Of a DNA stretch of 50,336 nucleotides, positions 1 through 50,336 are shown piece after piece. Source of the DNA: Myxococcota bacterium (lineage in GTDB: Bacteria > Myxococcota_A > UBA9160 > SMWR01); assembly GCA_041579295.1 (NCBI GenBank), contig JBFGGA010000002.1, positions 1-50,336 on the forward strand. Direction: 5' to 3'. The number at the start of each line of letters is the position of its first letter. Positions within the stretch are counted from its first letter, which is position 1. The position numbers and the translations under genes were made by a program. The notes under the pieces are model-generated. The model had not been told where the DNA came from and did no database searches. It was given only the letters and a program-made list of their open reading frames with translations.

Positions 1-136
1 AGCGAATCCGGAGGATTCGCCGCCAGGAGCACGGCCGCGAGGCCGTGCGACGCCGCAAGCGAATCCGGAGGATTCGCCGCCAGGAGCACGGCCGCGAGGC
101 CGTGCGACGCCGCACGCGAATCCGGAGGATTCGCCG
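1..136. repeat. 57-bp tandem repeat (2 full copies plus a partial third), each unit built from two hairpins; REP-like extragenic element truncated by the window edge
   Basis: Unit 1-57 recurs exactly at 58-114 and partially at 115-136. Each unit contains GCGAATCC-GGA-GGATTCGC (2-20, 59-77, 116-134) and GCACGGCC-GCGA-GGCCGTGC (29-48, 86-105). Confidence 0.9.
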
Positions 137-772
137 TCACCGAATGGCTCCCCGATCGGGCAGCGGCCGCCCGAGGATGCTCAGGAACCGCTCCAAAAAA
201 TGGTAGGTCAGCCCCCAGATCACCTGGCGCCCGGGCTCCCCCACCAGGATTCCCGGGCGGCGGCGCGGCGATCCCGCCGCCACGGGGTGATCGACGTGGC
301 GCTCGCGATCTGCGAGCGATTCGAGCGGAAACCAGAAGGCGTCCCGGACCTCGTGGTTGAGGGCCAGGGCGCCGGGGTCCCGCGCGTAGAAGACGAACGC
401 GGAGACCGCGAAATCGCTGGGGGGCGCGGGCCGGCCGGGCAGATCGTCCAGGCGGCCGAGGAACTCCGAGCGCGCGAGCGACAATCCGACCTCTTCGAGT
501 GTCTCGCGCTCGGCGGTCGCGCGGGCGGTCGGGTCGCCGGCGTCCACGCGACCACCCGGCAGGGCCATGTGGCCCGACCACGGATCGCCCGCGCGCCTCG
601 CGCGCTCGATCAAGAGCAGATCCAGCGAGCCCGCTCGGTCGGTCAGCACGAGCGCCACCGCCGCGCGGTGACGCAGCGCGCCCTCGTGCAGCGCCGGCTC
701 GTGCCCGAGCAGCGCCCGTCGAACGTCGTCGACCGCCAGCACCCCGCGAACATACCCCCGCGAGCGCATCAC
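137..772 (-). CDS. NUDIX hydrolase, CoA pyrophosphatase-like
   Basis: 211-aa ORF with Nudix box GGRVDAGDPTARATAERETLEEVG (GX5EX7REUXEEXGU pattern); GC-rich third codon positions. Confidence 0.85.
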   Translation of the reverse strand: MMRSRGYVRGVLAVDDVRRALLGHEPALHEGALRHRAAVALVLTDRAGSLDLLLIERARRAGDPWSGHMALPGGRVDAGDPTARATAERETLEEVGLSLARSEFLGRLDDLPGRPAPPSDFAVSAFVFYARDPGALALNHEVRDAFWFPLESLADRERHVDHPVAAGSPRRRPGILVGEPGRQVIWGLTYHFLERFLSILGRPLPDRGAIR

Positions 773-819
773 CGACTACCATCGAGGCCGAGGCGCCCCA
801 CCCGGGCTATTTTCCGGGA

Positions 820-1977
820 ATGGTCGCCCCCCCGACGAACTCCTCCGTCATCCAGCGAATCCTCGATCTCGCCTCGAAGGAGCGGGGGGCCGCCACGCAG
901 GCGATCCGCGGCATGTCGCTCGATCAGCAGGTCGCACTGGTCTGCGACACCCCGCTCGCGCGGCGCGCGTCGGTGCTCGAGCTCCTGCCGCTTCCCGAGG
1001 CCGTCATTCCGCTGATTCCCGAAGCCGAGCTGTGCTTCACCGTCAAGGCGATCGGGATCGAAGACGCGGCCTGGGTCCTCGAACACGCGACCCCGGAACA
1101 GATCGTCGCCTGCGTGGATCTGGACGGCTGGAGCGGCACGACCGCCGATCGGGGTGCGATCGATCGCTGGGTCGACGCGCTCTCCACGATGACGGACGCG
1201 GCCTTCCTTCGCGCGGTCCGCGCGCTCGACCCGGAGCTCCCGGTGCTCTACCTCAAGCATCGGATCCGCTGCTTCCAGAAGCCGGACGACGACGACGACT
1301 GGCAGCCGCCGGAGGGGAGTCAGACCGTCGAAGGGCAGTTCCATTTCGTGGCGATTCGCGAGGGAGACGATCTCGCGTCGCTTCGCGCGATGCTGCACGG
1401 GCTCTTCGTCACCGACTACTGGTCTTACTTTCGGATGATGCAGGGGGTCCTGCACGAGCTCGCCAGCGTCAACGAGGAATGGGCGCTGCGCTGGCGCACG
1501 GGCCGTCTGGAGGACCTCGGGTTTCCACCCTGGGATCGCGCGATGGAGATCTACCAGTTCATCCGGCGAGAAGACCGGACCGCGATCCCCGACGGCGCGC
1601 AGAGCCTCGACGTGGGCGAATGGCATCTGCCCGTCTGGATGCCGAACCTCCCCGCTTCCGCCGATCACGAGCATCTGCTCTTTCGAGCACTCGCGCAGCT
1701 CGACCCATCGGAGCGCCGATCCGCGCTGTACGCGTTCCTCGCGCTCGCCAACAAGGTGGCGGTCGCAGACCGAATGGAGCTCAGCGACGCGGAGTCGACC
1801 CCGATCGCGATCGAAAAGGCCGCAGTCTTTTCCAGCGTGGGGCTCGAGTTCCTCTCGAAGGAGCTGGGGCTGAGCGCCGCTGAGCTCGTGCGCCGCGTGC
1901 CTCTGCAGCGGCTGTTCACGCTCGGTGCAAACCTGGAGCCCGAGCGCGCCTACACGCGCGACAAGGAGAGCGGCTGA
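820..1977 (+). CDS. conserved hypothetical protein (385 aa), family not nameable by eye
   Basis: In-frame ATG at 820 within track ORF 499..1977. The 107 upstream codons are Arg/Pro-rich and overlap the opposite-strand NUDIX gene, so I dropped them. Coding-like GC3 downstream. Acidic helical protein resembling uncharacterised DUF proteins of GC-rich delta/myxobacteria. Confidence 0.7.
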   Translation: MVAPPTNSSVIQRILDLASKERGAATQAIRGMSLDQQVALVCDTPLARRASVLELLPLPEAVIPLIPEAELCFTVKAIGIEDAAWVLEHATPEQIVACVDLDGWSGTTADRGAIDRWVDALSTMTDAAFLRAVRALDPELPVLYLKHRIRCFQKPDDDDDWQPPEGSQTVEGQFHFVAIREGDDLASLRAMLHGLFVTDYWSYFRMMQGVLHELASVNEEWALRWRTGRLEDLGFPPWDRAMEIYQFIRREDRTAIPDGAQSLDVGEWHLPVWMPNLPASADHEHLLFRALAQLDPSERRSALYAFLALANKVAVADRMELSDAESTPIAIEKAAVFSSVGLEFLSKELGLSAAELVRRVPLQRLFTLGANLEPERAYTRDKESG

Positions 1978-1985
1978 AGGACGAA

Positions 1986-2014
1986 GGGCCCGCCGACGCG
2001 CGGTCGGCGGGCCC
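1986..2014. terminator. bidirectional terminator-like hairpin between convergent genes
   Basis: Perfect 12-bp stem GGGCCCGCCGAC-gcgcg-GTCGGCGGGCCC, located 9 nt after the 820..1977 stop and 25 nt after the histone-like gene stop. No U-tract, so intrinsic termination is not certain. Confidence 0.5.
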
Positions 2015-2038
2015 TCGAGATCGATCCGGGGTCGTTCC

Positions 2039-2242
2039 TCAGAGATCGACCGGCTTCAGTGTCTTTCGCTTGTTGCCCAGCGCACGCTGTTCGGCCGTCG
2101 CAATCATGCCGCGAACGGTCTTGTCGAGCGCGCCGTAGAATTCGCTGCTCACGTTGCACTTCCTCGTCGCAGCCTTGGTGCGTGACTTCGAGATGATCAG
2201 ATCACCGGAGCCCTTCTTCGCCGCCTTTCTCTTCGCTGCCAT
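2039..2242 (-). CDS. histone-fold DNA-binding protein (bacterial histone, DUF1931/Bd0055-like) with Lys-rich N-terminal tail
   Basis: ATG at 2242 is preceded by AGGAGA (minus strand cgaaacAGGAGAaacaATG). The 67-aa product starts with the tail MAAKRKAAKKGSG. The body DLIISKSRTKAATRKCNVSSEFYGALDKTVRGMIATAEQRALGNKRKTLKPVDL lines up with the Bdellovibrio histone pattern (SK..K...N.S.E...L.......A...A....RKT....D). Confidence 0.7.
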   Translation of the reverse strand: MAAKRKAAKKGSGDLIISKSRTKAATRKCNVSSEFYGALDKTVRGMIATAEQRALGNKRKTLKPVDL

Positions 2243-2370
2243 TGTTTCTCCTGTTTCGTCGGTGTTCCCTTCGATCACGGTCGATTCGCAAAACCGCTCG
2301 ACGAGATCGCTCGGTGAACAGTTCGAGCTTCACCCCCATGTCGCACCTTACGGCATGGTTTGACCGGCGC

Positions 2371-2398
2371 ATCATAGACGTTCTTTCCTCGGAAGCAA
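2371..2398 (-). promoter_or_regulatory. candidate sigma70-type promoter for the histone-like gene
   Basis: Minus strand reads TTGCTT-16 nt-TATGAT in a locally AT-richer patch, about 120 nt upstream of the ATG at 2242. Confidence 0.4.
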
Positions 2399-2567
2399 AC
2401 GGAAAATGAGCGCGAGAAGCCTTCTGGGTGCCTTTTTCGGCCGGCAGCGAAATCGCATCCGGTCGGGCTGGGCGAAGCGGGACGTCGGGTGGGGGCGGAG
2501 CCCCACCGTTCTCGGCCGGGGGAGTCCGGAACCGGAAGCCGCTCTTCAGGTCTCGCACCGCCCCTGT

Positions 2568-2573
2568 TAGAAT
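2568..2573 (+). promoter_or_regulatory. candidate -10 box (TAGAAT) 8 nt upstream of the ltaE ATG; leaderless-mRNA candidate
   Basis: TAGAAT-ccggtgac-ATG with no Shine-Dalgarno in the 8-nt gap. The -35 is weak (ttcagg). Confidence 0.3.
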
Positions 2574-2581
2574 CCGGTGAC

Positions 2582-3604
2582 ATGAAGGCGATCGACCTGC
2601 GCAGCGACACCGTGACCCGGCCCACCGAAGCGATGCGAAGGGCGATGGCTGCCGCCGAAGTCGGCGACGACGTCTACGGGGAAGACCCGAGCGTCAATCG
2701 GCTACAGGAGAGGGCGGCGGAAATCACCGGAAAAGAGGCGGCCCTGTTCGTCACCTCGGGCACCATGGGCAACCAGGCGGCCATCGCGGCGTCCACGCGC
2801 CCCGGGGACACGCTGCTGGTCGGTGAAGACGCGCACATCTTTCTCTACGAGTCCGGAGCGGGAGCGGCGCTCTGGGGCGTCCAGATCGAGATGATCGGGT
2901 CGGGCGGCTTCTTCTCGGGCTCGGAGGTCGCCGACGCCATTCATCCGGTCGACGTCCACTACGCGCCCGCCCGGATGCTCGCGATGGAGAACACGCACAA
3001 CCAGAGCGGTGGCCGGGTGTTTCCGCTGGACGAGCTGAAGGAGGCCGCGGCCGTCGCGCGCGAGCACGGACTGGCGGTGCACCTCGATGGTGCGCGCATC
3101 TTCAACGCGGCGGTCGCGAGCGGCACGCCCGTGGCGAAGTGGGCGGAGCCGTTCGACTCGCTGACCTTCTGCCTCTCGAAGGGGCTCGGCGCGCCGGTCG
3201 GCTCGGTCTTGTGCGGATCGTCCGATTTCATCTCGCGCGCCCACCGCGTCCGCAAGCAGATGGGTGGCGGAATGCGCCAGGCCGGAATCATCGCGGCCGG
3301 CGGCCTCCACGCACTGGACCACCACGTGGATCGCCTCGCCGACGATCACGCCAACGCGCGACGCCTCGCGACGGGACTCCAGAACATCGGCTTCAAGGTC
3401 GACCCCTTCCCCGAGACGAACATCGTGATCTTCGAGGCGGACCGCGCGGAAGAGTTCGAGGAGGAAATGCAGTCGCGCGGCGTCTTGATGCTGGCCCTGA
3501 CGAAGCGCCTGGTTCGAGCGGTGACGCACTTGGACGTCCCGGAAGCGGACGTCGACGATGCGCTCGGTCGCATTGCAGATGTCGTGAAAGCCCGACCTCG
3601 TTGA
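2582..3604 (+). CDS. ltaE: low-specificity L-threonine aldolase
   Basis: 340 aa starting [43 protein letters not shown], the canonical threonine aldolase N-terminus. The PLP-lysine region ([13 protein letters not shown]) is present. Confidence 0.85.
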
Positions 3605-3706
3605 TCGGTCGCGCTGCATCGGCGCCGTAGCGCCGGGAATAACGCGCACTCGAGTGCGCACCGGTGAGCCGATCTGCTCGCCAGCCCGTCCAGACGAGGA
3701 GTCGAA

Positions 3707-4495
3707 ATGTCATTCGAGAACGTGATCTTCGAGGTCGACGGCGGGATCGCCCGGCTGACGCTGAACCGCCCGAAGGCCGCCAACTCCCTCAACCTCGATC
3801 TGACCCACGAGCTGCTCCGAGCGGCCACCGCCTGCGCGGAGGACGCGTCGATTCGCGCGGTGCTGCTGACGGGAGCCGGCCGATTCTTCAGCGCGGGCGG
3901 AGACCTGAAGAACTTCGCGGCCGCCGAGGATCAGATCCCGAAGCTCGTGGCCGAAACGGCCAACACGCTCCACGCGGCGATCGCAAAACTTGCGCGCATG
4001 GACGCGCCCGTCGTGGCAGCGGTCAACGGGCCAGCGGCGGGCGCCGGCATGAGCTTGGTCTGCATGACGGACATCGCGTTGGCCGCCGAATCCGCGTTCT
4101 TCAGCATGGCGTACACCGCGGCGGGACTCGCGCCGGACGGGAGCTCGACCTACTTCCTGCCGCGCATCGTCGGAATCCGGCGCGCCAGGGAGCTCATGCT
4201 CACCAATCGCAGACTCTCCGCCGCCGAAGCCTGCGAGCTGGGGATCGTCGAGCGCGTCGTCCCCGACGACGACCTCATGCAGGAGGCCGAGAATCTCGCG
4301 AGCATGCTCGCGAGCGGACCCACACTCGCCTTCGGAGCCGTCAAGAAGCTGCTGATCGCGAGCCAGAACGCGCAGCTCGAAGATCAGCTCGACGCCGAGA
4401 CGAGCGCGATCGTCGCGATGGCCGGGACGTCGGACGGGCGCGAAGGCGTCTCGGCGTTTCGGGAGAAACGCAAGCCCAGCTTCCGAGGGGCTTGA
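3707..4495 (+). CDS. enoyl-CoA hydratase/isomerase (crotonase) family protein
   Basis: 262 aa. N-terminus VIFEVDGGIARLTLNRPKAANSLN plus FSAGGDLK and AAVNGPAAGAGMSL oxyanion-hole motifs. Confidence 0.85.
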   Translation: MSFENVIFEVDGGIARLTLNRPKAANSLNLDLTHELLRAATACAEDASIRAVLLTGAGRFFSAGGDLKNFAAAEDQIPKLVAETANTLHAAIAKLARMDAPVVAAVNGPAAGAGMSLVCMTDIALAAESAFFSMAYTAAGLAPDGSSTYFLPRIVGIRRARELMLTNRRLSAAEACELGIVERVVPDDDLMQEAENLASMLASGPTLAFGAVKKLLIASQNAQLEDQLDAETSAIVAMAGTSDGREGVSAFREKRKPSFRGA

Positions 4496-4547
4496 TCGCG
4501 GCAAAAATCGGGGAGGCCCGATCTCAGCGACGGCGACGGCGACGGCG

Positions 4548-6239
4548 CTAACGCACTCCGTCTGTTACACATCCGAGTGAAGCCGAGCTCACCGATTGGA
4601 TGTACTTGTAGAGCGTCCCCCGCTTCGCCTTGAGCTCGGGCGCCTTCCAGCGCGAGCGCCGCGCTTGGAGCTCGCCGGCGTCGACCTCCAGTTCGATGGT
4701 GTGCTTCTTCACGTCGATCGCAATCACGTCGCCGTCTTCGATCAGCGCAATCGGTCCGCCCTCCTGGGCCTCGGGCGTGACGTGCCCGATCAAGAAGCCG
4801 TGGGAGCCGCCCGAGAAGCGGCCGTCCGTGATCAGCGCGACGTCCGACCCGAAGCCCGCGCCCATCAGCACGGAGGTCGGGGTGAGCATCTCGGGCATGC
4901 CGGGGCCGCCCTTCGGGCCCTCGTAGCGGATCACGACGACGTCACCCGTCTGGATCTTCCCCTGCTCCACCGCGGCGAGCATGTCCTCCTCGCAGTCGAA
5001 CGCGCGCGCCGGCCCGGAGAACAGATAACCCTCCTTGCCGGTGATCTTCCCCACCGCCCCGTCGGGCGCGAGGCTGCCGCGCAGGATCTGCAGATGGCCG
5101 GTCTGCTGGATCGGATCCTCCCAGGCGCGGATCACCCGCTGGCCGGCCGCGAGTGGCGGCGCCCCCGCGAGATTATCGGCGAGGGTCTCGCCGGTCACGG
5201 TGAGACAGTCCCCGTGGAGCGCCCCCTTCTCGAGCAGGTATTTCATCACGGCGGGCGTCCCACCGATGTCGTGGAGATCCTCCATCACGTACTGACCGCT
5301 GGGCTTGAGGTCGGCGAGGTAGGGGATGCGGTCGCTCGCCCGTTGGAAATCGTCGATCCCGAGCGGCACGCCGATCGCGTCGGCCATCGCGATCAGATGC
5401 AGCACGGCATTCGTCGAGCCACCCAGCGCGACCACCAACGCGATGGCGTTCTCGAACGCCGCGGGCGTCATGATGTCGCTGGGCTTGATGTCCCGCTCCA
5501 GCAGATGGCGGATCGCGGCGCCCGCGCGGCGGCACTCCTCGGCTTTCTCGGGAGCTTCCGCGGGCGTCGACGAGCTGTAGGGAAGACTCATGCCGAGCGC
5601 CTCGATCGCGACGGCCATCGTGTTCGCGGTGTACATCCCGCCGCACGCGCCCGCTCCCGGACAGGCCCTGCGCACGATGTCGCTGCGCGTCTCGTCGTCG
5701 ATCGCCCCCGACAGATACCTTCCGTAGCTCTCGAACGCGGAGATGATGTCGAGCTTGTCTCCGCTTCGCGTGTGGCCGGGTTTGATGGTCCCGCCATAGA
5801 TCATCAGGGAGGGGCGGTTTAGGCGCGCCATCGCCATCACGCAGCCGGGCATGTTCTTGTCGCAACCGGGCAGCGAGATGTTGGCATCGTACCACTGGGC
5901 GCACATCACCGTCTCGATGGAATCCGCGATCAGATCCCGCGATTGCAGCGAGTAGCTCATGCCCTCCGTTCCCATCGAGATCCCATCCGAGACGCCGATG
6001 GTGTTGAAGCGCATCCCGACCATTCCGGCGTCGACAACGCCCTGCTTGACGAGCGCAGCGAGGTCGTTCAGGTGCATGTTGCAGGAATTCCCCTCGTACC
6101 AGACGCTGGAGATCCCCACCTGCGGCTTCTCCATGTCGGACTCGGTCAACCCCGTCGCGTACAGCATCGCCTGGGAGGCGCCCTGTGCCTTCGGTTGCGT
6201 GATGCGGCGGCTGATCTTGTTCAGGACTTGCTTCATCAT
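4548..6239 (-). CDS. ilvD: dihydroxy-acid dehydratase
   Basis: 563 aa from [15 protein letters not shown]... with GGAG upstream. IlvD/Edd hallmarks are present ([28 protein letters not shown]). Confidence 0.95.
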
Positions 6240-6381
6240 CGGACTCCGCGATCCAGACTCGAATCGCACCCACGAGGCCGGCCAAGATAGCGCCGATCCG
6301 CGCCGTTCGGACGCGCGGACCGTAGGCCCGAGGCCGGCACGGGGTTGGAGCCAAGACGGGCCGATCGGCTCGTCGCAGCGA

Positions 6382-6400
6382 GCGAATCCGCAGGATTCGC
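6382..6400. repeat. REP-like hairpin (single copy)
   Basis: GCGAATCC-GCA-GGATTCGC preceded by AGCGA, in the gap between ilvD and the antiporter gene. Same motif as at 1-136 and 47147-47198. Confidence 0.7.
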
Positions 6401-6415
6401 CGCGGAAGGCTCCCG

Positions 6416-8338
6416 TCAGCGCGCCCCCGCATCGGCCGCGTCGGGCGCGACCGGAGACGTGGGCGACTCCACGGGCTTCCAGCCGAGGGCGGCGAGGATC
6501 TCCGCGGCGCTCTCGCGCTCCTCTCGATGTACGGCCACGGCCGCCACGTCGCCGGCCGCGAGCGAGAAGCCCGCGTGCATCGGCGCGACCTTCTTGCCGC
6601 GCCGGATCGAGAGGATCACGAACTGCTCGCCGATCTCGACAGGCGGCTCATCGGCGCTCGCCTCCCGATCCGATCCGCCAACGTACTCCCAGGTTTCGAC
6701 CTCGAGCTCGCCGTGACGGGCGCGGACGTCCCATCGCTCGACGTCGTGGGGGCCGTCGAACAGCACGACGACCTGCTCGCGCTTCACCAGGTCCGGCGCG
6801 AGTCCGGATTCCGGGTTGGTGGCGGCCACGTACGCGCGCGGAACACCGAAGTGCTCTCGGGCGCGGCTCGCGAAGATGCTGTTCAGCATCTGGTTGGTGG
6901 TGAGGCCGATCGCGCTGCCGACGTTCTCGAACCGCGCGCGCTGCAGCGTCCTCTCCTGAAGCGCGTCGCCGTACACGACCGGAAAGCCCGCTTCTTCCGC
7001 GAGGCGGCAATTCGCGGGATTGGTGTCGAGGAAGACGACCGGGATGCCGCCGTCCCTGAGTTGGTTGCCGAGCTCGATACCCAACCCCTGGGCGCCCAGG
7101 ATTGCGACCGTCTCGCGCCCGGGAAGTCGCACCTTCAGCAGGTTCGCCACCGGCGCGCCCGTCAGCCCCGCGAGGACGACGGTCGCGGCGATGCACAGAA
7201 ACACCATCGCGCGCAGCTCCGGACCGCCGGCGATGCCCTGGCTCTCCATCGCGGTCGCCGTGACGGATGCGACCGCGGCGGCCACGATCCCGCGCGGGGC
7301 GATCCAGGCGACGAAGAGCCGCTCGCGCAGCGAGAGCTCGGATCCGAGCGTCGACAACGCGACGTCGAGCGGTCGAATGACGGCGACGAGCAGGCCGACC
7401 ACCGCGAGTCCGCTCCAACCGAGCGCCAGCACGTCGTCCAACCGCACGTCTGCGGCCAGCAACACGAAGAGCAGTCCGATCAACAGGACCGTGAGCTGAT
7501 CCTTGAATTCGCGAAGGTCCCGGTCGACCCGCGTTCGCGAATTGCCGACCACCACGCCCGCCACCGTCACGGCGAGGATCCCGCTGTGGGAGACGAAGTG
7601 GTCGCAGCCCTGATAGACGAGCAGCACGTAGGCGAGCGCGAAGATGTTCTCGTAGCCCTCGGGGACGATGTCCTGGACGCGCAGCAACCACGCCAGCACG
7701 AACCCCGCGATCCCGCCGGCGATCGCCCCGAAGCCGAGGCTGACGGCGAGCACCATCGGCGCATTCCAGACCGACTCGATCCCCTGCAGGTAGATCCCGA
7801 GCAGCAGCGCGGCGAGAATCGCACCGATCGGGTCGATCAGGACGCCCTCCGCCTCGAGCACGGTCGCGAGCCTCGGGCGCAGCCTCAGATTCCGCACCAA
7901 CGGACCGATCACGGTCGGGCCGGTGACGACGACCAATCCGCCGAAGACGACCGACCGCATCCAGGGCCAACCGAGACACCAGTGCGCGGCGAGCGCACCA
8001 CCCAGCAGCGTGATCAGCGCTCCCCAGGTGACGAGGCGTCGGATCGAAGTCTGCTCGCGCCGCAAGCGCGAGATCTCGAGATTGAGCCCGCCCTCGAAGA
8101 GGATCACCGCAACCGCGAGATCGACGACCGCGACCAGGCCCAGACCGAGCGAGCGCGGCTCGATCCACGCGAGCCCGTCCGGGCCGAGGCAGGCACCCGC
8201 GAGCAACAGCAGCACGATGCCGGGAATCCGCAGGTGCCACGACACCGATTGGGCGAAGATGCCGACCGCCAGGGCGAGCACCATCGTGAGTGCGGGGTGA
8301 TCCACGGTCGCCAAGGCTAACCCGAACGCGACCGACAA
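6416..8338 (-). CDS. cation:proton antiporter (NhaP/CPA1-like) with C-terminal RCK (TrkA-N/TrkA-C) domains
   Basis: 640 aa. About 400 aa of multi-helix Na+/H+ exchanger-type membrane domain. Followed by a Rossmann-like [10 protein letters not shown] segment and a TrkA-C-like tail ([28 protein letters not shown]). Confidence 0.85.
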
Positions 8339-8468
8339 TCACCTTCGCGAGCGAATCGGTCGCCGTCGCGGCTGCGGTATGATGGGCGATCCCACGACGG
8401 CTCCACGGACACCGCAACCCGTCGCGTTCGAGCCGTAGCGTCCCGCTCGAAAGCACAGGAGCAGGTCG

Positions 8469-11400
8469 ATGCCGATGCAGGGCCGGACAGACCTCTTCTG
8501 GCGGGTGTTCTCGGATGTCCGCGCGCAGGAGCGATCGCGGTTCCTGTTCTTCGCGGGTTTGGCCGCACTGGTGAGCCTGGCGCAGACGCTCGGGCTCACG
8601 GGCGCGGAAGCGCTCTTCCTCGCCGAGGTCGGCATCGAATACCTGCCGATCACGATCATCTGCGGATCGATCTCGACGGTGTTGGGCTTCGCAATCTACG
8701 CGGCGCGGGTGGGCGACGTTCGCAACGACAGCTTCTTCATCCAGATGCTGGTCGGCGCGGGGGTTGCGCTCAGCGCCACGACGAGCGGGATCTGGCTCCA
8801 GATCCCCGGCGTGGCGGTCTTCCTGATCTGCTTCTTCTTCGTCACCCAGGCGATCTTCGTCAATCACCTCTGGACGTTCACCGCGGATTACTTCGACACG
8901 GTCGCCAGCAAGCGGATCGTTCCGCTGCTCACCATCGGAGCGAGCATCGGGGGCGTGGTCGGCGGCCTCGTCGCGGTGGTGATGACCGGGATCGCGGGAG
9001 CCGCGAGCCTCATCGTCGGCTGGGCGATCTTCCTGCTCGCCGCGGCCTCGATGGTTCGAATCGGTCGCTCGCGGCTGCGCAGCTGGGGGCCGATCGATCT
9101 CGAGGAAGCGGACGAGACCTCCGTGGAGGGAATCCGCGGGGCGATCCGATACGTGCGCGCCTCCAAGCTCGGCAGCGCCCTGCTCGTGTCCGCAATCGGA
9201 ATGATCCTGGCCCTCGTCGTCGCGCGTTACATGTGGCTGGATGCGTTCGCGCTGCGCTTCCCGGATCCCGCAGACCTGGCCGCCTTCATCGGCCTCTTCC
9301 TGGCCGTCACCAACGCGCTCGAGATCGCCATCGAGATGTGGGTCACCCCCTGGGTCATTCGACACCTCGGCGTGCCGGGAAGCAACCTGATCCATCCGAC
9401 ACTGACGCTGTTGAGCTTCGGGGGGCTCGCCTACCAGTACAACATCGTCTCCGGCTCGCTTGCGCGCATGAACGGAGAAATGCTCGAGAACGCGCTCGCA
9501 AACCCGATTCGCGCGCTGCTCTGCAACGCCATACCGCTGCGCTTCCGCGGTCGCGTGAGGGCCTTCATCGAGGGGATCGCGGTCTACGCGGGCATGTCGA
9601 TCGGCGGCGCCGTGCTCTGGGCTCTCGGCAGCCCGGAACCGTTCTGGTTGGCCGTGGCGGGTGGTTTCGCGAGCGCAATCTATCTCGTCGCCAACATCGG
9701 AGTGCGCCGCGAATACGTTCGTACGCTCGTCGATCAGCTCCGCGCGGGAAGGATCGACCTCGAGAGCCTCGGCGACGGGATCGGCAAATGGGAGGCCTCC
9801 CGCCTCGCCGAGCTGTGGGAAGAGCTCATCCGCAGGGAGGGCGACCGCCCCTCGAAGTCGCTCCTCAAGCTCATCAAGGCGCTCGCGGACCAGGGCATCG
9901 TCGAACCGCTGCTGCGCGCGCTCACCCATCCGAGTGTCGACGTGCGCAGCGCCTGCGCAACGGCACTGGCGTCGACGGGCCGGCGCGACAGCGCCGCCGC
10001 GCTCGAGTCCAGCCTCGACGATCCGGAGGCGCGGGTTCGGATCGCCGCGATCGACGGCCTCGTGCGACTCGGTGGCGAATCCCGGCTGGGGCCGAGGCTG
10101 CATCGACTGCTCGAAGATCCCGATCCCGTGGTTCGCGCCGAGGCGGCGCGGAGGGGCGGCACCCCAGGCGCGATCGCGCTCGAGAAGATGATCGGCTCGC
10201 CGGATCCCGCGGAGAGCATCGCCGCTCTCAAAGGCGCGCCGCCCGCGCTGCGGGCGGCCGTCGAAACGCGGATCCGCGACGCCGATCCCGGCGTGCGAGC
10301 CGCGGCGCTCAAACGAACCGCGGAGATCGCCGCAGAGCCCTCGATCGAGATGGAGGAGCTTCGGACGGCGCTCGCGGACCGCGATCCCCGCGTGAGGAGC
10401 GCGGCCGTCTACCTGTTGGCGAACGTCGAGGGGGAGGAAGCGCTCGAAGCGCTGGCGGCGGCCCTCGCGGACCCGTCCGCCGAGGTTCAGTTCGCGGCCG
10501 GCTCCGCGCTGATCTCGCACGGCGACGCGGCCGCGGACGCGATCGAGGGCCATCTGCGCGGCGAGTGCGAGCGCGCCGTCGCCGCCGCTCTGAGGGTTGC
10601 CGCGCATCTCGGCCCCGATCAATCGACGAGAATCCTTCACCGCGAGTTGCGCCGCCGCGCGCGCGAGCTGTGGTACTGGATGATCGCCCAGCAGCGCGTG
10701 ACGACAGACGGCGGACTGGCCAACCGCTTCCTGCGCACCGCTTTCCTGGATGGCGTGGCGCGCAACCAGCGCATCGCCTTCCGGATCCTGGAATTCCTGG
10801 AGGGATCCAGCGTCGTGCGCAACATCGAAAAGGCGTTGCGCTTTGGCACGACCCGGGCCAGGGGAGATGCGCTCGAAATCCTCTCCCATCTGGGCGATCG
10901 GGAGGCCGCTCGACTGCTCGTGATCTTCTACGAATCCGGATCGCTCGCAGATCGAATCGAGATGATCCATAAATACGTGTCCGTCCCCGACGATCTTCAA
11001 CAGATGATCGAGAATGCGCTCAAATCGGATTCGAGATGGATTCGAATGGGCGCGCTGGACTTCGTCGACGGGGTCGATCGAAAGCCGCGCGAGGAGGCAA
11101 TCATGGAACGCTTGCTGGCACTCAAGGAGATCCCGCTCTTCAAGAATCTGAGCCTGGATCAGCTCGAAGCGGTGCACCAGATCACCAAGGAGGTGGAGTA
11201 CCTGCCGGGGGAGGTCATTCTGAGACAGGACGAGCTCGGCGATGAGCTCTACCTGCTCCTCGAGGGCCGCGTGCGGATCTTCACGAACTACGGCATGCCC
11301 ACCGAGGACGAAAAGCCCTCGCAAAGCGCGGTGAGTTCCTTCGGCGAGATGGCGGTGCTCCACGACGGAACGCGAACCGCGACGGTGGTGGCCGCGGAGC

Positions 11401-11534
11401 GATCCCACCTGCTCTGCCTGGACGGAAACAGCCTTCGCGAGCTGCTGATGCAGATGCCCGAGATTTCCTTCGCGATGTTCCGGGTTCTCGTGGAGCGGGT
11501 GCGGCAGGCAGAGGATCCGATTCGCAGCGGCTGA
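8469..11534 (+). CDS. multidomain membrane protein: TLC/NTT-like (MFS-fold) transporter domain + HEAT-repeat region + C-terminal cyclic-nucleotide-binding domain
   Basis: 1021 aa, with AGGAG upstream of the ATG. N-terminal ~430 aa has ~11-12 hydrophobic helices and the stretch HLWTFTADYFDTVASKRIVPLLTIGASIGGVVGG, reminiscent of ATP/ADP translocase. Central repeats are of the D-P-x-x-x-V-R-x-A-A type (HPSVDVRSACATALA, DPEARVRIAAIDGLV, DPDPVVRAEAARRGG, DADPGVRAAALKRTA, DRDPRVRSAAVYLLA, DPSAEVQFAAGSALI). C-terminal CAP-type signature FGEMAVLHDGTRTATVVA. Confidence 0.85.
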   Translation: MPMQGRTDLFWRVFSDVRAQERSRFLFFAGLAALVSLAQTLGLTGAEALFLAEVGIEYLPITIICGSISTVLGFAIYAARVGDVRNDSFFIQMLVGAGVALSATTSGIWLQIPGVAVFLICFFFVTQAIFVNHLWTFTADYFDTVASKRIVPLLTIGASIGGVVGGLVAVVMTGIAGAASLIVGWAIFLLAAASMVRIGRSRLRSWGPIDLEEADETSVEGIRGAIRYVRASKLGSALLVSAIGMILALVVARYMWLDAFALRFPDPADLAAFIGLFLAVTNALEIAIEMWVTPWVIRHLGVPGSNLIHPTLTLLSFGGLAYQYNIVSGSLARMNGEMLENALANPIRALLCNAIPLRFRGRVRAFIEGIAVYAGMSIGGAVLWALGSPEPFWLAVAGGFASAIYLVANIGVRREYVRTLVDQLRAGRIDLESLGDGIGKWEASRLAELWEELIRREGDRPSKSLLKLIKALADQGIVEPLLRALTHPSVDVRSACATALASTGRRDSAAALESSLDDPEARVRIAAIDGLVRLGGESRLGPRLHRLLEDPDPVVRAEAARRGGTPGAIALEKMIGSPDPAESIAALKGAPPALRAAVETRIRDADPGVRAAALKRTAEIAAEPSIEMEELRTALADRDPRVRSAAVYLLANVEGEEALEALAAALADPSAEVQFAAGSALISHGDAAADAIEGHLRGECERAVAAALRVAAHLGPDQSTRILHRELRRRARELWYWMIAQQRVTTDGGLANRFLRTAFLDGVARNQRIAFRILEFLEGSSVVRNIEKALRFGTTRARGDALEILSHLGDREAARLLVIFYESGSLADRIEMIHKYVSVPDDLQQMIENALKSDSRWIRMGALDFVDGVDRKPREEAIMERLLALKEIPLFKNLSLDQLEAVHQITKEVEYLPGEVILRQDELGDELYLLLEGRVRIFTNYGMPTEDEKPSQSAVSSFGEMAVLHDGTRTATVVAAERSHLLCLDGNSLRELLMQMPEISFAMFRVLVERVRQAEDPIRSG

Positions 11535-11669
11535 AGCTCGAGCTTTGCCCGAGAGCGATTCGGCGAGAACCCCGAGTGCGGTCCGGACGCGGCCCTCCCC
11601 GCGCCGGGCGCTTGCGAAACCCGCGATTCGGGCTCATCCTGCTGGCGTGGAGGGGGGTGCCCGGGCCAC

Positions 11670-12125
11670 GTGATTACGAGCACGATGTCCACGCTGATCG
11701 GCGCGGAGCGCGATCGGATCTGGCGCGCGATCACGGATCCGAGCGAACTGCTTCGCTGGGACGAACAGCTCGTCGCGCTGCTCGACCCGGCTCCCGACTT
11801 TCCGCGGCTCGGCCAGCGGGTGCGCTGGCGGTACCGGATCGGATCGGTCCCGGTGGTGATCCATCAAACCATCCGGGAGGTCCAGCCGGGTGAGATCCTG
11901 CAATCGGCGATCTCCCGCGGCGTCTTCTCTTTTGAAGAGACCTACACGCTCGCGGACGAGGTCGCGCTGCCCGATCGGACCCGGCTGAGCCTGCGAGTCG
12001 TCACGTCCAACTCGACGCCGGTCGTGGGCGGCTCGATGGATCGATTCGCGATCCGGCGCCTGTCCGCGGAGCTGATCGATTCGCGCCTGCGCGCGGTTCA
12101 AAAATGGTGTGAGAACCACGCCTGA
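11670..12125 (+). CDS. SRPBCC (START/Bet v1-like) family protein
   Basis: 151 aa. IGAERDRIWRAITDPSELLRW matches the typical SRPBCC N-terminal strand-helix. Start uncertain (GTG 11670 or ATG 11685). Confidence 0.7.
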   Translation: MITSTMSTLIGAERDRIWRAITDPSELLRWDEQLVALLDPAPDFPRLGQRVRWRYRIGSVPVVIHQTIREVQPGEILQSAISRGVFSFEETYTLADEVALPDRTRLSLRVVTSNSTPVVGGSMDRFAIRRLSAELIDSRLRAVQKWCENHA

Positions 12126-12150
12126 ACGACGCGCCGAAGGAGCGCCGTCG

Positions 12151-13407
12151 ATGACCGCGCACCGCGCGAACGGTTGGACGGGCGGGCAATACAGCGTCTA
12201 CCGATGGGCGCTCGGCGCCTACCTGCTCGGACAATTCGCGCGCCTGGTCCCTTCGGCCTCCGAGATCTCGCAGGGTGCGGGCGCGGCGCAAGCGATCGCG
12301 CCGGAGCCCCTGCTCGCGGATTCGCCGGCGCCGATCGCCGCGCTGCTCGTCGCCGCCAGCGCAGCGAGCCTCCTCCTCGCGATCGGGCTGCGCGATCGCG
12401 TCGCGAGCCTGCTGCTGCTGGCTTGCCTGATCGCCCTCCACCTCGGAGCGGATCCCCGGATCGCGAGCCCTCTGCTCGCGAATGCGGGCGCACCCTTCAT
12501 CGGCTGGCTGCTGGCCGCACACGCCTTCGCTCCGCGCCGGCCCTACGGCTCGTGGGACGCCCGCGGGCGAATCGACCCCGCAGGCGACTGGCGCCTGCCC
12601 GAATGGCTCCACGTCGCCACCTGGGCCGCGCTCGCGATCGGAGTCGCGTACCTCGGCGCGGCCAAGCTCGCGAATCCGTCGTGGATCGACGGGAGCGCGC
12701 TATCGCGAGCGCTGAGCGACCCGCAGGTGCGGCCGGGGCCCCTGGCAGAGCTCGCCCTGCTGCTGCCGCCGCCGCTGCTCGCGCTCGCGACCTGGAGCAC
12801 ACTCGCGCTCGAGATCGGCTTCGCGCCACTCGCGTTCCTGAGAAGCGCGCGGCCGTGGGCCTGGCTCGCGCTCCTCGGCGCGCAGCTGTTTTCGCTGGCC
12901 CTGGGCGAGTTCGCGGGCTTGAACTCGGCGACGCTGATGCTCCAGCTCCTCGCCTTCGATCCCGCCTGGGTGCGGGGCGACACAGCGGCGAGACCCGCGC
13001 TGATCTTCTACGACGGCGGCTGCGGCCTGTGTCACCGATTCGTGCGCTTCGCGCTCGCCGAGGACCGCGAAGGCGAACGGTTCCGCTTCGCCCCGCTCGA
13101 GGGCAACGCGTTCGCGGCCATTCGAGACGATGCCGCTCGGACGCAAGCGCTCGGCGGGGCCGATGGCATCGTGCTGTGGCTGTCCCACGGGCGGCTGTTG
13201 GTCCGCGGCGCGGCGATGCTCGAGATCGCAACGCGGCTGGGCGGGCTGTGGCGCGTGGCGGCGGGCGCGGCGCGCGCGCTGCCCCCGCGCTGGCTCGACG
13301 CGGTCTACGACGGCATCGCGAAGATCCGCCACCGGCTCTTCGCGGCCCCGCCGGAAGCCTGTCCGGTCCTGCCCGCGAAGCTGCGCGCGCGCTTCGACCT
13401 CTCCTGA
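12151..13407 (+). CDS. fusion protein: polytopic membrane domain + C-terminal DCC-family (DUF393) thiol-disulfide oxidoreductase
   Basis: ATG 12151 is preceded by GAAGGAG. The N-terminal ~290 aa is hydrophobic with multiple helices. C-terminal ALIFYDGGCGLCHRFVRFALAED carries the DCC CxxC motif. Confidence 0.75.
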   Translation: MTAHRANGWTGGQYSVYRWALGAYLLGQFARLVPSASEISQGAGAAQAIAPEPLLADSPAPIAALLVAASAASLLLAIGLRDRVASLLLLACLIALHLGADPRIASPLLANAGAPFIGWLLAAHAFAPRRPYGSWDARGRIDPAGDWRLPEWLHVATWAALAIGVAYLGAAKLANPSWIDGSALSRALSDPQVRPGPLAELALLLPPPLLALATWSTLALEIGFAPLAFLRSARPWAWLALLGAQLFSLALGEFAGLNSATLMLQLLAFDPAWVRGDTAARPALIFYDGGCGLCHRFVRFALAEDREGERFRFAPLEGNAFAAIRDDAARTQALGGADGIVLWLSHGRLLVRGAAMLEIATRLGGLWRVAAGAARALPPRWLDAVYDGIAKIRHRLFAAPPEACPVLPAKLRARFDLS

Positions 13408-13425
13408 CGCCCCGCGCGCGACGCT

Positions 13426-14706
13426 TCAGATGTGAAGCTCTTCGGGAACCCAGCGCGCGGGGTCTTCGAAGCGCTCGCGGGTCAGCGCGCCGAGGTCGCA
13501 GGATTCGAAGCGACCGCTCGCGATGAGGGCGGCCATCTCGCGACCCACCGCGTAGGACTGCATGACGCCGCGCCCGGTGAACGAGTGCGCCTCGAAGAGA
13601 TTCTCGAAGCCGCCGACCTTGCCCGCGATGCCGCTGCAATCGGGCGTGACCGCGTAGAGTCCCGCCCATCCGCGCACGTGGCCGCAACGCTCGAAGCTGC
13701 TCGAGCGATGAGCCAGCCGCTGCCAGATCTCGTTCTCGAAGAAGTCGTTGCCGTCGTAGTCGAAATCGAAGCCGGGCGCCTCGTCGACGACCGAGAAGCC
13801 CGCGAGAACGTGGGGGCCCTCGGGGTGAAAGTAGAGTCCGCTGGCGTCCACGATCATGCCGAGATCCGCCAACGCGACCCCGGGCGAAACGTCCTCGCGG
13901 TGGATGTCGACCAGGCAGATCTGGCGGCGGACGGCCTCGGTCACGTCCGAGACTCCGATCTTCGCCGAGAAGATCGGAGACCAAGCACCGAGGCAGTTGA
14001 CCACCACGTCACAGGAAATGCGGGTCTCGCCGGACTGCTTGTCGAGCGGGACGCGGTGGGTGGTTAGGATCTCGCGGATCGTGCCGCCCGTGTCCGCGAT
14101 TTCTCCGCGCTCCACCTCGATCACGTCGACGGCAGCGACGCGGCGCCGACTTCCCGCGGCGCCCGCGACGCGCTGTGTCACCGCGCCGGCCACGTAGTGT
14201 CGATTTCGGAACACGACGCCCATGCGCTCGGCCTCGGAGCGGTACCACGCTCGGACGGCGTTCGGATTCACCAGGCCGTCGCGAGGTGAGAAGGTGGCAC
14301 CGACGATCTCGTCGAGGTTGCGGTCGAGGATCGGGAAGCGCTCGGCGGTTTCGGCCGTCGACAGGAGCTCGACACCGAGTCCACAGTCGTTCTGGGACTT
14401 CCGCTTCTCGATCGCCTGCGCGTAGAGCTCGGGATCGGAATAGAGCCAGAGGTAGCCGCGGTCGCGGAATCCGAAGGTCGCCGCGTTGTCTCGAAAGAAA
14501 TCGAGCGTCGCGCGACACGAGTGGATGTTCACGGGCTGCCACCAGGTGGCTCGCACGCCCCCGGCGTTCAACTCCGAAGACGCGTAGACGCCGGCGAGAT
14601 CGAGATCGACGACGACGATGCCGCTCACGCCGCGGCTGGCCAACGCCCAGGCGATCGATGTTCCGACGATGCCGCCACCCACGATGAGAACGTCTGCGCG
14701 TTCCAT
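13426..14706 (-). CDS. FAD-dependent oxidoreductase (DAO family; sarcosine/D-amino-acid oxidase-like)
   Basis: 426 aa. N-terminal dinucleotide fold DVLIVGGGIVGTSIAWALASRG. Length and layout are typical of the DAO family. Confidence 0.85.
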   Translation of the reverse strand: MERADVLIVGGGIVGTSIAWALASRGVSGIVVVDLDLAGVYASSELNAGGVRATWWQPVNIHSCRATLDFFRDNAATFGFRDRGYLWLYSDPELYAQAIEKRKSQNDCGLGVELLSTAETAERFPILDRNLDEIVGATFSPRDGLVNPNAVRAWYRSEAERMGVVFRNRHYVAGAVTQRVAGAAGSRRRVAAVDVIEVERGEIADTGGTIREILTTHRVPLDKQSGETRISCDVVVNCLGAWSPIFSAKIGVSDVTEAVRRQICLVDIHREDVSPGVALADLGMIVDASGLYFHPEGPHVLAGFSVVDEAPGFDFDYDGNDFFENEIWQRLAHRSSSFERCGHVRGWAGLYAVTPDCSGIAGKVGGFENLFEAHSFTGRGVMQSYAVGREMAALIASGRFESCDLGALTRERFEDPARWVPEELHI

Positions 14707-14792
14707 CCCGCCCAGATGCTAGCCCAGGGCCCCCGCGCGTCGGCGCGCTCGCCGCGCCAAGCCGCTCGATCCGAGTGGCCGGCGCTGCCGGC

Positions 14793-16103
14793 CTACCCCG
14801 GCGCGGCGGACGCCACGCTCTCGCGCACGACCGCGAGCAGCTCCGTCAGGTCGTCGTCCGGAATGTTGAGTGAAGGCGCCACGTAGACCACGTTTCCGAT
14901 CGGCCGCAGGTAGACGCCGCGCCGCTGGGCCTCGCTGTAGACCCGCCAGCCGAGCTGCGCGAGGTAACCGCCTTCGCCTTCCAGGTCGAGGGCGCCGATC
15001 ATCCCGATCGAGCGCGTCTGCGAGACGCCGGGGAGCTCGCGCATCGCCTCGAACGCGCGGGCGATCTGCTCGGCCTTCGGCTTCGAGCGATCGAGGACGT
15101 GCTCGTCCTCGAATACCTCGAGCACTTCCCGCGCGACCGCCGCGCCGAGCGGATTGCCACAGAAGGTGTGTCCGTAGTAGAAGGCGCGCTCCGCGTCGCC
15201 GAGGAACCCGTCGAAGATGCGGTCGGTGGCGAGGGTCGCCGCCATCGGCAAGAGTCCACCCGTGAAGGCCTTCGAGGTGCACAGCAGATCGGGGGCGATG
15301 CCCGCGTGCTCGCAGGCCCACATCGGCCCGGTTCGCCCGTATCCGGTGAAGACCTCGTCGCAGATCAAGAAGACGTCGTGGCGGTCGCAGAGCTCGCGGG
15401 CGGCGCGAAGCATCGCGGGATCGTAGATCCGCATGCCGGCGGCCCCCTGCACGATCGATTCGAAGACCACGCCCGCGATCGTGTCGGCGTTGCGCGCAAT
15501 GGCCGCCTCGAGCGCTTCGAGGCAGCGGGGCAGCTGCGCGGTGTCGCGCGCGGGGGGGACGTAGAGACACTCGAGCAGCACTCTGGAAAAGGGCCTGCGA
15601 AATACCTCCACCCCGCCGAGCGCCGTCGTGCCGATCGTGTCGCCGTGGTAGCCCTCTTCCAGCGCCACGAAACGGGTCCGCTCGGGGCGGCCGTTCTGCG
15701 CCCAGTACTGGAGCGAGAGCTTCATCGCGACCTCGATCGACGTCGCGCCGTTGTCGCTGTAGAAGACGTGCGACAAACCGTCGGGGGCGACAGCGCACAA
15801 CGCCTCCGCGAGCTCGGACGCCGGCGCGTGTGTGATCCCGCCCAGCGCCGTGTGGCAGAGCACCTCCGACTGCCGGCGCAGAGCTTCCACCAGACGCGGG
15901 TGATTGTGGCCGACGACCGACGTCCACCAGGATGCGTTGGCATCGATGTAGCTGCACCCGTCGGCGCCGATCAGTCGCGAGCCGGACGCCTCGACGATCA
16001 CGAGCGGATCGACGCTCTTCCGGTAGGCGCTCATCTCCGTGTAGGGGTGCCACACGTAGCGCTTGTCGAGCTCGACGATGCGGTCGGATGAATCCCCCGG
16101 CAT
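14793..16103 (-). CDS. bioA: adenosylmethionine-8-amino-7-oxononanoate aminotransferase
   Basis: 436 aa from MPGDSSDRIVELDKRYVWHPYTEM. BioA-type motifs: SWWTSVVGHNHP, YSDNGATSIEVAMKLSLQYW, GYHGDTIG, CDEVFTGYGRTG, TSKAFTGG, GHTFCGNPLG, LRPIGNVVYVAP. The upstream 96 codons of the track ORF overlap the preceding gene and were dropped. Confidence 0.85.
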   Translation of the reverse strand: MPGDSSDRIVELDKRYVWHPYTEMSAYRKSVDPLVIVEASGSRLIGADGCSYIDANASWWTSVVGHNHPRLVEALRRQSEVLCHTALGGITHAPASELAEALCAVAPDGLSHVFYSDNGATSIEVAMKLSLQYWAQNGRPERTRFVALEEGYHGDTIGTTALGGVEVFRRPFSRVLLECLYVPPARDTAQLPRCLEALEAAIARNADTIAGVVFESIVQGAAGMRIYDPAMLRAARELCDRHDVFLICDEVFTGYGRTGPMWACEHAGIAPDLLCTSKAFTGGLLPMAATLATDRIFDGFLGDAERAFYYGHTFCGNPLGAAVAREVLEVFEDEHVLDRSKPKAEQIARAFEAMRELPGVSQTRSIGMIGALDLEGEGGYLAQLGWRVYSEAQRRGVYLRPIGNVVYVAPSLNIPDDDLTELLAVVRESVASAAPG

Positions 16104-16119
16104 CTGCGTCCACCAGCGC

Positions 16120-17148
16120 CTAGAGCACGAGCTCGGCCAGCAATCGAACCGCCTCGGGCTGGTGGGCGCCCAACAGCAGCGTCGTCGCCGGAGACGCCTT
16201 CCAGGCCTGGATGCGATCCGCGATCCTGTCGCGCGTCCCGATGAGCGAGATCGCATCCGCGAGCTCGTCGGGTACCGCGGCGAGCGCTTCGTCCTTCTTC
16301 CCGTCGAGATACAGATCCTGGATCTTCGTCGCCGCCGCTTCGTAGCCGAGCCGCGTCGCGTAGTCGGTATAGAAGTTCTTCCCGCGCGCACCCATCCCTC
16401 CGATGTAGAGGGCGAGCATGCCCTTCACGGGAATCCGACAGCTCTCGAGATCGTCCCCGACGACGCAGGTCACGAACGGCGCGATGTCGAAGTCGCGCAT
16501 GCTCTTGGCGCCACCGGCGTCGGCGATTCCCTCTTCGATGAACGGCACGAGCGCCTCCGGTTTGCCGGGGTCCATCCAGACGGGAAATACGCCGTCGGCC
16601 ACCTCCCCGCTGCAGGCGAGTCCCTTCGGCGTGATCGCGGCGGTGTAGATCTTCAGATCCGGTCGGCCGTGGAGAATGCTCTTGAGCGGTTTGCCGAGCC
16701 CCGTCGCGCCCTCTCCGGTGAAGGGGATCTGGTAGTGGTAGCCCTTGTGCTCGAGTCGATGCTCTCGCGCGAGGATCTTGCGCACGATGCTCACGTACTC
16801 TCGCGTTCTCGTGAGGGGGCGCCCGTAGGCGACTCCGTGCCAACCCTCCACAACCTGGGGGCCGGAGGGTCCGATTCCGAGGGTGAAGCGCCCGCCGGAG
16901 AGTCGGTCGAGGGTCATCGCCGTCATCGCAGCCATCGCGGGCGTTCGAGCCGGCATCTGCATGATCGCCGTACCGAGTCCGATCCGGCTCGTCTTCGCCG
17001 CGATGAACGTGAGGGGGACGACCGCGTCGCATCCGTAGGCTTCGGCGGTCCACACCGAGCTGTAGCCGAGGCGCTCCGCCTCGAGGATCAGATCGTAGTC
17101 GATGCGTATGTCGGGCCCGAAATAACCGGTGAGTAGACCGAGTCGCAT
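16120..17148 (-). CDS. luciferase-like monooxygenase (LLM) class flavin/F420-dependent oxidoreductase
   Basis: 342 aa. Motifs [56 protein letters not shown] and VVEGWHG are typical of LLM TIM-barrels. Confidence 0.85.
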
Positions 17149-17271
17149 GGGAAGACCTCAGTTGGGGTGAGCCTGCGCCCGCAGCATACCGGATCTGGAT
17201 GCGCAGTGGAGACGCAGTCGTCGGCGACACGGCTGTGAAGTCGGGATCGCGTCTTGCCGAAAAGAGGCAAT

Positions 17272-18300
17272 GTGGCGGTAGACCGACATCGCGCCCAAGG
17301 TCGCATCCGTTGCGCGTCGCCGCGCGCCGCCCGCACGGCCCAGGCGTTCCTATGCGCCTGGCTCGCACTCTGCGGGCCGCTCGGCGGCGCGCAGGCGGTG
17401 CTCATCGAGACCGGCGACGGGACCGGAAACGTCAGCGCCCCGCCCGACGATCCGGGCTGGGCGAATGTCGGAGAGCGGAGCAACCTGACCGTCGTGTATC
17501 TGGGGCGGCGCTGGGTGCTGACCGCCGCTCACGTCGGCGCGGGAGACGTCGTCTTCGAGGGACAGACCTACTCTCCCGTGCCGGGCTCGGCGATCCAGTT
17601 CGAGAATCCGGACACCAGCCCGGCCGACCTCATGGTCTTCAAGGTCTTCGGGAGCCCGGGCCTGCCCCGGCTCGACATTCCCAGCTCGCCACCGGTGGTC
17701 GGCGATTCGCTCGTCGCGATCGGTCAGGGCCTGAACCGCGGCAGCGCGACCAGCTTCATGGGGATCGGCGGCTACGAGTGGGGAATCGGCAATAGCATGC
17801 GCTGGGGCACCAACTTCGTCTCGGAAGTCGATCTGTGGGTGGACACTTCCTACAGCTTCGCGGCGACGTTCAGCGACCCGCTGGATCCGAGCGCCACCCC
17901 CGACGAAGCCGCGGGCGCGAACGGAGACTCGGGTGGCGCAGCGTTCATCGAGATCGGAGGCGATTGGCATCTGGCGGGCATCATCTTCTCGATCAGCCAG
18001 TACGTCGGCCAGCCGAGCAACACGTCGATCTACGGCAACGAGCTCTTCGCGGTGGACCTCTCGTTCTATCGCGATGACATCCTGGCGGTGATCGAGCAGA
18101 AGAGCTGCTCGGATGGCCTCGACGACGACGGCGACGGCTTCACGGACTACCCCGCAGATCCGGAGTGCGCGAGCCCCAACGACGACTCGGAATCGATTCC
18201 GGGCGTCGCCTCCCTCGCCATGGCCGGCAGGATCGCGCTGGTGGGATCGCTGCTGCTCGCGTTCGCCGCGCGTTCACGCGCCCGCGGCGCGGAGGCTTGA
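17272..18300 (+). CDS. secreted trypsin-like serine protease with C-terminal Asp-rich Cys-bracketed motif and sorting-signal-like anchor
   Basis: His motif WVLTAAHV and Ser motif GDSGGAAF. Signal peptide FLCAWLALCGPLGGAQA. C-terminus is CSDGLDDDGDGFTDYPADPEC, then IPGVASLAMAGRIALVGSLLLAFAARSRAR. Start uncertain: TTG 17254 (track) or GTG 17272 with AAGAGG 4 nt upstream. Confidence 0.8.
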   Translation: MAVDRHRAQGRIRCASPRAARTAQAFLCAWLALCGPLGGAQAVLIETGDGTGNVSAPPDDPGWANVGERSNLTVVYLGRRWVLTAAHVGAGDVVFEGQTYSPVPGSAIQFENPDTSPADLMVFKVFGSPGLPRLDIPSSPPVVGDSLVAIGQGLNRGSATSFMGIGGYEWGIGNSMRWGTNFVSEVDLWVDTSYSFAATFSDPLDPSATPDEAAGANGDSGGAAFIEIGGDWHLAGIIFSISQYVGQPSNTSIYGNELFAVDLSFYRDDILAVIEQKSCSDGLDDDGDGFTDYPADPECASPNDDSESIPGVASLAMAGRIALVGSLLLAFAARSRARGAEA

Positions 18301-18351
18301 GCCGCCGCGGCGAGCGAAACGGCCCGACGCGGCGAAGAGTCCGATCCGGGA

Positions 18352-18663
18352 TCAGCGGCGCTCGAGCCGACGCGCCTCGGGGTCGACGGCGGGCGGCCGG
18401 TAGCTGTAGCCCTGGGTGTCGAGCGCGATCGTTCGCGGGCCCTCGGCGGCATCGGCGGAGTCATCGAGAACCACGGTGACGGAGGTCGCGGCGCCGGCCT
18501 CGGAGGTCGGGTCGCAGGTCGTCTCCGGAGCGACGAGCCGCAGCGAGACCACGCCGATCGCGTCGTCGTCGGCGCGCACGGCCTGCACACCGGGCAGGCT
18601 CAGCGCCAGCGTCGCGATCGCGCTCAGGTAGCCGGCGCAGGTCTTCCAGTCGGGCGGTCTCAT
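18352..18663 (-). CDS. small secreted hypothetical protein (103 aa)
   Basis: ATG is preceded by GGAGA 5 nt upstream. Signal-peptide-like AGYLSAIATLALSLPGVQA. GC3 above 90 percent in this frame. No recognisable family. Confidence 0.6.
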   Translation of the reverse strand: MRPPDWKTCAGYLSAIATLALSLPGVQAVRADDDAIGVVSLRLVAPETTCDPTSEAGAATSVTVVLDDSADAAEGPRTIALDTQGYSYRPPAVDPEARRLERR

Positions 18664-18835
18664 GGATGTCTCCGCGCTGCCGTTCGCCTATCCTCTCTCC
18701 CAATCGGCGCATCGCCCCCAGAGCTTGACGCGAATTCGACGCCGACTGCATCTGCATTGCCCTGCTGCTGCGCTCGTGTTTCGCGGAAGCTGCGGAAGAA
18801 CTGCCGACCGGACGGCCCACCGAGCGGGAGGCTCC

Positions 18836-19876
18836 ATGCACCTCGTCACGTTCGAGCGCTCGAGCGCTCACCGCGACTGGAACGACACCGGCGCGCTGGA
18901 AGATGGGGCGATGGGCTTCGAATCGCTCGAACCCATGCGGCTGGGCTCGCGGCGGCTCGGCGCCGTTCTCTCGGTCGGCCAATACGCGGGATGGGTGGTG
19001 GACCTCAACCGCGCGCTCGCGATCAAGCTCGCCTACGACGACGTCGGCGCCCCGGAGATCGAGGCGGATTCGCTGGTGCCCACGGACATGCTCTCCTTCC
19101 TGCGCCTCGGCCGCGCGGCGATGAAGGCGGCGAAGACGGCGCTCGGCTTCGCGATCGAAACCCTCGGCTGCTACAACGCGCCCGATTTCCTGCGAGCCGG
19201 CGCCGTCGAGCCAGCGGGCCGCGTGCGCTTGTGTGCGCCGCTGCCGCGGCCGGGAAAGATCATCGGAGCAACACACGAAGATGTCGGTCCGGACACCTCG
19301 CACTCGGACGACTCCGCGACGCCGAGACTCTTCTTGAAGGCGCCGTCCGCGGTGATCGGGCCGGACGACGAGATCGCGCTCCCGGAACACGCGCGCCGCG
19401 TCTACTTCCAGGGGGCCCTGGCCGCCGTGATCGGGGAGCGGACCCGGAACGTCGCGGTCGCCGAAGCACTCGACCGCGTCGCGGGTTACTGCGCGGCCAA
19501 CGACGTAACCAGCCCTGAGATCGAAGACGCTTCGGTCGGCAGATCCTGCGACACCTTCGCACCCCTCGGACCGTGGCTGGTGACGGCGGACGAGGTGCCG
19601 GATCCCACGAATCTCGGCATCCGCTCCAGCGTGTCGGGCAAGGAGGTGCAGATCGCGAGGACCAAGGAGATGCGGTTTTCGATCGCGCAGATCATCGCAC
19701 ACGCGGCGCGGATCATGGCGCTCGAAGCGGGCGACGTGATACTCACGGGACCGCCCGCCGCCAGCGGAGCATCCGGGCTGCGCAAGCGCCGCCTTCGCGA
19801 CGGCGACCTCATCGAGGTCGAGGTCGAATCTCTGGGAAGGTTGCGCAATTACGTGAGGACGGCGAAGTCGAACTAG
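18836..19876 (+). CDS. fumarylacetoacetate hydrolase (FAH) family protein
   Basis: ATG 18836 with GGGAGG upstream; 346 aa. C-terminal FAH domain motifs are present (KAPSAVIGPDDEIALP, GALAAVIG, AANDVTS, DTFAPLGPWLVTADE, GDVILTGPP). Confidence 0.85.
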   Translation: MHLVTFERSSAHRDWNDTGALEDGAMGFESLEPMRLGSRRLGAVLSVGQYAGWVVDLNRALAIKLAYDDVGAPEIEADSLVPTDMLSFLRLGRAAMKAAKTALGFAIETLGCYNAPDFLRAGAVEPAGRVRLCAPLPRPGKIIGATHEDVGPDTSHSDDSATPRLFLKAPSAVIGPDDEIALPEHARRVYFQGALAAVIGERTRNVAVAEALDRVAGYCAANDVTSPEIEDASVGRSCDTFAPLGPWLVTADEVPDPTNLGIRSSVSGKEVQIARTKEMRFSIAQIIAHAARIMALEAGDVILTGPPAASGASGLRKRRLRDGDLIEVEVESLGRLRNYVRTAKSN

Positions 19877-19877
19877 A

Positions 19878-20163
19878 TGCCCGCGCAGTTCCGTCGGGGG
19901 AACGCGTTGCCGGGCGCTGGCGGGGGCCCAGTTGGCCTGGGTGATCGCCAGCACGCGCAGTTCCGTCGGGGGAACGCGTTGCCGGGCGCTGGCGGGGGCC
20001 CAGTTGGCCTGGGTGATCGCCAGCACGCGCAGTTCCGTCGGGGGAGCGCGTTGCCGGGCGCTGGCGGGGGCCCAGTTGGCCGGGGTGATCGCCAGCACGC
20101 GCAGTTCCGTCGGGGGAGCGCGTTGCCGGGCGCTGGCGGGGGCCGAGTCGGCCGGGGTGATGG
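19878..20163. repeat. 72-bp direct tandem repeat, about 4 copies, between convergent genes
   Basis: Period 72 (CGCGCAGTT at 19882, 19954, 20026, 20098). Copies 1 and 2 are identical, copy 3 has 2 substitutions, and copy 4 has 4 before diverging. Each unit holds two imperfect hairpins (ACGCG..GTTCC-gtcggg-GGAAC..CGCGT and GCTGGCG..CCCAG-ttggc-CTGGG..CGCCAGC). Confidence 0.9.
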
Positions 20164-20934
20164 CTAGATTCCGGAGCCCTTTTCTTCCAGGTGGATCCCG
20201 CACTCCTTGAGGTCGGAGCTCTCCCACCACCAGCGCCCGGAACGCAGATCGTCGCCGGGGCCGATCGCCCGCGAGCACGGGTCGCAGCCCACCGACGGAT
20301 AGCCCTCGCCGTGGAGCCGATTGACCGGAACGTCGAACTCCCGCACGTAGTCGAGAACCCGCTCGCGCGTCCAGTCGGCGATCGGGTTGAGCTTCGCGAT
20401 GCCACCGTGGGCCCGATCGATTTCGATCTTCTCCGTCTTCTCGCGCGCGCTGCTCTGATCGCGGCGAAGCCCGGTCACCCAGGCGTCGAGCCCCGACAGG
20501 AATCGGTTGAGCGGCTCGACCTTGCGGATCCTGCAGCAGAGCTCGCGCTTCTCGACGCTCTCGTAGAAGAGGTTCAAGCCGTGGTCCCGAACCATCGACT
20601 GCACGCGCTGCGCGTCCGGGAAGATGACCTCGACGGTCTTGCCGTAGCGCTCCCGCACGCGGTCGATGAGGTCGTAGGTGGCCTGCGGCAGGCGCCCGGT
20701 ATCGAGCACGAACACCCGCGAGGCGGGATCGAGCCGGTGCATCATGTCGAGCAGCACGAGCCCCTCGTGAGCCCCGAACGAGCACGAGAGCGCGATCCGA
20801 TCCGCAAAATTTTCCAGTCCCCAGATCAAGATCTCGCGCGCGCTCAGCGACTCCGCGACACCGGACCGGATGTACTCCAATACCTCGTCATTCAATCTAT
20901 TTTCCGATCCTTTCGCGGCGATCTCGAGTGCCAT
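20164..20934 (-). CDS. cysH: phosphoadenosine phosphosulfate / adenylyl-sulfate reductase (thioredoxin-dependent, Fe-S type)
   Basis: 256 aa from MALEIAAKGSE. PAPS-reductase core is present (LSCSFGAHEGLVLLDM, VFVLDTGRLPQATY, DAWVTGLRRDQS). It also carries the CC (ELCCRIRKVEP) and CxxC (SVGCDPCSR) cysteines typical of APS-reductase-type CysH. Confidence 0.85.
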   Translation of the reverse strand: MALEIAAKGSENRLNDEVLEYIRSGVAESLSAREILIWGLENFADRIALSCSFGAHEGLVLLDMMHRLDPASRVFVLDTGRLPQATYDLIDRVRERYGKTVEVIFPDAQRVQSMVRDHGLNLFYESVEKRELCCRIRKVEPLNRFLSGLDAWVTGLRRDQSSAREKTEKIEIDRAHGGIAKLNPIADWTRERVLDYVREFDVPVNRLHGEGYPSVGCDPCSRAIGPGDDLRSGRWWWESSDLKECGIHLEEKGSGI

Positions 20935-20942
20935 GGCCAAAA

Positions 20943-20970
20943 AGCATACTTGAGACTCGCACATTTTCAA
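20943..20970 (-). promoter_or_regulatory. candidate promoter of cysH (TTGAAA-16-TATGCT), -10 ends 8 nt before the ATG; leaderless candidate
   Basis: Minus strand reads TTGAAA atgtgcgagtctcaag TATGCT ttttggcc ATG, in the most AT-rich patch of this region. No Shine-Dalgarno. Confidence 0.5.
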
Positions 20971-21046
20971 ATAATACAACTGTGAACGACCGTATTAATG
21001 AGCGCGCGGATATCGGGCGAGCGCTGCGCGGACGCCGCGCGTCGGC

Positions 21047-22396
21047 TCAGTCGCGGATCGCCGCGACGAGCTGCTGGAAGACCTCGAGGTAGCGATCGAT
21101 GTCTTCGGGCACCGCGGCGAACGAGACCGCGGGGCCCGCGGTGACGACGGCCTCCCAGATGCCGCGGTTGGCCAGAAAGACGCGCTGCAGGCGGTTCGTT
21201 CCGAAGTCTGCGGCACGGCTCGCCTCGAGGGTGTTGCGCGGGGCCCGCTCGGCGTAGCACACGCCGGTGCGGCAGTAGAGCCGGTGCGCGGACCAGGGCA
21301 GGCCGGCCGCTTTCGAGATCCGCTCGATGCCGTCGGCGAGCCGCTCGCCGAGGTCTGCGGTGCGCGCGTGTCCCTCGGGCGTGAGGATCTCGCGCAGCGC
21401 GGCCCGAGCGCCGACGAGCCCGAGCGGGTTGCCGTGGAGGGTTCCGCCCAGCCACAGCGAAGTCGAATCGCCGCTGGGCCACTCGTCCCGCTCGACGTTC
21501 GCCTCACAGACGCGCGCGAGCGACTCGGTCATCCCGTAGACGCCGAGCGGAATCCCGCCCGCGATGCTCTTGCCCATCACCAGCAGGTCCGGCTCCAGGC
21601 TCCATGCCCGCGTGAGCCCTCCCCACGCGCAGACGTGGGTGTGCGTTTCGTCGACGAGCAGCAGCGCCCCATGGCTGCGGGAGAGATCGCGCAGCGACTT
21701 GTGGAAGCCCGGATCGGGCGCGACGACGTTCACGTTCGTGAGCGCGGGCTCGACCATCACGCAGGCCGTCGAGCGCTCGCGCAACACGCGCTCGACCGCA
21801 TCGAGATCGTTGAACTGGACCATGACGCTGTCGGGCCAGCGGCCGGACTGCAGCTCGTTCTCTCGGGCCGCCATCATCGTGTCGTCGATCAGTCCGTGGT
21901 ACCCGCCGTCGAAGGTCAGGATCCGCCGGCGGCCGGTCGCGGCGCGCGCGATGCGAATCGCCTCCGTGTTCGCGCTGGTCGCAGAGAGCGTGTACTGCCA
22001 GAACGGCAGCCCGAAGCGATCGGCCAGCAGCTCGGAGACCTCGACGCTCGCCTCGCTCGGCAGCAGGAACTGGGAGCCGCGCGCAACCTGCTCGGACACG
22101 GCGTCGACGACCTGCTGGGGCGCGAACCCACACGACATGCTCATGTCCGCGTGGTTCATGTCCAGGTAGCGGTGGCCGTCGATGTCGGTGAAGTAGGTGC
22201 CCCGCCCTTCCTTCACGAACAGGGTCGGGTGCGCGTAGAGCCCGGACATCCACGGCATCGGAACGCCGCTCGGCATCGAACGCCGCGCGCGCTCGAGCAT
22301 CTCGATGCTCTTCGGCCGTTCGGCGATGAAGCGCGCGAGCTCCTCTTCGTAGAGGTCGTCGATCCTTCCGCGGTCGATCTCGGCCACCTTCGGCAC
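21047..22396 (-). CDS. class-III PLP aminotransferase, glutamate-1-semialdehyde aminomutase-like
   Basis: 449 aa with a GTG start. Motifs YTLSATSANTEAIRIARAATGR, GGYHG, LLLVDETHT and the PLP-lysine context LVMGKSIAGGIPLG are as in GSA-AM-like enzymes. Confidence 0.85.
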   Translation of the reverse strand: MPKVAEIDRGRIDDLYEEELARFIAERPKSIEMLERARRSMPSGVPMPWMSGLYAHPTLFVKEGRGTYFTDIDGHRYLDMNHADMSMSCGFAPQQVVDAVSEQVARGSQFLLPSEASVEVSELLADRFGLPFWQYTLSATSANTEAIRIARAATGRRRILTFDGGYHGLIDDTMMAARENELQSGRWPDSVMVQFNDLDAVERVLRERSTACVMVEPALTNVNVVAPDPGFHKSLRDLSRSHGALLLVDETHTHVCAWGGLTRAWSLEPDLLVMGKSIAGGIPLGVYGMTESLARVCEANVERDEWPSGDSTSLWLGGTLHGNPLGLVGARAALREILTPEGHARTADLGERLADGIERISKAAGLPWSAHRLYCRTGVCYAERAPRNTLEASRAADFGTNRLQRVFLANRGIWEAVVTAGPAVSFAAVPEDIDRYLEVFQQLVAAIRD

Positions 22397-22596
22397 TCCC
22401 GGGAGCTCCGCCGGCTCGACGGGCCCGAAGAATCCGCGGGCCCGCCCCGCACACGATAGCGCTCGATACCGGGGCGATCCCCGGGTTGCGGGCAGTGCCG
22501 CGAGATCGACTCGAAGTTGGTTGGTGACCCGAATTTCGCCATAGGCGGAATTCCCGCCGAGCCGATATCCTCCCCGCCCGACATCTGGGAGGAACC

Positions 22597-24018
22597 ATGA
22601 ATTCGAACGACGCAGCGGGCCTCGCGATCGCGGAGGTCGGCGGCGGAACCGCAGAGCTCCAGGCGAAGGACAACCGATTCGTCCACCCCTGGGAAAACCT
22701 GAAGAACATCGGAAAGAACAAGCGACCCGTTCTCACCCGAGGCGAGGGAATCTACGTCTACGACAGCGACGGCAACCGCTACATCGACGGCCCCGCCGGG
22801 ATGTGGTGCGTGAACGTCGGCTACGGGCGACGCGAGATCGCGGACGCAGTTGCGAAGCAGCTCGCGGAGATGCCCTACGACAGCCCGTGGTCGTTCACGA
22901 ACATCCCCGCGGCGCAGCTCGCCGAACGCCTGACGGCGCTTGCGCCCGGAGACCTCAACCACGTCTTCTTCACGACGGCCGGCTCGCTCGCCGTCGATAG
23001 CGCGCTTCGATTCGTGATGTTCTACAACACCATCCTCGGTCGGCCCGAGAAGCGCCACATCATCACGAGACAGGACGCCTATCACGGGAGCACCTATCTC
23101 ACCGCTTCCTGCAGCGGAAAGGAGCGCGACAAGACCTATCAGGTGTTCGAGAAGGGGTTCATCCACCACCTCCCCTCGCCCAATCCCTATCGGCGCCCGG
23201 AAGGCATGAGCATCGACGCGTTCCGTGACGAGAAGGTCGCCGATCTCGAGAACAAGATCCTCGAGCTCGGCCCGGAGAACGTCGCCGTGTTCATCGCCGA
23301 GCCGGTGCTCGCGTCCGGCGGTGTGGTCGTTCCGCCGCCCGGCTACCAGAAGAAGTGCCTCGAGGTCTGCAGGCGCCACGACGTCCTCTACATCTCCGAC
23401 GAGGTCGTCACCGCTTTCGGCCGCTGCGGCCACATCTTCGCGAGCGAGGCCGTCTTCGACATCGTCCCGGACATCATCACGACCGCGAAGGGGATCTCGT
23501 CCGGCTACGTGCCCCTCGGCGCCACCTTCATCTCGGATCGACTGATCCAGGAGGCGGCGGCGGCGGGCTCGCCGCACTCGATCTTCGCCAACGGCTTCAC
23601 CTACTCGGGGCATCCGGCCTCGTGCGCGGCGGGACTCGCGACGCTCGACATCCTCGAGCGCGAGCGGATCTGCGAGCACGTTCGCGAGATCACGCCCTAC
23701 TTCCAGCAGAGATGGCAGGAGCTCCGCGACATCCCCCTCGTCGGCGACGTCCGCGGAGCGGGGTTGATCGCGTGCGTCGAATGCCAGATCGACCCGGAAA
23801 GAGACGACACCCTGAAGGTCGACTACGAAATCGGAAACCGCATCGACGATTACTGCCACGAGCTCGGCTTGATCCTGCGCCCCTTCATCAATCAGTGCAT
23901 CGTCTCTCCGCCGTTGACGATCACGCGCGAGCAGATCGACGAAATGGTCCAGATCCTCCGCACCGGGATCGAAAAAGCGATGGAAGACGCGCGAAGGGAC
24001 GGCCTGTTCAAGGGCTAG
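22597..24018 (+). CDS. class-III PLP aminotransferase (omega-amino acid/polyamine:pyruvate transaminase-like)
   Basis: 473 aa, with GGGAGG SD. Motifs FVHPWENL, YIDGPAGMWCVNVGYGR, AYHGST, ISDEVVTAFGRCG and TTAKGISSGYVPLG. Confidence 0.85.
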   Translation: MNSNDAAGLAIAEVGGGTAELQAKDNRFVHPWENLKNIGKNKRPVLTRGEGIYVYDSDGNRYIDGPAGMWCVNVGYGRREIADAVAKQLAEMPYDSPWSFTNIPAAQLAERLTALAPGDLNHVFFTTAGSLAVDSALRFVMFYNTILGRPEKRHIITRQDAYHGSTYLTASCSGKERDKTYQVFEKGFIHHLPSPNPYRRPEGMSIDAFRDEKVADLENKILELGPENVAVFIAEPVLASGGVVVPPPGYQKKCLEVCRRHDVLYISDEVVTAFGRCGHIFASEAVFDIVPDIITTAKGISSGYVPLGATFISDRLIQEAAAAGSPHSIFANGFTYSGHPASCAAGLATLDILERERICEHVREITPYFQQRWQELRDIPLVGDVRGAGLIACVECQIDPERDDTLKVDYEIGNRIDDYCHELGLILRPFINQCIVSPPLTITREQIDEMVQILRTGIEKAMEDARRDGLFKG

Positions 24019-24044
24019 CCGAGCGTTCGGCACGGGAGTACCCG

Positions 24045-24890
24045 ATGCACTTCGGCGTGACGATCTTCCCCACCGAATACGCGATTCCGATGAACGATCT
24101 CGGTTGCGCCGCCGAAGAGCGCGGCTTCGAATCGCTGTGGGTTTCGGAGCATACGCACATCCCTGTCTCGCGAAGGTCACCGTGGCCCGGAGGCGCCGAG
24201 CTTCCGAAGATGTACTACGACACGTTCGACCCGTTCGTGGCGCTCGCGTCCGCGGCAGCCGCGACGTCCCGAATCAGGCTGGCGACGGGAATCTGCCTGG
24301 TCGTCGAGCGCGACCCGATCCACACCGCGAAGCTGGTGGCCTCGCTCGATCAGCTCTCGGGCGGCCGCTTCGCGCTCGGGGTCGGCGGCGGCTGGAACCT
24401 CGAGGAGATGGAGAACCACGGCACTCGCCCGGAGAGCCGCTTCAAGTTGCTGCGCGAACGCATCGAGGCGATGAAGGCCATCTGGACCGAGGAGAAGGCC
24501 GAGTATCACGGCGACTTCGTCGACTTCGACCCGATCTTCATGTGGCCGAAGCCGATCCAGAAGCCGCATCCCCCGATCCACGTGGGCGGCGGATTTCCGG
24601 GCGGGGCGCGGCGCGCGATCCGCTACGGCGACGGCTGGATGCCGATCGGCGGCCGCGACGGCGACATCGCCGAGCTGCTGCCTCGATTCCGCGAGATGGC
24701 GCGCGACGCCGGGCGCGACCCGGAGGCGCTCGAGGTCTCGGTGTTCGCCGCGGAGGCGAGCGAATCCGCGCTGGCGCGCCAACGCGACGCGGGAATCTCG
24801 CGCGCGGTGCTGATGCTCCCGCCCACCTCGCGCGACGAGATCCTCCCGATCCTCGACCGCTACGCGGATCTGATGCGAGCGGTCGGCTAG
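24045..24890 (+). CDS. LLM class flavin/F420-dependent oxidoreductase (short form)
   Basis: ATG 24045 with GGGAG upstream; 281 aa. Motifs FESLWVSEHTHIP, RIRLATGICLVVERDPIHTAK, LSGGRFALGVGGGWN and HPPIHVGG. The upstream part of track ORF 23355..24890 overlaps the preceding gene and was dropped. Confidence 0.85.
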   Translation: MHFGVTIFPTEYAIPMNDLGCAAEERGFESLWVSEHTHIPVSRRSPWPGGAELPKMYYDTFDPFVALASAAAATSRIRLATGICLVVERDPIHTAKLVASLDQLSGGRFALGVGGGWNLEEMENHGTRPESRFKLLRERIEAMKAIWTEEKAEYHGDFVDFDPIFMWPKPIQKPHPPIHVGGGFPGGARRAIRYGDGWMPIGGRDGDIAELLPRFREMARDAGRDPEALEVSVFAAEASESALARQRDAGISRAVLMLPPTSRDEILPILDRYADLMRAVG

Positions 24891-25408
24891 AGCGGGCGAG
24901 ACGCGACCCAGCGCTGCACGGCGGCGGGGTCGCGAACCCGGCGCGCCAGCGTCTCGATGCTCTCGCCGAGCGTCGGGTGCACGAGATCCGGGGCCAGCGC
25001 GCAGAGCGGCTCGAGCACGAAGGCCCGCTCGGCCAGGCGCGGGTGCGGAATTTCGAGATCGGGCTCGCTCAGCTTCCGATCCCCGTAGAGCAGCAGATCG
25101 AGATCGAGCGTGCGGGGCGCGTTGCGTTCGGATCCGCGCGTGCGGCCGCGACCGACTTCGATCTCGAGCAACCGCTCCAGCAGCGCGCCGGGAGTCAGTT
25201 GGGTGGCGAGCTCGGCGACGGCGTTCAGATACAGGCGCTGTGGCAGCGGGCCGACCGGATCCGTCTCGTACACCGGCGAGACGGCGACGACTTCGATTCC
25301 GCGAGTCGCCCGCAGCGCGGCGAGCGCCGCGGCGAGGTGCGCGTCGCGGTCACCGAGATTCGAGCCCAGCGCGACGTAGACCCGCTCTTCGATCGCCTCG
25401 GCGTCCAT
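24887..25408 (-). CDS. folK: 2-amino-4-hydroxy-6-hydroxymethyldihydropteridine diphosphokinase
   Basis: 173 aa. Motifs VYVALGSNLGDR, VSPVYETDPVG, PRTLDLDLLLYG, IPHPRLAERAFVLEPL. Confidence 0.9.
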   Translation of the reverse strand: MDAEAIEERVYVALGSNLGDRDAHLAAALAALRATRGIEVVAVSPVYETDPVGPLPQRLYLNAVAELATQLTPGALLERLLEIEVGRGRTRGSERNAPRTLDLDLLLYGDRKLSEPDLEIPHPRLAERAFVLEPLCALAPDLVHPTLGESIETLARRVRDPAAVQRWVASRPL

Positions 25409-25424
25409 GCGCGGATTCTACAGC

Positions 25425-25430
25425 TACAAT
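25425..25430 (+). promoter_or_regulatory. candidate -10 box (TACAAT) 8 nt upstream of the aminotransferase GTG start; leaderless candidate
   Basis: TACAAT-ccaccgtc-GTG inside the 30-bp gap between divergent folK and the aminotransferase gene. No SD and no convincing -35. Confidence 0.3.
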
Positions 25431-25438
25431 CCACCGTC

Positions 25439-26716
25439 GTGTCAGCGCCTGCCAATCTCCCGCCCGAGATTGCGACTCCGATACCAGGGCCGCGCTCGCG
25501 AGCGCTCGCCCGGCGGCTCGGGGTCGTCGAGTGCCACAACATCATCTGCGTCGCCCCGCAGCCCCCGATCTTCTGGGAGCGGGCTTCGGGATCGAACGTC
25601 TGGGACGTGGACGGCAACCGCTTCGTGGACCTCACGGCCGGCTTCGGCGTGGCCAACATCGGCCACGCGCATCCGGGCGTGAGCCGGGCGGTCGCCGCGT
25701 GCGCCGGGCGCCTGCTGCACGGGCTCGGCGACGTGCACCCCTCCCTCGTCCGGCTCGAGCTGCTCGAGGCGCTCGTGCGTCACTTTCCGGGCGGCGTGCC
25801 GGCCCGCGCGATCCTGGGCTGCTCGGGCTCCGACGCGGTGGAGATCGCGCTCGAGACGGCGCTGCTCGTCACGGGCGCTCCCGGCGCGGTGGCGTTCGAA
25901 GGCGCGTACCACGGGCTGAGCCTCGGGGCGCGCGACGCGACCTGGCGGCCGACGTTCCGCGAACCGTTCGCCGCGCGACTCCCGGGCCTGACGGCGTTTG
26001 CGCGCTTCGGCGACGCGGCGGACGTGCGCCGCGCCGCGCGCGCCTGCGCGGCCCCTGTCGGTGCGGTGCTCGTCGAGCCGATCCAGGGGCGCGGCGGCGA
26101 GCGCATCCCGCCGGACGGTTTCCTCACGGAGCTCCGCAAGATCTGCGATGCCGAGGGTTGGCTGCTCGTCGCAGACGAGGTCTACACGGGCTTCGGGCGC
26201 ACGGGGCGATGGTTTGCGTGCGATCACGAGGGCGTCGTCCCGGACCTGCTCTGCGTCGCGAAGGGGCTGGCCTCCGGCATGCCGATCTCGGCGTGCCTCG
26301 GACGCGCGGCGCTGATGGACGCCTGGCCGGTCTCCGAGGGCGAGGCGCTGCGCACGCAGACCTTCCTCGGACATCCGCCGAGCTGTGCGGCCGCGCTCGC
26401 CTCGATCGCGGTGCTGGAAGAGGAGAAGCTGGTCGAACGCGCCGCGGAGCTCGGTGCCGTCGCGCTGGAGCGGCTCGGCGAGCGCTTGGCCGGGCGAGCG
26501 GGCATTCGCGACGTGCGGGGTCGCGGACTGCTTCTGGCCGTCGAGCTCGACAGCGCCGAGCGCGCGGATCGCGGCTGCGCGAACGCGCTCGCGGCAGGGC
26601 TGATCGCGCTGCCGAGCGGCGACGACGGCCGCGTGATCTCGATCTGCCCGCCGCTGTGCATCGAGCGCAAGCTGCTCGCGCTCGCGATCGACCGGTTGAC
26701 GGAGGCCATCCCGTGA
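25439..26716 (+). CDS. class-III PLP aminotransferase (4-aminobutyrate/acetylornithine aminotransferase-like), first gene of a 3-gene operon
   Basis: 425 aa from GTG 25439. Motifs PEIATPIPGPRSRAL, VWDVDGNRFVDLTAGFGVANIGHAHP, GAYHG, EPIQGRGG, VADEVYTGFGRTG, CVAKGLASGMP. Confidence 0.85.
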   Translation: MSAPANLPPEIATPIPGPRSRALARRLGVVECHNIICVAPQPPIFWERASGSNVWDVDGNRFVDLTAGFGVANIGHAHPGVSRAVAACAGRLLHGLGDVHPSLVRLELLEALVRHFPGGVPARAILGCSGSDAVEIALETALLVTGAPGAVAFEGAYHGLSLGARDATWRPTFREPFAARLPGLTAFARFGDAADVRRAARACAAPVGAVLVEPIQGRGGERIPPDGFLTELRKICDAEGWLLVADEVYTGFGRTGRWFACDHEGVVPDLLCVAKGLASGMPISACLGRAALMDAWPVSEGEALRTQTFLGHPPSCAAALASIAVLEEEKLVERAAELGAVALERLGERLAGRAGIRDVRGRGLLLAVELDSAERADRGCANALAAGLIALPSGDDGRVISICPPLCIERKLLALAIDRLTEAIP

Positions 26717-27825
26717 GTGCGGACCCCCGCCGCGCACGAATCGATCACCGCGTGCTCGAGTGGATGCGCGAATCCCGCTGGAGCTACGGCGAAGAGCGCT
26801 TCGAGGCGCTCGCCCTCGAGCTGTTCGCGTTTCAGTTCGCGCACTGCGAGATCTATCGGCGATACTGCGAAGGGCGCGGCCAAACCCCCGAAAAGGTCGA
26901 GACCTGGCGGCAGATCCCGGCGGTTCCGACCAGCGCGTTCAAGGAAGTCGAGCTGCGCTGCTTCCCGGCCGAGTGCACCGAGCACCGCTTCCGCACGAGC
27001 GGAACCTCGACGGACGTCCGGGGAACGCTCCACCTGGACACGCTGGAGCTCTACGAGGCCTCGCTGCTCCCGACCTTTCGCCGCTTCGTGTTTCCGGAGT
27101 TCCTGATGCCCGAGGATCGCGCGGCAATCCGCGTGCTCGCCCCGTCGAACGTCGAGCAGCCGGATTCGTCGCTCTCCCACATGTTCGCCGTGGTGCTCGA
27201 CGCGCTCGGCGAGCCGGGCAGCGATTTCGACGTCGAGCACGGCAAGCTCCAGTTCGACCGCGTGCTGACGGTCCTCGTCGAATCCGCGGCTTCGGAGGTG
27301 CCCATCGCGCTGTGCGGAACCGCCTTCGCGCTCGTGCACCTGATCGACCACATGAACGAGCGCGGCGTGCTGATCGGCCTACCGTCGGCATCGCGCATCA
27401 TGGAGACCGGAGGCTTCAAGGGGCGCTCCCGCGAGGTTCCGCGCAACGAGCTCTATGCCGAAATCAAACGCGTGCTCGGTGTGCCCGCCGAGCGGATCGT
27501 CAACCAGTACGGCATGACGGAGCTGGGCAGCCAGTTCTACGATTCGGTGATTCGCGCACCGAGCGAGCCCCGCCGCAAGCTCGGCCCGCCCTGGGCGCGG
27601 GTGGTCATCGTCGACCCCGAGACGGGCCACGAGGCGGCGACGGGGCAGGTGGGATCCATCGTCGTCGTCGATCTCGCCAACACCGGAAGCGTGCTTTCGC
27701 TGCGAACCGGCGACCTCGGCCGCGCCGTGCTCGACGGATTCGAGGTGATCGGGCGCGAGCCCGGCGCGGAGGCGCGGGGCTGCTCGATCGGCGCCGACGA
27801 GATCTTGGACCTGGAATCCCCGTGA
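26713..27825 (+). CDS. LuxE-like acyl-protein synthetase (adenylate-forming)
   Basis: 370 aa. GTG start overlaps the upstream stop (GTGA). Adenylating-enzyme-like motifs FRTSGTS, METGGFKGRS and QYGMTELGS. The overall layout matches the LuxE family as I recall it. Confidence 0.8.
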   Translation: MSADPRRARIDHRVLEWMRESRWSYGEERFEALALELFAFQFAHCEIYRRYCEGRGQTPEKVETWRQIPAVPTSAFKEVELRCFPAECTEHRFRTSGTSTDVRGTLHLDTLELYEASLLPTFRRFVFPEFLMPEDRAAIRVLAPSNVEQPDSSLSHMFAVVLDALGEPGSDFDVEHGKLQFDRVLTVLVESAASEVPIALCGTAFALVHLIDHMNERGVLIGLPSASRIMETGGFKGRSREVPRNELYAEIKRVLGVPAERIVNQYGMTELGSQFYDSVIRAPSEPRRKLGPPWARVVIVDPETGHEAATGQVGSIVVVDLANTGSVLSLRTGDLGRAVLDGFEVIGREPGAEARGCSIGADEILDLESP

Positions 27826-29099
27826 CGCCCGATGAGATCGCCGAGAACTTCGCGCGCCTGCGGGCCGCGGGTGAACGGCTCAAGCGGCGACCGATCGGCG
27901 AGGTGCTCGACGCACTCGGCGCGGTGCTCGACGCCTGGCGCGATCCGCGGTCCCACTGGCATCGCGACCTGATCGAGCGGCTGCCCGCGGCCACGGGATT
28001 CAGCGCACCGACGGTCGCAGAAGGGCTGCGCCGAGCACTCGAGGGATGGACGGGCGACGCATTGCGGAAGCTCGCGATTCGCGAGCTCGGCCCGATCGAG
28101 GCGCTCGACACCGCTGCGGATCGCAGGGTCTCGGGCTTCGAGACGACGGCCGTCCTGCTCGCGGGATCGCTCCCGATGCCGAGTCTGCTCGCGCTGATCG
28201 CTCCGCTGGCGGTGCGCTCGCCGGTGCTCGCCAAATGCGCTTCGCGCGATCCCCTGACGCCGCACCTCGTCGCCCAGTCGATCGCGGAGGCCGACGACGA
28301 GCTCGGGCGCTGCATCCGCGTCGCGGACTTTCCCGCCGCCGACGAGGGTTGCACGCAAGCGCTGCTCGAAGCGGACTGCATCTGGGCCACGGGATCGGAT
28401 GCCACGATCGCCGCCGTGCAGTCGCAAGTAAAGCCGCCCCGGCGCCTGGTCGCGGACGGGCATCGGTTCTCGATCGCGGCGGTCGCCGCGCCGGAGAGCG
28501 CAGCGCACCGCGCGGACCTGGCGCGGCGGCTGGCCGTGGACGTCGCGCTCTGGGACCAGCTGGGTTGCCTCTCGCCGATCGAGGTCTTCGTCGCCGATCC
28601 GGACCCCTCGCACGCGGCCGCGCTCGGCGAAGCGCTCGCGCTCGCGCTCGCCGACGCGGAGCGAAACTGGCCGCGCGGCTCCATCGATGCCAGCGCCGCG
28701 CACGCGATCGCGCAGCAGCGCGCGGAAGCCGAAGTGCGCCGCGCGGCGGGACGCGCGGTCGCGATCCACCTCAGCGACTCGACGGCCTGGACGGTGATCG
28801 TCGAAGACGGCATCGCGCCGAGGCCGGCCCCGCTGCATCGCTTCGTGCGCGTCGTCCCGGTGCCCGATCGCGAGCAGCTGCTCGCCGCGCTCGAACCCGT
28901 CGGCGCCCAGCTCGCCGCGGTTGCGGTCGAGGGCTTCGGCGAGGAGAGCGAACGGCTCGCGCGCGCGCTCGCCGAGCTCGGTGCCTCGCGCGTCTGCGCC
29001 CCGGGCTCGCTGCAGAGCCCGCCGCTGGATTGGCGCCACGGCGGGCGCGGCGTCCTCGCGCCGCTCGTCCGCTTCGCCGACATCGAGCCGCTCCGCTAG
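27822..29099 (+). CDS. LuxC-like acyl-CoA/acyl-protein reductase (aldehyde-forming)
   Basis: 425 aa. GTG start overlaps the LuxE-like stop (GTGA). It has a WDQLGCLSP segment matching the catalytic-Cys region of LuxC-type reductases. Position directly after the LuxE homologue. Confidence 0.8.
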   Translation: MTPDEIAENFARLRAAGERLKRRPIGEVLDALGAVLDAWRDPRSHWHRDLIERLPAATGFSAPTVAEGLRRALEGWTGDALRKLAIRELGPIEALDTAADRRVSGFETTAVLLAGSLPMPSLLALIAPLAVRSPVLAKCASRDPLTPHLVAQSIAEADDELGRCIRVADFPAADEGCTQALLEADCIWATGSDATIAAVQSQVKPPRRLVADGHRFSIAAVAAPESAAHRADLARRLAVDVALWDQLGCLSPIEVFVADPDPSHAAALGEALALALADAERNWPRGSIDASAAHAIAQQRAEAEVRRAAGRAVAIHLSDSTAWTVIVEDGIAPRPAPLHRFVRVVPVPDREQLLAALEPVGAQLAAVAVEGFGEESERLARALAELGASRVCAPGSLQSPPLDWRHGGRGVLAPLVRFADIEPLR

Positions 29100-29354
29100 C
29101 CGGCGACCGCGAGCCGCTCCGCCCGCGGCGCGGCCGCGCCACGCCGCGGGCGCATCCGCGAGATTCGCCGGCGAGCGGCGAGCCCCTCCCCGGCCCCCCC
29201 CGCAGGCGCGCGCGAGCGGATGGGCGGGCGGATGCGCGACAGCGCCGCTGGGCGCGCGGAACCCGGCCCCGGCGCTGGACGGGAGGCCCCAGCGGCCGCG
29301 AGGATTCGATAAATACTGGATTTCATTGATAAAAGGATTAATAAAGAACCGATC

Positions 29355-29393
29355 TGGTCCGATATTTACAGGACCTAATTGGTCCGATATCTT
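29355..29393 (+). promoter_or_regulatory. candidate suf promoter (TTTACA-17-TATCTT) overlapped by repeated operator-like motif TGGTCCGATAT
   Basis: TGGTCCGATAT occurs at 29355-29365 and 29380-29390. The arrangement is GGTCC-N10-GGACC-N5-GGTCC. The -35 lies at 29365-29370 and the -10 at 29388-29393, in an AT-rich island 46 nt upstream of the Rrf2 regulator ATG. Confidence 0.5.
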
Positions 29394-29438
29394 TCCAGCG
29401 TCGATCTACGGATCGACTGCAGCGCGAGCGAGTAGACG

Positions 29439-29930
29439 ATGTTTCGAATCAGCCGCGTCACCGACTATGGAATCGTCGTCATGGCCCATCTCGCCGAGCG
29501 CGGAGATGGCGACTCCCACAACGCGCGCGAGCTGGCGGAAGACACCCAGCTTCCCGCGCCCGTCGTGAGCAAGATCCTCAAGTCGCTGACGCGCGCGGGC
29601 CTGTTGGTTTCGCAGCGCGGATCCAAGGGCGGCTACAGCCTCGCGCGCAGCCCGCGCGAGATTCCGGTGGTCGAGATGATCACCGCGCTCGAGGGCCCGG
29701 TCGGAATCACCGAGTGCACCACGCACCCGGGAACCTGCGCGCAGGAGGCGAATTGCCAGGTGCGCGACCCGTGGCAGAGGATCAACGGCGCGGTGCACGC
29801 CGCACTCGCGAAGATCACGCTGGCCGACCTCGCCAAGCCGTTCGAGGCGAGCGGCCCCTTCGTGTCACTCGTCGGGATGGAGGGCGACGCGCTCGGCCGC
29901 GCTGCATCGGACGAGCGGCGATCGGAGTAG
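29439..29930 (+). CDS. Rrf2-family transcriptional regulator (IscR/SUF-regulator type)
   Basis: 163 aa. MFRISRVTDYGIVVMAHLA plus winged-helix SKILKSLTRAGLLVSQRGSKGGYSLAR. Three clustered Cys (CTTHPGTCAQEANC). Sits first in the suf operon. Confidence 0.85.
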   Translation: MFRISRVTDYGIVVMAHLAERGDGDSHNARELAEDTQLPAPVVSKILKSLTRAGLLVSQRGSKGGYSLARSPREIPVVEMITALEGPVGITECTTHPGTCAQEANCQVRDPWQRINGAVHAALAKITLADLAKPFEASGPFVSLVGMEGDALGRAASDERRSE

Positions 29931-29933
29931 GAG

Positions 29934-32172
<2,239 letters not shown>

Positions 32173-32176
<4 letters not shown>

Positions 32177-33510
32177 CGACCCTGGACGCCGCACAAGCGC
32201 ACTTCGTCTCGCGTTTCGGCGATTGCGAGGCCCAGCTCGCGGGCGCGGGTCCCGAATGGCTCGCCCCGATCCGGCGCGCCGCGATCGAGCGGTTCGCGCA
32301 GCTCGGCTTCCCGACGCGCAGGAACGAGGCGTGGAAGTACACCAGCGTCTCCGAGATCGCGAAGGCGTCGCTCGACCCCGAGCCCCCGGCGCGCGACGGG
32401 ATCTCGCGCGACGACGTCCGCGCGCTGCTGGGCGGTGATCGCTCCGAGGGCGTCTTCGTGTTCGAAGACGGCCGGTTCGCACCGGAGCTCTCGACGGGCA
32501 TCGCGCCCGACGGCGTGGTGATCGAGGGGCTCGCCGGCGCGCTCGAGCGGCGCCCCGAGCTGGTCCGCCCGCTGCTCGACCGCGCGGATCCGCTCGACAG
32601 GCCCTTCGCGGCGCTCAACGGGGCCTTCCAGCGCGACGGCGCGTTCGTCCGCGTGGCGGCGGGAGCCGCACCGGAGCGACCGATCCAGCTGCTCTTCGCC
32701 GCGAGCCCCAGCGCCTCCGGTCGCGTCGCGAATCCGCGCAACATCATCCGGATCGAGCGGGGTGCGAGGGCAACGATCATGCTGCGCTTCGAGTCCCTCT
32801 GTGGCGGCGTCTACTGGACGAATGCGCTGACGCAGATCCTGCTCGAAGACGATTCCGAGCTCGATCTCGTGAGCGTCCAGAGGGAATCCAACGCCGCCTA
32901 TCACTTCGCATCGTACGACGTCCACCAGGAACGCGACAGCCGCTTTCGCTCCCACCAGATCGCGCTCGGCGCTGCGCTCTCGCGCAGCGACATCTACGCG
33001 CGGCTCGCCGCACCCGGCGTCGACTGCGCGCTGAACGGGCTGTTCCTCGCCGATGGCGAACAGCACGTCGACAGCCAGACCACGGTGGACCACGCGAGCC
33101 CGCACGGCACGAGCCGAGAGCTCTACAAGGGAATTCTGGGCGGCCGTTCCCGCGGAGTCTTCAACGGATGCGTGCTGGTGCGCCCGGATGCCCAGAAGAC
33201 CGACGCGCGGCAGTTCAATCCGAACCTGCTGCTCTCCGACGAGGCCCGGATCAACACGAAGCCGACGCTCGAGATCTCGGCCGACGACGTGAAGTGCAGT
33301 CACGGTGCGACGGTCGGGCGCCTCGACGACGACGCGCTCTTCTACCTGCGCGCGCGCGGGGTGGACGAAGCGACGGCACGCGAGATGCTGACCGTTGCCT
33401 TTGCGTCGGAAATTCCGCGCGCGATTCCGCAGGAGTCGCTGCGCGCGCAGGTGGAGCGCATGATCTCCGCCAAGCTCGGGGGCGGCGCCGTGGCGCGGGG
33501 GATCGCATGA
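32173..33510 (+). CDS. sufD: Fe-S cluster assembly protein SufD
   Basis: 445 aa. GTGA overlap with sufC. C-terminal SufD motifs are present (KCSHGATVGRLDDDALFYLRARG). Confidence 0.9.
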
Positions 33511-34772
33511 CCGTCGCCGGCCAGGCAGCTGCGCAAACCGCGAACCGCCGGGTGCGCGACACCGCTCGATTCGATCCGCTCCGCGCGCGCAAGGACTTCC
33601 CGATCCTGCAGAAGGAGGGCTTCGTCTTTCTCGACAGCGCGGCGAGCGCCCAGAAGCCCCAGTGCGTCATCGACGAGATCTGCAATTGCTACAGCCGCGA
33701 CTACGCGAACATCCACCGCGGCGTCTACGAGCTCTCGGCCCGAGCGACCGCGAACTTCGAGGCCGTTCGCGCCGGCGCACAGCGTTTCATCGGCGCCGCC
33801 GAGGCGCGCGAGATCGTCTTCGTGCGCAACGCTACCGAGGCGATCAACCTGATCGCCGCGACCTATGGCCGCCGCAACGTCGGGCTGGGCGACGAGGTGC
33901 TGATCACCGAGATGGAGCACCACTCGAACATCGTCCCGTGGCAGATGCTCTGCGAGGAAAAGGGCGCGCTGCTCAAGGTGGCGCCGATGGACGACCGCGG
34001 CGCGCTGATCATGGAGGAGTTCGAGAAGCTGCTGTGCGCGCGGACGAAGATCGTCGCGGCCGCACACATCTCGAACGCGCTGGGAACCGTCAACCCGGTG
34101 GCGGAAATCACCCGGCTTTCCCGCGAGCACGGAGCCGCGGTCGTCATCGATGGGGCGCAGGCGGTGCCCCATCATCGGATCGACGTCGCGGAGCTCGACT
34201 GCGACTTCTACGCGTTCTCATCCCACAAGGTCTTCGGGCCGACGGGGGTGGGCGTGCTCTACGGCAAGGCGGCGCTGCTCGAAGCGATGCCGCCCTATCA
34301 GGGCGGGGGGTCGATGATCGAATCCGTCCGCTTCGATAAGACCACGTACGCGCACATTCCCCAGCGCTTCGAAGCCGGCACCCCGGACATCGCAGGAGTC
34401 GCGGGCTTCGGCGCTGCGCTCGCCTACGTGAGCGGGCTCGGCATCGACGCCATCGAGCGCCACGAACGCGAACTGCTCGCCTATGCGATGGAAGAGCTGG
34501 CCGATTTTCCGGGATTGCGGTTGATCGGTACCGCGCCGCAAAAGGCCGCGGTGATCTCGTTTTCGCTCGAGGGGGTGCACCCGCACGACGTCGGATCGAT
34601 CCTCGACCACGAGGGCATCGCGGTGCGCACGGGCCACCACTGCGCGCAACCCGTGATGGAACACTTCGGCGTTCCGGCGACGGTGCGCGCATCGCTCGCA
34701 CTCTACAACACCAGGGAAGACATCGACGCGCTCGTCCGGGCGCTGCATGTCGTTCGGGAAGTGTTCCGATGA
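33507..34772 (+). CDS. sufS: cysteine desulfurase SufS (group II)
   Basis: 421 aa. ATGA overlap with sufD. Motifs FLDSAASAQKP, HHSNIVPWQ, SSHKVFGPTGVG, RTGHHCAQP. Confidence 0.95.
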   Translation: MTVAGQAAAQTANRRVRDTARFDPLRARKDFPILQKEGFVFLDSAASAQKPQCVIDEICNCYSRDYANIHRGVYELSARATANFEAVRAGAQRFIGAAEAREIVFVRNATEAINLIAATYGRRNVGLGDEVLITEMEHHSNIVPWQMLCEEKGALLKVAPMDDRGALIMEEFEKLLCARTKIVAAAHISNALGTVNPVAEITRLSREHGAAVVIDGAQAVPHHRIDVAELDCDFYAFSSHKVFGPTGVGVLYGKAALLEAMPPYQGGGSMIESVRFDKTTYAHIPQRFEAGTPDIAGVAGFGAALAYVSGLGIDAIERHERELLAYAMEELADFPGLRLIGTAPQKAAVISFSLEGVHPHDVGSILDHEGIAVRTGHHCAQPVMEHFGVPATVRASLALYNTREDIDALVRALHVVREVFR

Positions 34773-35224
34773 GCTCTGATCTGCGCGATCTCTATCAGTC
34801 CATGATCCTCGACCACAACAAGCGACCGCGCAATTTCTGCAAGCCCGAGTTCGCCAATCGGTCCGCGAAAGGCATCAACCCGCTCTGTGGCGACCGAATC
34901 ACCGTGTACCTCGCCGTGGAGGAAGGCGTCGTCGAAGACGTCGGATTCGACGGCACGGGCTGCGCGATCTCGACGGCCTCGGCGTCGCTGATGACGCAGG
35001 CGATCAAGGGCAAGAGGATCGACGAAGTCGAGCGGCTGTTCGATGGGTTCCGCGAGATGGTGACCTCCGATCCCAGCTCGAGCGTGAACGCCGAGGGGCT
35101 CGGCAAGCTCTCGGTATTCTCGGGCGTCCGGGAGTTCCCGATGCGGGTGAAGTGCGCGACGCTCGCCTGGCACGCGATGCGCGAAGCGCTGCACGGCACG
35201 GGCGAGACGGCGACGACCGAATAG
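34769..35224 (+). CDS. sufU: SUF-system NifU-family sulfur-transfer/scaffold protein SufU
   Basis: 151 aa. ATGA overlap with sufS. Motifs NPLCGDRITV, GTGCAISTASASLM, RVKCATLAW. Confidence 0.9.
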   Translation: MSSDLRDLYQSMILDHNKRPRNFCKPEFANRSAKGINPLCGDRITVYLAVEEGVVEDVGFDGTGCAISTASASLMTQAIKGKRIDEVERLFDGFREMVTSDPSSSVNAEGLGKLSVFSGVREFPMRVKCATLAWHAMREALHGTGETATTE

Positions 35225-35256
35225 GTTGTTGCGGGCATCGACGACGGGTGATCGAA

Positions 35257-35700
35257 ATGGCGGAAAGCATGCAGTCGAAATCCGGAAGCGCTGAGCGGAG
35301 AGGCGCCGGCCAGGGAGGCCCGAGGGCCGACGAGGCGCCGCAGGAGCGGCCGCAACCCGGCCCGGGCGACGAGCGCGCCGAAGGCCCGATCGATCCCAAG
35401 GCGATCCGCGAGCAGGTGATCGCCCAGCTGAAGACCGTCTTCGACCCGGAGATCCCGGTCAACATCTACGAGCTCGGATTGATCTACAACGTCGACGTCG
35501 CGGCCGACGGGGCCACCGCGATCACGATGACGCTCACGACGCCCATGTGCCCGGCCGCGGAGGAGCTTCCGCCCGAGGTCGAGACGAAGATCCGCGGCGT
35601 CGCGGGCGTGACCTCCGTGCAGCTCGATCTGGTCTGGGATCCGCCCTGGTCGCCCGACATGATGTCCGATGCCGCCAAGCTCGATCTCGGGATGATCTAG
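35257..35700 (+). CDS. sufT: Fe-S assembly protein SufT (DUF59/MIP18 family) with low-complexity N-terminal extension
   Basis: 147 aa. The C-terminal ~100 aa carry VFDPEIPVNIYELGLIY and MTLTTPMCPAAE. The first ~45 aa are Gly/Pro/Glu/Arg-rich. Confidence 0.85.
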   Translation: MAESMQSKSGSAERRGAGQGGPRADEAPQERPQPGPGDERAEGPIDPKAIREQVIAQLKTVFDPEIPVNIYELGLIYNVDVAADGATAITMTLTTPMCPAAEELPPEVETKIRGVAGVTSVQLDLVWDPPWSPDMMSDAAKLDLGMI

Positions 35701-35701
35701 G

Positions 35702-35753
35702 CGCGAGAACTTTTCGGGTTCTCGCGACGCCGCGAGCGAACCGAAGGGTTCGC
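35702..35753. terminator. two hairpins after the suf operon; the second is a REP-family variant
   Basis: CGCGAGAAC-ttttcgg-GTTCTCGCG (35702-35726) starts 2 nt after the sufT stop. GCGAACC-gaag-GGTTCGC (35736-35753) is preceded by GCGA, as in the GCGAATCC REP copies. Confidence 0.5.
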
Positions 35754-35796
35754 CAACTGGCCGTCCGGGCGGCGACCGCCTACGGTCAGCGGCCTC

Positions 35797-36939
35797 ATGC
35801 TCGCGCTCTGTTACGGCGCATTCGTGGGCCTCGGCCTGGTCCTCACGCTGCTCGGCGCGAACCAGGCCGATCTCGCGCGGGATCTCGATCTCGACCTCGC
35901 GCAGACCGGCCTGCTCGCGTCGGCGCTCGCGTTCGGACTGCTGGTCGGGACGATCGGCGCGGGCCCGCTCTACGATCGCCTTCCGCGGCGCCCGATCTTC
36001 GCGGCGGCCATCCTGATCGCGGCGGGCGCGCTCTTCGGGTTCGGCGACGACATGAGCTTCGGTGGAGCGCTCGCGCGCTTCGCGTGCCTCGGGTTCGGAG
36101 CCGGCGCGTACGACACGATGTTCATCGCCGCGACCGCCGATCGCTTCGGCGCGCGCTCCGCGAAGCCGATGTCGCTGCTGCACACGGGAACCGCCACCGG
36201 CGCGATCCTCGGCCCGCTGCTGGTCGCCGCGATCGCAAGCCGCTCGCACTGGACGCACTCCTTCCACGCGGCCGGCATCCTCCACCTGGCACTCGCGGTG
36301 GCCGCGCTGCGGGTGCGACTCCCGTCGCACTCCCGATCCCCGGCGTCCGGGCCCGCCGGCCCGCGTGCGGCGCTCTCGATGTCGATCGCGCCGTTCGTCG
36401 TCGTGGTCTTCGCCTACCTCGGCCTGGAAGCCGCGCTCAGCGTGTTCGCGATCCCGTACGCGAGCGACGGCCTCTCCCTCGACGCGATCCGGGGGCAGAC
36501 CGCAATCAGCGCGATGTGGTGCGGCGTGCTCGCGGGCCGGCTCGGCGCCTTCCTGCTGAGGGGCAACGTCGACGGCCGCCTGCTGATCGCAGCCGGGCTC
36601 CTCTGTTCCGCGGTGATCGCGATCGGCGCCGCGATCGGCGCGAGCCAGATCGAGGCCCTCTACTTCTGCATCGGGTTCCTGCTGGGCCCGGTCTTTCCGG
36701 TGACCATCGCGCTGGCGGGACAGCGCTTTCCCAACGCGCTGGGGTCCGTGGTCGGCCTGTCGGTCGGACTGGGCTCGACGAGCGGCTTCGTCGTTCCGTG
36801 GCTCACCGGCGTCCTCGGAGATCAGGCGGGAATCGCGTCCGCGGTGAAGTGGCTGAGCGTCTGGGCGCTCGTGATCGCGATCGGCGGCGCGGCAATCGCA
36901 CGCGGTCGGGCGCGCGCCCCCGCCGATCGCATCGCCTGA
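35797..36939 (+). CDS. MFS transporter
   Basis: 380 aa with ~12 hydrophobic helices. MFS loop motif GPLYDRLPRRP between TM2 and TM3. Confidence 0.8.
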   Translation: MLALCYGAFVGLGLVLTLLGANQADLARDLDLDLAQTGLLASALAFGLLVGTIGAGPLYDRLPRRPIFAAAILIAAGALFGFGDDMSFGGALARFACLGFGAGAYDTMFIAATADRFGARSAKPMSLLHTGTATGAILGPLLVAAIASRSHWTHSFHAAGILHLALAVAALRVRLPSHSRSPASGPAGPRAALSMSIAPFVVVVFAYLGLEAALSVFAIPYASDGLSLDAIRGQTAISAMWCGVLAGRLGAFLLRGNVDGRLLIAAGLLCSAVIAIGAAIGASQIEALYFCIGFLLGPVFPVTIALAGQRFPNALGSVVGLSVGLGSTSGFVVPWLTGVLGDQAGIASAVKWLSVWALVIAIGGAAIARGRARAPADRIA

Positions 36940-37008
36940 GCGCGCGGCGGTCTTGGGGCGCGCAGGCCGATCGGATGCGATCGCGGGGCGATCGCGTAAG
37001 CTGATCAG

Positions 37009-37824
37009 ATGCGCGTGCGCGGCGCAGTGCTCCTCGTCGCACTGGTAGCGGGAATCGCCATGTGGGACCGAATCGTCGAATCGATGATCTTCTATCCGGA
37101 GCGCGGCGTCGCGATCACCCCGGAGCAGATCGGGGTCGACGGAGAGGAGACCTTCTTCCGCGCCGAGGATGGCGTGCGAATCCACGCCTTCTACCTGCCC
37201 GCCCCCGGCGCCCGTCGCGCGCTGCTGTTCCTGCACGGCAACGCGGGCAACGCCTCGCACCGCCTGCCCAACGCGGCGGAGCTGGTGCGGCTCGATTGCA
37301 GCGTCCTGCTGGTCGACTACCGGGGTTACGGGTTGAGCGAGGGCAAGGCGACCGAGGCGGGCGTCTACGCGGACGCCCGCGCCGGGCTCGCCCACCTGGT
37401 CGAGCAGCGCGGCTTTCCGGCGAGCCGCGTCATCGTCTTCGGGCGCTCTCTCGGGGGTGCCGTCGCGGTCGATCTCGCGCAGCAGCGCGAGCTCGCCGGG
37501 GTGATCCTCGAGAGCACCTTCCCTTCGGTCGCCGAGATCGTGTCGAACGGCCCCGCCGGCGCGTTGCTCGGCGGGCTCGCGGGCCGGCGCTTCGAGTCCG
37601 CGGCGAAGATCGGGCGCGTCCGAGCGCCGCTGCTCTTCTTCCACGGCGATCGCGACGAGGTCGTCCGCCACGAGCTCGGCCGGCGGCTGTTCGAGCTCGC
37701 CCCCGAGCCGAAGGCCTTCGAGACCGTCGCCGGTGCGGGCCACAACGACCTCACCTTCGTCGGGGGTCGCCCCTACTTCGAGCGCATCCGCGCCTTCCTC
37801 GACGAGGTCGCCCCCGGCCCCTAG
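37009..37824 (+). CDS. alpha/beta hydrolase (ABHD13/BEM46-like) with N-terminal membrane anchor
   Basis: 271 aa. HGNAGN motif, nucleophile elbow GRSLGG, and C-terminal GDRDEVV and GAGHND (Asp/His). Confidence 0.85.
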   Translation: MRVRGAVLLVALVAGIAMWDRIVESMIFYPERGVAITPEQIGVDGEETFFRAEDGVRIHAFYLPAPGARRALLFLHGNAGNASHRLPNAAELVRLDCSVLLVDYRGYGLSEGKATEAGVYADARAGLAHLVEQRGFPASRVIVFGRSLGGAVAVDLAQQRELAGVILESTFPSVAEIVSNGPAGALLGGLAGRRFESAAKIGRVRAPLLFFHGDRDEVVRHELGRRLFELAPEPKAFETVAGAGHNDLTFVGGRPYFERIRAFLDEVAPGP

Positions 37825-37995
37825 GCGCCCGACCCCGGTCCGCAGCGCGGCGGCGCCGCACCGCGCGCCCAACTGAAACCGCGCCCAAGCGGGGCCGCGC
37901 GCCGTTGGCACAGCGCCCGGGTGGGGCCCGCGCGCGCATGGGGCCGCGTCCGAGCGGGCCTGCGCGTCGATGGGGTCGAAGGTTCGGACGTTATT

Positions 37996-38014
37996 GAAAA
38001 TGAATTTCATTTTC
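37996..38014. promoter_or_regulatory. Fur-box-like perfect 9-1-9 palindrome upstream of the OprB-family porin gene
   Basis: GAAAATGAATTTCATTTTC has 14/19 identity to the E. coli Fur consensus GATAATGATAATCATTATC and perfect dyad symmetry. It sits in an AT-rich island 54 nt upstream of ATG 38068 and overlaps TTGAAA-17-TAATGT. Confidence 0.6.
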
Positions 38015-38067
38015 GTTAATGTCCACACGGGCCCTGGAAGATCGCGAGCGGCGAGGTCTGCCTTCGG

Positions 38068-39285
38068 ATGCCAGGGCGCGTATCGATCACGGCACTGCTC
38101 TTCTTCGTGGTGCTATCCCCACGCGCCGCGACCGGAGATTCCGACTCGCCCGGCACCCCGTCCGGGCAAAGCGGCGCGCTGAAAAGGCGTGGGATCGCGC
38201 TCGAGGCGGTCGCCAAGTCCGATCTCCTCTACAACGCGCGCGGTGGCATCGAACGAGACGGCACCGCGCTGGGAAACTTCGATCTGACGCTCGAGCTCGA
38301 CACCCAGGCGGCCGGCCTCTGGTCGGGCGGCCGTCTTCGGCTCTACGGGTTGGGCAACTGGAACCACGGCGGCTTCATCAGCCAGATCGCGGGGGACCTC
38401 CAGGTCACGAGCAACATCGAGGCGCCCGAAGCCATCCGCCTCTACGAAGCCTGGTACGAGCATCGCCTCGCGGACGACCGCCTCTCCGTGCTGGTCGGGC
38501 TGCACGACCTCAACAGCGAGTTCGACGCGATCGAGTACGGCGCGATGTTTCTCAACAGCTCGTTCGGGATCTCGGCCGACATCGCGCAGACATCGCCCTC
38601 CATCTTTCCCACGACGGCGCTCGCGGTGCGGCTTCGCGCCGAGCCCAGCGAATGCAGCTACGCGCTCGCGGCCGTCTACGACGGTGTACCCGGCGATCCC
38701 GACCACTCATCCCGCACGACCATCCGCTTCGACGACGGCGATGGCGTCTTCGCGGTGCTCGAGGCCGGGCTCGCGCGCGGCGAGCCCGGGCGGCGCGACT
38801 ACCTCAAGCTCGGCGCGGGAACCTGGCTGCACACCGCGCGCGTGGAGCGCTTCGACGGCGAGATTAACGACCGGAACTTCGGCGTCTATCTGATCGGCGA
38901 GAAGACGATCCTCGCCGAGGCCGACGAGGCGCAGGGGCTCGGAGCCTTCGTGCAGCTCGGCTACGCGGACGAAGACCGCAATCGACTCGCCTACTACTGG
39001 GGCGCGGGCGTCCGTTACGTCGGACTGATCCCCGGACGCGACCGCGACGAGGCCGGTGTGGCGGTGGCGAGCGCTTGGAATGGAGACGACTTCGCCCGCC
39101 ACGCGCGGATCGTCGAAGCGGTCCCCGTCGAGCGCACCGAGAGCGTGATCGAGGTGGCCTATCGGGCCGAGATCTTTCCCGGGTTGATCCTGCAGCCCGA
39201 TCTGCAGTACGTCATCAATCCCAGCATGGATCCCGAGCTGAAGAACGCGCTGCAGGTCGGAATTCGCGTGGAGATGGCTTTCTGA
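38068..39285 (+). CDS. OprB-family (carbohydrate-selective type) outer-membrane porin
   Basis: 405 aa with a signal peptide (ITALLFFVVLSPRAATG). OprB-like segments: DLLYNARGG, GNFDLTLELD, LHDLNSEFD, IFPTTALAVRL, LQPDLQYVINPS. Confidence 0.8.
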   Translation: MPGRVSITALLFFVVLSPRAATGDSDSPGTPSGQSGALKRRGIALEAVAKSDLLYNARGGIERDGTALGNFDLTLELDTQAAGLWSGGRLRLYGLGNWNHGGFISQIAGDLQVTSNIEAPEAIRLYEAWYEHRLADDRLSVLVGLHDLNSEFDAIEYGAMFLNSSFGISADIAQTSPSIFPTTALAVRLRAEPSECSYALAAVYDGVPGDPDHSSRTTIRFDDGDGVFAVLEAGLARGEPGRRDYLKLGAGTWLHTARVERFDGEINDRNFGVYLIGEKTILAEADEAQGLGAFVQLGYADEDRNRLAYYWGAGVRYVGLIPGRDRDEAGVAVASAWNGDDFARHARIVEAVPVERTESVIEVAYRAEIFPGLILQPDLQYVINPSMDPELKNALQVGIRVEMAF

Positions 39286-39316
39286 TGCCGCCCGGGTGAA
39301 CGACGTGCAGGTCCGA

Positions 39317-40702
39317 TCACGGCAGCGCGATCCGCAGCATGAAGTGCGCCATGAACTGCGAGAGCTTCTCCTCGGAGCCGGGGCCGAAGGGATTGACGGT
39401 GGGGTCGGTGTTGTGGTTGGTCTTTTCCGTCTCCAGCACGTACTCGACGCCGATGTCGAGGGTCCACCGCCCCCGGGTGAAACCGAGCCCGGCGGTGAAG
39501 TGATCCTCGCCGATGGCCGGGAAGAACGGCCTCAGGTAATCGTTCGGGATCGGCGTATCGCCGTGGTTGTAGCCGAGGCGCAGCGCCCAGCCTTCGACGG
39601 GCGTGATCTCCACCCCGAGCGCGAACACCCACTGGTCGTCCCAGTTCATCTCGAACGGGATTTCCCGCGACGGCGGCGCGAGTGGATTGCCCGGATTCTC
39701 GATCCGGATCTCGAGCCGTTCGATCGCGTTCGACCAGTTGATCCAATCGACGTCGCCCGAAATCAGCAGCCAGCGGCTCACCCGATACGCCGCTCCGAGG
39801 CCCGCGCGGCGAGGCCACTCGAAGCCGGAGATCTCCGCGTCGTAGTCCACCTTGCCGAGCCCGAGCGCCGACAGGTTCAGCGTCATCGTGCCACCGTCGA
39901 GATCCAGCGAGGTTTCGGTGAAGTAGGCTCCGCCGATCGACAGGTTGCCCTTTCGGTACTGGAAACCGATCCGCCCCCCGAATCCAAATGCGGAGGTGTC
40001 CTCGAGATTCATGCCGAAGAACGCATCGCGCATGCTGTCGCCGACCGTTCCGCTCATGTCCAGATCGGCCAGAACCGAGGTCTCCGGAAACAGCTTCATG
40101 TCCGCCCTCGCATAACCGACGTTGAGGGCCGCCCCGACGCTCCATTCGGGCGTGATCTGCCAGGCCACGGTCGGCGTGAGCTTCGCGAACATCACGCGCG
40201 TGCGCGCTTCGTCGCGGTCGGGCACCGAGTCGCCGTCGAAGAATCCGGGGGGCAGCATCCCGGAGTTCTTCATCGCCGACACGGGCGTCACCAGGCCGCG
40301 ATACTCGGCTCCGAGACCGCCCTGGACGAACAAGCCCGCCCCGAGGGTGACCCTTCCGATCGGGTGCACGTAGGCGAGATACGGCATCGGGATGCGGTCC
40401 AGCCGATCCTTCCCGTCGTTGCCGAGCCGGTCGCGGTGCTCCACCGAGGGCCACACGTGACTCAAGCCGACATCGAGCTCGGGAGCGGAGCAGCGGCTGA
40501 TCCCCGCCGGATTGATGTTCATCGCCGCGGGGCTGTCGGTGACCGCGAGGTCGGCCCCGCCCATGGAGACCGACTCCGCACCGAAGCCGATCATGTTCAT
40601 GCCGTTGGAGGCGTGCGAGGTCGACGCCGCGAATGCGACGAGCCACGCACAGCGAACGAAGCTGAGCGCTACCCGGTGAAGCGTCATGAGGATTTCTTCC
40701 AT
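39317..40702 (-). CDS. FadL/OMPP1/TodX-family outer-membrane transporter for hydrophobic compounds
   Basis: 461 aa. Signal peptide, then GFGAESVSMGGADLAVTDSPAAMNINPAG, a beta-barrel-like alternating pattern and a terminal aromatic-rich strand. Start is either ATG 40702 or ATG 40687. Confidence 0.85.
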   Translation of the reverse strand: MEEILMTLHRVALSFVRCAWLVAFAASTSHASNGMNMIGFGAESVSMGGADLAVTDSPAAMNINPAGISRCSAPELDVGLSHVWPSVEHRDRLGNDGKDRLDRIPMPYLAYVHPIGRVTLGAGLFVQGGLGAEYRGLVTPVSAMKNSGMLPPGFFDGDSVPDRDEARTRVMFAKLTPTVAWQITPEWSVGAALNVGYARADMKLFPETSVLADLDMSGTVGDSMRDAFFGMNLEDTSAFGFGGRIGFQYRKGNLSIGGAYFTETSLDLDGGTMTLNLSALGLGKVDYDAEISGFEWPRRAGLGAAYRVSRWLLISGDVDWINWSNAIERLEIRIENPGNPLAPPSREIPFEMNWDDQWVFALGVEITPVEGWALRLGYNHGDTPIPNDYLRPFFPAIGEDHFTAGLGFTRGRWTLDIGVEYVLETEKTNHNTDPTVNPFGPGSEEKLSQFMAHFMLRIALP

Positions 40703-40742
40703 CGATCGCCGCCCGCAGCGCCGGCCTGGTCGACCGCGCGCG

Positions 40743-41246
40743 TCAGAAGCGCAGCTGCTTCATGACGACGCCGCAGAGCACGGCCGACCACCCGGCCGCG
40801 ATCGCGATGTAGTGCAAGACCGCTCCCTTGGTGGTCATCACCCCCATGAAGACCGGAGGATCATCGGCATCCGGGTCACAGCAGAGCCCGCGCTTGCTGT
40901 GGATGCCGAGTATCCGGGGAGCCAGCAGGAAGATCATCACCGGAACGACCGCAAAGAAGATGTGAAGGACGAAGGCGCCGGCTCTCGCACCGCCTCTTTC
41001 GACATCGGGAGCGTCGTGGAGCAGGACGGCCTGCACGACCCCCGAGAGGACGAGCAGGCTGATGAACGTGCCGACGAAGATCCGCGCTCTCGGGATGAAG
41101 TTGGCGATGAACTGCTGTCTGTGCTCGTAGTCGAGGTGCTTCCTCAAGACGGGCAGGAGCACGAAGGTCCCCAGGAACATCGTTCCGAGGAAGCCGACGG
41201 CACACAGGATGTGAATCCACGCGGAGACGATCTCGAGCACGACCAT
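40743..41246 (-). CDS. integral membrane protein (4-5 TM; possibly CopD/DUF-type), function unknown
   Basis: 167 aa, coding-like GC3, four long hydrophobic helices. Contains a CC pair (KRGLCCDPDADD) in a loop. Confidence 0.7.
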   Translation of the reverse strand: MVVLEIVSAWIHILCAVGFLGTMFLGTFVLLPVLRKHLDYEHRQQFIANFIPRARIFVGTFISLLVLSGVVQAVLLHDAPDVERGGARAGAFVLHIFFAVVPVMIFLLAPRILGIHSKRGLCCDPDADDPPVFMGVMTTKGAVLHYIAIAAGWSAVLCGVVMKQLRF

Positions 41247-41295
41247 AATTCTTCCCTTCGACCGGGCGACCCCGGAAACAAGGAGATAACACCCC

Positions 41296-41306
41296 TGATA
41301 TTATCA
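41296..41306. promoter_or_regulatory. AT-rich palindrome TGATATTATCA in a divergent promoter region (possible metalloregulator half-box)
   Basis: Perfect 5-1-5 palindrome in the AT-rich island between the divergent genes starting at 41246 (-) and 41511 (+). It resembles the TGATAAT/ATTATCA core of Fur-type boxes but is shorter. Confidence 0.3.
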
Positions 41307-41510
41307 TCGGCCAAAAGAAATTAATTCCCCTATTCGCCATGCCTTCCAGGAGACTTGAACCCCCTCCTCGACAAAGCCTCGGAGAATTCGGTGCATGGGA
41401 GGGAGTGGGGGCGATCCTCGGGCCGCCGTCGCGTCGCACGGTCGAACAAGACGACGCCATCGCGCGCCTCCGACCCAGCGGTGATCGACGGAGAGGCGGT
41501 GATGCCGTGA

Positions 41511-41738
41511 ATGGGGCACTATTCCCCACCGGAGAATCCAGATCGTAAGGGTTGGGAAATCCAGATCTGCGGCTTCGTCTACGACGAGGCGGACGGAATG
41601 CGCGACGAAGGCATCGCACCTGGCACGCGCTGGGAGGGCATCCCCGATGCCTGGGTCTGCCCGAACCGCGGCACCGCGAAGGGCGCATGCGAGATGGTCG
41701 AGCTCGTAGTCCGAGAGAAGATGGCATGCTTGCCGTGA
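41511..41738 (+). CDS. rubredoxin-like protein lacking two of the four canonical Cys ligands
   Basis: 75 aa. WEIQICGFVYDEADGMRDEGIAPGTRWEGIPDAWVCPNRG aligns to the rubredoxin pattern YxCxxCGYxYD...GIAPGTxFEDLPDDWVCPxCG, but CxxCG reads IQICG and CPxCG reads CPNRG. Extra Cys lie in GACEM and MACLP. Confidence 0.65.
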   Translation: MGHYSPPENPDRKGWEIQICGFVYDEADGMRDEGIAPGTRWEGIPDAWVCPNRGTAKGACEMVELVVREKMACLP

Positions 41739-42766
41739 GCGGCATCGCGTTTCGATATCCGCAGGCCGCCCGCTACCACGGGGGCGCGATCGCCTACGCG
41801 CTGCTCGCCTACGCGCTGGGATGGGCGGGGCTGTTTCACGGGAGCTGGCTCGTAAACGCGGCGGCCACCCTCCTGCTGGCGCACGGAATGACGATCGCCG
41901 CCTACATGGTCCACGAGTGCGGCCACAACACCGTATTCAAGAACAACGCTGCCAACGCACGCCTTGGGAAGTTCCTGAGTTGGATCTGCGGCGCCTCCTA
42001 CGGAACCTACGAAGACATTCGCTACAAGCACTTCCGCCACCACGTCGACGTCGACGACGTGGTCTGGTTCGACTACGAGCGCTACCTCCACGAACACAAG
42101 ACCCTGTGCCGCATCATCGAGGCGCTCGAGTGGTGCTACATCCCCGCGCACGATCTGCTGATGCACTCCGTCATGATGTTCACGTCGTTCGTGATCCCGG
42201 AACGAAGGGATCAGCGCGCGCGGAACGTCGCGGTCATCGCGATCCGCGGATCGATCTTCTTCGGCGTGCTCTGGTTCTTCCCGAAAGCGGCCGTGCTCTA
42301 CATGGTCGCGTACATGATCATGATGACGATCCTGCGCTTCATGGACAGCCTGCAGCACGACTACGGCTACCACCTGACGTTGTTCTCCGACGAGCCCGCT
42401 CCGCACAAGGGCGACTTCGAATGGGAGCAGGAGCACACGTTCAGCAATCCGCACTCCTTCCGCTGCGAGTGGGTGAACTGGTTCACGCTGAACTTCGGCT
42501 TCCACAATGCGCACCACGCGAAACCGGCCACTCCGTGGTGGCGACTTCCCGCGCTGCACCGCGAGCTCTTCGGCGACGACCCGAGCAACGTGATTCCGCT
42601 GTGGCCGCAGCTCACGGTCTTCCACAAGCACCGCGTGCACCGCATCGTGAAGGGAAGCGCCGAGCGGGACATCGACCCCGACGCCTGGGGGCACACTTTC
42701 CTGCTGGCCGCCCGCGCCGGCCGGGTGCTCGGTGGAAACGCGGCTTCGTTCCTGACCTCCTTCTGA
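41726..42766 (+). CDS. membrane fatty-acid desaturase family protein (di-iron, three His boxes)
   Basis: 346 aa. The ATG overlaps the end of the rubredoxin-like gene by 13 nt. His boxes HECGH, HFRHH and HNAHH, with hydrophobic helices between them. Confidence 0.85.
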   Translation: MLAVSGIAFRYPQAARYHGGAIAYALLAYALGWAGLFHGSWLVNAAATLLLAHGMTIAAYMVHECGHNTVFKNNAANARLGKFLSWICGASYGTYEDIRYKHFRHHVDVDDVVWFDYERYLHEHKTLCRIIEALEWCYIPAHDLLMHSVMMFTSFVIPERRDQRARNVAVIAIRGSIFFGVLWFFPKAAVLYMVAYMIMMTILRFMDSLQHDYGYHLTLFSDEPAPHKGDFEWEQEHTFSNPHSFRCEWVNWFTLNFGFHNAHHAKPATPWWRLPALHRELFGDDPSNVIPLWPQLTVFHKHRVHRIVKGSAERDIDPDAWGHTFLLAARAGRVLGGNAASFLTSF

Positions 42767-42781
42767 GTCGAGCGGGAACTC

Positions 42782-43588
42782 GTGAGAAAGGCCGCACAGA
42801 CCGTCCCCGCTTGGGCAATCGGCTGCATGGACCGCGAGTACATCGTGCTCGACGGCGGCCCGAAGGATCCCTCGGTCGCAATCTGGCTCCAGACCGAGTC
42901 GATGTTCTTCGATCTGCGCAAGCCGTACGATCGCCCGGCTCTGGCGGGACGGAGCTCGCTCGAGGACTTCTCGGCCGACGAGCTGATGCAGCTGGCAAGG
43001 CATTCTGGGGACGTCGGGATCTGCAGCATCGAAGATCAGGTGGCGACGTGGAAGGGATGGGGCGATCGCTTCGGATTCTTCTGCGACGATGTCGCGGTCT
43101 TCCCCGAGGACGGCCGCCTCGAGCCCAGGGGCGACGTGATCTACGAATACGAGACGGCGAACAGCCCCGTCCCCTACGAGGAGGCCTGGGTCCGGCAACC
43201 GCGCGAGGGCGGCCTGGTCGCGCACCTCACGCTGCGCGCCGAGTCCGGGCCGGATGAAGTGCTCGCCGTGCTGCTCGTGGTGGACCGTTACGCGGGCTAC
43301 GTGGAGAGATCGACGAGTGAAAACCGCCTCAGCCTCGAAACGCAACTGCGGGAGGCGGCGTGCGACCTCCGCCGCATGCGCGCAATCCTCGACTGCGAGG
43401 CGAGCTACGCGATCCGCGCGCACGACGACGCGCGATACATCGTCCGCCACAGCAACTTCCCGTTTCGTGAGGGAGCCGAGCTGGACGTGCCCGAGATGAA
43501 CGCGCGCATCCTCGAGCACGATCGAAGGCTACCCGGCAGGCGCGAACACACCTGGTGGGACGTCGAATCCTGGTTCATCCAAAGCTGA
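42782..43588 (+). CDS. hypothetical protein (268 aa), third gene of the rubredoxin-like/desaturase cluster
   Basis: GTG start 16 nt after the desaturase stop (alternative ATG at 42827). Coding-like GC3, soluble, no motif I can assign. Confidence 0.65.
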   Translation: MRKAAQTVPAWAIGCMDREYIVLDGGPKDPSVAIWLQTESMFFDLRKPYDRPALAGRSSLEDFSADELMQLARHSGDVGICSIEDQVATWKGWGDRFGFFCDDVAVFPEDGRLEPRGDVIYEYETANSPVPYEEAWVRQPREGGLVAHLTLRAESGPDEVLAVLLVVDRYAGYVERSTSENRLSLETQLREAACDLRRMRAILDCEASYAIRAHDDARYIVRHSNFPFREGAELDVPEMNARILEHDRRLPGRREHTWWDVESWFIQS

Positions 43589-43640
43589 GGTCGCCCGGGC
43601 CGGAATGCGCCGGTGCCTCCGGCGATCCGCGATCCAGCCT

Positions 43641-44261
43641 TCAGGAGGGCGGCTTGCCGTCTGCGGCCCGCTCGCGCGCGACCGCACGGGCGCCGTCCCG
43701 TTGTGGGCGCGCCGTCGGCATCCTCTCGAGAAGGCGCGCGACCGCATCGCCCACCGGCGGCGAGCGGGACTGCTCGTAGCGCTGCGCGAGCGCGCCACGC
43801 CAGACCACGCTGCGCTCGCGCAAATCGATCGCCACGATCCTCAGGTCGGCCACCTGGTAACGATGCGTCTCGTAGGTGGTGGCCTGCACCTCGAACGAGG
43901 GAGAGCTGTGCAGGCTGTTCAGCGTCTGGACGGCGCCGGTGCGCGCGATCTGGACGACCTCTCGTCGCAGCTCGAAATCGAAATCGACGAGCAGCTCCGC
44001 GCGGCCGGGGGCACGCAGGAAACCCCGAGCGCGCATCGCCTCCGCGATCCGACGCGCGACGCGCCGCTCCAGCTCCGAGCTCGGATCCGCGGCTGCGCCC
44101 GGCGTTTCGCCGGGGCCGCGCAACCAGTCCCAGGTTCGATAGCGGGATAGGTCACCCGGCTCTTCGACGCGCGGGCCCGACGTCGTCGCGCAGCCCGCGA
44201 CGCTCGCGAGCAGCGGGATCGAGAGGAACAGCCGAATCGCAGACTGGAGAGCAGCTCGCAT
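43641..44261 (-). CDS. lipoprotein (DUF4136-like)
   Basis: 206 aa. Lipobox LLASVAGC with GGGGAG SD. A TATAAT hexamer (plus-strand attata 44285-44290) lies 23 nt upstream of the ATG. Confidence 0.75.
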   Translation of the reverse strand: MRAALQSAIRLFLSIPLLASVAGCATTSGPRVEEPGDLSRYRTWDWLRGPGETPGAAADPSSELERRVARRIAEAMRARGFLRAPGRAELLVDFDFELRREVVQIARTGAVQTLNSLHSSPSFEVQATTYETHRYQVADLRIVAIDLRERSVVWRGALAQRYEQSRSPPVGDAVARLLERMPTARPQRDGARAVARERAADGKPPS

Positions 44262-44395
44262 GATCTCCCCGGAGCGCTCGGGCGATTATACACGATGCTG
44301 ATTCGGTCCGGCGATGCACCCCGCCGCACCCCTCGGGCGGCGGTGCGGGGCGCGAGCGCCGCGCGCCCCCGTGGCGGCGGCGCGGCCCTCCGAGC

Positions 44396-44821
44396 TCAGC
44401 GCACAAACAAGACGGGGCAGTCGGAGACGAGGGCCACCTGGTGACTGATCGTTCCAAGGCCGCCGACGGGTTGATCGCGGTCGATCCGATGCGAGGAGAG
44501 GACGATCAGATCGCAGGCGAGCTCCCGGGCCTGGTTGAGAATCTCGCGCGCGCGGTGACCGTAGGAGATCCGGGGCTCGATCTTGATCCCCCTGGCGCCG
44601 AAGTCCTCGATCCAGACGTTCAGCGCGGCGCGCGCCTTGAACTCCAGCTCGGAATAGAACCCCTCCAGATCTCCGTCGTCCGAGCCCTCGATCGTCTCGA
44701 TCACGTGAAGCAACCAGACCACACCGCGATCGGGATCGGCGAGATCGAGCGCCATCGGAATGGCGGCCTCGCCTCGACTCGACAGGTCCAGCGGAACCAG
44801 GATCTTAGAAAACACGCGCAT
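44396..44821 (-). CDS. universal stress protein (UspA family)
   Basis: 141 aa. Motifs ILVPLDLS and DLIVLSSHR...GLGTISHQVALVSDCPVLFVR. GGGAG SD. Confidence 0.85.
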   Translation of the reverse strand: MRVFSKILVPLDLSSRGEAAIPMALDLADPDRGVVWLLHVIETIEGSDDGDLEGFYSELEFKARAALNVWIEDFGARGIKIEPRISYGHRAREILNQARELACDLIVLSSHRIDRDQPVGGLGTISHQVALVSDCPVLFVR

Positions 44822-44986
44822 CGCCTACTCCCAGCAGCGGATCGAGCTGCAAGGCGAAAGCATCCCCGCTTTTTTGACGTTCGGCAACGACCGCGCCGCT
44901 CCCGCCCGGGGCAGCGCGCGCGGCCGCCGAGGCGAGCGGACGCCTGTGGGATCCCCTCCGGCGCGCCGCGCATCCGGCCGCCGACC

Positions 44987-45535
44987 TCACTGGACGCGTG
45001 CGTGATCCCGGAAGTCGCGCGCGAGGATGTCGATCACCCGATGTGCGGTCTCCGAGTAGGTGTGGATCCCGTCCAGATGCAGGTCGGAGGAGAGATGCTC
45101 GTCGCGCGCGAGCGAGCGACCCCGCTTGCGCGTGAAGCGCATGATCTCCTTCCAGGCCGCGTGCTCTTCACCGCGCGCCAGATCGTGCACGTATTCGAGA
45201 ACGATGCTGCGGGCCTCGGAATCGAGCACCGCGAGAACGTCCTCGTCGACGAAATTGCGCTCGCAACCCTCGAGGGGTACGGGCTCGTTGCGCTCGAGCT
45301 CGTCGGCAAGGGCTCTGCAGACGTCGCGGGCCACGTAGGTCTCGCTCGCGTACGCGCCCCAGAAGTGAGGCCAGCTGCGATTGTGGGCCTCCGCGATGTC
45401 GCGCGCGTGAAGCCAGGCATCCTCCTGGGCGTGCTTCCTCACCTCCAGCTCGCACCGCGAGAGCACGCGCTCGGGGATGTCTTGGACGTGTTCTTTGTGT
45501 CGAACGAGCCAGTCGAGGACTTCAGTCCGTTCCAT
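44987..45535 (-). CDS. hypothetical protein (182 aa) downstream of the mttB-family cluster
   Basis: ATG 45535 is preceded by GGAGG. It is the terminal part of track ORF 44987..46804; the rest of that ORF is out-of-context overlap with the MttB gene. High GC3, no recognisable motif. Confidence 0.7.
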   Translation of the reverse strand: MERTEVLDWLVRHKEHVQDIPERVLSRCELEVRKHAQEDAWLHARDIAEAHNRSWPHFWGAYASETYVARDVCRALADELERNEPVPLEGCERNFVDEDVLAVLDSEARSIVLEYVHDLARGEEHAAWKEIMRFTRKRGRSLARDEHLSSDLHLDGIHTYSETAHRVIDILARDFRDHARVQ

Positions 45536-45672
45536 CGGGTCCTCCGATCGCTGAGGCGTCGGAGGCCGGAGACGATCGGAGCGGCGGCGGGATCGGCGGC
45601 TCCGGAGATCCGGCGCCATGGAGCGAGTATACCACGCCCCGACGGAGCAACGGCACGGGAGGCTCGCGACCG

Positions 45673-47127
45673 CTACCCCGTGAGCTCGCGATCCGCGGCC
45701 GCCAGGATCCGATCGATCTCCTTCTGCTCGGCGGCGGAAGGCGGCTCGGGATGGTGGTTCTCGAGGATCCAGCCCACCTTCTCTCGAGCGACCTCCGCGG
45801 GATCCCGGTACTTGCCGGCCGCATCCAGCTCCTGGCAGTTGCTCCGCACCATCGCGCCGCGCATGTACCTGCGGGTGTGCTTCTCGCCGAGGAAGTGTCC
45901 GCCGGGCTGGACCTTCGCGGTGACGTCCACCGCGAGCGTCTCGGGCGTGATCTCCATGTCGAGAAGCGAGTAGCGAGCCAGGTCGTAGAGGTCGCTGTCG
46001 AGGATCATGGCTTCGGGATAGAGCAGCGTGTAGGTGTCGCGCAGCCCGACCCCGGTTGCGATCTCGGCGCCTGCCAGAGCCGCGAGCAGCGGATCGGTCG
46101 CGACCTCTGCCGCGGCCTGCCAGCTCGCCAGCTCGGCGCTGTCCGTGCCGAAGGCGCCGCCGAGCGCGGGCATGCCCCAGTGGTGGGCGATCTCGACGGG
46201 CGCGAACCGCACCCGCGCATCCAGCGGATAGCCGACGTAGCCCCCCGTTCGCGGATCCGCCCAGGCGTGGAGGATGCAGTGGAACACCCGCGCGCCGGGC
46301 GTGGCGAGCTGCAGGAGCACGGTGGCACTGATCACCTCCGCGTCTGCGAGCGCGAGCGCGCCCGCGTAGGTGGCCGGCGCGGTCGTACCCATCGTGGGCA
46401 TGGACATGATGATCACCGGGATGCCCGCCTCGGCCAGAACCAACGCCCCTTCGAGCGCTTCCCGATCCTGCACGAGCGGCGCGATCGTACACGCGATCAG
46501 CGAGATCGGGGGGCGGCGCCGGATCTCTTCGAGATTCCCGCGCAGCACGGTTGCCATCTCGACGCCGTAGCGACAGAGCTTCTCGCCCATCATCGTCACG
46601 CTCTGGTAGTGCTTGGTGTTGTTCTTCCAGACGGCGTCCATCTCGTGCAGCGGGGAGGTCGCACCGCAGTCCTGCGCGCTGACGATCGTCCAGCAGAAGG
46701 ACATGGAGGGCAGGTAATCGTTGATGCGCGCCATCATCGCGACGTCGGCCTTGGTCGACGCGCGCCGCTCGCCGGTCTCGAAGTCGACGACCTCGTGGCC
46801 GCAACCGTCGTTCGTGAAATACGTGATGCCGTCTTTCAGGGGCAGATCCAGATCGGGATCGCGCGCTCCCAGATCGAAATAGCGCGGGACGCTGGACATG
46901 GCCTTGAGAACCAGGTCGCGCGGCAGCTTGACGATCTGCGAGCTCCGGTCGACGGGGGCTCCGTGCTCCTCGAAGATCGCCAGCGCCTTTTCCGAATGGA
47001 ACCGCACGCCGACGTTCTCGAGGATGTCGAGCGTGGCCTCCCGCAAGGTGTCGAGCTGCTCGTCTTCGAGGAAGCGCAGCTTTCGGGATGTCGTGATGGG
47101 CTCGATCACATGACGTTCGCTGGTCAT
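45673..47127 (-). CDS. MttB-superfamily (trimethylamine methyltransferase-like) corrinoid-dependent methyltransferase, non-pyrrolysine
   Basis: 484 aa uninterrupted ORF. N-terminus LRFLEDEQLDTLREATLDILENVGVRF and full-length similarity to the two other paralogues in the window. GGAGA SD. Confidence 0.85.
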   Translation of the reverse strand: MTSERHVIEPITTSRKLRFLEDEQLDTLREATLDILENVGVRFHSEKALAIFEEHGAPVDRSSQIVKLPRDLVLKAMSSVPRYFDLGARDPDLDLPLKDGITYFTNDGCGHEVVDFETGERRASTKADVAMMARINDYLPSMSFCWTIVSAQDCGATSPLHEMDAVWKNNTKHYQSVTMMGEKLCRYGVEMATVLRGNLEEIRRRPPISLIACTIAPLVQDREALEGALVLAEAGIPVIIMSMPTMGTTAPATYAGALALADAEVISATVLLQLATPGARVFHCILHAWADPRTGGYVGYPLDARVRFAPVEIAHHWGMPALGGAFGTDSAELASWQAAAEVATDPLLAALAGAEIATGVGLRDTYTLLYPEAMILDSDLYDLARYSLLDMEITPETLAVDVTAKVQPGGHFLGEKHTRRYMRGAMVRSNCQELDAAGKYRDPAEVAREKVGWILENHHPEPPSAAEQKEIDRILAAADRELTG

Positions 47128-47146
47128 CTGGAGGGTCTCCCTAGCG

Positions 47147-47198
47147 AGCGAATCCTGCGGATTCGCTTGCAGCGTCCCTGCGAATCCTCTGGATTCGC
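47147..47198. repeat. two REP-like hairpins in the intercistronic gap of the corrinoid/mttB operon
   Basis: AGCGAATCC-tgc-GGATTCGCT (47147-47167) and GCGAATCC-tct-GGATTCGC (47180-47198). They lie between the corrinoid gene stop (47203) and the mttB-like start (47127). Confidence 0.8.
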
Positions 47199-47202
47199 CG
47201 TC

Positions 47203-47853
47203 CTAGGCGGGCGCACCGATCAGTTGCCGGGCCACCGCGACCGCGGAAATCGCGTCGTCCGCGTAGCCGTCGGCCCCGATCTCCTTGGCGAATTCGCTCG
47301 TGACGGGCGCGCCCCCGATCATCACCTTGACCTTCTCGCGCAAGCCGGCCTCGACGATCGAATCGATGATGCGCTTGTGCTCCAGGAGGGTGGTGGTGAG
47401 CAGCGCCGACGCGCCGACGATGTCGGCATCACACTGTTCGATCGCGGCGACGAATTCCTCCGCCTTCTTGTCGACCCCGATGTCGACGACCTCGAAGCCA
47501 TTTGCGGTCAGCATCGTCCCGACCAGCGTCTTGCCGATCTCGTGCTGGTCCCCCGCGACGGTGCCGAGCACGACCTTGCCGACCACCTCTCGTCGCTGTT
47601 CGCCGATCAGATTCGGCTCGAGGATCTCGAGCGCTGCCTTCATCGCGGCGGCGCCCTGGATCAACTCGGGAAGGAAGTAGGTGCCGTCGGAAAACAGCTC
47701 GCCGACCTCTTCGATGCCCTTCACCAGGCCTTCGTTGATGCACGCCAGCGGATCGACGCCCTGCTCCAGGGCCTGCGCGACCAACGCCTCGGCGTCTTCT
47801 TCCTCCCCCTCGATCACGGCCCGCGCCAGGTCCTCGAACAGCTGCTTCGACAT
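47203..47853 (-). CDS. cobalamin (corrinoid)-binding methyl-carrier protein (MtbC/MttC/MtgC-like)
   Basis: 216 aa from MSKQLFEDLA with AAGGAG 6 nt upstream. N-terminal helical cap plus B12-binding Rossmann domain with the DxHxxG motif (GDQHEIGK) and VKVMIGGAP. Confidence 0.85.
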   Translation of the reverse strand: MSKQLFEDLARAVIEGEEEDAEALVAQALEQGVDPLACINEGLVKGIEEVGELFSDGTYFLPELIQGAAAMKAALEILEPNLIGEQRREVVGKVVLGTVAGDQHEIGKTLVGTMLTANGFEVVDIGVDKKAEEFVAAIEQCDADIVGASALLTTTLLEHKRIIDSIVEAGLREKVKVMIGGAPVTSEFAKEIGADGYADDAISAVAVARQLIGAPA

Positions 47854-47927
47854 CGATTGCTCCTTTCCCACTGGTTCCCGTGGTTCTCAACGGTGCCGGT
47901 TTCTCATGCAAGAGACGAGCCAGCGCT

Positions 47928-49337
47928 TCACGTCGCATCCTTCGCCGCCGCGGCGAGCTCCCGATCGGCCTGGCTCGCGATCTCGCGCATGCTCGCGAGG
48001 GCGCTCTCGGGAGGCGCCGGGGCGCGATGGCGCTCGAGGATCTCGAGCGCCTCGTCGTGCACGAGGGCGAGCACGTCGCTGCCCGCGGGCGGCCAGACGC
48101 GCACGTACTCCTCGCGAAGCGACGCGAGGGTTTCGGGCCGCTTGAGGTAGTGCCGACCGATGCCCACCCGCTCGATGAGCTCCGCGGAGAGGTGTTCCTC
48201 GTCGATGCGAATCGGCCGCACCATGATCTCGAGCTCGCGCGCGAGGTGATTGTCGAACACGAGCTTTTCGAGCGACAGGGTCTGCGAGGAATCGAGCAGC
48301 CCCATGCTGAAGATCTCGTCCGCGCCGGCCAGGTAGGCGAGCAGGCAGGCGCTGCTGGCCTCGTATCCGTATTGGGCGTCGAGCGAAGATGAAGCCGTTC
48401 CCAGTCCCCCCAGGTTCACCGGCAGGTTGTAGAAGCGGGCGACGTCGACGAGCGCGAGCCGCATCGCGTTGCCGTCGGCGCTGTTCGCGTAGTTGCCCGA
48501 GACCATGTCGAGCTGCGCGGGCCCGGCCGCGTAGACCAGCGGCGCGCCCGGTGCAACGGCCTGGAACAGCGCCAGACCGCTCAGCACCTCGACGTTGTGC
48601 TGCAGGATGGTGCCGGCGGGGGGCAGCGGCGAGGTGGCACCCGCGAGCGGCATCGGGTGTAGAAGGATCGGAACGCGGAGCCGGGCGAGCTCCATGCAGG
48701 CCTCGGTCGCCGGGCCGTCGTGCATGAGCGGCGAGATGCTGCAGTGAACGGTCGAAAAGATCGGCCGGAATCGGTCCTCGCCGGTCGCAGCGCGCGCGAG
48801 TTCGACGATGAACGGCACCTGCTCCGGCTGGAGAACGCCCGTGCGCACGGGTTTGCTGGTGAGCTCGAAGGCGATCTGGAAGTGGCGGACCACCCGAGCG
48901 TGCGCGGGGACGTCGGTGGCCGCGACCATGACGTTGACGATGTCGATCTTGTCGAGCGCGTCTGCGAACAGGATGCCGCGGCGGAGGCTCTCCTCGTTCG
49001 AGGCAATGCGCTCGCGCGTTTCGAAATCGAGAGCACGCGTGCCCTGGCTGTCGGTGGTGTGGTGCGCGCACCGCCCGTCGAGAACGACGCTCCGCGCCGG
49101 ATCGCGCGCCTCGATCCGGACGACGCGCGGCGCCTGCTCGATCGCCCACTCGACGAACTTCCGCGGCAGGCTCGCCCAGGTTCGACCGTAATCGACCCGA
49201 CAGCCGTGGCGCTCGAGGACCTCCAGCGCGCGCGGCGTCTGGTAGTCGATGCCTACGCGTTCGAGCAGGTCGAGACTGCGCTCGTGGATGTGTTCGATCT
49301 CCGAGCTCGTCAGCGCCGGCATCAGCGATCTCGGCAT
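47928..49337 (-). CDS. MttB-superfamily corrinoid-dependent methyltransferase, non-pyrrolysine (paralogue 2)
   Basis: 469 aa from MPRSLMPALTSSEIEHIHERSLDLLERVGIDY, with AGGAGG SD. Uninterrupted ORF. Confidence 0.85.
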   Translation of the reverse strand: MPRSLMPALTSSEIEHIHERSLDLLERVGIDYQTPRALEVLERHGCRVDYGRTWASLPRKFVEWAIEQAPRVVRIEARDPARSVVLDGRCAHHTTDSQGTRALDFETRERIASNEESLRRGILFADALDKIDIVNVMVAATDVPAHARVVRHFQIAFELTSKPVRTGVLQPEQVPFIVELARAATGEDRFRPIFSTVHCSISPLMHDGPATEACMELARLRVPILLHPMPLAGATSPLPPAGTILQHNVEVLSGLALFQAVAPGAPLVYAAGPAQLDMVSGNYANSADGNAMRLALVDVARFYNLPVNLGGLGTASSSLDAQYGYEASSACLLAYLAGADEIFSMGLLDSSQTLSLEKLVFDNHLARELEIMVRPIRIDEEHLSAELIERVGIGRHYLKRPETLASLREEYVRVWPPAGSDVLALVHDEALEILERHRAPAPPESALASMREIASQADRELAAAAKDAT

Positions 49338-49476
49338 GACGGCCCCTCCTGCCGCGTTCGGCGTGTCCCCTTGCACCGCGTGCCAGCCCAGCGTAACGGG
49401 AATCAGACGGCGGATGATACGAAATGCCGGCAGCGCATCGGACGCGGTATGGTCCGCGCAGCCGGTTCGTCGACCG

Positions 49477-49494
49477 AGAGCCAGCGCTGGCTCT
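49477..49494. promoter_or_regulatory. 18-bp perfect palindrome in the divergent mttB promoter region (candidate operator)
   Basis: AGAGCCAGC|GCTGGCTCT sits in the 433-bp gap between divergently transcribed MttB-family genes. Confidence 0.3.
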
Positions 49495-49770
49495 GCGCCG
49501 ACGCGGGCCCGCTCTGGCGGGGTGCCGAACACGGAGTCCGGATGGGGCGATGTAGTGCATCCAACTCGCCGAAACGCGGCGCTTTGCCCCAGTCACGCCC
49601 GCGCCCCGCGAAAGCGAAGAGATGGCGCGAGGGGCCGGAGTCCCGCGCCGCCAGCGCCCCCGCTGGAGCGCGCAGCGAGGGGGCCAGCGCCCCTCGATGG
49701 ATGCGAAATTGGCATCCGAATTGCTCGAAGACGATCCAACCGAGACGACGGCACGACGAGGAGAAGAGCC

Positions 49771-50336
49771 GTGAGACCCACACTGAGCCTGCTGGATCGC
49801 GAGGCGATCGAACAGGTCCACCACGCCGCACTGGATCTGCTACAGAGCGTCGGCGTGAAGATCGGCTCCGAGCCGGCCAATGATCTGCTCCGCGAGGCCG
49901 GTCAACGGTTCGACCGCGGCTCGGGCGCGGTGAGGATCTCGCCCGATCTCGTGGAGCAGAGCGTTTCCAGGCTGCCGTCCCAAGTGCTGCTCGCGGGGCG
50001 CGACGAGACCCGAGACGCGCTGCTGGGCTCGGGCAGGGTACACACCTGCATCGACGGCCAGGGGACCTACGCGATCGATGCGGATTCGGGTCGACGGCGC
50101 CCCTCGGAGCTGGCCGACCTGGTCGCGGCGACGCGCCTTTCGGACGCCCTCGAGAGCGTGGATCTCTATTGGCCGACGGTGGTGCCCGGCGACGTGCCGC
50201 AATCGGTGCGCACGCTGGTGGAGGTGGCGGTCGGCTACATCCACACCTCGCGCCACATCCAGCACGAGATCAAGGACATCAGCGAGGCGCCGCTCCTGCT
50301 CGAGATGATCGACGTGCTGCTCGGCGACCGGCGCCG
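49771..50336 (+). CDS. MttB-superfamily methyltransferase (paralogue 3), 5' partial, runs off the window
   Basis: Not in the ORF track because it has no stop in the window. GTG 49771 has GAGGAG upstream. Translation VRPTLSLLDREAIEQVHHAALDLLQSVGVKIGSEPANDLLREAGQRFD...VRISPDLVEQSVSRLPSQVLLAGRD matches MttB-family N-termini. High GC3. Confidence 0.75.
   Translation, partial: MRPTLSLLDREAIEQVHHAALDLLQSVGVKIGSEPANDLLREAGQRFDRGSGAVRISPDLVEQSVSRLPSQVLLAGRDETRDALLGSGRVHTCIDGQGTYAIDADSGRRRPSELADLVAATRLSDALESVDLYWPTVVPGDVPQSVRTLVEVAVGYIHTSRHIQHEIKDISEAPLLLEMIDVLLGDRR

Follow-up and report, generated by a model that had tools for sequence, protein, structure and literature searches.

A conserved aminotransferase-LuxE-LuxC operon in Myxococcota with predicted acid-to-aldehyde-to-amine chemistry and a possible role in preQ1 synthesis

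The three-gene locus and its flanks

The window analysed here is a stretch of 50,336 nucleotides from a Myxococcota bacterium (assembly GCA_041579295.1, contig JBFGGA010000002.1, positions 1 to 50,336). It contains three co-directional genes, hereafter the trio, in the following arrangement:

24887-25408, minus strand: folK (6-hydroxymethyl-7,8-dihydropterin pyrophosphokinase; Pfam HPPK, 1.2e-38)
25409-25438, no strand: divergent folK-AT intergenic region, 30 bp, read from the sequence
25439-26716, plus strand: class-III (fold-type I) PLP aminotransferase (AT), lead gene, 425 aa, GTG start
26713-27825, plus strand: LuxE-like acyl-protein synthetase, 370 aa, adenylate-forming, without the C-terminal subdomain
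27822-29099, plus strand: LuxC-like acyl-thioester reductase of the ALDH superfamily, 425 aa
29100-29438, plus strand: downstream boundary region of the operon, a GC-rich spacer followed by the AT-rich promoter region of an Rrf2-suf operon

The junctions, read from the sequence, are exactly as the preliminary description had them: AT and the LuxE-like gene share a GTGA start/stop overlap at 26713-26716, and the LuxE-like and LuxC-like genes share another at 27822-27825. A Shine-Dalgarno sequence (GGAGG) for the LuxE-like gene lies at 26701-26705. The promoters of the folK and trio units must overlap the 30-bp gap or lie inside the adjoining coding sequence, and a spacing of 24-90 bp at this divergent gap is seen again in many relatives. 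Downstream, TGGTCCGATAT occurs twice in the Rrf2-suf promoter region (29355-29365 and 29380-29390), and the sole sigma-70-like match within 24800-29600 is found at 29365-29393. Since this promoter region follows the LuxC-like gene, the trio is a transcription unit apart from suf.

LuxD and LuxAB are absent from the three-gene operon, as had been stated. There is a Bac_luciferase-family gene 550 bp upstream of the trio (24045-24890), but it encodes an F420-type LLM oxidoreductase (TIGR03619, 275 bits). The opposite-strand folK lies between this gene and the trio, and only the closest relatives have the gene near the trio.

Conservation of the trio within and beyond the lineage

The conserved AT-LuxE-LuxC neighbourhood envisaged in the preliminary description is indeed found, both in related genomes and in other phyla. 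The trio is complete, co-directional and contiguous in 70 of 70 assessable species-representative Myxococcota genomes of the same lineage, among which LuxC identity is as low as 42%. This three-gene association is far beyond chance. Outside the lineage, LuxE and/or LuxC adjoin AT in 41 of 87 further loci with an AT of the same clade, in the orders AT-E-C, E-C-AT and C-AT and in genomic contexts that differ among themselves. Gene fusions also occur, joining AT to LuxE (P0148, P0162), LuxC to AT (P0127) and LuxE to LuxC (an 848-aa ORF in L101).

The trio locus is single-copy, syntenic and of a housekeeping type rather than a variable biosynthetic cluster; its context is folK and suf in the window and, in other genomes, the rpoD region and tRNA-Met. 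Of 63 related genomes that could be assessed, 58 have folK divergently upstream of the trio and no more than 3.5 kb away; many genomes carry a CDF cation-efflux gene between the two. A functional link between folK and the trio is uncertain, and their adjacency could reflect a shared GTP/pterin theme or plain synteny. Across about 170 loci the surroundings show no conserved thioesterase, ACP, PKS/NRPS or lipid genes, and the trio has no linked arg, pro, lys or polyamine genes in the neighbourhoods examined.

The three proteins and their predicted chemistry

In HMM searches, the three proteins pass the Pfam gathering thresholds of the families to which the preliminary description had assigned them: Aminotran_3 for AT (2.9e-90), LuxE (3.9e-18; 66 bits vs a gathering score of 24.9) and LuxC (3.1e-48; 165 bits vs 21). 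The adenylate-forming motifs FRTSGTS, ETGGFKGRS and QYGMTELGS are present in the LuxE-like translation and WDQLGCLSP in the LuxC-like one. With the LuxC-LuxE fatty acid reductase of luminous bacteria (7XC6; PF05893/PF04443) the trio shares both protein families, adjacent and translationally coupled genes, and a LuxE without the C-terminal subdomain. The LuxE-like protein aligns to 7XC6_E (1.9e-11) with K236 (27418-27420) opposite LuxE K238. It carries R348 (27754-27756) and, in the motif RGCS(I/L)(A/G), the predicted acyl-carrying cysteine C357 (27781-27783), which is kept in 80 of 81 orthologues; both proteins thus have a C-terminal [KR]GCx[LI] cysteine, which in LuxE belongs to the motif 358-TRxxKGCxLS-367 (PMC9157457). 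In the LuxC-like protein, C249 (28566-28568) of WDQLGCLSP aligns to the catalytic Cys of 7XC6_A and is invariant (86/86 sequences). The LuxE Lys, the C-terminal Cys motif and the LuxC Cys all match the 7XC6 mechanism (PMC9157457).

However, identity to the luminous-bacteria proteins is only about 20-25%, and the NCBIfam equivalogs are widely missed (65 vs 550 bits for LuxE; 41 vs 750 bits for LuxC). The LuxC-like protein falls short of LuxC in length by about 50 residues, and lacks the approximately 35 N-terminal residues and the C-terminal element (about 29 residues) that forms a 40-Å hydrophobic cleft (PMC9157457); its alignment to 7XC6_A stops at chain residue 441 of 477, where only 9 query residues remain. 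Unlike the lux system, the trio also comes without LuxG, and its partner is an aminotransferase.

AT reaches no NCBIfam equivalog cut-off. Its best sequence matches are GabT, acetylornithine, putrescine and LysJ transaminases, and against the PigE model (5.9e-68) it scores 230 bits, not approaching the cut-off of 850. The nearest structure is GabT (3OKS, 2.5e-68), with which it shares the fold, the PLP lysine (K275, 26261-26263) and most cofactor-binding motifs. The alignment shows three substitutions: L160 (25916-25918) in place of R141, R218 (26090-26092) in place of E211 and S401 (26639-26641) in place of R398. Together with F69, G97-D98, S284 and E302, these make up the signature of a large uncharacterised clade, which is devoid of the carboxylate-binding arginines of GabT. 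Conservation of these residues was examined across 78 orthologues and across 92 of 128 top representatives of full length; L160 is invariant across the clade, and the acidic D98 and E302 are clade-specific and invariant. Forty clade-specific positions are common to window-type, QueE-linked, other LuxEC-linked and stand-alone members, and the clade looks isofunctional. The invariant Leu in place of R141, D98/E302 and the truncated LuxC-like C-terminus suggest a substrate that is neither carboxylated nor lipid-like.

The shuffled gene orders and fusions across phyla, together with the 70/70 conservation, lend good support to the acid-to-aldehyde-to-amine logic already put forward in the preliminary description, and the invariant thioester-relay cysteines of LuxE and LuxC agree with it. 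We regard this generic logic, ending in a primary amine, as very probably correct. From residue conservation, the LuxE-like protein would adenylate a carboxylic acid and load it as a thioester onto Cys357; its flexible tail would then pass the acyl group on to the LuxC-like reductase, at Cys249, and this enzyme would free the aldehyde with NAD(P)H. The operon and fusion evidence suggests that AT then turns the aldehyde into a primary amine, its amino-acid donor probably being bound by R218 rather than by the canonical C-terminal arginine. The idea that the pathway might run in reverse is implausible for an ATP-driven reductase of the LuxE/LuxC type.

A literature search yielded no characterised operon of this composition, in keeping with the preliminary description, but the acid-aldehyde-amine logic is not without natural precedent. 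PigE and TamH are thioester-reductase/transaminase di-domain enzymes of the prodigiosin and tambjamine pathways, resembling in this respect the LuxC-AT and AT-LuxE fusions among trio relatives, and TabE (tambjamine BE-18591) falls in a LuxC-containing ALDH cluster. PigE, TamH and TabE/TabA all follow a thioester-to-aldehyde-to-amine sequence with a class-III transaminase. However, they act on ACP- or CoA-bound acyl chains, their genes belong to secondary-metabolite clusters and an activating enzyme of the LuxE type is absent, whereas the trio occupies a core chromosomal locus. Engineered cascades of CAR and omega-transaminase achieve the same net conversion (acid, ATP, NADPH and amino donor to primary amine), but CAR consists of one A-PCP-R polypeptide that must be phosphopantetheinylated, whereas the trio is a natural system in which the cysteine tail of LuxE and a reductase of the ALDH type would do this work.

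Candidate substrates

The nearest functional clue lies outside the window, where queE is the lead gene of the operon in other phyla. Eleven loci (L094, L096, L097, L099, L101, L120, L127, L157, L166, L171 and L175), spread over at least four separate AT subclades, have queE immediately upstream of the trio in the same orientation. Seven of the 11 queE genes score above the TIGR04349 trusted cut-off (303-313 vs 300 bits) and that of L175 scores 283.5; for L097, L099 and L166 the assignment comes from tblastn/HMM only, and they are unscored against this model. The LuxE-like and LuxC-like genes of these loci were recognised in tblastn and HMM searches that used mixed queries. In L096 the genes form a clean four-gene operon in the order queE-AT-LuxE-LuxC, in which queE and AT overlap by 4 bp and which has genes of the opposite strand to either side. 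Neither queC nor queF was found in the 11 loci (about 20 kb per genome examined), and the operons tested showed no preQ1 riboswitch upstream. By a count by eye, roughly half of the LuxEC-linked loci that could be assessed beyond the lineage lack a nearby queE. In the window's own lineage queE is not adjacent to the trio, and the window AT shares 46-54% identity with the QueE-linked ATs.

The product of QueE is a carboxylic acid, 7-carboxy-7-deazaguanine (CDG), which is canonically converted to preQ1, a required intermediate, by QueC (preQ0 synthase) and QueF (preQ0 reductase). As the most likely reading, though one held with less than even confidence, we propose that the window trio bypasses QueC and QueF by converting CDG through 7-formyl-7-deazaguanine to preQ1 (7-aminomethyl-7-deazaguanine), a suggestion drawn from gene neighbourhoods in other phyla, with queE linked to this locus by homology only. 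The trio would then be a nitrile-free substitute for QueC and QueF in queuosine precursor synthesis, at a cost of one ATP, one NAD(P)H and one amino donor. It would share with them the start and end compounds, and it stands in operons with queE in several phyla as queC and queF do in queCDEF operons. It has no sequence relationship to them, and its chemistry would differ, proceeding by thioester, aldehyde and transamination instead of amide, nitrile and four-electron nitrile reduction, so that preQ0 would not be made. The housekeeping contexts (folK, suf, the rpoD region and tRNA-Met) fit the supply of a tRNA-modification precursor. The negative riboswitch result, the LuxEC-linked loci without queE and the AT-clade members without LuxE or LuxC nearby weigh against this reading. 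Our literature search found no description of a CDG-to-preQ1 route through such a trio; if true, it would be an undescribed route to preQ1 and not a fatty-acid pathway.

QueE adjacency by itself does not fix which acid the trio uses, because the QueE substrate CPH4 (6-carboxy-tetrahydropterin) is a pterin carboxylic acid as well. Perhaps, though we consider it somewhat unlikely, the same enzymology acts on another small non-carboxylated (hetero)aromatic or polar acid to give a different product, for example on CPH4 or pterin-6-carboxylate to give an aminomethyl-pterin, or on some other metabolite. The pterin enzyme gene folK is the conserved divergent neighbour, a pterin-4a-carbinolamine dehydratase gene adjoins stand-alone AT-clade members in a 5-locus cluster, and an AT without carboxylate-binding arginines suits this reading too. 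Small polar substrates are also suggested, for this branch of the family, by related but uncharacterised LuxE-like/LuxC-like pairs in Pantoea, Azospirillum and Priestia megaplasmid clusters, which include an NMT1/THI5-type ABC transporter. The LuxE-like protein of these clusters is the closest homologue in cultured bacteria (42% identity, with the GCS C-terminal motif kept; 29% for LuxC-like); a short-chain dehydrogenase and the uptake system take the place of an aminotransferase, which suggests that an imported acid is converted to an aldehyde and then to an alcohol. However, we know of no role for an aminomethyl-pterin, in contrast to preQ1; operons normally join consecutive steps and not enzymes competing for one substrate, as QueE and a CPH4-consuming trio would; and the adjacency to folK counts as one event at the level of the lineage, often broken by the CDF transporter gene.

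The preliminary description had implied C8-C18 fatty acids as substrates. Such an acid would be reduced to a fatty aldehyde and transaminated to a fatty amine for a lipid or natural product, much as with TabE/TabA or TamH in tambjamine biosynthesis. Luminous-bacteria LuxE/LuxC do use myristic acid (PMC9157457), the LuxC-related reductase TabE and the class-III transaminase TabA make dodecylamine, and an AT without a distal-carboxylate arginine is compatible with a hydrophobic aldehyde. Nevertheless, the claim is unsupported and we hold it to be improbable: the LuxC-like protein is without the element of the long hydrophobic cleft, both equivalog cut-offs are widely missed, lipid-related genes are not conserved around the trio in about 170 loci, the locus is of housekeeping type, the recurrent queE linkage has no lipid rationale, and D98 and E302 are invariantly acidic. 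The substrate is thus probably not a fatty acid, unlike that of luminous-bacteria LuxC-LuxE.

We consider it highly improbable that the trio is an ATP/NADPH-driven analogue of ArgB/ArgC/ArgD, ProB/ProA/OAT or Ask/Asd/EctB, with ornithine, a diaminobutyrate-type compound, GABA, beta-alanine or a diamine as its product, reached by way of an amino-acid or dicarboxylate semialdehyde. Such pathways also activate, reduce and transaminate, and the best matches of AT belong to this group; however, the substrate-carboxylate arginine of GabT, AcOAT and OAT is an invariant Leu in AT, the E211/R398 pair is remodelled to R218/S401, all equivalog cut-offs are missed, and genes of arginine, proline, lysine and polyamine metabolism are not linked. 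That the three genes are adjacent without a shared pathway, with AT working independently, is barely credible given the stop/start codon overlaps, the 70/70 conservation, and the shuffled orders and three kinds of fusion in other phyla, even though LuxE and LuxC are missing from the vicinity of at least 15 clade members whose flanks extend for 2.6 kb or more on each side.

A B12/radical-SAM gene follows LuxC in 21 of 67 relatives, which the CDG-to-preQ1 reading does not explain.

Layout and conservation of the trio

Translation of the window bears out the three-gene arrangement given in the preliminary description: an aminotransferase gene (AT), a LuxE-like gene and a LuxC-like gene follow one another in uninterrupted reading frames.

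25439-26716, + strand: AT gene, 425 residues
26713-27825, + strand: LuxE-like gene, 370 residues
27822-29099, + strand: LuxC-like gene, 425 residues

The junctions read CCGTGAGTG (first) and CCGTGACGC (second), and therefore the GTG start of each later gene overlaps the TGA stop of the gene before it, exactly as had been described; in a window of about 68% G+C, GGAGG lies 8 nt ahead of the second start, that of the LuxE-like gene. Upstream of AT, 30 bp away and on the opposite strand, is folK, which encodes HPPK, and on the downstream side a 340-bp spacer separates the trio from an Rrf2-sufBCDSU operon. The end of this spacer before Rrf2 is AT-rich and promoter-like and holds two exact copies of TGGTCCGATAT (29355-29365 and 29380-29390, 25 bp apart). 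The stretch with these repeats, the sole AT-rich one of the region, immediately precedes the Rrf2 regulator gene at the head of suf and is probably an Rrf2-family operator with its promoter. With folK on the opposite strand on one side and suf behind its own promoter-like region on the other, the trio is thus a separate transcription unit. The suf operon was rejected as a part of it because an AT-rich promoter and repeat of its own precede it and because it is absent from the trio loci of other phyla.

Homologues of the LuxC-like protein number in the hundreds, nearly all of them from uncultured Myxococcota or 'Deltaproteobacteria' MAGs. Among loci drawn from 80 species-representative genomes of the lineage, AT-LuxE-LuxC is complete and co-directional wherever it could be assessed (70/70), with LuxC identity down to 42%, so that the conservation in relatives on which the acid-to-amine reading had been staked holds. 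A divergent folK lies upstream of the trio in 58 of 63 assessable loci, with a gene for a CDF cation exporter as a frequent insert between folK and AT, and a cobalamin-binding radical-SAM gene with a DUF4070 domain directly follows LuxC in 21/67. The latter encodes a protein of 520 residues (for example at L002 11354-12922, L005 9961-11511 and L012 11311-12849, L-numbers denoting loci from relatives or other phyla) that matches NCBIfam models only weakly, the best being TIGR04013 and those of PhpK-type and ladderane-type B12 radical-SAM enzymes; neither this gene nor a remnant of it was found in the window. The trio alone is the constant unit of the lineage.

The three enzymes and their predicted chemistry

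Pfam places all three proteins in the families named in the preliminary description, each above threshold: Aminotran_3 (PF00202; 303 bits, 2.9e-90), LuxE (PF04443; residues 19-359, 66 bits with a gathering score of 24.9) and LuxC (PF05893; residues 24-417 of 425, 165 bits with a gathering score of 21). The NCBIfam models of the lux-operon enzymes are missed by far, with 40.9 bits against a cut-off of 750 for LuxC (NF052251) and 65 bits against 550 for the long-chain-fatty-acid ligase (NF052244), and therefore the LuxE-like and LuxC-like proteins are distant family members rather than orthologues of the bioluminescence enzymes.

LuxE, an adenylate-forming enzyme, dispenses with the usual C-terminal subdomain and has a tail of about 20 residues in its place (PMC9157457). 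The LuxE-like protein has the same N-terminal-domain-only layout with a short tail, as judged by its length (370 residues against 373) and by its alignment to the LuxE chain of the LuxC-LuxE fatty acid reductase structure (7XC6_E, 1.9e-11; residues 28-336 against 36-334). Cryo-EM of LuxC-LuxE describes a Lys238/Arg355 pair in LuxE and an acyl group carried on Cys364, within the C-terminal motif TRxxKGCxLS, that is then passed to Cys296 of LuxC (PMC9157457). K236 of the LuxE-like protein aligns to Lys238, while R348, invariant in 80 of 81 orthologues, is equated with Arg355 only by inference because the pairwise alignment stops short of that residue. The tail reads AEARGC357SIG, and its cysteine is kept in 80/81 orthologues as well as in homologues from Pantoea and Verrucomicrobia.

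In the LuxC-like protein, C249 (within WDQLGCLSP) is invariant in 86/86 sequences and aligns to the catalytic cysteine (Cys296 of P. phosphoreum LuxC), which lies in YDQQACFS of 7XC6_A. About 35 N-terminal residues and the last 29 or so residues of LuxC have no counterpart: the C-terminal segment P460-P488 is missing, the alignment to 7XC6_A stopping at residue 441 of the 477 in the chain, when only 9 query residues are left. In LuxC this segment closes an L-shaped, 40-Å hydrophobic acyl cleft (PMC9157457). Judged by sequence, then, the two proteins belong to their families, fall outside the orthologous groups and, in the LuxC-like protein, lack one structural feature tied to long-chain substrates. 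A physical complex between them, with acyl transfer from cysteine to cysteine, is suggested indirectly by the overlapping genes and by locus L101 (11320-13866), where LuxE-like and LuxC-like parts share one uninterrupted 848-codon ORF, which represents a LuxE-LuxC fusion or else an artefact of sequencing or assembly.

The Schiff-base lysine of AT, K275, is invariant in 78/78 sequences. None of the NCBIfam aminotransferase equivalogs is reached (the best, PRK06058, gives 296 bits against a cut-off of 639), the names of near relatives are uninformative, and the nearest solved structures are GabT enzymes (3OKS, 2.5e-68). Relative to 3OKS, AYHG-R has become AYHG-L, QG-E-GG has become QG-R-GG, and the arginine of the C-terminal 'vvRflPPL' strand has become serine. 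In GabT, R141 binds the substrate carboxylate, and the alpha-carboxylate of the keto or amino acid is handled by the switch pair E211 and R398; their positions are L160, R218 and S401 in AT, and L160, R218 and a residue other than arginine at 401 are invariant in 78 orthologues. As far as sequence comparison goes, AT is therefore a class-III enzyme without the substrate-binding features that define the GabT/AcOAT/OAT group. The replacements, along with further clade-specific residues (F69, G97-D98, S284 and an inserted G-E302), point to an amine/aldehyde substrate that would have no carboxylate at the usual position, and to R218 as the residue that may have assumed the donor-binding role of the lost arginine.

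An exhaustive search of representatives puts the orthologues of the window AT in a single 50%-identity cluster. Beyond it, the next relatives (45-51% identity) carry the same signature, which is found in 92 of the 128 full-length top representatives, the canonical R/E/R and K/E/R combinations being a minority.

It is highly probable that the trio forms a generic pathway from acid through aldehyde to amine. That part of the chemical reasoning in the preliminary description is supported in general, whereas its fatty-acid flavour is unsupported and sits poorly with a LuxC-like protein that is without the long-chain cleft segment. Such logic is not new, since PigE, TamH and TabE/TabA carry out natural acid- or thioester-to-amine sequences of the same kind and the arginine, proline and ectoine pathways contain kinase/reductase/transaminase trios. 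PigE and TamH differ in that an SDR-type thioester reductase is fused to the transaminase, whereas the reductase of the window is of the ALDH type and encoded by a separate gene; the PigE/TamH-type model NF053554 (cut-off 850) gives AT 230 bits, over the transaminase part only. The searchable literature describes no LuxE-LuxC-transaminase module.

In cultured bacteria, the closest homologues of the LuxE-like protein, at about 40% identity, are encoded on megaplasmids of Pantoea, Azospirillum and Priestia, in clusters that combine LuxE-like and LuxC-like genes with an NMT1/THI5-type ABC uptake system and a short-chain dehydrogenase (L087 7890-11298, L088 7917-13758, L089 7875-13711). These clusters contain no aminotransferase, and their LuxE-like protein, annotated as 'long-chain fatty acid--CoA ligase', has a C-terminal GCS motif. 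They could take an imported small acid through the aldehyde to the alcohol, a pathway so far uncharacterised. With a short-chain dehydrogenase in place of AT, the LuxE/LuxC core therefore appears to have been paired with more than one kind of aldehyde-consuming enzyme. The Azospirillum cluster has an Rrf2 regulator upstream.

Linkage to queE and a candidate substrate

A metagenome scan with the clade alignment added 80 loci to 7 found earlier, and the resulting 87 were examined by iterated HMM searches of six-frame ORFs. LuxE and/or LuxC lie beside AT in 41/87, in the orders AT-E-C, E-C-AT and C-AT, and both are absent from 15 loci that have 2.6 kb or more of flanking sequence on each side, where the neighbours of the stand-alone AT are of mixed kinds (Nfu, ThyX, pterin-4a dehydratase, SDR and others). 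The AT clade includes LuxC-AT (representative protein P0127) and AT-LuxE (P0148, P0162) fusions, and contigs of clade members show the arrangements LuxE / LuxC-AT, AT-LuxE / LuxC, LuxC / AT and queE / AT / LuxE / LuxC in unrelated contexts. Forty clade-specific AT positions are equally conserved among window-type, queE-linked, other LuxEC-linked and stand-alone members, which speaks for one function throughout the clade and for partner genes of stand-alone members that lie elsewhere in their genomes.

The surroundings of the trio outside the window lineage are housekeeping. In L118 (8269-9999), L122, L125 and L134 it stands immediately downstream of rpoD, the primary sigma factor gene, with coding regions overlapping or abutting; in L118 and L122 a tRNA-Met gene follows; other trio loci come after an O-acetylhomoserine sulfhydrylase gene. 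The adjacent tRNA was rejected as a queuosine target because tRNA-Met is not a queuosine-modified tRNA.

Eleven loci of other phyla have a small radical-SAM gene directly upstream of AT and on its strand. Seven of these genes score 303-313 bits on the QueE model TIGR04349 (trusted cut-off 300) and that of L175 scores 283.5 bits, while those of L097, L099 and L166 were called queE by similarity only, with no TIGR04349 score. At L096 the genes form a four-gene unit, queE(9354-10004)-AT(10001-11383)-LuxE-LuxC, with opposite-strand genes on both sides. In a neighbour-joining tree of the clade the queE-linked ATs are spread over at least four separate branches, one of them made up of Verrucomicrobiota MAGs, and, counted by eye, queE accompanies roughly half of the non-Myxococcota-type LuxEC-linked loci that have enough upstream sequence. 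Verrucomicrobiota-type queE loci have a conserved ORF of 80-96 residues between queE and AT (L120 9719-9979, L127 9689-9979, L157 7501-7746, L171 9679-9921), for which Pfam and NCBIfam gave no match.

The product of QueE, 7-carboxy-7-deazaguanine (CDG), is a carboxylic acid, which QueC and QueF convert via the nitrile preQ0 to the amine preQ1, 7-aminomethyl-7-deazaguanine (PMC5372724, PMC10516641). In the trio, CDG would instead be reduced to the aldehyde, 7-formyl-7-deazaguanine, and this aldehyde would be transaminated to preQ1. That the trio is a CDG-to-preQ1 bypass, with CDG as its specific substrate, is the best current explanation, and we offer it tentatively. More tentative still is the wider proposal that AT-LuxE-LuxC constitutes an unrecognised, nitrile-free route from CDG to preQ1 that replaces QueC/QueF in large clades of uncultured Myxococcota, Verrucomicrobiota and other phyla. 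For the window trio this role would be transferred by homology only: its AT shares 46-54% identity with the queE-linked ATs, and queE occurs neither in the window, which holds no queuosine genes, nor in the loci of its 86 close relatives; in the window lineage folK adjoins the trio. In the window and in the loci searched, of about 20 kb per genome, tblastn with E. coli queries found none of queC, queF, queD, tgt, queA and folE, a result that says nothing about whole genomes. Rfam gave no preQ1 riboswitch match for the 13 loci and the one targeted upstream region searched, which is weak evidence because many lineages do not use this riboswitch. The B12/radical-SAM DUF4070 gene may, with lower probability, act later in the same pathway, as a third type of epoxyqueuosine reductase or as a deazaguanine-modifying methylase.

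A pterin acid is kept alive as an alternative substrate. CPH4, the substrate of QueE, is likewise a carboxylic acid, folK adjoins the trio in the window lineage, and pterin-4a dehydratase is a recurrent neighbour of stand-alone clade members. An occurrence in phages or viruses of the kind known from 7-deazaguanine DNA-modification clusters was rejected, as viral contigs yielded only distant class-III aminotransferases (23-32% identity) except for a partial match of 40% (L181); a single weak LuxE-like phage match was also seen.

The proposed conversion of CDG to preQ1 is specific, surprising for specialists and directly testable. To our knowledge the queuosine pathway is regarded as fully elucidated, QueC with QueF being the sole known way from CDG to preQ1, and the searchable literature, including that on 7-formyl-7-deazaguanine, radical SAM enzymes and queuosine, describes no aldehyde route to preQ1. 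Genomes without queC/queF are now scored as salvage-dependent. If preQ1 is the product, a second, chemically distinct route would alter the genome-based prediction of queuosine capacity, preQ0 would no longer be an obligatory branch-point metabolite in organisms with the trio, a very large uncharacterised 'GabT-like' aminotransferase clade would be explained, and the biocatalysis toolbox would gain a natural pair of heteroaromatic-acid reductase and transaminase. Even with another substrate, the trio would stand as a conserved three-enzyme carboxylate-to-amine module found in several phyla, with fusions and testable active-site residues.

Neighbouring genes and minor observations

Farther upstream of AT the window contains an F420-type luciferase-like oxidoreductase gene, a PAPS-reductase-family gene and a FAH-family hydrolase gene. 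Class-III aminotransferase genes are unusually dense in the 10 kb upstream of the trio (14793-24890):

14793-16424, - strand: BioA, class-III aminotransferase
16120-17157, - strand: F420-type luciferase-like oxidoreductase
21047-22396, - strand: HemL-like PRK07046-type class-III aminotransferase
22597-24018, + strand: PRK07036-type class-III aminotransferase
24045-24890, + strand: F420-type luciferase-like oxidoreductase (LLM, TIGR03619)

The last two form a pair (22597-24890) present only in the closest relatives (L001, L007-L011), and it has the look of an insertion, specific to the lineage, that separates the PAPS-reductase gene from folK. The luciferase-like gene at 24045-24890 was rejected as a hidden LuxAB, being an F420-type LLM confined to those relatives. 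Nor do the other three class-III aminotransferases form one cluster with the trio, as they are of the BioA, PRK07036 and HemL-like PRK07046 types and are not co-conserved.

Two minor signals came from RNA searches. An Acido-Lenti-1 RNA match at the queE-linked locus L101 (8688-8736) falls just under the gathering score, at 33 bits where 37 are required. At L175 (15612-16059), beside a genuine tRNA-Lys, ARAGORN gives five 64-nt 'tRNA-Asp (anticodon ATC)' calls at 96 bp spacing, while Rfam at its gathering threshold reports tRNA-Lys only, and the five calls are most likely false ones from a tandem repeat.

The remainder of the window consists of ordinary metabolic and transport genes. A 1031-residue protein encoded at 8439-11534 has multiple HEAT repeats and a cyclic-nucleotide-binding domain at its C-terminus. 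Two paralogous MttB-family (trimethylamine methyltransferase-like) genes, both on the - strand (45673-47202 and 47928-49592) with a 228-codon ORF between them, suggest a locus for quaternary-amine or methylamine demethylation.
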